This document shows positions 1 through 64,000 of a stretch of DNA of 64,000 bases, piece after piece. Where the stretch lies: positions 7,254,001 to 7,318,000 of the forward strand of contig JBHGNT010000021.1 in NCBI GenBank assembly GCA_043228905.1, written 5' to 3'. The translations under genes were made by a program, and so were the position numbers. Every line of letters starts with the position of its first letter. Position 1 is the first letter of the stretch. Source of the DNA: Azolla caroliniana (lineage: Eukaryota; Plantae; Polypodiophyta). The notes beneath the pieces were generated by a model, which ran no database searches, was not told the origin of the DNA, and worked only from the letters and a program-made list of their open reading frames with translations.

Positions 1-700
1 ATCATAAATAAAAAAGATTAGACGATTTTGTTCCCATTTCACATATTTTGTTTTTCCAAATCAGCATTTAAAAGCTGCATTTGGACATATAAAAATTAAA
101 TTATTTTTTTTCTATATTTCCCCAAACCAGCATTTAAACCTTGCATTTGAAGATGATATGAAATCTGGATTTGTTTTTGGTGTACTTTTTTCCTTCTCTA
201 AATCAGCGTTTTAAAACTGTGTTTGAAGATGATATAAATATCAAGATTTTCAAGATTCTTTTGCATACATTTTCAAATCATCTGAAATCAAGATTTTTTG
301 CGTTTTTTTGGACTACTTCTCATTATTGGTCACATATATTCTTCTTTTCGGTTTGATATATTGAATCTTTTTGCAGAATTTTGCGCTGATCTAGAATTAA
401 CTTTTAAGGATGTATTTTTAAATATATATTTTTATTGTTTCAACGGGTTGAAATGTTTCTCAAATATGTATTCAAAGTTCATCTGAAATCAAGACTTTCA
501 AGATGGATGTGAATCCCCTGTTTTCCCCATTTTAAAAGTTGTTTAAAGCCATCGTCATGTGAGATTTCTCTCTATCCCTCCATCAATGCATGTGAACATA
601 CTTGAAAGGATGAGAATGTGATTAGACACTTTGAACATGATCTAAATCAAGAATGATGATAGCCATATTGGTACTATGGCAGTTGTTGCATTCTATTTTT

Positions 701-1950
701 GAGAGAGAGAGATTAATGTCTTTTAAAAGGCCAAAATGGCCTATAAGACTAACAAGAGATTACGGCTTAAGTGTTGTTTTGTCTTTGAGAACAACAAAAC
801 AAAATAAATGCTACTAAGTAAAAATAAAAGTAAATAAGATAAAAATAGACTAAAGATTCTTGTTATTGGTATATGTAAGATTCTCAAGCCAATATATATT
901 GTAATTTTTGTCTTTGAAAGATCTCTACCATAGGTCGATCCATTATGGAGAGGTCTCCGAAGCGATGAAAGCACCTACGATGGCGGGAGATAATGGCCTT
1001 TATTTGTTGATGACAAGGGTGGTGAGATCGTGGTCCATGAGGCTAGGGGCTACATGTACGACAAATTTCTATTGCCCGATCTAATTGTAACCCCTTCATT
1101 ATATCTTTGTTGAGAGCCCATTGGTTGAATGTGTGGAACGTATAGGCAAATGTGATCAAAGGTAGAGCATTGTATCAAAGTGTGATACTCTGACTCCTGA
1201 GCTTGTTTAGGGAAAAGTGTGCATAGTCTCCTACTTACATACCTTGTGCCCCAATGCCCTGTCTCACATTGTAGTGAGTTGAGTGAAGTTGTATGGAAGC
1301 AATGGTTCGGATGGTAGACAATGGGATGGGCTCATACATGTATTGATGTGCACAATTTCCCCGTCCAGTGAAGGATATGATTTTGTAGTTAGATGCACAT
1401 ATGAAGTATAATGTGTGAAACGTGAACCTCCACAAATTTCCCATGTCGAGATACATTTGTGTTGCAAAAAGGTCTCCTTCATATAGGAATTTATTGATGC
1501 ATCATGAAGCAAGTGTGTTGCATCTCATCTCCCTAACCAATTTTCTATATCTTGCATCCAACTAGAACACACAATTTTGCTTTGGTGTGTCTTTTGGATA
1601 TTTTTGCTTGCTTCCCATGCGATTCTAGGAAGTTGATGTGAGGGACTTTTTTGAACCTTAAGCATGTATTTGACAACCTTTCCCATGGCCATGATCTTAA
1701 TGGGTGGTGATCCTATCTCAAGATGTAGGGAGGTTTATGGTGTTTATTTCTTGACTTGGAGAAACTTTGTAAGAAAATGCTTTTGGACTTTTTAAAACTC
1801 TTTCCAAGTAGACTTAGGGATGCTACTGCCCCATACTTCCACCCTGTAGAGAAGCACTAGTGTCACCAAAGTGTCAAAAAGGTATTTCTCGAGGACCTAA
1901 CCTTTAAATCCTCCGCCACGGCATGTGTTCTCAAGTGCATAATATGCTCT
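701..1950 (-). mobile_element. Degenerate 5'-truncated non-LTR retrotransposon (RTE/RTE-X-like ORF2 C-terminus plus 3' tail ending in (CT)n)
   Basis: Minus strand 1890-1801 translates EKYLFDTLVTLVLLYRVEVWGSSIPKSTWK, resembling the post-RT 'LFDxLVxPVLxYGxEVWG' motif. Minus 1260-1141 gives ETGHW..RRLCTLFPKQAQESEYHTLIQC, a decayed C-terminal zinc finger. The tail at 800-701 matches the repeats at 18121 and 18391. Frameshifts and stops throughout. Confidence 0.7.
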
Positions 1951-2982
1951 CTTTCTTGTTCTATGCGATGGTAGGACATCCATTCTATCTATGATTTGAG
2001 GGGACTTCAAGGCTAAGGTATTTAAAGCTTTCCACAATCTTAAGTGGCTAGTTATTATACATAATGCATGGTTTGTCCTTATTTTGGCTCATCACAAGCA
2101 AACATTTGTTTTAGAGCTATTGACACTCAACTTAGTATGCATGCAAAACTCTTTTGATGCATTCATAAGCTTTTTGTTACACTTAATATGTATCCAATGA
2201 AAGCTTTGGTGTGAACTTAGTTAGAATAGTGTGAACCTAGTTAGTAACTATTGGGTTTCTAGCTACCTATAGATATTGGTTATCTAAACCATTCGATATC
2301 TTTGTAATGGCAAGCTCGTTTTTCCTAATCCATTGATTTTTTCCTTAAGTCTTTTAAGCAGTCTTGCTGGCTGGATGAGAGTTAGTATAAGAACTCTGTA
2401 TTTTGTACAAATGGCATCTAAGCAGGTTTAGGTTTCCTGCTCTATTCTATTCTTCCTAATAGGCATACAAAGATTTTTCTCTTTATCCCTTTCCGTCTAA
2501 GCGACAAAAAGTTCGAACAACAGAAAATCTGCAGCAAAGGTGATTATTTTCTCCTTTCACATTTTCAGAAAGCAGATTTGGAGCTGATTCTTTTGACTGC
2601 TTACACGCCCAGATTTTTGGTTCTAGAGATACAGCCAAAACAAGTTCTGCAGCAGTCTCAAACCCTAGCTGCACAGCAACCAGTTTTCAGCACAACACAA
2701 TAACTCTTCTCTCTTTCTTTCAGCCCATTGCTTATACTACACTTTTTAAGTGCACTGCGTAATTATTTTTTTGAAGCAGGTGATGCTTGTCACCATGAGC
2801 TTGCCGTACTCAAGCAAACCTCTTATAATGTAGAACTCGAAATTCAGCTTTAGAGCTAATGGAGAGTAATTTTAGAATGTTGACATGTTTATGTCTCATT
2901 GTTGATGTTATTTTTTGTTTAATAAGGTCCATCGAGAATTCTTTGCAAACTCTACAAGCAGGTTTTAGATGTTGTGACCAAC

Positions 2983-3202
2983 ACGGTGTTAACTTGTTCC
3001 GATGCAATTTAACTTCCTACATGTGAAATTAACCTGCTCATTTAGAAATTGCATCAGCGAGCCCAAAATCTTTGGGTATTTTCATTTTTATAACGGTGTT
3101 AACTTGTTCCGATGCAATTTAACTTCCTACATGTGAAATTAACCTGCTCATTTAAAAATTGCATCAGCGAGCCCAAAATCTTTGGGTATTTTCATGTTTA
3201 TA
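2983..3202. repeat. Near-perfect 110-bp tandem duplication
   Basis: ACGGTGTTAACTTGTTCCG...CATTTTTATA at 2983-3092 repeats at 3093-3202 with about 2 substitutions. Confidence 0.95.
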
Positions 3203-5222
3203 AACTTTCTCCCATTTGAAAATTTAGTGATATTGATGGTTTGATTGGTGTTTTACTCCCTTCATGAAGTTCCAAATAATGGTTCAGTAACTAAAAAATG
3301 AAGTCATGTGGTCCATTGTAACATATGATTAACTTTTGAATTTCGTTATATCACAACTTGTAGCCAACTTTAATGGTACTATAAGTTGCATCTTGAAAAA
3401 AAAGTCATATTAATATTTATGGTCACATATAATTATAAAGCTAATATTGCTGAGAGACAATTTAAAAATTACCCTTAATGTATTTAAAAAACAATACAGT
3501 ACCATTTGTATTTTCATAGTCTACCTTCTGTAAAAAGGTATCTCATAAAGCAAGTTTTAAAAAAAATCAACACCTGATAAAGCTTCCAATAAGCATTTTA
3601 ACTAGATCCTATTCTTCAATCTGAATAGCAAGCTTGTTATTCAAAATATTAAGCATCCTAATAAGATTTCACGTGTCCCTCAGACAATAACTAAAAATAT
3701 TAAGCATGCTATTCAGGATATTAAATATCTTATTAACTAGAATACCATGCATTCTAATGATCGGATTGTTAAACATCCTTCATAAAAAAGGTGAAAATTT
3801 TTATTTGCTGAATATAAGCAGAACTTTGTGGGCTACATTTTTTTGCATGTTTTGATATTATAAAAAATACTAGGGGTATTGCGGATATTACCCTATACAT
3901 GAGAGGTATGTTTGATATTTTACCTATTGATATGGAAATGTAATCAATGTGTTTGGTCTGAAAGTGTCAAGGTTATTGCTTTCTAGAATGTCATGCATAA
4001 ATAACTATCATTTGAGCTGACCACGTTTTTTCTCTTTGTGACAGGTATCATCACAATGCATTTTTTGCATGTAGAGCGCTTCATATTATCAACAACTTGA
4101 ACAACTCTTTCACATACCCTTTGCTGGAGTTGTTTTTTGATAATCAGGTTCTTTCTCTTATTTGTGCATATATGAATTGGTATTTCATAGGTATCACTTC
4201 TGATCATGTACTGTAGAGGATTGATGAGTACACACAAATATAAATAAATCTTTATCATCGCCCTCTCTCTCGTGCACATTCCCTTGCCACCTTATACGAT
4301 CCTCTTTTGTAATAATCCCTTACACTACTAAAAAATTATTTTATCCACAAAACTTGAAGTTTTGTAAGTTGTGACCAAATGTTAGCATGAAGGTGAACTT
4401 GCAACTGTCTAAATCACTCCATCGTATAGGATGTGACCGATTTGTGATTCTTGAGTGCCTTCCATTTAGAATATCTATTTCTATCATTTCTTTCAAGGTA
4501 TAGTAAGTGACAACCAGATCAATGGAAATACAAATAGTATTGCAATTTGAAGTAGATTCTTAATAGAGAAACCTTTTTATATTTAATACAAAGATTTCGT
4601 GAAGAGTTAAAAGAGTGTGCCCTTAGAGTGCATTAAATGTTCGATCTCAAAGACAGATTGATATCCAAAGGCATTTCCAAATGACTTGTAAACAATTCTG
4701 TAAAGCAAGATGCTGAATACAGTGCTGAAATAGTTCAAAATGCATGGAATTGATCATTTGGCTATTGCTATTAGGTTCCTAAATCTTAGGTTGACCATCC
4801 ATGTAGATGTGTTTATGTGTTTACTCAGACATTCTTTGAGATTGATATGTATATCCTGTCTTTTTTGAATGTTCTAGTCTGAAGACAGAAATAATGGTCT
4901 ATTGGTTAAGTTGTAATAATTTTTGTATGTTTTCATCTCGCATTCAGGTTTCTCAATAGGAATATAACATAAGGAAAAACTCTGAAATGCTGTAGTTCTT
5001 TGATCTGTTCCCAAATGCTCGTGCATTTTCGCTATTTCCCTGAATGCAGCTGCACTTTCATCATTTCTCCAAATGCTACTTTCAACCCCTGAAAGAGCAA
5101 TTATATGTGCTAAATTCATCCCCTTGTTCTCAGAATTTTTTCCTCTACTGTATTACAAGAAATAAGCACATGTAATGCATGTGCGAAGAGTATAAAATAA
5201 TAATTTGTTTCTCTATTCATAG

Positions 5223-5810
5223 GATGCCTTTTTAAATAGTGCTACTATAGAGGAGACACCATCCTCTGTTGTGGACAGAATAGTGCAACTTGCAGTTCAA
5301 AACTTCAATGAGCTTCTGCCTTCAGAATTGGAGAGCATCTTCAAGGCGGCGTTTTCAGATTGGAAGACAGATTTGGCCACACGAATATCGTTTAAGGTAA
5401 TTAACAAATGTTTTGCTGGTATATGTAAATAAGGTGGCATAGAAAAAATCTCGAAAATACCTGAGGTTTTCTTATCCCCTTAAGTAACCTTAGCTGAATC
5501 CCCTCTTGAGCAATTAGACATGCTATATTTTGGGGGAAATAATAAAATCACAGGCATTTCAGAGTTCTTTTTGCATATTTTATAATTAGCTAGATAATTT
5601 GAAGCCATATGCTCATTGAAGTTTTAAACCCCTAACCCTATGGTTTGACTTTTGTAGTTTGGATGCTCAAGAGTTGTCGTCGGCACACCTTACTTTTTTG
5701 TCAATGGAATCCCTCTTTATGATGCAGATTCTTCATGGACTTTCTCAGATTGGGAAGAGATAATTGGTCCTCTTCTGTCCGAAAACTCTAAATATTATGC
5801 TGATGCTTGA
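5223..5810 (+). CDS. Last two exons of a plant DsbA-like / Thioredoxin_4 superfamily protein (At1g20225/At1g76020 type)
   Basis: Exons 5223-5396 and 5658-5810 have AG/GT boundaries in phase 0. They encode DAFLNSAT...AAFSDWKTDLATRISFK|FGCSRVVVGTPYFFVNGIPLYDADSSWTFSDWEEIIGPLL...*, matching the family C-terminus TRxSFKyxxSRGVxGTPxFfVNG. Upstream exons were not identified and may lie left of the window. Confidence 0.85.
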
Positions 5811-6196
5811 CTTTTGTAGTTTATAATATGGCAATGGAATGATGTATATACCTATTTCGTCTTGATCAATGCTGTAGCCTCTTCAAATAATATTGAGCAA
5901 CTTTTCTCACTTCATAATTGATTGGATTTTTGTGTTTGTTTGAGCGGTTTAGGGTTTAACACCATCTTTTGTCAAGTATGGGATTCGTTGAGAGTTATGC
6001 ATGTCATGTAATGGAACTTTATTAAACCCATATGTAAATCTTGAATCGATTTAATCTTCACATGGATGGAGTTATCCTTATCCAATTCGGGAAAATGAGA
6101 GGCCCCTGGCACTTAAGTATAATCCAATGCAACTAACTTGACAATGTCAATGTGGTAGCACAACCCAATCAAACATAAATTGCGTCTTATAATAAT

Positions 6197-8179
6197 TTAT
6201 GATGTCCTGTCATCAGCCATATACATATTTGATAATAATACATATGATGCAGCATTGTTGGGGTCTAGTTCAACCAGCATCTTTGCTACACGCTGTCCTT
6301 GCACCACATTAGTCACATGTTTGAAAAAGCTAAGTAGCATTACAAGTGCAATAACCATAGCTTCGTGTGACAGATAGTTGAGCAGCAGCTCAGCCTCATC
6401 GATCTGACCAGCTCTACCAAGCATATCTATTAAACAAAGCATATGTTCATCAACAAGCTTTACGCCACATTCTGTGATCAAAGAAACACATTGCAAACCC
6501 TCGGAGACAAGACCAGCATGGCTACAAGCTAGAAGCACGGTAACAAAAGTAACTTTATTTGGTGGGATCTCTTCATATTGCATTAGGTTAAAAAACTGAA
6601 TAGCTTTCCAACCTTCTCCATCTTGTGCGTATGCAATAATTATAGAAGTCCATAAGATAACATCTCTTTGTGGCGTGTTAAGGAATACATGCAAAGCATC
6701 ATTGATATCCCCACACTTCCCATACATGTTGATAAGAGTAGACACCATGGCACTATCAAGTGTTAAGTTTTTCTCTACTATACAAGCATACAGAATCCTC
6801 CCTGCCTCCAAAGATGCCTTATGCCCACATACAATGAGAATGCTTGTTAAAGTTATCTCATCTGGCACAAAGCCTTCTTGCCACATATCAATAAAAAGTT
6901 GAATTGCAATCTCAGTCTCCATGTGATCTGTGCATGCTGTAATCATTGTGTTCCAAGAGACCATAGATCGGTTATAAATTGAATTGAACACCTTCCTCGC
7001 ATCATGTAGAGTACCACATTTGGCATACATATTAACAAGGGAATTGTGAACTTCAACATCAGATTGACACTTTATGGATTGGATAATGGTAGCATGCAAT
7101 CGCCGTCCTTCAGTTTGTGCTCCTAGATTGCCTAAAGCATTCAAAAGTATAAGAAAGCTTGCTTTACTTGGCAAAATTCCTTCATGTAGCATTTGACAAT
7201 AAAGCTGCTGAACTTCTACACATTTTCCACCATTCTTATACGCTGCAAGTAATGCACTCCAAGATACGGTGTTTCTCTGTTGCATACTGTCAAACATATT
7301 TGAGACATCATTCAAGCTACCACACTTTCCATACATAGAAACAAGGGCGGTTTCAAGAAAGACATCCAAGTTGAAACCAAAATGTATGATAGTAGCGTGG
7401 ATAACCTTACCTGATACCAAAATATCATAACCTTCACATGCTGAAAGAAGAGTGCTATAAGTTATTTTGTTTGCTAGAAAACCCTGTTGTGACATATGAT
7501 GGTAAATTTGTAGGGCATCTTTTCCACATCCATGATCAGCATAGGCAGACACCATGGATGTCAAAAGAACCACATTCTTCTCTTTCATTTTGTCGAAAGT
7601 TTCTCGTGCATCTTTCAGACTACCGCATCGCCCATACATGGTAATGATGGAGCTACATACAACAACATCAACATCATCACCACATTCTAATAACAAGGAA
7701 TGGATTCTTTTGCCATCATCCAGAGAAGAACAAACACGGAAGAGGTTCATGACAGTAACCTTGTTAGGAAAGATCCCATCAAGGAGCATCTGATTGAAGA
7801 GATGGATAGAATCATCATAAGCAACACATGAAGAGATCATCATAGTCCATGTGACAACATTTCTAGATGGCATTGCATCAAAGATTCTTCTACAATCATT
7901 CATGTGACCGCAATTTTTGAACATGTTGACAAGGGATGATCCAACAACAACATCAGAATCGAAAGAACTGTTTAGAATGATACAATACATTCTCTTGGCA
8001 TGGTATGTGTAGGTGTGGCATGTGAATGAAGAAATGAGACATACAAAGGTTGCCTTAGAAGGAAGTAATCCTTGAGCCTGTATCTGGTGGAAAGCTTGAA
8101 GAGCATCTTCCACTTGTTTTCTCTGAGAGAACTCTTTGATGATATGATTCCATGCAGATATCTCTCTCTCCACCACCAT
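6197..8179 (-). CDS. Intronless PLS-class pentatricopeptide repeat protein, 660 aa, ending in the E-domain YVLLSNxY motif; no DYW domain
   Basis: Repeated LVxMYxKCG / VVSWxxMI / PNKVTF motifs, LLACSHAGLVSEG, CLIDMLGRAGQIDEA and terminal LDPNNAASYVLLSNMY. Confidence 0.93.
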   Translation of the reverse strand: MVVEREISAWNHIIKEFSQRKQVEDALQAFHQIQAQGLLPSKATFVCLISSFTCHTYTYHAKRMYCIILNSSFDSDVVVGSSLVNMFKNCGHMNDCRRIFDAMPSRNVVTWTMMISSCVAYDDSIHLFNQMLLDGIFPNKVTVMNLFRVCSSLDDGKRIHSLLLECGDDVDVVVCSSIITMYGRCGSLKDARETFDKMKEKNVVLLTSMVSAYADHGCGKDALQIYHHMSQQGFLANKITYSTLLSACEGYDILVSGKVIHATIIHFGFNLDVFLETALVSMYGKCGSLNDVSNMFDSMQQRNTVSWSALLAAYKNGGKCVEVQQLYCQMLHEGILPSKASFLILLNALGNLGAQTEGRRLHATIIQSIKCQSDVEVHNSLVNMYAKCGTLHDARKVFNSIYNRSMVSWNTMITACTDHMETEIAIQLFIDMWQEGFVPDEITLTSILIVCGHKASLEAGRILYACIVEKNLTLDSAMVSTLINMYGKCGDINDALHVFLNTPQRDVILWTSIIIAYAQDGEGWKAIQFFNLMQYEEIPPNKVTFVTVLLACSHAGLVSEGLQCVSLITECGVKLVDEHMLCLIDMLGRAGQIDEAELLLNYLSHEAMVIALVMLLSFFKHVTNVVQGQRVAKMLVELDPNNAASYVLLSNMYMADDRTS

Positions 8180-8261
8180 GGGAGGTTAAAGGTATGCCCC
8201 CAACAAAACTCTGTAAGGCTTCATGTTTGTATAGAACAGGAACCTTGAACCCATTATGGCA

Positions 8262-8330
8262 TTTGAAACAAACTGTTAAACCGTTAAACCGGGGTTTCGC
8301 GGTTTGGTTCGGTTCAAACTGAACCGTTGC
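8262..8330. mobile_element. Cluster of AAACCG/CGGTT motifs resembling hAT/MITE subterminal repeats
   Basis: aaccgttaaaccggggtttcgcggtttggttcggttcaaactgaaccgtt; a similar cluster lies at 22810-22905. No TIR or TSD was found. Confidence 0.4.
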
Positions 8331-11191
8331 CAATTGCTTCTTGTGAAGCATACGGGCTCAGCATTGACCCTAATAATTGGGTTTCAAGGTGCACAAACTT
8401 TGAACATGGCACCAAGTTTGTGTGGCACTAAGTAAAATCGGCATATTATACAATGATTTGACTTTTCAACGCAGATTATTGGGGGAGAAACTTTTAGGAA
8501 GTTGGCTATTCGGAGGTTTTCGTATCCGATTTGGTCAATCTTTCAAGTCCCCCAAAACCTTAAATGTGCTAGATACATATTATCTTTAAGCAAAGTCACA
8601 ACTTGAGTTGTGAACTTGGAGGGCACCCCATTTTATCACGTTCCAATTTCTCTACTTTAATATATGGCAATTGGGAAAAAGACTATGTTGACAAGGCATT
8701 GAAGTGATAACCTTATCATTGTTGACTAGACTAGTTTTTGTACTAGATAAAAGTGTGGACAATATTTTGATGGAAACTAGGGCCAAACAATCCATTCATC
8801 ATTTATTTAGCCATATACTCATTCTTCCCATATTGGTTATCACCAATGGTGAGAAGAGTCAATGTTTTAATATGCACAATTTGCTCATCCATTTTTGTGA
8901 GAAAAACAATATCTACTTTCTTAGTCCAATGTCTTCATAAACCGATGTCCCTTTGATTTTTCTTTCTTATTTTAATTTATGCTTTATAACCCATTTTTTG
9001 CCTGGTGGATGTTATTTTCTTATGAGAATTTCCTAGCGTGCACTTTTTAGGTTTTAGAACTGTTTTTTGCTATTAGGTTACAATCCTTAGGCAAACTACT
9101 TAAGGGGGAACACTTGCATTATTCCATGAGGATCATACTTCTTTGGTTCATGATCTTGTGGCTTTATGGAAATAAGAATCCAAGGTACGTTTGATGTAAC
9201 ATACCATAGTGAATAAAGGCTTGCACTCTGGGTTAACTCAATGTACAATGATTATTTCTTTGGTTTAATTCTAGTCCTTCTTATTAGAAAATTCATTGTT
9301 TCTTCAAAATAAAGATTGATTTTTTATGATCCTGTAAGATAGTTGTCACTTCCTAAGACAAAGAGAGATTATCAAGCGAGTGAAGCAACCAAAGGAAATT
9401 TCCATTCGAAAACACCTCTACAAACTATATGTTTCGAAACCATATAATCATTATTCATGCAATCATTATCAGTAACATGTTACAATTCTTCCCATTTTTT
9501 AATGTCTAAGTATATACTATTTGTGATACTTTCACGAGCCATTCTGATCATTCTGTTTTACTTTTATATTGCAATATTTTTCAGGTGAATAAACTTGGGC
9601 ATTTGAAGGTAGATTGTGAAGATCACACCACCACAAATAGTAACATGTGTTAGCAACTTTTGCACGCATGGGCCCAAATTCCTAATGTATGCCTCACATA
9701 CACTAGACTAGGTAGTAGGGACAACACATTGCTTTAGAAAACTTTAGATTGGTGGGAGAGAGAAAAAGCCCATTTTCTCCCCGCTTCTAGCCCTCCGAAG
9801 CCATGCGTCCTCGCATATCACCCCTTTCATATCAAACCTTGGTCTAGGAATACATCCTTTTTTTTTCTAATCTATATGTTGCTACAATCCCCAGTAAGCA
9901 ATCAAATCCCCACTCTTCTTTTAATTTATAAGTCATTACTGGGATGTGTCTCTACACACGTGAGTGCGCGTGCATGCATGCGCACACACAATAATGGTTA
10001 GTCTTATTTTAGTAGAATGACTTAGACCAATGTGAGTCTTGAGAGGTTAGTTCCAAACCAATTTGTCATACCTTTTAAAGAAACCAATCTTGATGTGTAT
10101 ATCTCAAAATAGTGCATCGGAATATTGTGTCCAATAATGCATGTACAAAAAATAACTCTATTATGTCCTTTTGTGGAGTGTTGAAATAACATATCAACAA
10201 TCATTTAATTCTTTTATGTGATTGAACTAAAATAATGGTTATATTACATCAAACTTTTGAGCACCCATGAATGCATGGGGAGCCTCGATAATGTGTATGT
10301 GTGTGTATATATATATTCGTGGTTCTCATATATTCTTCAATAATCCAAAAAGTATGATGTGGCTTACTGAATTCTACATATATAAGTATGTGATTCCATA
10401 TAGGAAAACTTGTGATTGAAGTATTTTGTCGATAATCAAACTCTTAAAAAAAAAAAACTCTTCAAGAGTTTTAAAATAGTTTAGAATTAAACAGGAACAC
10501 ACAACAATAGACTTGCAATAATTTGCATAATCTTATCGCCGTGAAAGTCAATATTGTTGGGCAGCAATGAGAGAAGTTGATATTAAAGAATCGTTCCTTC
10601 GAGGTACAACAATTACCATTTAAAATAGTATAAATATGAATATGTATATATTCCTTTAACAAGCTTGCTTGCATCAAATGATGCTTTTGGCTTCCTCTAG
10701 TAAAAGCCCAATATTTATAACATGCTAATGCCAACATGTTTTGATTACGTATAAGGTCTTATGTCATCAATCTAGTTTATGGGCAACGTCTTAGCCAATT
10801 ATGACTTCTTGTACCATCGCAAAGTCAGAATGATTGTATGACTTTTCCTCCATACTTTGGCAACTAATTTTCCCCCTTAGATGCTACTAGTCTTTATTGA
10901 AATCAAGGGAATTGTGGAAGCAACTTAGAAAATGATGGACTAACTCCTTGGCCAAATGTTTTTGTATACAATGACATGTTTCATAATTCTGGTTGTCAAC
11001 AGGCTAGCGAATTCATTTCTTGTGAACAAAGATATCATTGTTGATTGACTATAATTGTGTGACCACTTCCACATTTCGTTTTTGAGGGGGACCTAGTCAC
11101 TCCAACTGTTCACGACAATGGACGTGGCGAGTGTATTGATCACATGCGTATAGTAATTAGGAATGGAGATAAATAAACGAGGAGAATGAAA

Positions 11192-11401
11192 GGGGGTGGG
11201 GGTGGGGGGGGGGGGGGGGGGGCACAAGCAAACAAACCGTCATTGGGTAATGCATTAAGGAATTAGGTTAGTCATTCCATAACCTCAAGGATGTACGATT
11301 TGTTAAACCCTAATCTCTCTCTCTCTATATATATATATACAATACACACACACACACACACACATGTATGTATGTATATATATGTGTTATACATACATAC
11401 A

Positions 11402-11437
<36 letters not shown>

Positions 11438-11640
11438 TATATACATATGCACATGTATACATATACATATACTGTTATACATACATATATATATATATGT
11501 ACATATATATGTGTGTGTGTTGTAAGAACGAAGCAATACACAATACATGCAATACATAGAGAACAGTTTGCATAAGCAAAAAAGCAAAAAGCAAAAAGCA
11601 AAAGGCAAAAGGCCAAAGGCAAAAAAAGGACAAAAAAGAA
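11192..11640. repeat. G-tract followed by a compound microsatellite (CT, TA, CA, TACA, GCAAAAA)
   Basis: Directly visible. It produces several spurious low-complexity ORFs in the track. Confidence 0.95.
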
Positions 11641-11688
11641 GAAGAGAGAAATGCGAATCCGAAGCGGAAATGCCGGAAAAGCTCCAAA

Positions 11689-11726
11689 GCTGACGTGGCG
11701 GATTGGCCATGGCAGGCTGACGTGGC
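11689..11726 (+). promoter_or_regulatory. Two identical GCTGACGTGGC bZIP sites (ABRE/Hex/UPRE-type) flanking a reverse CCAAT box
   Basis: 11-mers at 11689-11699 and 11716-11726, ATTGG at 11702-11706, about 300 bp upstream of the TBC gene ATG. Confidence 0.6.
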
Positions 11727-12024
11727 AGGGTGGCGGTTCCGCCCCACAAAAAAAAAAAAAAGAGATAAAAAAAAGTAATAAAAAATAAATAAAAAATAAA
11801 AAATAAAAAGAAATAAAGAAAATAGAAAAATAGAGAGGTCTAATTTGTATGTGTATGTACATACTCTGTTTTTTTTTCTTATTGCTTGTTTCTCTCTCTG
11901 TCTACATATCCGTCTCTCTGTGTTTCTCTCTGTTTCTCTCTTAAATCTTTCCTTCTTCTTCTTCTTCTTCTTCTTCTTCATTCTTCTTCTTCTTCTTCTT
12001 CTTTTTCTGCTTCATTCTTCCACC

Positions 12025-15000
12025 ATGCCACTCAGTTCCACCTCTTCATGCGCATCAGACATGATGGACCTTGAATCACCCATAGATCCCACCAATTTCT
12101 CCTCCTCCATCTTCTCCCTACCACCATCTTCTGCTAATCCTGCGCCCGCCCCCCCCTCTACCTCCACACCCTCCCCTTCTCCGCCTCCGTTGCCTCATCA
12201 TCATTCGGTACCACCCCGGCTTCGCGGCTTGAGATGGCGGGTCATGCTCGGCGTGCTCCCTCCTTGCCCCACCACCATTGATGAGCTTCGCCGCGCTGCT
12301 GCAAATGGCCGGAGGAAGTAATGCTACCCATACTTCTAATACTAGTTTCTTTTTAAATCAAATTTTCATTTTCCTTTTTGTGTGCACGGATCTTCATCTT
12401 TATATCAATTCACCTCCTGTTTTTTCCCTCCCCCCCCCTCTTCCGGGTGCATGTTTTTATAGTGCATTTTTTCGGTATTAAGGTGTATTGTTTGCAGATC
12501 TTTATCTTCTTCTTTTTCAGATCTTTTGTAGTTTTTATAGTTTTGTTTAGGATCCCTAGATAATTTACCTTCTGTTTTGCAAATGGGCGTATGGCATATC
12601 CTAATAACAACTCATTTTGTGGTCTTTTTTGCGATTTATTTTTGTATATTGCCATCTGATTAGCTTTTTCTCTACAGAAAATGTCCGGAGGATGTATGCT
12701 TATCAAGTTTATCCTCCATGTGATTTCTGTTTCGACATGTTTTTTTTTGTACTTTGCTTCAATTTCTATCTAATTGTGCTCTCTGTATTTTAGATACGCT
12801 GAGCATCGAAGGCGCCTGATCATTGATCCTCATCTAATGGAAGATTTGCAGAAGGCTGATAATCTACATGTGGATAATCCATTGTCACAGGATCCAAGTG
12901 AGGCTTAGATTCACGTGTCTTTTTAACATTCACTCAATAGTATTGACACAAGGGATACTTTAATTTGCATGGGTTTTTCTGATTCCATTCAATAGGATGA
13001 TCCGACCAAGGGTTGAATTTATGTAGTGTGTTCACTTTCACTTAGAAGGACCAATGTAAGACTTAAATTGGCATAGTTTTTCCACCTCATTCGATAAAAG
13101 ATCCACATAAGGCACATATACTTTGCATATGTTATTGAATTTCAGTATAAGAATCCAAGTATGTGCTCAATCTTTGGAAGACCCAGACTGGTGTATGTGA
13201 GATTTGAATTTTGCAATGTTTTGTAAATATTTACAATTGGTAAATTATGCATTCAACAAGGCCAGAGATTGACATTTTCTGTATCCACCAACCACAAACG
13301 GATGGAGAAATCTATGGCATTGTTGATTCATTAAGGTTATGCACATGTTCATAACAATGCATGTAAATGCCATGGTTTGCAAATATTTAGAAATGGTGAA
13401 GGATTCATGCTTTCTTCCTTTTCCTGTTATGTTTATTTGCTTTGCAGAGAGTGTCTGGGGACGTTACTTTGAAAACAACAAGGTTGAGGGGACAATCAAC
13501 ACTGACTTGGCAAGGTTGTATCCAGAAGAACATGGTAGCTTCTTTCAGAGCAAAACATGCCAAGCCTTTCTAAAGAGAGTTCTGCTAGTATGGGCTCTAA
13601 TTCATCCTCAATATGGTTATCGACAAGGTACTATGGCGTGAACAATGAAGAGCGAATCTTCTCATAAAATTTGCGATTTAGTTGGTATATTCCGTTATGA
13701 TCAATCTCCATGGAGTTCACACAGTTTTTGGGCTGTTTCTAGGAATGCACGAGTTACTTGCACCTTTGGTTTATGTTCTTCACATGGATGTGGAACTGCT
13801 TACTCGAGTAAGAAAGAGGTACAAGGATCCATTTGAAGATAGGTTTGATACTGCACTCGAGGAAAATGCTTCTCATAATACCGAGGTGAGGCAAATGCTG
13901 CCCATTTTTGCAGCTCATTCAATTGATTATGCTCATGAAGCTATGTATCATGGAAATGTTAAGGATTGGGCTCAATGTCTTTATCCTGAAGATGCAGCCC
14001 TATTAGAACCTGATGATTTCGGTTTTAGTCTTGAAACCATGTTGCGTGGGAGCGATAGCTATGGTGCCGAGGGGGAACTCGGTGATTTGTTGTCTGTTAG
14101 GTTTTTGGAACATGATGCATATTGTTTGTTCGATGCCTTGTTGAAAGGGAATGATAGTTCCCTTGTGCTTGCTGATTACTATGTACCTTCAAATGAGGGA
14201 AGGTCATGTGGGATGTCACCTATACTAGAAGCTTCTGCTGCCATGTATCAAACACTCTATAGTGTAGACATGCCCCTATACAGTCATCTAGTTGGGCTCG
14301 GTGTGGAGCCACAATTTTTTGCATTACGATGGTTCCGTGTGCTTTTTGGGAGAGAGTTTGAGTTGGCCGAATTACTTTTTGTCTGGGATGCAATCTTTGC
14401 ATTGCCAAGCACAAGCCATGATGACTTTTTGGCTTCTCCAAAGGCTTGGCCAACTCGAAGCTCGTTTGTATCAAATTTCGCTGTTTCAATGCTGCTCCAT
14501 TTACGATCCGCATTGTTAGCTACTTCTGATGCTGCAAGTTGCCTTCAAAAGGTATTAAGTTTTCCCAAGGATGTGGATATAAGAGGACTGATAGAGAATA
14601 CCAAGGCTCTCGAACAGTCAAGTTCTGATGTATCTAAGAACACATTGTCCAAGAAGATGCGAGGTTTTACTCAGCAACTCAGCCAAAAGAATCACACTAA
14701 GCATAAAAACTGGTCTGATTCGCCATTTCAGCCTCATATCCCAGCTGCCACTAAAGGTTTGCACACAAATTCTCCAAAGGCTGTCAAAAAGTCTGTCCCA
14801 GAATCCTACTGGGAAGAGAGATGGATGAACTCCGTGCTCCCAAAAGCATCCTCGTTGGAAGTTCATACCATTGATGGGAAGAATAAACAAGCCGAAGCTC
14901 CAAGCAATGGGTTTGTTTCTAGTGTTGTGCAAAACGGTTCAAACCAGAAAGCCAGTCAAGATGATGCTGGAAAGAATACACAAGCTGAAGCTCCAAGCAA

Positions 15001-15666
15001 TTGGTTCAATCCTAGTGTTGAGCAAAACTTGGTAAATGATGTTGGTTCAAATCAGAAACCAACTCAACATGCTTCCAATGACAACATACATCCTAGGACA
15101 AGGCGGAAGCTATTTGCAACACCTGATATAGACCCCTTGGGTGTTACTCAAGTAGGCGTTGCAAGGAATGAGATGTGGATATCTGATGGAGAAACCTCCA
15201 TCTCTGGCGATGATGAAGGCAAAAACATCCTTGCTGAAGATGCAAATGCAATTAGTGGCAGGCAAAACAGTAGAAGATTCTCAACTGATGACCAGACAAC
15301 GATAAACTCATCTCCTGAGGTGGGGGATCTGTCTTTGTCAATGCAAAAGGACAATCCAGAAGCTGCATTACGGACCCTCGGTCATTCAATGGTTGATAGT
15401 ATCAAGGTAACGTAGGGACATCTGGATATGTTTATATTAGTTTCAACTCGTAAACCAAGTTGTGTGATTAAGTTTTGTGCTTCCTATAGGTTCTTGAGAA
15501 TGCCTTAACCCAAAAGGCAAATTTGGGAAGAGAAGGTGCTTCAACTGCTTTTAGAGAGACTGTGGACTCCTTTTCCAAAGCTTTCCTGAGTGGTAAAGGT
15601 CACATGGCAGCCTTATCAGCTCTTGGGGAGTTGAGAAAAATAAGTAACATGCTCCTGCAAATGTAA
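12025..15666 (+). CDS. TBC-domain Rab GTPase-activating protein, TBC1D5-like (Ypt/Rab-GAP gyp1p superfamily)
   Basis: Exons 12025-12317, 12794-12897, 13448-13627, 13743-15406, 15490-15666, all GT-AG and phase-consistent. Motifs: LRWRVMLGVLP, DNPLSQDP, INTDLARLYPE (Arg finger), YRQGMHELLAP (Gln finger), FALRWFRVLFGREF, C-terminal ALGELRKISNMLLQM*. Confidence 0.93.
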
Positions 15667-17537
15667 ATTGTACAATCAGTAATACTGTGAAATTTTGTAC
15701 AGGAACGTTAGGATTTAGCTTGTAGGTATATAGATATAGGATGCTTGTAAGCAAGAAGCATGCATCAAATTTGATATTGGTGCGTTCCCTTGGATGAGAT
15801 CCATCCACACCATCATGTACCAATGGCAATTCTTTTATGACAAAGCTCATTGTTTCTGCATGAAACTTTTATGCCAATTAAATAATGAACTATAAAGCAA
15901 ACAGAACAGATGGCTAAAGTCTCATCCTGGCTGCAGATATAACAATCTGGGACAAATGGAGTTCCTAAGCTTAGGCTAAGCCATAATCTAGATGCAGTAA
16001 GATTTAGTGAATATCTTCCATAAGATGAGCTGGTATAGAATTTGGACTACATGCATAGTGAACCTAAAGAAATACAATCTTCTAACTTCCTGCAACTATT
16101 GCAAACTAAACATTTCACTAACGACCAAAGCTTCAGAAACAGAAGCCTCAAATATGTTTGCTGATTTCTCAATTAACTCTTGTATTTCATTGTTCATTAG
16201 TTGTATTTGTTTCAGATATCCATCCTAGGTGTGGTAGATAGATATGAAATATCCCTCACATAACGCATGCCTATGATGGTTCAGAGTAGTAATCATGTCA
16301 ATTGTACCTAGTATATAGAGATTATATATTGCATTTACATCAGTAATAATCACATTATTAGATGTCATGCCCAAATATTTTTTATTTGATGAACAGAAGA
16401 TTTTGAAAGGCATTCATCTACGAATGATTCAATGTGGACAAATCTTGGACTACTGTAATATTATATACACAAGTAGAGAGCAACCAAAGATAGATATTGA
16501 CTTCAGTAATAATCACATCATTAGATATCATGCCCATTTTTTATTAGAATAACAGAAGATATTGAAAGGTATTCATCTATGCATGATTCCATTTGGACAA
16601 ATAATGGAGTAATTTAATATTATAAATATAAGTAAAGAGCAACCAAAAGATAAATATTAACACCAGTATAATAGCAGAATGCCCATTTTTTCAAATGCTA
16701 GACATTTTCGATCATCTCCTTTAGTCAAAGGATGACTTGGTAACAAATGTGTGCAATTTGCTGCTATGAAAGTTCATGAAGCATTTGATGGCAATACTAC
16801 AATGAAGTATAAGGGCAATCAAGCAACCCTTAACATGTTCGAAATGTAAGTGAAAAACATGTAGATTTAGCTAAGACATCAACAGATAAACAGCTCCCAA
16901 CACAAACCATATTTGTAAAATAAGTAGGCTTTATTTGCAAAAAGAGACTTATGATAATCCAATCCTTGACTGTGATACTTCTTCAGCTTCAGAAGCTGGA
17001 CAAAGTATCTACAGGTTGGAATTGACTTCACTCGTCTTTAGCTGAAATGTAGAAGAAAGTCAAATGAAGAACCTAAACATTACAAATCGAATCATTTTGA
17101 TCCTGGTTCTTGAATATAGACTGGGGGCTTGGAACATAGAATAATCTTTATCCATAAATACATAATTGATACATCATTAATCCTTTGTGAGCTAAGAACT
17201 TCATATAGGAAAGAGATGTAGAAACTTTGTACTCTCACAGCCATTTGGAGATCCAGCATAACACGAAGCTCCATACATCCATGCTTAATTGCAAAGAACA
17301 GATTGTCATTAAAAATCTAGACTATGTGATATTTCATATCTATTCTCCACTCTTACGGGTTGAGGAAAAAGAGTAGGAAAATGCCATTGCTATTCAACTC
17401 AGCTGACCTTTGTCGATGTGATTGTTATTCTCAGCAATAAGTTTGACACATTACATATTGATGATATGTCAAGAATATATATCATAACTTTTCTCTGGTA
17501 GCTAGCTTGTATAGGGCACAAGTATGAAACTATTCTT

Positions 17538-18212
17538 TTATTGAGCATCTACCACAGAACCTTCTTCACCATCCACTCTTGGGCTTCCAACATACTTCTC
17601 CAAAAATAGCTGGATTGTCCTCCAGTATCGATCTCCACCAGACAACCATGTGTCCATGTGCATTCCAGTTGGGAACTCCACAAATAAACTTCTTGGGTTT
17701 GAAGATGACACATCGTATAGCCGCTTCATGTGTATGGGGGGAACCATCTCATCTTGGCTCCCCGATAAAAACAATATGGGTTCAGAAATCTGCAGAATTA
17801 TATACGTTTCATGCATGAATACACGATGAATTCGTCACTAGCAAGGAATGAACAGAAACGTGGTCGGAATTCCAAAGAAAACATACATCCTTAATAACGT
17901 CAATTGTATTCCAAGGCGAGCGCACAAGGAAGTTTAGAACTCGAAGACCCTGGCCACCAGTCCCCCCAATAAACCACTTCAAAATAGGTAGCATAACTCC
18001 TGCCATATCCAATATTGAAGTGAATGTATTCTCCAGGATCAATGCTGCAACCTATGCATCATTTCATTGAGATCAAACACACTCACACCCATTCTCTCTT
18101 TTCCTCACTCTCTCTCTCTCTCTCAAAGACAAGACAACACTTAAGATGTAATCTCTTGTTTGGTCTTATAGGCCATTTTGGCCTCTTAAAAGACGTTAAT
18201 ATATCTTTCTTT

Positions 18213-18273
<61 letters not shown>

Positions 18274-21200
18274 ACATCTCATAGTTTGGTCCCTTCTCAC
18301 ATGTGCCAAAAACCAGATTCCCTCATTTCTTTTCTTTTCATCAAATTTACTTTTATATTTACTGTGTAATATTTATTTTATTTTGATTTGTTCTCAAACA
18401 CGAGACAACACTTAAGATGTAATCTCTTATTTGCTCTTATAGGCCATTTTAGCCTCTTAAAAGACGTTAATATCTCTCTCTCTCATGACTGCCGCCACGT
18501 CACTTCCAATGATACCATAGCCGACCACCTGCCACCTGTAATCGTTGTGTGCGTTCACTCCATGCGTGCTCTGTTGCGTTTCCTCTCTATGAAAAAAGAC
18601 GCACTTAAGGCCGAAATAGAGAAACTTAAAGTAGAAAACACTAACCTTAAGAAACAACTTAATGGCATAGAGGATATAAAGGATGAGATTAAAAAAGTTA
18701 AAGAGGAAGTTAAAAACGACATGGTGTTACCTAAAACGGGTTGGGTAGACGTAGTAAACGGAACATTAAAAAAGAAATAAAAGATAAAAATATTGTTAAC
18801 ACTACCCTTGAGGAAGAGAAAATGTGTCAAGGCTGACGCTTAAATGTACGTGTCACTGGACTCAAGGAAAGTGCATCCCCCAACGAAGATGCACAAACAC
18901 TTAGGAAAATGTTAGGGTACACAAAGGCCCCACCAATCACGAAAACTTGGAGGGTCAGACGTGACACAACTAGAAAGAGACCCTTAGTCTTTACTTTAAA
19001 GACTTGAAATCAAGAATCACATTTTTTAAGAAGAGACTAATTCTTCGAGATTTAGGCGGGGAACTTATCTACGTAGATGAAGACCTCACCAAGATCCAAA
19101 TTGAGCACCGCAAAAGTTGTATGCCATGAGTCATATACAAGCTCGTAAAGAAGGGCATCACGCCTTTTACTGAGACGAACAAGTGATAATAAATTATCGC
19201 TTTACCAACTACCAGCGTGGTTGACTAGAGTTGGTGGTGTTGATTTTAACGCAAAGTATAAAAAGCTTCACTTGCTTTCCATGTTGTCATTCATTACAAA
19301 AATCAAGCTTTGTACCTTTAGCATCAAGCTTATTTAGACTACACACCTTAGTGAGACCCTTTTGGCTCATAAGGCCAAGTCTCTTATGCCACAACTCCAT
19401 ATGGGACTGAACTTTAGCCAAAGCAATAAATTTGCCCGATATAGCAAATTTCCATGTAAGCAATAAAGGGTTCCCTTCTTTGTGCCTTTCACAATCAACC
19501 TTGAACCTTTTGTCATTTTCCATGATCCTCTCTCAAAGAGAATGCTATAACCATGCATATCCATTTGACCCACAGAAAGCAGCCTCTTCTTGATCCTTGG
19601 TACATAACACACATTATGCAAAACCAGGTCATCAGAGTTGTTGTTTGTAGAAAAATGGCCAGTGCCAATACCATCAATGGAACATACATGATTGTTTCCA
19701 AGGTATACATGGCCATGGCTACCTACAGTAAAAGTAGAAAAAGACTCCTTGACAGGAGTCACATAAAATGAAGCACCAGAGTCAACTATCCATGTTTGGG
19801 CCAATGCATCATTGACAGTCAACAAAGCATCACTAAGATCATTCTTAGTGATACACACATGTCTTGTGAATGAATATTTAGAGAGGCATCGTATGCATAA
19901 GTATCATAAGCTAAAAAAGTAGCACATAAAATGTCCTCAACATAAATATGTAGAGAGCCATATGACCACATTAGAGGCCAAATTGGCCTTCTCTTTGTCT
20001 TTTTGGCTGTCATGTGCATTAGTCCTATCCTTTTTCTTGTGGCCTTTTCTGCCACACTGATAGCATGTTACATCATTGCTTTTAATTTTGTTGTTGTTTT
20101 CCCTTTCCTTGCTTTTACTTTTGTTATTGTGTGCATAGTTAGTTCTCTTATCTGTCCTACCTCTAACCATGTTGGCTAAGCTGCCACCTTCTCCACTTGC
20201 TTTTCTCCTTATCTCTTCATTGTATATGGAGCCCCTAACACTATCAAAGGTCAAGTTGGGGCTATTAGACAATGTGACTACCAATGTCTCCCATCAGTCA
20301 GGTAGTGTCATTAGCAGGAAAATGGCTTTGAGCTTGTTATCAAAGGGAGCCATTCCTGAGTCCAACAAATGTGATAACGTACCTATAAACAAGGACAAGT
20401 ATTCAGGTGCACTCTTGGACTCATCCAATTGCATGCCAACAAGTTTTCACATTAGGTGTACTTGATTATCAGGCTTACTGTTTTCATATGTAGCCTTCAG
20501 CTTTGCCAATACTTTAGAAACAGATACCAACCCTTTGATATCTACCAAAATCTCATAAGAAACAACCATCTTAATATATATGACAGCCTTTTTGTTTAAA
20601 ATTCGCCTTGCATCTTCTGACATGTTCTTTGGTTTTTCTGCCTCCGATGCCCTGTCACGGTCCTTCAAAAATAGAATTCCTTGTATTCTCTCCTTTCACT
20701 AGTCGAAACCTATTCCCTCACATCGTCGAATCTCAAAAAGATTCTTTACATCTGAGGAGGATGATGTCATAGCTACACAATAAAGAGGTCTGAACACTTT
20801 TTCTTTGTTGTACAACACCTACGCAAAAAATATGAAACCCTACACCTGCTCTGATATCAGTTGTAAGGGTTAGGAATGATATCAATAAGGCTGAGGAATA
20901 CTCAAGATTCACCCTCGTATAGGCTCTTTAGATGCAACAGTGGAGCTATGGTAGAAAAGATAGAGATCGCGCACTAGTTGGGGGAGGTAAAATCAACGCC
21001 ACCAACTGTAGTCAACCACGCCATCAGTTGGTAGAGCAATCATTTATTATCACTTGTCCATCTCGGTAAAAGGCGTAATGTCCTTTACGAACTTGTATAT
21101 GACTCATGGCATACAACTTTTGCGGTGCTCAATTTGGATCTTGGTGAGGTCTTTATCTAGGTAGATAGGGTCCCCACCTAATTCTCGAAGAATTAGTCTC

Positions 21201-24200
21201 TTCTTAAAAAATGTGATTCTTGATTTCAAGTCTTTAAACTGAAGGACTAAGGCTCTCTTTTTAGTTGTCTCACGTCTAACCCTCCAAATTTTGGTGATTG
21301 GTGGGGCCTCTGTGTACTGTAACATTTTCTCAAGTGTTTATGCATCTTCCTCGGGGGATGCACCTTCCTTGAGTCCAATGAGACGTACATTTAAGCATCA
21401 ACCTTGACGCATTTTTCTCTTCCTCAAGGGTAGTGTTAACAATATTTTTATCTTTTATTTCTTTTTTAATGTTTCGTTTTACTACATCTACTCAACCCGT
21501 TTTAGGTAACTCCATGTCGTTTTTAACTTCTTCTATAACTTTTTTAATCTCTTCCTTTATATGCTCTATGTAGGATATTTCACCGTCTTCCCTAGATACC
21601 TCGAGGCCATTAAGTTGTTTCTTAAACATCAACTTTAAGTTTTTTTATTTCAGTCCTAAGTGCATCTTTTCCTCTCTATCTTTTCTCCTATTGGATTTAG
21701 CTTCTTTTGTCCATTTTCTCATATCATTCACTAGATTTACTAAACGATTAAACCTATCTAAAATGTCTTCTTTACTTATAACCTCATATTGTATCTCCTT
21801 ATGTTCTTTAGTTCGTTTAGACGTCATGTTGGTGTCAATAATAATAAAAAGATAAAATAAAAGGGTGGAAGACTTAGTCGAGCCTGTGGACATCACATTC
21901 ACTTTGGCATTTCGTTGGTTCGCACGTAGCATGGGACGAGCACGCTGAAAGAACCCACCAAAGAAGTCGCACATGCAAAGTGAAACATAAAGAGAGAGAG
22001 AGAGAGAGAGAGATTAACATCTTCTAACGTCACTCGGCCGACTCTTGACTCTCTCTTAGCCGATGCTCGGCTCTCAGCCGTCATTTGGCCGACTCTTAGC
22101 CACACTCTTGGCCGGTTTGGCCGCTGCTATTCGGCGGTCTCAGCCGGCTCTCTATTTGGCCGTGACTTTCCGACCACATGCTGGACTTCGGCCGTTGTCC
22201 GGTCGTGGCTCGGCTTCTTGGCCGATTCTCTGCTTCTCGGTCGCTTTCTTGGGCGTAGTTGGGCTGACTCTCAGCTTCTCGGCCGTGGTTGGGCCGAATC
22301 TCGGCTTCTTGGCTGCTTTCTCGGCCGTGGTTGGGCCGACTCTCGGCTTCTCGGCCATCACTCAACTATCGGCCATCACTCGGTCGAGCATGTGTGAACA
22401 TCTACCTCACTTCGGTGAAGTCACATGCATTTCATCGATTTATGTTGTACGTAGCACGCGACACGTGCGAGAGAGCACTCCAAAAGATGCACAACCCAAC
22501 CAAAGAAACGCCGCAAAGGAACGAACTCCACCAAGGTTGCACTTGCAACAGTAAGGGGATAAAAAGAAGAGTAGAGGAAACAAGAAGAGTGGAGGAAACT
22601 TTTACTCTGGTATGTCTCGTAAGTCTTGCGTACTTGATCTTGTTCATTCTTATGTGTGTAGCATGCCCACCAAATCTTCCCAAAATTATTTTAAATTTTA
22701 AAATTTTTCCCAAAATATGAGAAGAAGGCACGAAAATGAAAAGATTATTTAAGAACAAATTTGTTTACATTTTTTAAAAAAAATTTGAATTTAAAAAAAT
22801 AATAATAATAAACTGTTTAAACCGCGGTTTCTAACTGTTGAGACCGAACAGAACCGTTAAAAAAAACCTGAACCTGAACCGAACCGTTTAAACCGTTAAG
22901 CCGAGCTGAGAAATAAACTTGATGCCATGTCCATTAAAGGCCTCTTCATGGGATATTGTGAATCTGACGAAATGGGCTACAAGATTTGGATACCCCAGCT
23001 CAAGAAGGTTATACGCAGCCGGGATGTTGTTTTCAATGAGGCAAGGCTGCCTCAAAGGATGACCATAAAAGGGTTAGATTTCAGCATGACCAGCCACCTA
23101 TTAGACTCAGTTTTAACCATCAGGATGCACCACAAAGGACTGAAAATAATGATCATCCACTGGTTTTGGAGCCAGAAGATGTTGGACAGCAAGATGAGGA
23201 TCCTAAGAGGAATATGAACCACATAATAATGCTGAAAATAATGGACAGCAGCCTAATAATGATGATTTACATAACCACCCGATGCAGACCCATTGCCTAA
23301 GAATGTGGAATATTGGGTGAGATGTTCTACTCATATTAAACGAAATGTGAGTAGATTTGATCCCTCGTTGCACTACATTATGTTGACTGATGAGGGAGAA
23401 CCTCTTACATATAAAGAGGAAAAGGCATGTGAGAACAGCAATAAGTGGAAGCTTGCTTTGCAAGAAGAGATTAAGGCTTTGCATTCAAATAATTCTTGGG
23501 ACTTGGTTGAACTGCCCAAAGGAAGGAAAGCTATTCCTAACAAATGGGTATATAAAATCAAGACTGTTGATGACAAACCGAAGTATAAAGCAAGGCTGGT
23601 TGCAAAAGGATATGCTGAAACTAGTTTTCTCGTGGTAAAAATGACCACTTTGCGAGTGAAGGGCAGCACGAGGATTAGGGTTTTAGGTCAACCAGAGAGA
23701 GAGAGATGCACGTTGTCTTGGGTACAAAGAGTGTACGACATTTTTTGGTTTTTAGATTTTTAGATATATATATGTATATACAAGCCAAAATGTGTTACGA
23801 GTGCGTTCACACTCGTGCACTAATAAAAGGCACGATGGCCCTTTTTTCCTAACAACCTTCCACCTAAAGGCAATGTGCCATGAGGAGAAAAAAAAAAAAA
23901 AGTCAGTTAAGTCCAAGTATGTACAAAACTGAACTACATACATCTATCCAACTCCCATCATCTGTCGGCAATGAGCAAATCACTCAGCTGGAAGACCCTT
24001 CATGAGAAGATCTGCAAGATTATCATTTGTATGTACTTTGACAAGCTCAATGTTCTTGTTTTCGAGTACATCTCTAATGAAATGATAGTTCACATGTATG
24101 TGCTTCGTCTTTGCATGAAAGACAGAATTCCGCACTAGCATGTTAACACTCTGACTGTCACAATGAAGAATAGGTAACTCTGTAATGCCAAGATCTCTCA

Positions 24201-27200
24201 TTAGATATGAAAGACATAAAGCCTCCTTGCATGCCTCAGTGGCAGCAACATACTCTGACTCTGTAGTAGACAATGCAACACACTTCTGTAGCCTGGAGAT
24301 CCAAGAGACCGTTCCTCCTGTGAAAGTAAACACATACCCAGAAGTAGACTTTCTGCAGTCCCCGTGACCAGTATAGTCCACATCCGTAAAACCAACGATA
24401 GATGCCTTCTGCTTTCCGAAGCAAATGCACGAGTCCTTTGTGCCTTTGAGGTATCTCATAATACCTTTCACCACTTCCCAATGCTTTTTGCCGGGATTTG
24501 CCATGTACCTACTAACCACTCCCATTGCAAAAGCAATATCAGGGCGTGCAGCAACCATTGCATACATCAAACTGCCAATAATTGAAGCATATGGAACCTT
24601 AGCCATTTCAGCCTTCTCATCAACAGATGTAGGGTTGTCTTCTGCACTGAGTTTCAAATATGGAGGCAATGGAACCCCAACTGTTTTCCCCCCCTCCTTA
24701 TTGAAACACTGCAAAACCTTAGAGATATACTCCTACTGAGATAGAAAGAGTACCCCTTTCGACCGGTTTCAGAGTATTTGCATGCCAAGGATGTGATTTG
24801 CATCACCAAGATCCTTCATATCAAAGCTGCCATGAAGGCTTTGCTTCAATGAATCCAAGGCATGAATATCCTTGCCAACAATCAACATATCATCAACATA
24901 CAAAACCAAGATAATCAGGCTGTCATCTCCTGCCTTCTTGGTGTACAAGCTTCTACGAAAACCTTGAGACTGCATAAATGTATCAAATTTATGATACCAT
25001 TCTCTTGGTGCTTGTTTCAACCCATACAAACTCCTTTTGAGCTTACAAACTATCTTCTCTTTGCCTTTACCCACAAAACCTTCAGGCTGCTGCATATATA
25101 TGTCTTCATGCAGATCGTCATGTAAAAACACGGTCTTCACATCCATCTGTATGAGCTCCATATCTTCAGCTGCAACTAGGCCCAAAATGATTCTTAGTGT
25201 AGTCATCTTGACTACAGAAGAGAAGATCTCATCAAAATCAACTCCATATTCCTGCTTGTATCCTTTTGCAACCAATCTTGCTTTCTACTCTGGCAAGGAA
25301 TCAGAAATGACCTTCATTTTATAAACCCATTTGCATGGAAGTGTTTTCTGCCCTTTAGGCAACTGCACCAAATCCCAAGTGTCATTTTTCTCAAGAGATT
25401 CCATCTCTGACAACATGGCTTTAAACCATTTTTTATTGTCCTGTCTGTCCATTGCTTCCTTGAAGCAAGACGGTTCGCCACAATCAGTCACCATGACATA
25501 ATCAGCCACATTGTTTGCATCAGGAACAAATCTGTGACGCTGTCTAGTAACTCTAGACGACCTCCTAACCCAATGCTCATTGTTTGGCAGCTGTTGAGCC
25601 TGCAAATCATCATTTTCAACTTGCTGTCCAGGCATTTCAGCCTGCAAATCAGCATTAACAGCTTGCTGTTCAAGCCGTTCCTGCACATTTGGTGGCTCAT
25701 CATTATGGGCAAAGGTTGGCTGGTCATTTCCAGCCTCATTTTCTGCATTTGCAGGTAAGTTTACAGCAGGTGTTTGCTGCTGTACAGCGGGCACATTTTT
25801 CTGTCTAAAAGGTATTTTTTCTCAGAATACAACCCTACGTACTTCCTCGGTCTTTTTGGGTTGTTTATGCATGTGATTTTCCCAGAAGATAACATCATTG
25901 CTGCGTACTATTTGTCTTGGGATCCCACAATCTATACCCCATTTCACCCTCATCACCATATCCTAGGAAAATACATTTGCAGGACTTTGGCTCAAGTTTG
26001 TTGCATTCTTCTTTACGAATTGCACAAAAGCCTCACAGCCAAACACTCTCAAGTGAGCATATGACGGTGGCTTGCCTGACCACGCTTCTTGGGGTATTCC
26101 CCCTCCCAAAGACCTGTTAGGTGACCGATTAATCAAGTGAACAGCTGTCATAACAGCCTCTGCCCAAAAACCATGGGGTAAAGCAGCATGCAACAGCATC
26201 GTACGGACCCTATCTTGAATAGTCTGATTCATACGCTCTGCAACTCCATTTTGCGGTGGATTATAAGGAGCAGTGAGTTCCCTCTTTATCCCTTTGCTGT
26301 CACAAAGTGCTTGAAAGGCCTTGGACACATATTCCCCACCATTGTCAGAGCGAAGACAGTTACGTGTCTTATCAATTTGATTCTCAATTATTGCTAAGAA
26401 TGTTTGAAACTTGTCGAGTACATCATCCTTGCTACGAATAGGGTAAACCAATACTTTCCGTGTAGCATCATCGACACAAGTGACTAAGTATTTCTTTCCC
26501 CCTAATGATAGGCCTGGCATCTAACATACATCTGAATGTACTAACTCAAGCGGGGAAGGCTTCAGCGAAAGAGACTTTTTATGAGATGTTTGTACATGTT
26601 TACCATAAATGCAATGATCACAATGCTCAAAATCAGCATAACGAAGACAAGGCAAGTAACCCAAACGAGAGAGTACTTTCATACCAGTTTCACTCATGTG
26701 TCCCAACCGGCCATGCCACAAAGAAACACTTGGCTACTCGGTTATGGCAACAACATGGTCACTCACACTAGATACATGAAGAGGATACAAAGTATCAGTT
26801 TTACTACCCTTGGCAATAACTCTAGATCGCTTACAAATGTTCCAGTTCCCATCACCAAAGGTGGTGTGAAATCCATCATCATCTAGTTGTCCTGTGCTAA
26901 TCAAGCTCTTCTTGAGCTGAAGTATGCATGCCATACATGCTGAAGTGTGAAAGCAGAACCATGCTGAAACTGTAATTGCACAGTGTCAATACCTGCAATT
27001 TCACATGCATGGTTGTCCCCAACATGGACAACACCATGTCGACCCCTTGTGTAATCTAAAAACCACACACGATGAGGGGTGACATGAAAAGAAGCACCGG
27101 AATCGAGTATCCAAGTGTGCATGTCACCATCCGTATCTGCAAGTAAAGCATGTTCTCTATGGCATGAAGAGACAAAGAGTACATCATTTCCACTATCATT

Positions 27201-30200
27201 GTAATGAGTGACTACATTCACCTCTTCAATTTTAGCATTGCTTTTCCTCGGTTGAATGTCTGTCTTCTCTTCTATGCAATCATCTATCTTCTTGCCCTTT
27301 CCTTTCTCTTTCTTCCATTTGAAACAATCATGTTTAAAGTGACCCTTTTTGCCACAATGATGGCATTCTACATCTTTACCACGTGATTTCTACGGCCATA
27401 ACTATCAAATTTGCCTCTCTGTTGCGACCTACCCCTAGTATGCAACGCACTAGAGGACTTATTGGATGCATTGTTCTGCCTATTCATCTCTTCCATGAGT
27501 AGAGAACTCTCTACACTGGCATAAAGAAGCATCACATTTGAATTGCTCATAGCACTCTTGAAAGTATCCCAACTTTCTGGCAGGGTGCAAAGTAAAAACG
27601 TGGCCTTAAACTCATCATCAATGATGAATTTCAAGGCAACCAACTAGCTGAAAATGGAATTGAACTCTCAAGTGAGTTGACATGGGTGTGCCCTCTATCA
27701 TGCGCAAATCCATAAGTTTCTTAAGCCAATAAACTTTACTAGCTGCCATCTTTTGGGCATACAGTTCCTCTAAATGTGCATACAGAATAGGAAAAATCCA
27801 AACCTTCAATATTAAACAGCAAGGCATCAAAAATTGACAACTCAATAGTCGAGCGTGCAAGCTCGTTCAACTCTTGCCAATCATCTTGGTCTATATCCGT
27901 GTTTTGCAAGAAGAGATTAGGGCTTTGCATTCAAATAATTCTTGAGACTTGGTTGAGCTGCCCAAAGGAAGGAAAGCTATTCCTAACAAATGGGTATATA
28001 AAATCAAGACTGTTGATGACAAACCAAAGTATAAAGCAAGGCTGCTTGCAAAAGGATATGCTCAAGCTAAGGGCATAAATTTCCAAGAAGTGTTTTCTCC
28101 TATGGTAAAATGACCACTTTGCGAGTGTTATTTGCTATAGTGGCTGCACTTGATTTGGAATTAGACCAAATGGATTTACATACAGCTTTTTTGCATGGTG
28201 ACATTGATGAAGAGCTTTACATGAAACAGCCCAAGGACTTTGTTATTCCTGGAAAGGAACATTTGGTATGTAAGCGCAATAGAAGCTTGTATGGGCTGAA
28301 ACAAGCTTCTAGACAATGGTACAAAAAGTTTGATGCTTTTATACTCAAACATGGGTACAAAAAAAGCCATGTTGATCACTATTTGTACACTAAAAGAGAT
28401 GAAAATGGCAGCCCAATCATTCTTGTACTATATGTAGATGATATGCTTATTGCTGCCAAGAAAAGGAGCATTGTTGATGTCATTAAAAAGCAGTTGAAAT
28501 CGCCATTTTCAATGAAAGACCTTGGGGGAACTGAACATGTACTTGGAGTAAGAATTAGGAGACAAAGAGAGCAGCACACATTGTATTTATCTCAGGAAAA
28601 ATACATTGATAAGGTGTTGGACAGATTTCGTATGGCTGATGCAAAGCCTCTTAGAGTGCCATTACAGCCATATGATATAATCTCTAAGACACAAGAAGCA
28701 ATCAATGACATGCAAGTTGTACCTTATGCTTCAGCTTGTGGTTCACTTATGTATGCTATGGTTGTTACTAGACCTGATATTGCCTATGCACTGGGAGTTG
28801 TAAGCCGATTCATGGCTAATCCGGGCAAGGCACATTGGAATGTAGTGAAGTCTATTATGAGGTACTTAAAATGGACTAATAATAAATGCCTCTGTTATGG
28901 AAAAGACCCATTAGAGCTAAAGGGTTTCTGTGACTCTGACATGGCAGGTGATGTGGATACACAGAAATCCACAAGTGTCTATGTATTCACACTTGCAGGT
29001 GGTGCTATATCATGGTGCAGTAGGCTGCAAAAGGTTGTTGCTTTGTCCACTACCGAGGCTGAATATATTTCAGTCATTGAGGCTTCCAAGGAAGCAATAT
29101 GGTTAGCACGTTTTTGCAGTGAGTTTGGTTTGCCTGAAAAGGCACCTATGCTTGGTTGTGATAGCCAGAGTGCCGTCTGTTTGACAAAGAACGCTATGTT
29201 TCATGCACCAACAAAACATATTGATGTACAACATCACTTCATTCGAGAAGTGCTTGAGGATGGCCTTATCACATTGATAAAGGTCCACACATCACAGAAC
29301 CCTACAAATGTACTCACCAAGTGCTTATTCAAAGCACAACATCAGATATGTATACAAATGGTGGGAGTTACATAGCTTAAATGTGTCATTTATGCCTTTA
29401 AGTGGGAGGTTGTTGGGGTAAAGGCCCTAAATGACCCCCTTATAGTGTATACATGTGTATAGGCCTATTTATAAAGGCCAAAAGTCACTTATCACTTTTC
29501 AATGTGAACTTGGCCAACCCTAAATGGGTCATACAAAACATAAGTTAAGAACTTTTGGGTCTTACATCAAAGGTGAGCTCTTGAAACTGCCTCTCTCTCT
29601 CTCTCTATCTTTTCAGCCATTGCTCTACTCCTGAGTGTTCCTCAGCCCTCTTGAGATCATTTCTGACCCTTTCATATTTTTCTTTAGTTATTTCTTTATT
29701 CTCATTAATATTTCGCATGAACAGTTTTACATGTTTTCCGGGTCTCATAAGTTGTTTGGTCTTTCAAAGATGCTAATTTGTAGTTCTTCTTCTATCTATG
29801 GCCTAATCAAAAAAATCCAGCCAATACAAAGTAATGCCATCCAGCAAACCAACAGAAAGTAATGAATGTAGTAATTTCTTTTATCTATAGAAATGAAAAG
29901 GGAGACGAGAGATTCGAAATTCTTGGAGTGATCGAAAGGTCTATATCCTTCAAATATGGGAAGGTGTTGGATGATATAGACCTAATGAAATCGTATTTAC
30001 ATGCGCATACTTCTGGAATTATGCTTAAAATCTCCTTGCCGGTGTGAAGGCAATATGATGTCAATGCAGATTTGCTCAATTTTTGGTAAATACACCCAAT
30101 CATGCATATAAATCAACCTAACCTTTTACATGGTTTAACCTATAAAAAGACTCCAAATTGCAACTTGTACTATACCCATCCAAAATGACTACAATATCAG

Positions 30201-32902
30201 GCCATTGTGTCAATATTGTTAAACATCATAACTATCACTATAATGCCAATTATCACAATATTCTAATATCAAGATATTCTAAGAAGTTGGCTTCAAGATC
30301 CAGCTTTAGAGAGGATATCATGTACTTAGAGAGTCCTAATACTTCCACATTCATTGCATGACCTCTTCATGCAACCTAAATGATTAGCATTATTTCTTTG
30401 TTTCTACGTAAGTAACCTATTTTCAAGTGAAACCAATTATCAACCCTCTAAATAATAGAATCAAGGTCTCACGGGACCATCATTTAAGTTAAAATAGTTG
30501 CATTCAGTGAGCCACAAGATCCTCAAAACTAGCAAACCATCAAGTTAGTGCCTGACATTGTTCTATTGCTCAAGCTAAAGAAAGAAAAGAAAAGAAAAGA
30601 TCCATAACTGATGGCTGACCTTTCCAGGATTATTTTTCACAAGTGCAGCTCCAACTGCCCCACCAAGTGACCTTCCGAATACAACCAACTTGGTAGTATC
30701 AATGTCAGTTCTTTGCAGTAGGTGGTCCAATGCAGCCTAGTTAAAGTAAACAATTTAAAATAAACAAAAGCCTAAAAAACGAGTTTCAAATGTCTTCCAA
30801 GTTTTATAACCTCTTACTTGTGCATCTTTTATCAAACCATGTTGAGATGGATAACCATCACTTGCACCATACCTGTACCAGGACAGCAATGTTACAGTTG
30901 AATCGATAATAACTTAAAAATAGATGATAATTAAATATGTAAGGTAATGCCCCATGTACCCTCTATAAGAAAGCATGAAGACGTTACACTGCAGGTTTTG
31001 CATCAAATAAGCAATAAACTCAAGCCTATGAGCAATATCTGGATTTTGTTTTATATGAGAGAACAGTATGCACATTTCATATGAATCATGGATCATAAAA
31101 CTGTTTGCGTCTACTCAATACTCTATAAATGCTTAGAGATTGCTATAAATGGTAGGATACTTCCAGCATTTTCCTGGAAAAAAAGGACAGTTGGACCTGC
31201 ACAGAATATCAAATTAATAGCATTAGGAGAATAGAAAAAAATTGTGATTTTGTAGTAATGAGGAGCATCAATATACATAGCACAATCCTAAATATTGTGT
31301 ATAAAGATGATCCACACAAGTCTGGAAATGGTGGATTCCTGTAGAATCCCAGGAAAGTGTAATTGAACAGCCACATACTTGTCAGTTCAGTTATGACGAC
31401 TTACTCACAGGGGGTTCTAATGCATAGACATTCGTTACCACATCGTGGGATATTTCCATAGGAGTTTGCCAACCCATTTTTCATAACAACATTCTATCTA
31501 TTCTTCCTTTGTCACATTCCATTATAGAATATTTCCATAAGATTTCAAAATCCTGGGAAATCCATAGGATAGAACTGACCATAATGCTGAAGGCATTCAG
31601 CAATCAGTAAAATACATGCATATTCAGAGGTTCCAAATTTGCCAGATCACCAATCAGAAAACAAGAGATGCATCCCACGATGACTGTGGCCTTTCTGTTA
31701 GTTTGGATACAGAGCATAAGCTCCTCTATAACTGCTCCTGGCCAACCTTTGTATAAACATGAAGATTAACAAATTGAGCAAATGATTTTACTTCATGCTA
31801 AGAATCAATGACTATGAAAGGATGATGTGGGTATCATTGCTGAATGAGAAAGTTCAGGCTCTGGCTAGTTCAGAAAGTACAAACAAATGGTGGGAAAAGT
31901 TCATAAAGTTTAGATACTCCAGAAAAGACCATGCCGATATTCCAAGGAAAGATTTTGCTGCAAGTCTCCATAGGTATGAAACTTTCTTTCACTCATTTTT
32001 TATCCTTTGGGGGTGTTCAGCTTGTGCATGTGGCAGATGCAGCTAGGAAAAGATTGATGCTGAGTGTGCACTCTGGGACTTATGTTCACTAGATTCAGCA
32101 TGGAGTGTAAATCCTACTGACTTTAAAGTCGACATGTGAAGAGGAAGACCAAGAATATGGCCTGGTCATTCACCATGAAAACGAAAACCCTCATTTCTAT
32201 CACCTCATAATAAGTAGCCTTCAGTACATATGTGAGGTGTGGATAAGATGTAATGAATGAAAGTAGAGGAAAATAGCAAATGGTTGTCCTTGCTTCCCGA
32301 GTCTTCCATGCTCAGGTATGAGCCTGCACTGCTTCTGTAGCTTAGAGATGATTCTTACTTCCACCCTTTCAGTGTGAATACAAGTCTGGTGTGAAACATC
32401 GTGTGTGCCTATCACATTGGCATCATCTCACTTAAAGATGGTAATTTGAAAACCCTAAAAATATATGAGGGGAGTCGGTCCTCCCTGTGAGTACTAGTGG
32501 GTGTACGTGTATGTACATCTACAAGTGCCTATACAGAATTACTGGTTATGAGAGCAGGCCTTAAGTTTTAACATAAATTAAAACTAATCATATAACTGAG
32601 AAAATAAAGAAATAATAATAATTTAAGTTTTTACCAAATCGAAAGACAGAATGGAGATCCAGACCTGTGCAATTAGGGTTAAGCTTGACGAACCAGCAAT
32701 GCAAGCGAACGCGGTCAGAAGCCGTGAGCCATACGTCTTCATAGATTAGTCGGAGTCGATCGGGGGTGATTGTGTAGCTTCTGCTGAGGCCAGGAACGAC
32801 AGGAACATACACAAGTTTCTCTTGAAATGCGACCAAGAGAAGGAGGCATGTGCAGGTGAGGCCCCCTATCCCGTAAAGGACAACTTCATAGAAGCTAACC
32901 AT
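17538..32902 (-). CDS. WAV2: Alpha/beta hydrolase, WAV2/ABHD13 (Bem46) family
   Basis: Minus-strand exons 32902-32665, 31196-31161, 31038-30960, 30872-30818, 30736-30620, 18051-17887, 17789-17538, phase-consistent. N-terminal TM then [37 protein letters not shown] nucleophile, [15 protein letters not shown] and MHMDTW (S/D/H triad). Confidence 0.93.
18121..18484 (+). mobile_element. Two tandem LINE 3'-tail fragments, each ending in (CT)n
   Basis: 18121-18270 and 18391-18484 share ACACTTAAGATGTAATCTCTT...AGGCCATTTT(G/A)GCCTCTTAAAAGACGTTAAT followed by (CT)n, the reverse complement of 701-790. Confidence 0.65.
18560..19248 (+). mobile_element. Degenerate LINE ORF1-like segment, copy A (coiled coil, RRM-like region, IYxDEDLT C-terminal motif)
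   Basis: [20 protein letters not shown] coiled coil, NVRVTGLKE and [17 protein letters not shown]. It is the reverse complement of 20988-21670. Confidence 0.55.
19249..20987 (-). mobile_element. Truncated Ty1/copia element: partial 5' LTR, PBS, gag, protease, GAG-pre-integrase
   Basis: LTR end CA at 20862, PBS TGATATCAGAGC at 20859-20848 (tRNA-iMet type, 1 mismatch), CYQCGRKGH knuckle, [23 protein letters not shown]. Frameshifted. Confidence 0.88.
20988..21990 (-). mobile_element. Degenerate LINE ORF1-like segment, copy B
   Basis: ORFs 21645-21974 and 21104-21325 ([21 protein letters not shown]). On the minus strand it is preceded by AAGATGTTAAT(CT)n. Confidence 0.55.
22030..22390. repeat. 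GC-rich imperfect minisatellite with a CTCGGCCG/TCGGCTTC core
   Basis: Repeated units such as tcggcttctcggccgtggttgggccgactc. Followed by an AACCG-rich tract at 22810-22905, so probably a DNA-transposon remnant. Confidence 0.75.
22911..23658 (+). mobile_element. Ty1/copia pol fragment (integrase C-terminus to start of RT)
   Basis: [58 protein letters not shown] and [10 protein letters not shown]. Confidence 0.9.
23660..27900 (-). mobile_element. Degenerate Ty1/copia gag-pol with PPT and partial 3' LTR
   Basis: [11 protein letters not shown] (gag), [12 protein letters not shown] (protease), [32 protein letters not shown] (integrase), LVLYVDDML (RT), RNase H. PPT AGGTGGAAGG near 23864-23856, with the LTR TG at 23854. 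Confidence 0.92.
27903..29750 (+). mobile_element. Ty1/copia RT-RNase H, PPT and 3' LTR (same family as 22911-23658)
   Basis: ORF 28110-29375 with [19 protein letters not shown] and GCDSQSA. PPT AAGTGGGAGG at 29400-29409, LTR TGTTGGGG from 29411. The LTR end is approximate. Confidence 0.92.
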
Positions 32903-34190
32903 CTGAAGAGGAAGAAGGAGACAGAGAAGCTTCGGCTATGGCGTGTAGAAACAGAGAGAGCTCTGGCTTCTTCTGCGTATTATTCCAGTTTTTGTAAATT
33001 CAGTAAAAATGCCCCTCCAGTCTTCTCTGCTTTTGTTAATTCGGGAAATGCCATTATTCATGCTTCAATCCTCATTTTCATCGATATATGTACATGCATA
33101 CATACATAACATAATCATACATGCATCTATCCACGCGGTCTAATTGCTACCAAATATTAAAGAGGGAAAGCGAGGGAATTGTGGGCACGGACAGTGCTTG
33201 TCGCTTCATCATTTCTGAAATTAGAGATTGAGATGTTTGGACAAATTTTCAAATCAGAGATTTTCTGACATTCTGTTCTGCTTTGCCACCTGCATTACAA
33301 TTAGTAACACACCGGAAATCATTCATGTACTATGTATTTTATTGCGGCCTATTCTTTTTTTCTTTTTGTAAATGCGTGTTTTCCGAATCTGGATTTTGTG
33401 TTTTTGGAATGGTGAAATGGGTTAGGGTTTGACATTAAAATGTTGAAATGGATAGTTAACTTTATTAAACATGTTTAAATCTGAAAATGAATTGTTAAGA
33501 TGGGTTTAAGGTTTTTGGAATCAAAAGATGGGATGATAAAGTTAAAATCAATCAGGGTCATGTAAAGATTTGTATATGTCTTAGGGTTTTGTGTTATCAT
33601 GATATGTAGTTTCTTAATAATGGTAATATGGACTGTTAAAATGGATTTAGGGTTTACATATTTATTTATTTATTTAAAACAAAACATCCTTCCATTAGTT
33701 TTAAAAAATGGTTGCGTTATATATTGCTTGTTAAAGATGGTTGTGAAGTCCAAACACTTTGAAATGGAAGAAGTCGACTAGGATGATGCATATTACTCTG
33801 AAGGGAGTTATGTCACTTCCTCGTACTTTCTTTTGTATAACAATTTTGCATGTGTGCTAACCCTTGTTTTGATTCTACTGGGTTTTTGTTAGAAGGGGTC
33901 ATAGAAAGGACACAACTTCAAAGATGGAGGCTCAAAATAGCATGGACACTGCCATGTTGGACCCCATGACAATTTTCTGATTTCATAGCCATGCCAATTT
34001 TTGTATATGGCACAGATTGTAGTTGCTTTGCTATTTCTATAAATCAACCAATTTATAGAGACCACATTTTGTATATGCCTTGGATTGTATATGAAGGCCT
34101 CTTGTTAGCATAGAACAACAAATGCATCTTATATTTTTTAGACAATATCAACAGTGACATTTTTCTACAAGTCACCGTGTTGGTGATTTT

Positions 34191-34700
34191 GACTTTATAA
34201 AGAGTGTTACGCAATATGAAAAGCCACGGATTTACTTCTTATCATGATAATTCATCTATACGGTTAAGTATTTCTCCTATAATCCATCCCATTTGTTGAT
34301 TGACCTTATAAAGAATGTTACACAATATGTGCAAAAAGCCATGGATTTACTTCTTATCATGATAATTCATCCCATTTGTTAATTGACCTTATAAAGAATG
34401 TTACACAATATGTGCAAAAAGCCAAGGATTTACTTATTGTCATGATAAATCATCTATATTGTTAAGCATTTATTTTGATCGTGATAATTCATCCCATTTC
34501 TTGAGTGATGTGTGTAAAGAATGTTACACAATACGTGTAAAAAGTCAAGGATTTACTTCTTATCATGATAATTCAGCTATATTGTTAAGCATTTCTTCTT
34601 ATCGCGCTAATTCATCCAATTTGTTGAGTGACCATATAAAGAATGTTACACAGTATGTGCAAAAAGTCAAGGATTTATTTCTTATCATGATAATTCATAT
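34191..34700. repeat. About five imperfect tandem copies of an ~80-120-bp AT-rich unit
   Basis: Core TAAAGAATGTTACACAATATGTGCAAAAAGCCA.GGATTTACTTCTTATCATGATAATTCATC recurs near 34191, 34302, 34385, 34507 and 34630. Confidence 0.9.
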
Positions 34701-35299
34701 ATAGTGTCAAGCGCAGAGCAAACTCATCTATATGTATTAAGTGTTGAGCTTATATATATATATATAATACCTACAAAGCCCAATGATAGAACAAACTTAT
34801 GAAATAGTTAAAGTACAACTTTAGTATAATAAATTTCATAATCAAGATGGAATTAGGAAATTCTACAAAGTGTCATTAGATTGAGAAACTCATTGCAATA
34901 TTACTCCTTAACCATGGAATGCATAATTGATTTACAATCAATATGGGGTCACATTTGTTGATTCACTTTGTAAAGCTTGTTACACAACATGTATTAAGTG
35001 TTGTAGTTAGATATTGGAGATTTTGTGATTTGAAGATTTTGCGATCAACATCCAGATTTCCGGAAACCTAGGGGATGCGGGCTGCAAGCCTCTTTCAAAA
35101 CGGATCTTGACGATTTTGCCTCTCGTGCATACACTTACACACGAGCATACATACATACAACATTTATATTTGCTACCAAATAATAAAGAGGTCTAGTGAG
35201 GAAATCGCAATCACCAACGGTGCAAGGCATGTTTTGAAAGGTGTGTGTGATGTGCACCATCAAATCTCTCTATCCACAATAAGTGCGCGCTTGAAAACC

Positions 35300-35675
35300 A
35301 ACCCGGCTCTGACCAACCTCTGTCACGTCTAACCTTGGTAGTGAGATTTTCGAACTCCGACATTGTAATTTCTAACCTGGGCACATCTTGCCATGACATC
35401 ACCTAACCTAGACTATGTCAACCTAACTCGGGCATTGTAATTCTCTATTCTAACCTGGACTATGTCAATCTAACCAGGGAAAATCACGCCACATAACGCG
35501 GCAAGGATAATTCCCTGAGCCTAACCCGGACCATGTCAACCTAACCTAGGTATGCATTGTGATTTACCAAACCTAACCCGAATCTCGTAATTTTATAACT
35601 TTACCCCCGGTCCTTTGAACCTAACCCAACCCTTCCTACCGAACCTGGGGTTCAAACCTAAACCTAACCTAGGCA
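35300..35675. repeat. Degenerate AACCTAACC-rich repeat tract
   Basis: Many taacct/aacctaacc motifs embedded in ~30-60-bp units (e.g. gactatgtcaacctaac). Confidence 0.6.
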
Positions 35676-38256
35676 AATTTGCACTATTGCTAAAAACCTT
35701 CACATTTGTTATTTTTTTTGCCTATTTTTGAATTTTTAAAACCTGTTGCACTAGCACTTGCACCCACGTGAGATTGTATTATGCACTGACATATAATAAG
35801 ATAGTAGATAATGAATTGCTGACATGGACACAAACACTTACATATGCATAAGCCCATATAGGCGAACACTGATCAACACTAAACTTTCCTTAAACCTTGA
35901 GGATTTCACTGTCAACAAAGAAAATAGATTGAAGAAATATCTTTGGTATTCTTCTAGGGATCTTCCGATTAGCAAAAAACAAGCGCTCTCTGAAAGAAAG
36001 CGTTTGTGTAATTTACTTCCATGCATCACATTGATCCTTCTCTTGTCTTAGAATTAGAAACCCAAGCTAGAATTAATGCTTGAAGAAACCTACCTTCGAT
36101 TTTCAAGTCCATTATCATTCATCCTGGTTATACACTAAATAAGATTTGTAGAACCATTTCAACATCTCTAAGCATACACTTCTTGTTGGGTCTATCCACT
36201 CAAGTGGAGCCCACAACCAGCTGAGGTCGAAGAGCCTACTTAGAGCTGGCTGAGAATCGACAGGAAGTCGAGAGACGGCTGACAGCCACCTACAGGCTAA
36301 GCTTCGAATTGGCTGAGTGCCGATTGGGCTGAAAAGGGAAAAAGATATAATTAAGTATATTAACATATACCTATTTACAAATATATACACATACGTGTGG
36401 ACATGTATGTATGTATGTTTTATTATATTGTTTTGGTGTGTCTTTTCTGTATGTCCAAGTGTGAAAACATCTACGAAAAGAGACGTTACTCTACAAGGCT
36501 GAAGGAAGAGGGGCAAACACAAAACAACTTGATAGAGAGCAGAAAAACAATAGATAAGAAACAAAAGAGAGCGCTGAAAAAGAAGCGAGATAGAACTCAG
36601 AGATTGAGACATCGAGTGAAAGAGAGAACATAGAGAAAAACAAAAAATAGAGAAACAAATAGAAAACGAAAGAGAACAAGAGGAAGAGCGTTCTACGAAG
36701 TGGAGGAGACAAAGTCTTGTGAGGAGTTGGTCGTGCTGACAGAGAACCACGACCGTGCAACACCTCTCCTGTCTACTCGCATCAGGTTACTTCATTTCAT
36801 GGTTGTTTTCTTGTTTCCTATTTTGCTAGATTTTCTATCCACCCAGTTGGGTGAAGAATTGTAAGGTTATTTTCTTTGATTTTTCCACCCAATTGGGTGA
36901 GGATCGTGTTGGGAATTCGGTCTCTCCGGATGGGATCCGGTGAGAACCGGAAGAGATCCGAAAACCGAATCGGTGGACCCGGTGAGAACCGAAAGAGAAG
37001 ACAAATTTGTAAATATGTCTTGAATAAGCCCATTGAGGCTATATTTGTAAATGGCCCTAAGTTCATATAACTATAAATATGACTTTGGGCAATCACTTTG
37101 GGGGTGTGATTGTGTTGAGTGTGTGATATTGTTGTAACTGTTGTACAGAGAGAGAGAGAGAGAGTGAGAGAGATGTTACCCGTTCCTTTGGGTGAACACC
37201 TTCGATAGATCTGCGTCTATCGGTCTTCAAGGGCGTGGTACGTGAAGGCTCGTAACAGAGGCGTCGAGAGAGATACAGGGCTCAGAGAGAAAACACTAGT
37301 GAGGTCTTGATAGACGTGGCGGCGTGAAACTCATAGGTATGGATCAAAGCACAGACTCATGGAGCAAAAATAGGCACAAATCAGATATATTACTATGACA
37401 GAAAAGATTACAGAACACGGCCTATGGCCGGTGACCTTATGAGTTTGTCTAATTACGAAGGACTAAGCTAGTGCTTCCGCCTATAGTTTTTCTTCTCCCC
37501 CCCTCTGAGGTGTTGGTCCTCGTTTAAATAACTTTTCCCCTAATACACAACTGAGCCGTCGGTGGCCCGTGATACTCGGACTCGGCGTTTGCTAATTTCC
37601 TAATTTTACATTTCTGTCCTCTGTGTTGAGAACTCGACGTTCCTTATGTCCGACGCTCGGCCACAACCGAGATTCTTTTCATACACAGAAAAACAGGTAA
37701 TGAAACGCGACACAAAAGAGGAGAAATGGTACACAGGAGGTATACGTGGAAAACCCCTTGATCGGGGAAAAAACCACGGCAGCCCACAAGCTGCAAACTG
37801 TCACTATGTAGAAATATACAACAGTGAGATCACCGAGGCAACGATCTCGTGCTCTCAGATCTTCGCCACAGGCGGCGGTTACAACAGAGGCAACGACCTC
37901 GTCTCTCGCTCTCTCTCTCTCTCTCTCTCTGTACAGTTACGCGCTCTGATTTCTTCTTGCACCAACAACGAAGAATAATCACAAAACGACAACTGCTCCA
38001 AAAAAAAACTATAAGTTTGCCCTAAGTCATATTTATACTAATATGACTTTTCGGCTATTTACAAATGTAGCCTCGATGGGCTCCATCCGGCTCTCCGCAG
38101 TCGGGTACTCCTCATCCGGTTCATACCGGGCCTACACCATCCGACTCTCCGCAGTCGGGTACTCCTCATCCGGTTCATACCAGGCCTACACCATCCGACT
38201 CTCCGCAGTCGGGTTCTCCCCATCCGGAGCGACCTGTCTTCCAACAAACTCCCCCT

Positions 38257-39939
38257 TCACTCCGGCATGGGGTGTCTTTCCAGCCCGATCCTCTTCCGGC
38301 ATGCGTCCAGCTTGTCGGGTGTCAGCACTTTGGTCAGCATATCTGACCCGTTCTCGGCCGTGTGGATCTTCGCCAATGCGAACTCCTGGTCATCTACCCT
38401 TTCCCGGATCCAGTGATACCTCCGCTGGATATGCTTCGTCGGGGAATTGTAGGCCGCATTCTTGGCAAGGTGGATGGCACTTTGACTCTCGCAGTAGAGT
38501 CGGTATTCCTCTTGCCGGATACCGAGCTCCCCGATGAAGTCCTTCATCCATAATATTTCCTTGCCGGCTTCCACAACCGCCATGTACTCCGCCTCTGTGG
38601 TTGACAATGCAACCGTCTTCTGCAGCCTCGACTGCCACGAGACAGCTCCCCTTGCATATGTCATCACATACCCGGATGTAGACCGGCTGGTATCCACATC
38701 AGCCGACATGTCCGAATCGGTGAAACCGTCTAGTTGAGGTTTTCCGGTGCCGAATCGGAGACACATATATGAAGTGCCCTTCAAATACCGGAGTATCCAT
38801 TTGACCGCGTTCCAATGCTCCTTGCCGGGATTACTCATGAACCGGCTCACCACTCCGACTGCGTATCCAATGTCCGGTCGGGTACAAACCATTGCGTACA
38901 TCAAGCTCCTGACGGCAGAGGCATATGGAATCTTCATCATATCTGCCTTCTCTCCCTTTGTCTTCGGGCTTTGCTTGCCGGACAACTTGCAGTTTGCCGG
39001 AAGTGTCGATCCGACCGGTTTTGCATCTGATATGTTGAACCGGTGAAGCACCTTTGTCACATACTTCTCCTGTGACAGCCATAGTTGCTTCACTGACCGG
39101 TCCCGAATGATGTGCATCCCCAACATCTGTCTTGCCGGACCTAGGTCTTTCATTGAGAAGGTCCAGTTGAGAGCCTTCTTCAGCATCCGTATTTTGCCTT
39201 TGTCTCGTCCGACGATCAACATGTCATCCACGTACAGGAGGAGTATCAGGAAGTCCCCTCCTTCGAACTTCTTCACAAACACGCAGTGATCGGCCTGCGT
39301 CTTGTGGTACCCTTGATCGGTCATGAAGGAGTCGAACTTCCGATACCATTGTCGGGGAGCCTGCTTCAGTCCGTACAGGCTCTTCTTCAACCGGCATACC
39401 AGGTGCTCCTTCCCTTTCTCCACAAATCCTTCCGGTTGCTGCATGTAGATTTCCTCTTCGAGGTCGCCGTGGAGGAATGTTGTCTTCACGTCCAGCTGCT
39501 CTACCTCGAGATCCATGCTTGCTGCTATACTCAGCACCGTCCGGATGGAGGTCATCTTTACTACCGGGGCGAATATTGTTGGTAGACAGGTCCCTCCGGA
39601 TGGGAAGGGAGAAGAACAGTGCCGACGAACAAACTCGGCCGAGGCCGAAACGGTATGAACCGGATGGGGAGAACCCGACTGCGGAGAGTCGGATGGTGTA
39701 GGCCCGACTGCGGAAAGCCGGATGAGGAGTACCCGACTGCGAAGAGCCGGATGAGGAGTACCCGACAGCAAAGAGCCGGACGGGGAGTTACCCGACTGCG
39801 GAGAGCCGGATGGAGCCCATCGAGGCTACATTTGTAAATAGCCGAAAAGTCATATTAGTATAAATATGACTTAGGGCAAACTTTTAGTGTGTGTGTTATT
39901 CTTTTTGTTGGTGCAAGAAGAAATCAGAGCGCGTAACTG

Positions 39940-40000
<61 letters not shown>

Positions 40001-43000
40001 GAGGTCGTTGCCTCGGTTGTAACCGCCGCCTGTGGCGAAGATCTGAGAGCACGAGGTCGTTGCCTCAGTGATCTCACTGTTATATATTACTACATAGTGA
40101 CAGTTTGCAGCTTGTGGGCTGTCGTGGTTTTTCCCCTATTTTGGGGTTTTCCACGTATACCTCCTGTGTACCATTTCTCCTCTTTTGTGTCGCGTTTCAT
40201 TACCTGTTTTTCTGTGTATGTAAAGAATCTCGGTTGTGACCGAGCGTCGGACATAAGGAACGTCAAGTTCCCAACAAATATTTCGTCGAAGTCCACGCCC
40301 TTCTTCTGCTGGAACCCCTTCACCACGATCCTGGCTTTGTATCTCGGGGGGTTGCCGGCATCTCCCGGTTTCAACTTGAACACCCACTTGTTTCGGAGTG
40401 CCCGCTTTTCTTTCGGCAGCTCCACCAATTCGTACGTATGGTTCTCATGCAGGGAATCCATCTCATCCTGCATGGCACTTAACCATTTTCGGCTGTGGGT
40501 GTCTTCCTTCGCTTCTTCGAAGCTTTCCGGCTCCCCCTCATCGGTTAGCAGGACATGCTCTGCATCCGGAAATCTCTGGGGCGCCCTTCTCTCTCTGAGA
40601 GGATATCTACGTCTTCGGGCTTCGGTAATCAGTTCCTCCATTTGCTCTTCATCCGAATCCGATTCGGGATCTTGACCGGTTCCGGTCTCAGCTTCCTCTA
40701 CTTCTTCTTCTGCCGGTTCGGTATCCTCACCGTAACCGACTGGTTCCTCGAGTGCTAACCGGTCTCTTGCCGGTTGGGTCTGCTCATTGTAGAGTCTATC
40801 CTTACCGGTCGACTCGGAGTTCACTATCTTCTTCTCCGACTCCCAGTCGACGAGCGTCTTGTCCTCCATGAAGATAATATCTCGACTACGGAATATCTTC
40901 TTGTCGACCGGGTCCCACACTCGGTAGCCGAACTCATCGTCACCGTAACCGAGGAATATGCATGGCCGGGTCTTTGGATCTAGCTTTCCTCTCCGGTCCA
41001 TTGCTACATGCACGTACGCGAGACACCCAAACACCCTTAGATGCCGGTAGGACACTTCCTTACCGGTCCACACTCTCTGTGGCGTGTCTCCGTCCAAGGG
41101 TACTGAGGGTGATCTGTTTATCACATATGTCGCCGTCGACAGTGCCTCAGCCCAAAACTTCTTGGGTAGTTCTGCATGCGCTAGCATACTCCGGACCCTC
41201 TCCATTATGGTCCGGTTCATCCTCTCGGCCAGTCCGTTTAGTTCCGGCGTCTTCGGCACGGTAAATTCGAGCCGGATTCCCTTCGAGCGGCAGTACTCCT
41301 TGAACTGCCCCCGGTACTCACCTCCGTTATCTGCTCGAACCGCCTTCAGCTTCCGGCCGGTTTCTCTTTCCACTCTCGCGTGGAGCTCTTTGAAGACGGA
41401 TAACACCTGATCCTTCGTCTTCAGCGGTGTGGCCCACAGCTTCCGGTTGTGGTCATCTATGAACGTCACGAAGTACTGCGCTCCGGCATGTGACTTCGTG
41501 TCTACTTGACAAACATCCATATGCACCAACTCCAGTGGTGCATTACGTCTCATCGGTGGCCTTGGTCGGAAGGAGGTCCGGTTCTGCTTACCAGCCAGAC
41601 AATCAATGCACTTCTCTAAATGCACGTTCTTCACTGGGATGAGGTTGTCGTCTGCAAGCCTCTTCATCCCCTTCTCACTCATGTGACATAGCCTCTTGTG
41701 CCACAGCTCACCGGCAGTGTCGGAAGCCACGTTCACTTCTTCCGGACATAACCGGGCATTCATCAGGTACAGTGTGTTTACCTTCCGGGCCTGAGCCACA
41801 ATCAGGCTCCCTTTGCTAAACTTCATGACACCGTTCCGGATGCTACCCGTGTAGCCATCATCATCTAGCCGATCGGCTGATATCAGGTTCAAACGAACTT
41901 CCGGAACGTGTCGGACATCTTTCAACAGCAACTTGCATCCGGTTGGTGTTGTCAGCCACACGTCTCCTATGCCGACAATTCGGCATGTTCCTTCATTCCC
42001 CATCCGGACACAGCCGTGATCACCGGCTGAGTAGGATGAGAAGCATTTCCGGTCCGGGGTAAGGTGGAACGACGCTCCGGAATCTACCACCCAGGTCATC
42101 TCATCGCCGGCATGGTTTATCTCACTCTCCTCGGTGATGAGCATCAACTCCTCTTCACTTGCCGCAATTGCCGTCGTTCCCTTCTGGTTCGGCCCCCTCC
42201 GGTCTTTACCGTTCCGGTCTGTACCGTTCCGGTTCGGGGTTTGCTTCGAATCGGTACCGTCGGTTTCCTTGTCTTTACAGAAATGCCGACAGTTCTTTTG
42301 GAAGTGTCCCGGCTTGCCGCAATAGAAGCAAGTAGGCCTCCCCCTTGACTTTGATTGTGTCCCCGACTTCTCCCGGTTCTGGGGACTACGGTTTCTATGT
42401 CTTCTGCGTTCCGATTCGGTAAGGAGCGCTTTGGAGTCGGAGCTCATATCTTTGTCTTTCCGACGAGCCTCCTCATCTAGCAAGCTCGACTTTACTCTTG
42501 CCAGGGATAACCGTTTTCCTTCCGGCCCGGCGTTGCCCAAAGTAACAACCAACGTCTCCCAGCTATCCGGGAGGGAACCGAGCAGGAGTAGCGCTAGGAC
42601 CTCATCGGCAAGAGGTACTTCCAATGACGTTGCCTGGTGAATCAGCCCCTGGAAGGCATTCATATGCTCCGCCATGCTGGAGCCATCTTGGTACCGGAGT
42701 CTTACAAGCTTCCGGAATACCGACGCCTGATTGACAGCATTTTTGTTCTGGAACATCATGCCGATCTTCTCCCAGAGCTCATGAGCCTTGCTCTCTTCAT
42801 TGAAGTTGTTGTACAGGCTCATGTCGATGAAGCACCGTATGTACGCCGTTGTCTTCATGTGCATCACCTCCCATATCGCGGCGTCGATTTTGTCCGGTCT
42901 CTTGTCCCCGAACTGAACCGGCAGCCAGAGGTCTTTAACCACGAGCATGTCCCTCATCTTCGACTTCCACACTGAATAGTTGGAGCCGATGAGCTTGAAC

Positions 43001-43023
43001 ATGCCGCCAAACGATTCGTCCAT
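38257..43023 (-). pseudogene. Copia gag-pol polyprotein (~1353 aa) interrupted by a solo LTR
   Basis: MDESFGG start, CFYCGKPGHFQKNC, WVVDSGASFH, HMDVC/ADNGGEY/LAERMNRT, YVDD, RNase H. Removing 39577-40281 rejoins DFDEIF|APVVKM in frame. Confidence 0.93.
39577..40276 (+). mobile_element. Nest level 5: 700-bp solo LTR of a sister subfamily of the level-4 Copia, in opposite orientation
   Basis: TGTTGG...CCAACA, exact TSD AATAT (39572-39576, 40277-40281). Aligns to the reverse complement of the host LTRs with extra U3 repeat units. Confidence 0.95.
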
Positions 43024-43686
43024 TTTCTGTGTCGATTTTGCTCTGATACCACTTGTTGAGAACTCGACGTTCCTTATGTCCGACGCTCGGCCACAACCGA
43101 GATTCTTTTCATACACAGAAAAACAGGTAATGAAACGCGACACAAAAGAGGAGAAATGGTACACAGGAGGTATACGTGGAAAACCCCTTGATCGGGGAAA
43201 AAACCACGGCAGCCCACAAGCTGCAAACTGTCACTATGTAGAAATATACAACAGTGAGATCACCGAGGCAACGACCTCGTGCTCTCAGATCTTCGCCACA
43301 GGCGGCGGTTACAACAGAGGCAACGACCTCGTCTCTCTCTCTCTCTCTCTCTCTCTGTACAGTTACGCGCTCTGATTTCTTCTTGCACCAACAACGAAGA
43401 ATAATCACAAAACGACAACTGCTCCAAAAAAAAACTATAAGTTTGCCCTAAGTCATATTTATACTAATATGACTTTTCGGCTATTTACAAATGTAGCCTC
43501 GATGGGCTCCATCCGGCTCTCCGCAGTCGGGTACTCCTCATCCGGTTCATACCGGGCCTACACCATCCGACTCTCCGCAGTCGGGTACTCCTCATCCGGT
43601 TCATACCGGGCTTACACCATCCGACTCTTCGCAGTCGGGTTCTCCCCATCCGGAGGGACCTGTCTTCCAACACTCTGGACAACACC

Positions 43687-43760
43687 TGGCACGCCCATGG
43701 GACAGGAACTTGTCCGTCAGACCCACAATTCCTTGATTAGAAGTCAAGTGCCTATAGGCT
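43687..43760 (-). other. tRNA-Arg(UCU)-derived segment ending in CCA, abutting the inverted LTR
   Basis: Minus strand: AGCCTATAGGC A CTTGA CTTCTAA TCAAG GAATT GTGGG [20-nt loop] CCCAT GGGCGTG CCA gg TGTTGTCC. Perfect 5-bp anticodon stem with TCT anticodon, T-stem and CCA. No 5' acceptor strand. Confidence 0.75.
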
Positions 43761-44228
43761 GAAGAAAAACTATAGGCGGAAGCACTAGCTTAGTCCTTCG
43801 TAATTAGACAAACTCGTAAGGTCACCGGCCATAGGCCGTGTTCTGTAATCTTTTCTGTCATAGTAATATATCTGATTTGTGCCTATTTTTGCTGCATGAG
43901 TCTGTGCTTTGATCCATACCTATGAGTTTCACGCCGCCACGTCTATCAAGACCTCGCTAGTGTTTTCTCTCTGAGTCTTGTATCTCTCTCGACGCCTCTG
44001 TTACGAGCCTTCACGTACCACGCCCTTGAAGACCGATAGACGCAGATCTATCGAAGGTGTTCACCCAAAGGAACGGGTAACACAATTTGGCACGCCCGGT
44101 TACAGCTGTGAGTGCACAACGAACTTCATTGAAGGTAACCACCAGCCGCCGTTACGGCGCCCTCTCGCACCACGAGGTCTCAGCCACCCGCCCGACGCCC
44201 TGAGCCAATCGAAGGAACTTCCGACTCG

Positions 44229-45620
44229 GTGGTCACTGACCAATCCTTTCCTGATCAATCAGAGGCTTGTCCAGTGCAATCCTCGCCACCGGACACTCGA
44301 TCGCGAGTTGATCCACCACCAGAACCCCCGTCGAGCCCTCCGGAGGTCAATCAACCGGAACTAAACCCTTTTCCGGTGCTACCAGAAGACCCACAGTACG
44401 ACATCATGTCGTACCCATACCCACGATCTACCGACGGACCAGACGCAGAGTCACACGTCCGTGCCTTCATATCCACATGGCAGGCTAACCACTCCACGCA
44501 CCGCCTCACGCCGGCCGAAATTGATGCCTCGAAGATTGCCGAGTTCACACTCTCCTTCGATGGACCGACCGCACGATGGTACTCTCGTCTCGAAATAGGA
44601 GAGGCCACCACTTTCCAAATTGTGCGCACAAAGTTCCTTGAACTTTTTCATCGCGAGGTGCATAAACGGGAACTGCTCTAGCAATTCTTCTCTATATGCC
44701 AGGAACCGCACGAAACGGTCGCGTAGTTCACGATCCGGTTCCAGGATCTCTACAGACAAGTGGGCGATGATGTCTCGACACAACATATACTAGACACTTT
44801 CCTATCCAGTTTACGAGAGCCTCTACGAACGACTCTCGCACTTACAAATTTCGCCAACCATACGATCGAACAAGTCATAGCGCGCGTTCTCGCCCTCGAT
44901 CGGAACCAGCACGGCACGGCCTTCTCGATGACATCCTTGCAAAACGCTCTTCCCCAAGAGGACAATCGCTTTCGCCAAGCCCTCCAATGCACTGCGTGTT
45001 TAGGATCAGGGCACCTGGCCCTTGAATGTCCCCATCGACCACAGTGTCTGATCTGTCAGTCTCGAGCTCACACAGTCGAGCAGTGCGAATATAATATGCT
45101 GAACCGCACAACGGCGGCAGCGGTCCGCCAGATCGAGCCACGAAATACATACTCTCGGCAGGACGAGCGATATATCTACCGAGACCAGGATAACGACCAA
45201 CCGCGATCCCCGGATCGACGGCGCCGAGACGACGATTACCGACGTAATAACCGTTGTGATTATTATCGCGATGACCGGCACGATGATTATGGCCGATATG
45301 ATGACGATCGCGATGACCGGTATGATCGATGGAACTCACGCATTGATCGGCGAAACGGCAACTGCAACACACGCAACAATAGAAGACCTAATGACAACCG
45401 CCGACGGGACACTCCTCCAAATGACCAGCGCAACTCCAACGCACCTCGGAACAACCCACCACCAAACGAGACCGAGAATCAACAACAACAACTTCCACAC
45501 ACAGACCGAGCGGACACCAGTAGCTCGGCCAACGTGACATGTTTTAAATGTAATCAACTAGACCACCCTGCCACCACCCCGGACCCCGAAAGCATCCTCG
45601 ACATCTTAAAGGAGGAATGA
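44229..45620 (+). pseudogene. Ty3/gypsy-type gag: retrotransposon capsid, two CCHC knuckles, RD-rich region, truncated third knuckle
   Basis: One frame broken only by TAG at 44679 and 44724. Motifs SFDGPTARWY, CTACLGSGHLALEC, CLICQSRAHTVEQC and CFKCNQLDH. No protease or pol follows. Confidence 0.85.
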
Positions 45621-45632
45621 AACGAGGATCAC

Positions 45633-45716
45633 GCCTAAAAGGCAATTTTTGTAATATTGTTAGTATTTTGTAAGTCGTGGGTCTGACGAACAAGGTCCTG
45701 TCCCACGAGCATGCCA
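45633..45716 (+). other. Second tRNA-like segment ending in CCA, 2 nt before the sense LTR
   Basis: GCCTAAAAGGC ... GTGGG TCTGACGAACAAGGTCCTGT CCCAC GAGCATG CCA gg TGTTGTCC. Same expanded T-loop as the left copy; the anticodon arm is replaced by AT-rich sequence. Confidence 0.65.
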
Positions 45717-47049
45717 GGTGTTGTCCAGAGGACAGAAATGTAAAATTAGGAAATTAGCAAACGCCGAGTCCGAGTATCTCGGGCCACCGACGGCTCAGTT
45801 GTGTATTAGGGGAAAAGTTATTTAAACGAGGACCAATACCTCAAAGGGGGGGAGAAGAAAAACTATATGCGGAAGCACTAGCTTAGTCCTTCGTAATTAG
45901 ACAAACTCGTAAGGTCACCGGCCATAGGCCGTGTTCTGTAATCTTTTCTGTCATAGTAATATATCTGATTTGTGCCTATTTTTGCTGCATGAGTCTGTGC
46001 TTTGATCCATACCTATGAGTTTCACGCCGCCACGTCTATCAAGACCTCGCTAGTGTTTTCTCTTTGAGCCCTGTATCTCTCTCGACGCCTCTGTTACGAG
46101 CCTTCACGTACCACACCCTTGAAGACCGATAGACGCATATCTATTGAAGGTGTTCACCCAAAGGAACGGGTAACAAGAGAGATACAGAGTGATACTCTGT
46201 CGTAACCGCCACTGTGTGAAGAAACAGAGCTCGAGGTCACTGCCTCCGAGTCTCTGATTGTAACTCTTCCTCTTTATAGTGATAGTTGGAGTGTGTGGCT
46301 CCCATGGTTTTTCCCTATTAGGGTTTTCCACATAAACATCTTGTGTCATTCTTTGTTTTTTCTTTGTGTACTCTCCACTTCCCATTTATGTGTTTACTTC
46401 TTATAGAAGCGTTTCTAACTACTCGGTTGTGGCCGAGTGATATTCCGCGCATTTCTCATCAGATCGTAGCCAAGGTTGTTGCCTTGAAGCTAATATATTT
46501 CCTCTAGACAAAAACCTAGAGAGACTAGCACATTCATTGTGCTTATTGTTATTGGTTTATCCACCCGATCGGGTGACGATTGTAGCCAAGGCTATTTTGC
46601 CTTAAGGCTAGCACATTCCTTGTGCTTATTGTTGTTGTATCCACCCAATCGGGTGAAGATTGTAGCCAAGGTTGTTGCCTTAAGGTTTGTACGTTCCTCT
46701 AATCAAAAGCTAGAGAGGTCGTACGCAGTTTGTAATCCTTGTTATTCTATCTACCCGATTGGGTGAAGGTTGTAACCAAGGCCATTTTCCTTGAGGTAGA
46801 TATACCCCTCTAGTGAGGTCGTATTTCATTGTACTCCAAATTATAGTGAAGTTATTTGGAACCTATAGTTCCCGTGGTTTTTTCCCTATTTTGGGTTTTC
46901 CACATAAAAAATTTGGTGTACTCTCATTTTTCGTCTTGTGGTTTCATCAAGTGTTAATTATGTTTGAAGTTTAAATCATCTCGATTTGGATCCATATTCC
47001 CAACACTTGCTTTAAGCACAATTGAAAACCAGGGAAAACCTGACTGCGG

Positions 47050-47820
47050 TAATAATGAATGTTGTTTGCTGCAACAACGATGACTCCATCAATGGGAGAA
47101 GGAATTGCTAGAAGCATGTATGTATAAGAAGGGAGAGATTCTACAAGGAAAAGAGGTTACAATCACAAGTTGAATATGCTAGATGTTATGTTGGTTTCCC
47201 TCCTCATGGGAGAAGGAAGGGTCGGAAGCCGGCTAAGGATTTGCTAAGAGCCGAAAGCTAGTCGAGAGTTGTTTAAAGATAAACTAAGGGCCAAAAGTGT
47301 AAATTATATATTTATACATAAACATGTGTGTGTATGCACACGGGCAGGAACACTCCGTGGTGTGAGTGAGAGCGAAGGCAAAAGAAAATGCTACTTTAGA
47401 GAACAATGTTGTGCAAGAAGACCTCGCAAGTGTAGTTGCACCCGAGACCTATAAATTCGGATCGACGGCTTGTAGCAGATCAAGTTCTATTGTTCTATGA
47501 TTTATTCCTCTGTGTCTATGGTTCTTATTGTTCCTGTTCCGTCCACTAAGAGAGATGAAGACTAATTTCCAAGGTTAGGGCCTTGAAATATTTTGGATAT
47601 TCCCCTAGTGGTCTAGGGAGGTTGTAAACAAATGTACACTCTATCGTAGTGAAGTTTAGCACCCTACGAGTACCGTGGTTTTTCCCATTTTAGGGGTTTC
47701 CACGTAAAATATCGTAGTGTGTCTCTATTTTGCTTTTATTGTCGGTTTGAATCATATTCATGGGTGGCCTAGGGCAACATAAGTGGCCATCGGATTTTGA
47801 CCCATAAACACATCACCAAA
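47050..47820 (+). mobile_element. Decayed LTR remnant
   Basis: CTATAAAT near 47449 and the Copia-type U5 motif CGTGGTTTTTCCC..GGGGTTTCCACGT near 47674-47705. Termini unclear. Confidence 0.45.
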
Positions 47821-49619
47821 TACCAAGGAAAATAGAAAAAGGCGTGGAAGTTTGCAAAACATACTGAAGAAGTAGACAAAATCAAAGGGTGTTGCTTCAT
47901 AGTGGTATTAATGCTTAACGTAGTGACCATACAAGTATGCTTCTTTAGTGATGCACATCCAACCTAGGTGGGACTAGCAAAATTGGTTCAATATACCCAC
48001 AAGAACCAACATAGTTATAATAATCTTTCTGTTTTTTCTTTCAATATACCTACAAGAACATTCAATATTTCATTATTTGAAACAAAAATTATATTACCAA
48101 TAATTATAATTCTATGTGTAAAGTTTATTATTCCTGTGCATTCAAGGTCTAACCTTCTTGTTTTGAAGAGGGTTCCAATCTTCGTGCCATTTTAGGCTTC
48201 TAAATGCCTTACATGTATTGTAAATTTCCGGTCTCTAATTTCCAGCATGTAATTTCACCTGTTGTAATCGATAAGCTTGTAATGAAGAAGTTATTTTGTA
48301 AATTTGTTTTGATGTTGGTTTGGTATGTTGTATATTGACATATGTATATAGACTTGTTTGTTTTTGTGGTTTGAAGAGTTTGTATATGAAGTTGTATAAG
48401 ATCACAATAACATGTTATAGAAGACGGAATGTAAATATTCATGTTGATAAATTTGTTCTAATCTTGGATTTGATATGTGTATATCAAATCATAAATGAAT
48501 CACCTTATCTTCCAATGTTATTGTGAATGAATTGCTGGATATGAAACTATAACATTCCAATCTTGTCATATGGATATACATATCTTGTTTGAAGTCAATG
48601 TTGGGCCACAATTTCTTGAACCCTATTACAAAAATGTGTTGAGGATTTTGAGTTGCCCTCGGTGCATTGAAGATATTGAGATCATCAAATTGCATCATTA
48701 TGTATGCATTTTCTTTTAATAGCGAAACATGTGCAAGTTGAAGGGGGTCATTTGAAAAGTAAATTTACTAAGAGATTTTTCTTTTACAAATCATCATCCA
48801 TAAAGGAATATTGTACCATTTTGAGTTGCTAGTTTTGAGCCACTTGATTTATGAGAGAGAAACAAAGGTAGAATCATCTTTTGACTCTCTATGGTTTGTA
48901 AAAGTTGTCAACTTTGTTTTCATGTGCATGTTCTAATTTTTACTTTAAATAGTTTTTTGTTGTGGTGCACTTGTGTTAATTTTCCGCCTTGATAAAAAAA
49001 TCCATTGTTTTGGTTGTTGATAGAGAAGGCTGCTAACCTTATAAAGTTGGCAAAAAACTCATAAATATTGTTTTAAATCCCCCAACAATATTGTGGTGTG
49101 CTAAAACACCACAATATTACATTTTCTTTGAAAACACTATGAAAATTGTTGTCCCCAAGCAATTTAGCCCATATTTCAAAAACATTCATTACTTTTTGCT
49201 CGTCAAGGTAAGTTGCATTCCTATATCATTAGCCACATGATTACAAAACCCGATGGATGCATTTACAACTTTTACTATTTGTGTACATGAGATCTCCAAT
49301 ATGCACACATATGGGTATGATGTATATCGAAGAAGGTATGAAAATTTATTGTGCTTAGTGAAGCATTCTAATAGATGATGAAATCAAGGCAAGCTACAAT
49401 AGCCTTTGGTGGAGAGTGGTTATGTTGAGCCAAAACAGGAGCAAGAAAGAGACTCTTTCCATCCCATGCATATGCCATGCTCATGAAAAGGTTGTGATCG
49501 CCACCTTTTTTCACAAAAATTGGCAAACCATGTGGCTACAAGGACACACGACATCATCCATTGTATGCATGTCAGCACAAAGGTCTGTATGTGGATACGT
49601 GCATACAACATACATGTGC

Positions 49620-49767
49620 AATGTACGTATGTATGTATGTATGTATGTATGTATGTAGGCACAAAGGTGTGTATGTGCATACGTGTATTATGTATACAAC
49701 ATACATGCGTACGTATGTATGCATATGTATGTATGTGTGTGTGTGTATGTATGTATGTATGTATGTA

Positions 49768-49802
<35 letters not shown>

Positions 49803-49822
49803 ATGTATGTATGTATGTATGC
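49620..49822. repeat. (TATG)n/(TG)n microsatellite
   Basis: Directly visible. Confidence 0.95.
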
Positions 49823-50743
49823 ATAATACGTAATATACTTGAATGCATTGGAAAACATTCGTTTCATACGAATGAAAACGAATGCGTATGTTATCAAAAC
49901 ATTGTCATGATTTTTTTTAACACTTTTTACCTTATAATAAATAATGAATACAAAAGTATGGTATTTACCATACTTACCCTCGAATGATTGAAACATTCCC
50001 GAATGCGGGATGCACGTATGGTTCAAACTTCATACTATGAATGCACATATGTGTAACAGTGTATGTATGTATGTATATGTATATGTACATATATGTACAA
50101 CATGGTTGTCCTTTTCAGGCATTGTCATGAAGAATGTGTGTGTCAGTGTGATGATAAATGTAGAGTAACTACAAGTAGGAGGTAAACAGAGTACATATAT
50201 GTATGTATATCATTCAAGTGTTCATATGTAGTGTAGGTTTTGATTTTGCTTTAATTGTAGGAGAAACAGACTCCAGAGTATAGTAGTATTCTTTGCTATT
50301 CCCCAACACATTCTCTCCATTCTAACTCTCTGTTTCTACTTCTCCTCTCACCTCCAAGAAAGAAACATTCCCAAAAGAGCTTTCCATACACACATGCTCT
50401 TACAACAGAGTTTATGTAAATCGTGTTGATTATTGAAGCCCCCATTTCCCCTTTTCCTTCTCTCAAGAGAAAATCTTGTAACACCTGCAAATTCAAGCCA
50501 AAATTTCATGCCTTTGTAGTCATATATCTATATATATATTATACTTTTGCCTTTTTGGTCTGTTGTACTGTGGAAATTTTGGTTGTTATGACGTGGGTTA
50601 TTCTTCACTCGATATTATTAAAACCTTTCCCAAGCTGGAATTCCAGCATTTTCCTTTTATACTGTAAGTGAAGCTAATTTTCTCCTTATCTTTTTTTTTT
50701 GGCTTTCTTCACCATCTTTGGGTTTAATTAGGTTTAAGATGAG

Positions 50744-53700
50744 ATGCTAATTCTTGGGTTTTTTATTTTTATTTTTTTATCAGTTGCATATGTTGCAGAT
50801 ATTGGTAAATGCGTGATTAATTCTACCTCTCGAAACATACCATTATCTCCTCACAAATCAACTAGTGACATGGGAGGTATAAATCCATCTCTACTTACCA
50901 TCTACACCTTGGAAGCTCAAGCGTGTGCTACAGAAAACATGGATTTAGTCATCGCCCTCATGTCAAACCCCACAAAGATTTCGTCATCATCCAACTCCGA
51001 TAACAGCCATTACATTCTTTGGCTGAATATGGAGGGCAGTAACGACAGTGTCCCATTTTCTGATGTCAATAATGATACTATCATAGCTACTACAGGTGAG
51101 TGTTTAATAACATTCCTCTGCATACTATAAGTAAATTCAATAAATGTAAGATATATTCTTTGTCATTAAAATGTGGAGGTTCCTAATACATTTGTTTATG
51201 TTGGAAATGATATAATTATAGCCATGGCCACTCTATATGTTACAGGCATAGCCTCAGTAACCAATTCTAAAGGCTAATTCTATGGTTTTAAGGGTAGGAT
51301 AAGTGGGATGTGTAGAACATGTGTTAACACATGGTAGTTAAGGCGCCAAAGGAGTCAATGCTACAAAATGAACTAGCTACCCCCTTTTGACACGGCATCT
51401 AAACACTTTGTTGAGACTATGTTGTGGGCATAGCTTTTAAAACCATTTCTGAAGGCTAATTCTAATGGTTTTAAAGGTAGGATAAATAGGAAAGTGTTAT
51501 CCTAGAACTTGGGACAAATTCATAAGGGCATGGAACTAGCGGGAATAGATAAGTGTGTGGGAGCTGAATGAGTCAACTGTATAAAGAGAACTAACTACAC
51601 TCTTTGGCATGGCTTCTAAAGATGCTGTCGAGAGTCTATCAATGAGGCAAAGCTCTCTTATCTGATCCATCAGTTGGTTGACTTCCAAGGCATAATATAA
51701 GGCCATATTCGGTGGTATGGGATGCCAATGCCGTTTCTTGTCCTTTGTTGGGGGGTTGTTGTTCTGGTTGACCACCCTTTATTTATTTTTATTAATTTCT
51801 TATCATTAGTACAAGAATGTAATAGTGTTTGTGTGTATGTATGTTTTAATCTTCATTTTGACATATTTGTATATAACTAGTTACACTAATGCAGGTAGCC
51901 GAAGCCCATTTTTAGACAATTGTAAGCCATTCACACAACTTGAACAAAGTAAGTTCATTTTCTTTTTCTTCGTGGCATCTTTTTTTTCTGATGTATCATC
52001 GTTTACATAGGTGTGGTGGTACCTTCTTTTGCTTGCATTAGTAAGGATATGGTGTGTCAAATCGACCATTCTCAAACTCATGAATTTCTGAACCAAATGC
52101 AAAGTAATAAGCTCTCAATAAGAGTAAAAGGTAGTTGCACTGATAGTTACTTCTCAGCTTCATGCTTTACTTCACCATTGTGGTCTAGCCTTTGATCCAT
52201 AATCACACAGATCGGCAACATGGCAATCGTGACAGGTAGGTATATGTTCGAAATAAAATGTACACAATCCATTCAAAATGCAAAGTGGTTGTTTAATGGA
52301 TGGAAATGAGAAAGCCACAAGGATGCCACCTAAGAAAATGTACAAAACCTTCTGTGCCATGTAAATACATTAAAAAACTGTCCCGGTGGTCACATGTCAC
52401 CAGGATATGGATCCTCCTATGGGGGATGCCATAGGGAAATGTAGTTATGATGTGGGATGTCCCCAAGGCCATTGAATACGTCCAAATGCTATGACACACC
52501 TGTCCTCTGTTACTATGCAAGTTTGATCATTATTCATATAATAGTCAATTTGCTCATAGTTACTCTTTCTCTATAAGATTTCATTTCTCTCTTGGATTTG
52601 TTGCCATCTCTTATATGGTACTTGAGCTTGTATTGACCTTAATTTATCATCCAGGATCCCATCTTTACTTACATTTAGTTTTCTAAATTCATACATTCTG
52701 ATCATCAAGGTTTTCTTGAGACTTGGAGTATTTTTTTCTCTAGTGTCAAATTTCCCTTGTGCTATTTCGGCGAAGACAACTTGTGCGCTTTTAATGATTT
52801 CTCATTCATACGAAGTTGTAGTTTGTGAAGCAGAAATGGATGCCATTAATCCTTGGAATTGTCTTCTATTTAGGTGATTTTGAGTTCTTGTGACATTTAC
52901 GTTCTATATGTTTCCTTTTTTTTGCAAAGTTACATAGAATCAACAGTAGCCTATGGATGGCCAAGATCAAGAGATAAATGTACAGATCTAGGTTACTGCA
53001 GCAAAAGTCAAGATCAAGTTTCTATTTCTATAATGATCTATGAATGTTGGTACTATTATGCAAGACTAAGGTGAGGCCCATATGTATCAAATGATCCATG
53101 AACCCTTAGGCAAAATTAAGATGTGAATCTCAAATGATCTTTGAACATCTAGGCAAAACCAATAACAAGGTCATTGTGTCTAGACTCTGCAGTAATCTAT
53201 ATTGATGTAGCTTATCACTCTGCAGTTATACTATGCAATTCCAAAGTGAAGACAACGTATGTCTAAAATGATCTACAAAACTCCATACCAAAACAATCAT
53301 GAGACCCAATGTGTCTGGACTCTATAATCTTATCTGGATCTGGTTTGCTGCTTATCCCCAAGGTGAATGTGATCAAATATTCAACAATTGCTAATGCAAC
53401 TATGACAATGAGAAATATACTCACTTCTTTGCTCTAATTGTTTCAAATAAGAAGTTCGAACAGAAGATCATTTACATAACCTTGACCATGTATTGTTGCT
53501 TCTTTGAAAGAGCTGTGCAGTTTCCTATGTTATATAGGTTATATAGTACACAGTACATACACAGAATTTTAATACCAAATTATTCATGTCTTATAAATCT
53601 ATATCTATAGTCTTACGTTCGAAGCTTAGGGAAGTGATTGGTTTTTTTAATGCTTTTTGGCATGGCTGAGTTTGCACATCTCGTCACATAATCTGATGGG

Positions 53701-56700
53701 AAATCAGTTCATTGGTTATTTTACTAGACAATAAATGCTCTTGGGGCATTGATTACCCGTAGAGATGACAAAATGATACCTTGATTATGCCTAGTGAACG
53801 TGATGACATTGCAATTCTTGGTCTTGGATTTTGTGTTTTTTCACATGTTTTTATTCTATTTTCTTTATAATGTGTATTCTTTAATCCTTTCTTCCTTCCT
53901 TTTTTCTCAAATTATAATCTCAAACTTTATAGGGTTGTGTTTTCTTTCGTGCATTTTGAACTTTGAATTTATGCATAATTAATAACAAGCTCAGACTACA
54001 TAGGGCTGTGTTCTCCTTTTGTGCACTTTGGAGTTTGGATTTGTAGTGGTATTTATGCATAATTGAGTGAGTGCCTTCAACATGTGCGGTTATTGACCTC
54101 AGAGGTTCTTGTTTTTTTCTCACACATGGATCCTAATGCTCACAGAAGACACATGTCGCCAATCATATGCCTTCATCAAGGTTCGACTGTCTAAACATGA
54201 CACAACTATACCTTGGTATGTTGGTGTTTCATCTGTAGGAGTTTCATTTGACTACTCCTTGAAGGCATGGTGTACAACGGGTGAGGATTTTAATGCTTTT
54301 TAATGTTTTGGGATTGCAGACATACCACTTTTCTTCTGGCCAAAATATCTGCTTGGTTCTAATGTGGAGAAAATACAGGTGGTAGCGTGCATTCTCAGCT
54401 ATACAAGCCTTGTGTCAGTGTTGGAACATCAGGTTGTCTTAACATAAGAGAGGATTTTGGTTGCATACCAGGTAAACTTATGTTAAATAATCTAAGAAAT
54501 ATCTCCAAATAAACTAGTTTTTTTTTGTATTGCAATGATATTGTTTATTCTGCAGATCAGCTTTATTTGCCTTCAGATGAAACTGCCGTGGAGGTTCGAG
54601 ATATCACTTTGAACTCCGGAGCATGGCGATACTTCACATTTAATGTACAGACAAGCTTTTCTCTTTTGTTTTGTTGTATCTCACTGCTCGATAACAATGA
54701 TGATGATGATGCTTTACACTACATCGCTATATCTGATTCACATTGGCTGCTGGTATGCAGGTTTCCAGACCTCTCTCCCGGATACTAGTCGAAATATCTC
54801 GATCACATGGTGATGTTATGCTAATTCTGAAACCTGGAGAAAATAAGGGCTCCAAACAAGAAGCATTACCATCAGAGTTTGACGTTGACAATTATGCTGA
54901 TAAGGTGGGATACCAAAACAGACAAAACCATCACCATTACTATCTGATCGGAACCGGATTGTATTTCATTGGAATTTACAACAATGATGCGTGTGTCAAA
55001 GAACCATCGAAGGTCAACCTGACTATCTTGAGTGCATCTCCAAAAAGTTCTTCCTACTTGTGTCCAAGGAATTGCTCTTATCCAAATGGAAGATGTGTAT
55101 CAGATCTTTTGTGTGAATGTGCAGCCAACTATGGGGGCAAGTTTTGTGAAGGATGTATGGATGCTTTTTCTACATAATTTTTGTTGTTATATCATGCTTT
55201 TGCTTGGTTACAAAAAATGTTCATGCAGTGTGATTGAAGTAATGGCATGAAGCACTTTGTTGCTTTCGTATAAAGATAGCTCAAGGGTTGACACTGACAC
55301 ACCTTTTCTGTCTTGTTTGAAATTATGCAGCCCTAAAAACACCAAAGTCACAACAGAATTTATCGGGCTGGCTTCTTCCCGGACAAGTAGCATATTTTAA
55401 GGTTGAGCCCAATAGTAGCTTGTTAATGAAATTTTCTCATCCCAAAAATAACTTGATCTTGTTGGCAAGTGGTGGAACCTTTCCTACATTGATTAACCAC
55501 TCATTAGCTTACATCGGTAATGCCTCTGGTGATTTGGACTACCATCTTAATACAAAAACTCTCTTAGAGAGAGAGCTTATATTTGGAGTCTTCAATCTAG
55601 ATTATATCATTCATCAGACATCATTCTATGATATCATTCTGAATCTCCCTGGTATGTGATTTTTAATGTATTTTTTAATACCCACATTGTCAAGAAACAT
55701 TAGCTGTTTGGAAATTAATACAAGGGTGTGTGGATTTGCTTAGATTGGAAGGGACTCAGCACAAGAATGCTAATACTAGCTGCCATTTGCTCCTGTTTCA
55801 TTATGTTCTTTGCCATAGCCATTGTTGAGAGAGTCTTTCATCAGACCAATCCACAAAACGTGGGTGATCGTGGCGATAGAGGGGATGAGAATGTATAGCC
55901 TGTTGCACTTTGAATTTTCAGGAAAATTACTTTTGAAAGTTACATTCTTTTTACATTTGGTGATTGAATTGTCAGGTTTCTCGTGATGATGGACTTGACA
56001 AAGGGATTATCGAGAACTTTCCTAAAGTGCTATTCACAGCGGGCAATCTTGCAATCAATGAAACACAGTAAGATTCTCTCTCTTTTTGTATGCTATTGTT
56101 TTCAACCATTGGATTGTGTTGTAAAGCCATTTTTTTGGAGGAATTTGTTAATGTGCATGATTTCGATCTAAAAGATACAGCGGACTAACACGATATCAGG
56201 AGGCAATCATGTCAATGTATATTGTAAACATGCAAGTAACGGCACACAATAACTTCCTTCTTCTAAGAACTGTTAAGGAAGGTCATCATGCATATATATT
56301 ATTTTAGACATGCAAGCAATGAGGGACAATGATTTCCTTCAAAGAATTGATAAGGGCAACATTATGTTCTGAACTGATGTATTGTGGAGAAACTATTAGT
56401 TCGCATGCTCTTAGATACGATAAAACTGTGAAGAACTTGTGTAAACAGGTGAAATATACCTCTTTTTCAATAATGGACTCGTCAGGTTTGAACCCCTGAC
56501 CTGGATGCTATAAACCTTGTTAATCCCCAGTTAATCTAAGGTCATTAGGTCATGAATTATCTATTCTTCCATTACCTAGTGATTTTGCAAAACTCTACTA
56601 CTGTATGCAGTTGTGTATGCATTTCCGCAAATTGCATGTCCAATATGTATGTTATCTATCTGTTTGCAGGTCTATGTATCACATATCGATTTGGCAATAA

Positions 56701-56947
56701 ATTGTAAATGCAAATGCTTTTCACATTGTTATAAGTGGAATAAAGGTATCTGTATTCAAAACCTTCACCTCATATTATTTTCAGATGCTCGATATGCCTC
56801 GGTGATTACCATGATAAGGAAGAGTTACGAAGACTTCCATATTGTCGCCATCTTTTTCATGCGGACTGTGTGGACAAGTGGTTACTTCGAAGAGCGAGCT
56901 GCCCAGTTTGTCGGCTTTCTATACAATTTGCACAGGTTTCAGAGTGA
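50744..56947 (+). CDS. Type-I membrane RING-H2 E3 ligase with a large ectodomain containing an EGF-like module (ATL-type GLD + RING-H2), ~653 aa
   Basis: Proposed exons 50744-51095, 51895-51948, 52011-52130, 54146-54280, 54379-54471, 54556-54644, 54761-55154, 55331-55651, 55744-55892, 55976-56067, 56785-56947 (1962 nt, one open frame). Hydrophobic N-terminus, [73 protein letters not shown]-x15[10 protein letters not shown]10-CPVC. Exons 2-4 and the last few codons are less certain. Confidence 0.8.
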
Positions 56948-57716
56948 TAAAAAAGTGTGGGCTCAAAATACTGCCCTTTGAAAAAATTAAATGACTCAAA
57001 AAAGTGCTCAGTGAAGCAAATCCAAGCTATAGCTTGTGTGGGTACACCGTACAACAGATCACACGTCAAGTTGTTTCCGAAGCTTTTGAGATTGTAAATG
57101 ATGTTATAATGCAATCATCAATTGAAGAAGATTGCCACTGAACTAGTTTCAGATAAAGAAGATTTCAGCTCTTGCCTTGTAAGACACAAGTGGGTGGATT
57201 GAGTCCCACCCCTAGTTAAGAACTCAGTCGTTGGCATTACCTCTTCATTTGGGGGGAGCGCTCACTTATCCGTTAGCAGTATCATCTTCATGTTTCTTGT
57301 TATGGAAGGAGGCATCAGATATACCTCTTCTTACTTTTTGTATATATTAAATGCATTGTATAGAAATGTGTGTGACAAGTAGCAACTTGACATTTCTTGC
57401 ATGTGACATGATGTGCCTATTGTTTCCTATGTAATGTAAACCTACTTCTGTTTTTGTAGTTTTCATCATGCTATTCATGAAAAAGAGTTGGCATCATCAC
57501 ATGCGAAAGAGTTGGTTAGTACTCCTGGGAACTCTTGAAATAAAACGAAATGAAGATCTATTTAAGATGGCACAATTCCCTTTCCAAAAATTCCAAATGC
57601 TAGAGAGCTTGATCCTTCCAAACCATACCAAAATCCAACTTAATGTCTAAAAACTGCAATGACAGATCCAATGGGTTATGAAGGTGTTGAATCTTATTGC
57701 AAGCGAAAACATTTTG

Positions 57717-57880
57717 TATTTGTGTTGAATCGTTTTAGATGTTGCCAATGAAAGGCAAGGTGCCATTGTTCTTGGTTTTTATTTGACTAAATTACTTTGA
57801 GTATTTGTGTTCAATCGTTTTAGATGTTTCTATTTAAAGGCAAGGTGCCAGTGTTCTTGGTTTTTATTTGACTGAATTAC
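57717..57880. repeat. ~85-bp imperfect tandem duplication
   Basis: TATTTGTGTT.AATCGTTTTAGATGTT...GGTTTTTATTTGACT.AATTAC occurs twice. Confidence 0.9.
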
Positions 57881-58917
57881 ATTGATTCGCATAAGGTAGA
57901 GATATAACAAAAGAATGATTAGGGTTCCTATATTGTACCCAGATTAAGATGATAGATGTTTTGAGTAAAATCAATGATTCCTACATGATAATTAAATGCT
58001 ATATAATAGTATGTACATAATAAGATGATCATGTGTAAAATATAAACAAATCATTACAATTTATCACATAGTTTCAACGTTCATCATTATTGCATTTACG
58101 GATAATGATGAATAATGCATTTTTACATTCATCATTGCAACACCATGATAATGATCAATAATTCTTACTATTCATCATTGGATGGGTTTCGCCACAGTTG
58201 ATGGTCATGTAAATAGAGTAAAATATTATGTGTCCATAATCTTTGATCAAAAACAGAAAAGAGTAATCAAAAGAGACTTTTATTGAAAAATGCTTGTACA
58301 GAACAGAAAATTTCCAAATCTTTGATCACGATAATATTTCCAGCACTGAAATACCAAATAGCTGGCCCAATAAAAGATGCTCCAATCTTAGATCAGATCA
58401 CAAAAAGTCTCAAACGACTTGTATAAACACTGTGATGATGATGATAACAATCATTATAACATAACATTATCTTGTACAGAAAGGAATGGATTGACTTCAC
58501 CACAAATTTTAGAACGAAAAAAGAACTCATCATTTCTGTCATTCTTGATTATTACAATCTACTGAAATACATCAAACTATATAACAAAATACCATCTGAT
58601 CTTATCCATCTTGAAGTCTTTTTTTTCACAACACAAATCATTGTTTTTTCCCCTTGCAGCCTTTTCTGTTTCTTCAACCCTGTTGCATAACTTGCATATA
58701 CTAAGATAAGATAATGCTCACCTTTCTTTCTATCAATCTCTAGGAACTCCACCAAAATGATAAGGCTAGAAAATTTTATCAATCTCTAAGAACTCAATGA
58801 AAAGTATGAGGCTCAATTCCATATCATAGCATATGATATGCCTATCTATATGTCTACATATTTAGACATATCTATATGATATATTAGATATATATGTATG
58901 AATATATATATATATAT

Positions 58918-59364
58918 CTAATTCTTGAGCTTGATCAATGTTTTCTTCAACCATTTCATGACCTTCGATTTTGATCTATGAGTGTGGGGCAATACTTTGA
59001 TAGAGGCGGTTCCTATGCTCTTACTAGGGACACTTCCCACACTCTTGCTACGTTCTAACATAACCTCTATAGTTTCTAATTGCCCCTGTTTCTTCATATT
59101 CAAGATCATAGTTGAATCTTCTTCATCTGCTTGTTGTGATGATGATGATGGTTTTGGTTGTTGAGATGGAGGTTCTATTGCTGTTTTTCCTGCATTAATG
59201 ATTGGATCATGGTGGACCTTGGAGAGTGATCCTCCTCCTGTGAAATGATTAATGGAAACTTGATCTCTCTTTAGCCTCACAAGGACTCCATCTTCATTGT
59301 AGGTCCACGTGCTTCCTGATGATCCTTGCCTTCTGAAGGAAGTTCCTCTTGTCAAAGAAGCCAT
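58918..59364 (-). CDS. MAPK-substrate MASS / At1g80180-like small protein, 148 aa
   Basis: N-terminus MASLTRGTSFRRQGSSGSTW matches the family motif LqRSxxSFRRQGSSGxxW. ERSKS motif present. Intronless CDS. Confidence 0.8.
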   Translation of the reverse strand: MASLTRGTSFRRQGSSGSTWTYNEDGVLVRLKRDQVSINHFTGGGSLSKVHHDPIINAGKTAIEPPSQQPKPSSSSQQADEEDSTMILNMKKQGQLETIEVMLERSKSVGSVPSKSIGTASIKVLPHTHRSKSKVMKWLKKTLIKLKN

Positions 59365-62300
59365 TGAAAAGCTAGGGTTTAGGATATGGTTTCTTTTCTT
59401 CCTTGTGGATTGAATAAATATATGCAAAGAGTAGGCTACCTTAATGCATATGGCTATGGCTATAGATGTGATTGAATGTATAAGAAATGAAGGAGAAGGA
59501 AAAAAACAGGAGAGATATGGAAATGGTGAAATGAGAGAGAGGTTATGAAGAAAACCCTAAAGCTTTTGCTGGTGATTTTAATGGTGAAGAAAGGAAGAAG
59601 AAAAAGGCAGAGCATTAAACAGAGATTAATGAAGAGAGTGGAAGCATGGAGTAATGCTCTGTTTAAGGCTTGCAGGAAAACACACACATACACACAGAGA
59701 AATTATAGTAAAAATAAAACAAAGAGAGCTAATAAATAAACAAATAGGCGGAGATGAAAATGTTTATAAGAAAAAGAAAACAGAGATAAATACGAACAAA
59801 AAAGCAGAGGAAATAAAGAAAATAAAAGTAAAACAAAGGATGGAAGAAAAAGAATTAGATATGTTTTTAGATAACCGACTTGAAAATTCAGAACCCAAAA
59901 TTATATATACATATAAGTGTGTATATATTAAATTTATTTATTAGATATTATATTTTTCACCATAGCCATTTCCTACATTCACAACAGTAGAAAAAAAAAA
60001 GTGAGCATTTATATTCTTCTTCTATGCTTTCCTTTTCTCCATTTTTTTTGGGTTTTATGTTTTTACCATAGATAGACAGAGGGAAATGAAATTTTAATTA
60101 CTTCATTGATTTAAAGATTAGGCTTTCCTTTTCGAATTTGTTACTGAGAGCGAGTCGGTTTTTTTAATATTGATGATTCCCTCGATTTAGTAAGGCCTTC
60201 GTCTTTTCCGGATTTAATTAAAAATTGAATGAAAGAAGGGTTGGGAAGACATTGTCAGAATTGTTTTCTACAGTTTTTTGTTTTGTTTTCTTACTGTGTT
60301 ATACATATACATACACACAGAAAACGGAAATCTAGGCTTATGTTTTCTGTATTTTAAGATGGAACGGATAGTCGCGTGTACAGAATCCAGAACACAGAGA
60401 GACAGAGAAGTAAAACACGCACCCAAAAAAGCAAAAAACACAAACAAACAAAAATTACCCCCAAAAATTAAAGAGAAAATGGAAAAGATGGGGCAATTCA
60501 TTGTTGTTTACATTCTGTTATCCTTTCTTTTCTGTTTTTTTTTCATTTTACTTTTACCATTCTGAGAGAGAAGGGAAGGAGCTCGCCTCATCCATAGCCA
60601 CACACACACACACAGAGACCCGCCATGAAAGCAGAGATTGAGAAAAGCATAACACACAGAGATACACAGACAGACAGACAGACAGACAGACCAGAAGAGA
60701 AATTTCCCGCCTTTTTTTGGGCGGACGGTTTCACACTTGGGCGGGTTAACGTTTAATGGGTGAAGGCGGGGGGGGGGGGGGGCATATTGCTCGGGGCCAG
60801 TCGAGCTTCCGAAAGAAAGGAAACCGAACCCCGGCCGGATTACGTATGTATGTGTGTGTGTATATACTGTGTCTAGTTAGGAATGGATTTCTCTCCATTC
60901 GTACGTAGCTTGCGAATAGTTGAGAGCCATCTCCTGATCGATACCATTGTCTGTCACGTCAGATGAGAATCCTGCTAGATAACGCCACCTGACATGGCCT
61001 CCTGCAACAAGGTGCTTCACATGTTGTTTTGGTGTCATTGAGTACTACTGTGTGTTTGTATCGTATTGTGTATTGTATTGTGAATCGTGATGTAAATAGA
61101 TAGATGGATGGATAGATGCGTGTATGTTAAGGGGGGAGGTGGGGTTTGCTTTGTGGGTGCTTGGAAGAGAGGAGAGTGGGGGCTCGAAGGTTCTCCCCCG
61201 GGCCTCCGTAGCAATGTAATCTGGCTCGTGAATCATTATGAGATGACTACAAGATTCGCAAAGATAAAATAATAGTAGAACCATGAATCCATTGTAATGA
61301 AACGATGCTATGTAGCTTGACAAGCTCGATAAATAACGTGAATAGTTTTCCGTCTTGGTTAAAGTAAACTTCACGAATGCGAGACGTTCTCGGACAAATA
61401 GTTGGGAGTCTCTTTAGAAATGAAATAAAAGCGAACGGCATAAAAGATCCTATGGTGAATGGTGAACAATTTTATCCTCCCCTTGTTGGTAGAAAGCTAA
61501 ATAGGTTGAGTGCATCGTTAAAGGTTAAATATGACGATCATGTCAATTAGATGTTATTGGCAAATCACGAGATAATTGTTGAATTATGAATCATTGATTA
61601 TGCATGTTAAGTTGTGACATGGAGTATATATTGTAGACTAGGTAATGGAAATGACGCTTGAAATCATTTCTTCCCGCTTTGCTCCATGAATGAAGTTAAC
61701 AATTATACTCATTTGAAATAATGTTGCATTTAATTACCAAGGGGGAAACGGAAGCCTATTCTTCAGGCACATGAATGACAATAAAGTCATATTGTATGGT
61801 AAAGTCATCCAAATATGTATGTAGACTTTTTTTTTTTTTTGGAGGGGGGGGGGGGGGGGGGGGAGGAGGAGCTAGAAAGCAACCTTGGGTAGAAATGCTT
61901 ATCCAATGAGCTTAAGACAACAACAATTGGGAATTGGACAACGACATTTTCGAGTGTTGTTTTTGTTATGAAGGATGTAAAATCCTTTAATAGCGATAGG
62001 TTTAATGTCCTTGCAAATGTGAAGGACATTGATTCCAAATTTGGTGACAAGATGGTTGACTATTATGAACAATCCCGCTAATAAACATACACTGGTGATT
62101 GCATTATTCGATGGTCAAGTGAAGCAAGTACCGTCAACTTTTAAGAGTACTACTTCTAGGGTGTCCATGTGTTTTGTCGTGTCATTTTATGCTTCAAGAT
62201 CAGTGAAGCTATATTGGAGCATTGGCACCCATGAAGTTCCTATTGACTAAAAGGTTTGTCCTACCTACTTCACATATGACATAATATATGCCTTGTCGGT

Positions 62301-63532
62301 TCATTGGCATGAAGTTCAAGTGGGAAACACCATAGAGTTTGTGACACAAGCAAGAGAGGATGCCAATTACTATTGGGTGTGTCAATAGAACAAAGTAGCA
62401 AATTAAGGGAACCATCTTTCAAATCTCACTCTTACTCTAAAATAAACAATGAAAAATATATTAATTAAAGTGCTTTATCACTTTGTGTTAAAATTAGGAC
62501 AACACCTTAAATCATCGACCAACAACACACTTTAATTGCTTATTGGAAATAACTAATTGTGATCGTTTATAAAAGTTAGAGCTCAAACACTTAAGATAAA
62601 GCTTTAGAACTCAAGAAGAAGAAGAATTGCATTAAGGAAAAAATTGAGATCTCACTTCATTCGTTTGTTGTGGTTAGCAAATGTTGAAGTGGGCAATGTA
62701 GTTTGATGACGTTAAAAGATGATTATGTATTTCATCAAATTATGGTTTATTTGGCAAAACTTGCAAAGTAAGCATTGTTACAAGGATGTTTGCACGTGAA
62801 TACTAACATCAACCTCAGGCGAATTGGTGTTTGATGGGTGGATAACATTGCTAATTGTAAGTACAAATATGTTGTATGATCATTCTGTATCGCCACTTTC
62901 GTGGCTCGCATCTAAAGCACAAATGAGTGGAATGTAGACAAATATTGTGCAAAGTGGTGGATAAATGTACAACATAGTTGGCTTTCTCAATTGTCGTTTC
63001 ACTACAAGTTGTTCATTTCGAGAGCGATAGTTTAGGGCTTTAAGCTTGGCCCTTAAGAGGAGAGGATTGACACCAAGCACATGGTTCTTTTGTATTGCTC
63101 AAATGGAAGACAAAATACATTGATACGTTCAATGCCTTATTGCACTGGAAATTTGGAAATAATTATCAGAAATAAGAAAAGTTTCATCGTCGTGTTATAT
63201 GATGCCTAAAAAATGTATCTTTAGCCAATATGTGCAGGCGAGGAGATGGAATTTATGTTCCAATTTTTTAGGTATCAAGGTTTGCAACATGATTGTAATA
63301 TGTGTAGTGCTTTCATGTTTGATGGTAGACATGGTGGTGTAAATGTATACATTAGAAAATTGAAATGCCGGCTTTATAGCAACTGGGGATGCTAGAGCAG
63401 GTGGGGATTGTTTCATCATGTGGGTATTCAATTTTTTTATAGCATTGGGGAATGTCCCTATACCTATGTAGGGAACAAGGACAATAATATTTTAATGGTG
63501 GTTTTTACACAATTAACTTAGTTGTATGGTTT

Positions 63533-63535
<3 letters not shown>

Positions 63536-63605
<70 letters not shown>

Positions 63606-63617
63606 TGAGTGAGTGAG
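63536..63617. repeat. (GA)n(GT)n(GA)n microsatellite
   Basis: Directly visible. Confidence 0.95.
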
Positions 63618-64000
63618 GGAATAAATCTAAGGGGACAAAGTAAAAAGGCAAAAGTGAAGAAGAAACTTAATAGAGCAAGAAAGATAAGCTTTATCGTATT
63701 TTGCATTACTAGGCCCATTCACAATGGAGTGGCCAAAATGTCTTTTCCTTTTTATCTCTGCATTTAAACTTGTCCCTTTGGTATTGACATGGTTGGAAAA
63801 TGTATGGGATATAAAACGTACACCGAGTACTTTAACAAGTCAATCACCGCAAAAAAGATCCATAAAGTCTTTATCTTGTTAGGGTGTAGTCATTCTTGGA
63901 AATAGCCTTCTGTTGTTGAAGCTTGCAAGGTTGTGTCTTGGCAACAAACATATTGCTTGGATTTGCCAATGCCTCCTTTAGTATTTTTACATCTTATACA

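Follow-up and report, generated by a model that had tools for sequence, protein, structure and literature searches.

To our knowledge, plus-strand priming from a polypurine tract (PPT) is considered near-universal among LTR retrotransposons and retroviruses, with exceptions known only from minus-strand priming. Canonical elements such as Ty3 and HIV-1 use a tRNA at the primer-binding site (PBS) and a PPT that resists RNase H, according to the available text of PMC5371799. In Ty3 and Drosophila Gypsy, a bipartite or second PBS is complementary to the tRNA in the RNA and serves minus-strand initiation, and the PPT is kept (available parts of PMC5371799 and PMC1635307). In the Helenus, Cassandra, and Ajax TRIMs, both LTRs contain small-RNA-derived sequence that acts as a Pol III promoter, and the PBS and PPT are kept, as the accessible portion of PMC10886601 has it. 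Athila has a tRNA-Asp, tRNA-Asn, or tRNA-Ala PBS, and Phygy/Selgy have a 4-bp target site duplication (TSD), a tRNA-Trp or tRNA-Ala PBS, and no extra open reading frame (ORF), as given in the part of PMC6317226 that is available.

Here we describe an LTR retroelement, in a 64,000-nucleotide stretch of Azolla caroliniana DNA (the window), that has a tRNA-Arg-like segment at the position of the PPT.

Results

The window insertion is an aberrant cDNA

The insertion is about 9 kb long and one-off, with two U5 ends inside a single TSD. The 5-bp TSD (AGAGA) has its left copy at 37169-37173, within a GA repeat that belongs to another copia-type LTR, and its right copy at 46176-46180; the flanks of the empty site are present in contigs. 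The left end is the U5 end of an inverted LTR (LTR A), of which nt 8-457 are at 37174-37623 and nt 1-7 plus a 2-nt GG spacer are at 43678-43686, all on the minus strand. Between the two parts lies a nested Ty1/copia element (37624-43672, minus strand), which was inserted later and has an ordinary purine tract, a CTCTG TSD (37619-37623 and 43673-43677), and a PBS that we take to be of the tRNA-Met type.

Next to LTR A, also on the minus strand, are the left 40-nt cassette, derived from the 3' part of tRNA-Arg (43687-43726), and a captured piece of host tRNA-Arg(UCU) with the D-stem 3' strand, anticodon arm, and variable loop (43727-43753). A palindromic inversion junction of ambiguous origin (43754-43760) leads to LTR B, a truncated 5' LTR (nt 136-457; 43761-44082, plus strand). 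The rest of the element is on the plus strand: a 13-nt PBS for tRNA-Arg(UCU) at 44088-44100, 5 nt past LTR B and starting where the preliminary description had placed it; a gag fragment with two in-frame stop codons (44139-45566); the C-terminal tail and TGA stop of an extra 3' ORF (45578-45620), in which the purine run at 45608-45617 is coding; the right 40-nt cassette at the PPT position (45677-45716); a 2-nt GG purine spacer (45717-45718); and LTR C, the complete 3' LTR (TGTT...AACA, 45719-46175). The gag fragment ends inside the zinc knuckle, where an internal deletion has removed pol and most of the extra ORF.

The preliminary description reported two complete 457-bp LTRs. The length was correct, but the left LTR lies in inverted orientation and is interrupted by the 6-kb copia element, and the real 5' LTR is the third, truncated copy. 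Rearrangement after integration is unlikely for the window copy, as it is bounded on both sides by an exact U5 end, within a single TSD. We regard the window copy as a dead, aberrant cDNA with an internal deletion. Its gag is about 82-91% identical to that of relatives; a search of representative sequences gave short relatives only, and no longer gag relatives were found by search.

A tRNA-Arg-derived cassette precedes the 3' LTR

In both copies, a tRNA-like 3' end with CCA stands 2 nt (GG) before the LTR start TGTTGTCC, as had been noticed. The cassette consists of a T-arm, a 13-nt inserted hairpin, and 17 of the last 18 nt of the tRNA with the CCA end. The left copy shows the T-stem 5' strand, T-loop, insert, and 17-mer in this order, and the same parts in the right copy are at 45677-81, 45682-86, 45687-99, and 45700-16. 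The window contains two copies of the 17-mer; the chance expectation is 0.10. The "20-nt T-loop" described earlier is indeed an enlargement, but it is an ordinary T-loop plus the 13-nt hairpin between tRNA positions 58 and 59 rather than a single loop.

A near-whole tRNA mimic, as first proposed, is not a feature of the family, since the conserved part is only the T-arm and the acceptor 3' strand. The anticodon arm CTTGA-CTTCTAA-TCAAG is present at 43732-43748 (minus strand) in the left copy only and was found at 0 of 109 family loci. The GCCT/AGGC hairpin of the left copy is also present, but its loop is 2 nt and its 5' half may derive from the LTR junction, because the match to host tRNA contigs ends at 43753. 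Before the right copy, the hairpin is a variable feature of the 3' UTR, and the relative L060 lacks it.

Generic tRNA finders barely see the tRNA-Arg(UCU) match. ARAGORN reported 0 tRNA genes, and Rfam RF00005, run on a narrower stretch, matched only the left copy and below threshold (12.9 bits, E 6.2), so neither recovered a complete tRNA-gene cloverleaf; Rfam on 40000-50000 returned simple-repeat matches only. The assignment rests on contigs of host tRNA genes that match 43721-43753 in 4/4 runs. The loose ends of these contigs lead to the D-loop and acceptor on one side and to the T-loop and 3' acceptor, without CCA, on the other.

The cassette is conserved across the clade and stands in place of the PPT

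A pattern search gave 113 matches, 98 from related contigs and 15 from other projects; the family loci came from one series of 15 assemblies. The 15 other-project matches (4 ordinary opposite-strand PBSs, 2 PBS-like, and 9 chance-like) were dropped before counting. Viral contigs had no matches in 4 scans, and one match in GTDB genomes was taken as chance. The search pattern fixed the 17-mer and the RR spacer, so that their invariance is biased. The T-arm (nt 49-58), which lies outside the pattern, was kept at 7/10 or better in 88 of the 98 related-contig matches; the others were cut by contig ends (5) or had diverged (5). The insert is 13 nt long in 81/88, and T54, A58, and G51 are invariant (88/88). 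The invariant T54 and A58 with the intact T-stem are also compatible with a sense-strand T-loop fold. Among 15 representatives, the LTRs were alignable in 8/105 pairs. The cassette, present in both window copies and 88/98 related matches, is real and clade-wide, across families with mostly non-aligning LTRs, and its expanded T-loop is no one-off, as had been supposed.

The purine-run scan of the 88 loci found no PPT adjoining the 3' LTR: 86/88 have no purine run longer than 5 within the final 45 nt. The nested copia element, by contrast, has a purine tract. The CCA end coincides with the expected end of a plus-strand primer, for which a 2-nt overhang is standard.

It was also proposed that the cassette is U3 cargo, or it may be a non-functional relic, with the true LTR starting at TG 45618 after the purine run. 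That 11 PBS sites in the loci sit downstream of a cassette-preceded LTR, and that only 2 among 95 LTR starts are cassette-free, would agree with this. However, the TG at 45618 belongs to the stop codon of the extra ORF, the purine run codes for its last residues, and the distance from the ORF stop to the LTR varies among relatives from 47 to 142 nt, being only 47 nt in one family. In L060, the 5' LTR has no cassette: it opens with TGTTGTCC, and the DNA before it is unrelated. In L006, L011, L026, and L033, the extra ORF is upstream of the cassette, as expected if the assemblies collapsed across the LTR. The covariation in the cassette indicates selection and so argues against a relic. Because TG 45618 is the extra-ORF stop and the L060 5' LTR is cassette-free, a start at 45618 with the cassette as cargo is refuted, and we consider the cargo or relic explanation almost certainly wrong.

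A full-length relative places the clade in Ty3/gypsy

The autonomous pol-encoding relative that had been called for was found in L060, which is full-length, with the order PBS, gag-pol, extra ORF, cassette, and LTR. Its gag-pol and extra-ORF frames are open, and its pol has the RNase H catalytic motifs. The Pfam order RT-RH-INT after gag is that of Ty3/gypsy, as are the TG...CA LTRs, the PBS, and the short TSD, the last seen only on the aberrant window insertion. The aRH domain, the mark of Tat (Ogre, Retand, TatI-III), gave no Pfam match in the pol of L060 or L050. The absence of aRH and chromodomain, the 3' extra ORF, and the 5-bp TSD agree with Athila, and the extra ORF resembles Transposase_32/ATHILA clusters at lead level only (0.84-0.87), but the PBS is for tRNA-Arg and not for tRNA-Asp, tRNA-Asn, or tRNA-Ala. 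A quick RT-RH-INT tree (37 rows, no named reference set) tentatively groups the clade with fern and liverwort sequences, apart from angiosperm Athila-type rows. Related elements come from Riccia, Marchantia, and Adiantum (P0207, P0208, P0237, and P0252). The clade shows neither the TSD length, PBS type, and missing extra ORF of Phygy/Selgy nor the features of Helenus (TRIMp3), with tRNA-derived sequence inside both LTRs, a PPT, and a length of <1 kb. The clade is non-chromoviral Ty3/gypsy, and its tRNA-Arg PBS without aRH fits no clade listed in the available part of PMC6317226.

We rejected the possibility that the cassette is an ordinary PBS seen in the wrong orientation, since pol and the extra ORF precede the cassette on its own strand. 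Inspection also spoke against a bipartite PBS in U3, as the LTR start keeps a local hairpin and not a fixed tRNA complement.

Host tRNA fits the PBS better than the cassette does

According to another proposal, the element primes its own minus strand with a transcript that is cut after CCA and takes the place of the host tRNA on the PBS. The PBS and the 3' end of the cassette are complementary; the reported 10/10 holds for the left copy only, and 2 of the 10 positions are mismatched in the right copy, the one that shares an element with the PBS. In one family the tRNA-matching PBS is only 10 nt, and the host tRNA and the cassette both fit. However, in two families the pairing of the PBS with the 3' end of a host tRNA spans 13-14 nt and takes in a base that the cassette does not have. 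These PBSs track two host isodecoders. Self-priming would also leave the plus strand without a primer. Since the PBSs match the host tRNA ends better than the cassette, we disfavour this proposal and regard it as very improbable.

On the other hand, the cassette may pair with the PBS in genomic RNA, or with the anti-PBS end of the minus strand, for circularisation of the template or strand transfer, with the plus strand starting from a by-product cut. In two families, the cassette and the PBS can pair over 10-11 bp (-22 to -25 kcal/mol), which is consistent with this possibility, and tRNA-mediated long-range 5'-3' pairing is known for Ty3 and Drosophila Gypsy. In the L015 family, however, the PBS pairs with the second host isodecoder and cassette:PBS pairing is poor (-18.6 vs -29.4 kcal/mol). 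The conservation of nt 49-65 and the strict CCA-RR-TG register would also be left without explanation, and we consider circularisation improbable.

Host tRNA may prime the plus strand

A tRNA-primed plus strand, also suggested in the preliminary description, is the best-supported reading, inferred from the position, conservation, and complementarity of the cassette. Judged from these sequence features, the balance tips slightly towards plus-strand priming by a host tRNA annealed to the minus cDNA. RT would copy the cassette, RNase H would then clear the RNA, and the minus-strand copy would likely be a second primer-binding site. The tRNA 3' end would pair over 17 nt of minus DNA with one tRNA base bulged, and pairing may continue into the T-arm (nt 49-58), past a looped-out inserted hairpin. 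Extension from the free CCA-OH of the tRNA would begin with GG-TG... and leave the usual 2-nt overhang, with no cut needed to make the primer.

With RNA parameters as a proxy, the predicted tRNA:anti-cassette duplex is -35 kcal/mol (-32 in the L015 family). The family-fixed changes T50C, G52A, T55C, and G68A are wobble-compatible with the tRNA on minus DNA. The non-Watson-Crick stem pairs of 33 multi-copy contigs are A.C on the sense strand in 5/6 cases, with 0 G.U and 1 neither; A.C pairs are wobble on the minus strand, a weak indication from ~3 independent stem events. Counting against docking, the multi-copy T55A, C56T, and G49C are predicted mispairs with the tRNA, and the G>A of the L015 family brings no pairing gain with the isodecoder used by its PBS (-19.6 vs -21.3). 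Another point against tRNA priming is that RNase H can act on a tRNA:DNA hybrid. A literature search, with most subscription papers and Repbase outside its coverage, found no report of tRNA-primed plus strands.

In the main alternative, the cassette RNA itself would be the plus-strand primer: RNase H would cut at CCA, and the T-arm-like fold and hairpin would protect the fragment, a built-in minihelix replacing the PPT. Plus strong-stop DNA copies the tRNA up to m1A58, according to the available part of PMC8599865. The 17-mer corresponds to tRNA nt 59-76, so that the hybrid would equal the tRNA-removal substrate. The invariant T54/A58 and intact T-stem also fit a cassette-RNA primer, as does the inserted hairpin, which has compensatory changes in 3/4 pairs and was recovered by RNAalifold. 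The T-stem was not recovered and showed covariation in 0/5 pairs, a count biased by the fixed 17-mer and RR spacer of the search pattern. However, T50C and G52A, with no compensating changes, disrupt the T-stem of the sense strand in multi-copy subfamilies, and sense-strand folds are unexceptional (z -0.1 to -1.8). The cassette tract is also mixed and GC-rich, and we know of no RNase H resistance of such a sequence. We consider a cassette-RNA primer unlikely, though still credible.

The left arm bears on both mechanisms. Its 27-nt host tRNA-Arg(UCU) piece is fused in register with the cassette at the shared T-stem. This chimera is known from the window assembly alone, with no contig bridging the junction in 4 runs; at 43755-43759, bridging is absent except for a depth of 2.18 in one run, and the gap itself is uninformative. 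The nascent minus strand likely switched at the shared T-stem from the cassette to a docked host tRNA, and the fusion is likely a trace of host tRNA pairing with the cassette. The chimera reflects a template switch that is acceptable to any packaged tRNA-Arg and is no proof of priming. With a cassette-RNA primer, it could arise by copying of the unremoved primer followed by a jump to the tRNA.

Discussion

We lean, by a little, towards a model in which the clade abolished the PPT and host tRNA-Arg(UCU) primes both strands via a structured, bipartite docking site on minus DNA, with the window insertion as an integrated fossil. Under either leading mechanism, an abundant PPT-less clade means that the plus-strand step can be rewired. 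If the tRNA model is true, both priming steps would be bound to one host tRNA and its 3' fragments. L060, with its open frames, offers a direct test system. PPT-dependent LTR finders would miss or mis-orient the elements of this clade, because the cassette reads as an opposite-strand PBS.

The clade resembles plant non-chromovirus Ty3/gypsy elements in the missing chromodomain, GAG-PROT-RT-RH-INT order, Athila-like 3' extra ORF, and 5-bp TSD (available part of PMC6317226). Like the Helenus, Cassandra, and Ajax TRIMs, it combines LTRs with small-RNA-derived sequence (accessible portion of PMC10886601), but its cassette is outside the LTR, its elements are autonomous, CCA is present, and the PPT is replaced. 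Ty3 and Drosophila Gypsy likewise have a second site close to the 3' end that pairs with the tRNA, T-arm included (available parts of PMC5371799 and PMC1635307). In contrast to those sites, the RNA of the clade is tRNA-sense, so that only minus DNA can bind the tRNA. The self-priming of Tf1 and Tcn1 and the half-tRNA priming of copia likewise use non-standard primers, but for the minus strand only. With Ty3 and HIV-1, the clade shares the tRNA-primed minus strand, TG...CA LTRs, 5-bp TSD, RT-RH-INT order, and a primer site just before U3; unlike them, it has no PPT and carries instead a tRNA-sense cassette ending in CCA.

A tRNA-Arg cassette stands at the polypurine tract position

The tRNA-like ends had been placed correctly in the preliminary description: CCA-GG-TGTTGTCC was found at 43687 (minus strand) and 45716 (plus strand), where the 40-nt tRNA-Arg(UCU) 3' piece (the cassette) ends in its left (43687-43726) and right (45677-45716) copies. 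A 17-mer occurred twice in the window against 0.10 expected by chance, and a model trained on 22 copies, the two from the window among them by design, returned only two strong window sites (both cassettes) and a weak match over the primer binding site (PBS). Generic tRNA tools leave the tRNA identity of the cassette unestablished: ARAGORN found no tRNA in the window DNA, and Rfam gave 12.9 bits (E 6.2) for the D/anticodon part of the left copy. The identity is established by contigs. In each of four runs, 4-11 contigs parted from the window sequence at 43753, their loose ends continuing into the D-loop and acceptor of a tRNA. In two runs, 43721 was a further departure point, where 7 contigs per run continued into the T-loop and the 3' acceptor, with no CCA. 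These contigs represent host tRNA-Arg(UCU) genes or copies of such genes, and through them, not through ARAGORN or Rfam, the proposed tRNA-Arg(UCU) match holds.

A scan of metagenome contigs for the cassette-LTR junction gave 113 matches at 109 loci, 98 of the matches coming from one series of 15 assemblies whose samples are not independent. The T-arm strand, which lay outside the search pattern, was kept in 88 of 98, cut by contig ends in 5 and diverged in 5. The remaining 15 of the 113 matches were opposite-strand PBSs, PBS-like sites or chance. The cassette runs from the T-stem 5' strand through the T-loop and an insert to 17 of the last 18 tRNA nucleotides. The insert, between tRNA positions 58 and 59, measured 13 nt in 81 copies, 14 in 6 and 12 in 1 (n=88), and is a hairpin. 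Compensatory changes were found in three of its four pairs, 130 of 132 pair cells (33 multi-copy contigs) were Watson-Crick, and the covariation score was 0.271 versus 0.116 shuffled, a value inflated by relatedness. The cassette was common to families whose LTRs aligned in only 8 of 105 pairs, and was covered by contigs under three organism labels. A short, apparently non-autonomous family (L010, L016, L039, L044, L074 and L076) has a 10-nt PBS and the same cassette.

In the full-length relative L060, the PBS is followed by gag-pol in one frame of 1797 aa, then by an extra frame of 1194 aa, and finally by the cassette and LTR. Its gag-pol domains are RT-RH-INT, and the pol domain search found neither a chromodomain nor an aRH. 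Named pol relatives were Riccia, Marchantia and Adiantum (42-48%) and angiosperms (about 41%), and a quick 37-row tree grouped the element with fern and liverwort rows, which points to a non-seed plant as the probable host. The extra ORF (L060:142-3723, minus strand) had no match in a Pfam search, and an Atlas search gave only leads, to plant transposon clusters (Transposase_32, ATHILA).

In the last 45 nt before the LTR, no purine run exceeded 5 nt in 86 of 88 copies, and in one family the extra ORF stops so close to the LTR (47 nt) that only the cassette fits between them. It had been proposed that the LTR starts at 45618, after a purine run, with the cassette inside U3. That run encodes the end of the extra ORF and TG45618 is its stop; together with the L060 5' LTR, which has no cassette, this largely refutes that reading. 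Among 95 LTR starts, 93 were preceded by the cassette (91 by the pattern, 2 by variants), as expected from the choice of loci; the other two include the L060 5' LTR, directly upstream of the L060 PBS. Eleven PBS sites lay downstream of a cassette-preceded LTR. At four of these loci (L006, L011, L026 and L033) the extra ORF precedes the cassette, and we therefore read them as assemblies collapsed across the LTR. The conserved, clade-wide replacement of the polypurine tract by the cassette is real. Across L001-L109, the TGTT at the LTR start is followed by a small hairpin; its sequence differs from family to family while pairing, by eye, seems kept.

The window insertion carries a tRNA chimera

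The region 37174-46175 is one insertion, with an exact U5 end on each side (TGTTACCC... and ...GGGTAACA) and AGAGA flanks; the low-complexity DNA around the TSD somewhat weakens that evidence. The insertion site is a GA repeat of another LTR whose halves are collinear across the insertion, and the empty site is present in contigs. The left arm consists of LTR A in inverted orientation (into which a copia element with its own TSD later inserted), the cassette, a tRNA piece and the junction. The right arm consists of the truncated 5' LTR (nt 136-457), PBS, gag interrupted by two stops, a deletion near 45566-45578, the last extra-ORF codons, the cassette and 3' LTR C. The three LTRs differ at 5, 7 and 8 of 322 positions, which is compatible with one event. 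The insertion is an integrated aberrant cDNA with two outward-facing U5 ends and one TSD.

Elsewhere in the window lie host genes for an E-motif PPR protein (6197-8185, minus) and a RabGAP-TBC protein (13682-15415, plus), a tandem array of 83-123-nt units (34176-34992) and a run of CTAACC-like repeats (about 35300-35700). Long inverted repeats at 18666-21570 surround a fragment resembling copia protease (19367-19903) and may be a further fold-back product. At 39576-40277, a same-family copia LTR in reverse orientation interrupts the nested copia within its RT, at about 84% identity to the LTRs of that copia.

The anticodon arm described for the tRNA mimic is present in the left copy; as a family feature it fails, being found at 0 of 109 loci with up to 3 mismatches allowed. 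From CCA back to the T-loop, the left copy shares the insert and C55 with the family and lacks the same base. Because the arm is absent from these loci and family contigs depart from the left copy at 43726-43730 into an AT-rich 3' UTR, the stretch from CCA to the T-loop is element-derived and the part running from variable loop through D-stem is host-tRNA-derived, with the crossover within the shared nt 49-54. The chimera likely arose in reverse transcription, when the nascent minus strand would have switched onto a tRNA paired in register, since the insertion that contains it has integrase ends on both sides. In none of the runs examined did contigs bridge the chimera junction.

A host tRNA as candidate primer of both strands

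PBSs matched the tRNA over 13, 14 or 10 nt. The 14-nt type matches an isodecoder seen in host contigs, and the 13-nt type matches the first bases of the 18-nt PBS at L020, a locus of a different project. Both contain the base that the cassette lacks. Predicted pairing with the PBS was weaker for the cassette than for the tRNA (-24.9 versus -28.3, and -18.6 versus -29.4 kcal/mol). The minus strand is thus likely primed by host tRNA, not by the cassette, and the better predicted pairing and the extra base speak against an element-supplied primer. The 5' LTR-PBS spacer differs by family (5, 4 and apparently 2 nt; L006, L011, L016, L060), the U3-side spacer being set at 2 nt by the search pattern. 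At L009 and L012, where no pol match was found, tRNA-Arg complementarity at an opposite-strand PBS-like site seems to reach the T-arm.

Two bases separate the CCA from the LTR. In Ty3 and retroviruses, the plus-strand primer also ends two bases before the LTR (2-nt overhang). A host tRNA would supply a ready-made CCA end at this position, and its predicted pairing with minus-strand DNA is about -35 kcal/mol (proxy parameters). The in-register chimera is what tRNA docking on the anti-cassette predicts, as a single event short of proof of priming. On the CCA position, predicted pairing and chimera, we lean slightly toward the earlier suggestion that host tRNA primes the plus strand, a step that we infer. 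Among multi-copy changes, four were wobble-compatible with the tRNA and three were not, a polarity that leans weakly toward tRNA priming; the L015-family change brought no better pairing with the isodecoder of that family. The main alternative, which we consider less likely, is that the enzyme activity responsible for removing tRNA primers would cut the cassette RNA at CCA, making this RNA itself the plus-strand primer. The invariant T54/A58 and the match to tRNA nt 59-76 favour this alternative, nt 59-76 being what is copied when the tRNA is copied up to m1A58, according to a portion of PMC8599865.

Comparison with known systems

HIV-1 carries a tRNA-like sequence in U3-R. Our literature search, of limited coverage, found no report of tRNA-primed plus strands. 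In the passages seen of a plant classification (PMC6317226), the polypurine tract figures only as a general feature, and no clade listed there combines a tRNA-Arg PBS with absence of aRH. Ty3 combines a polypurine tract with a bipartite PBS (PMC5371799), the RNA of Drosophila Gypsy contains a second PBS (PMC1635307), and Helenus retains the polypurine tract and has tRNA sequence within its LTRs (PMC10886601).
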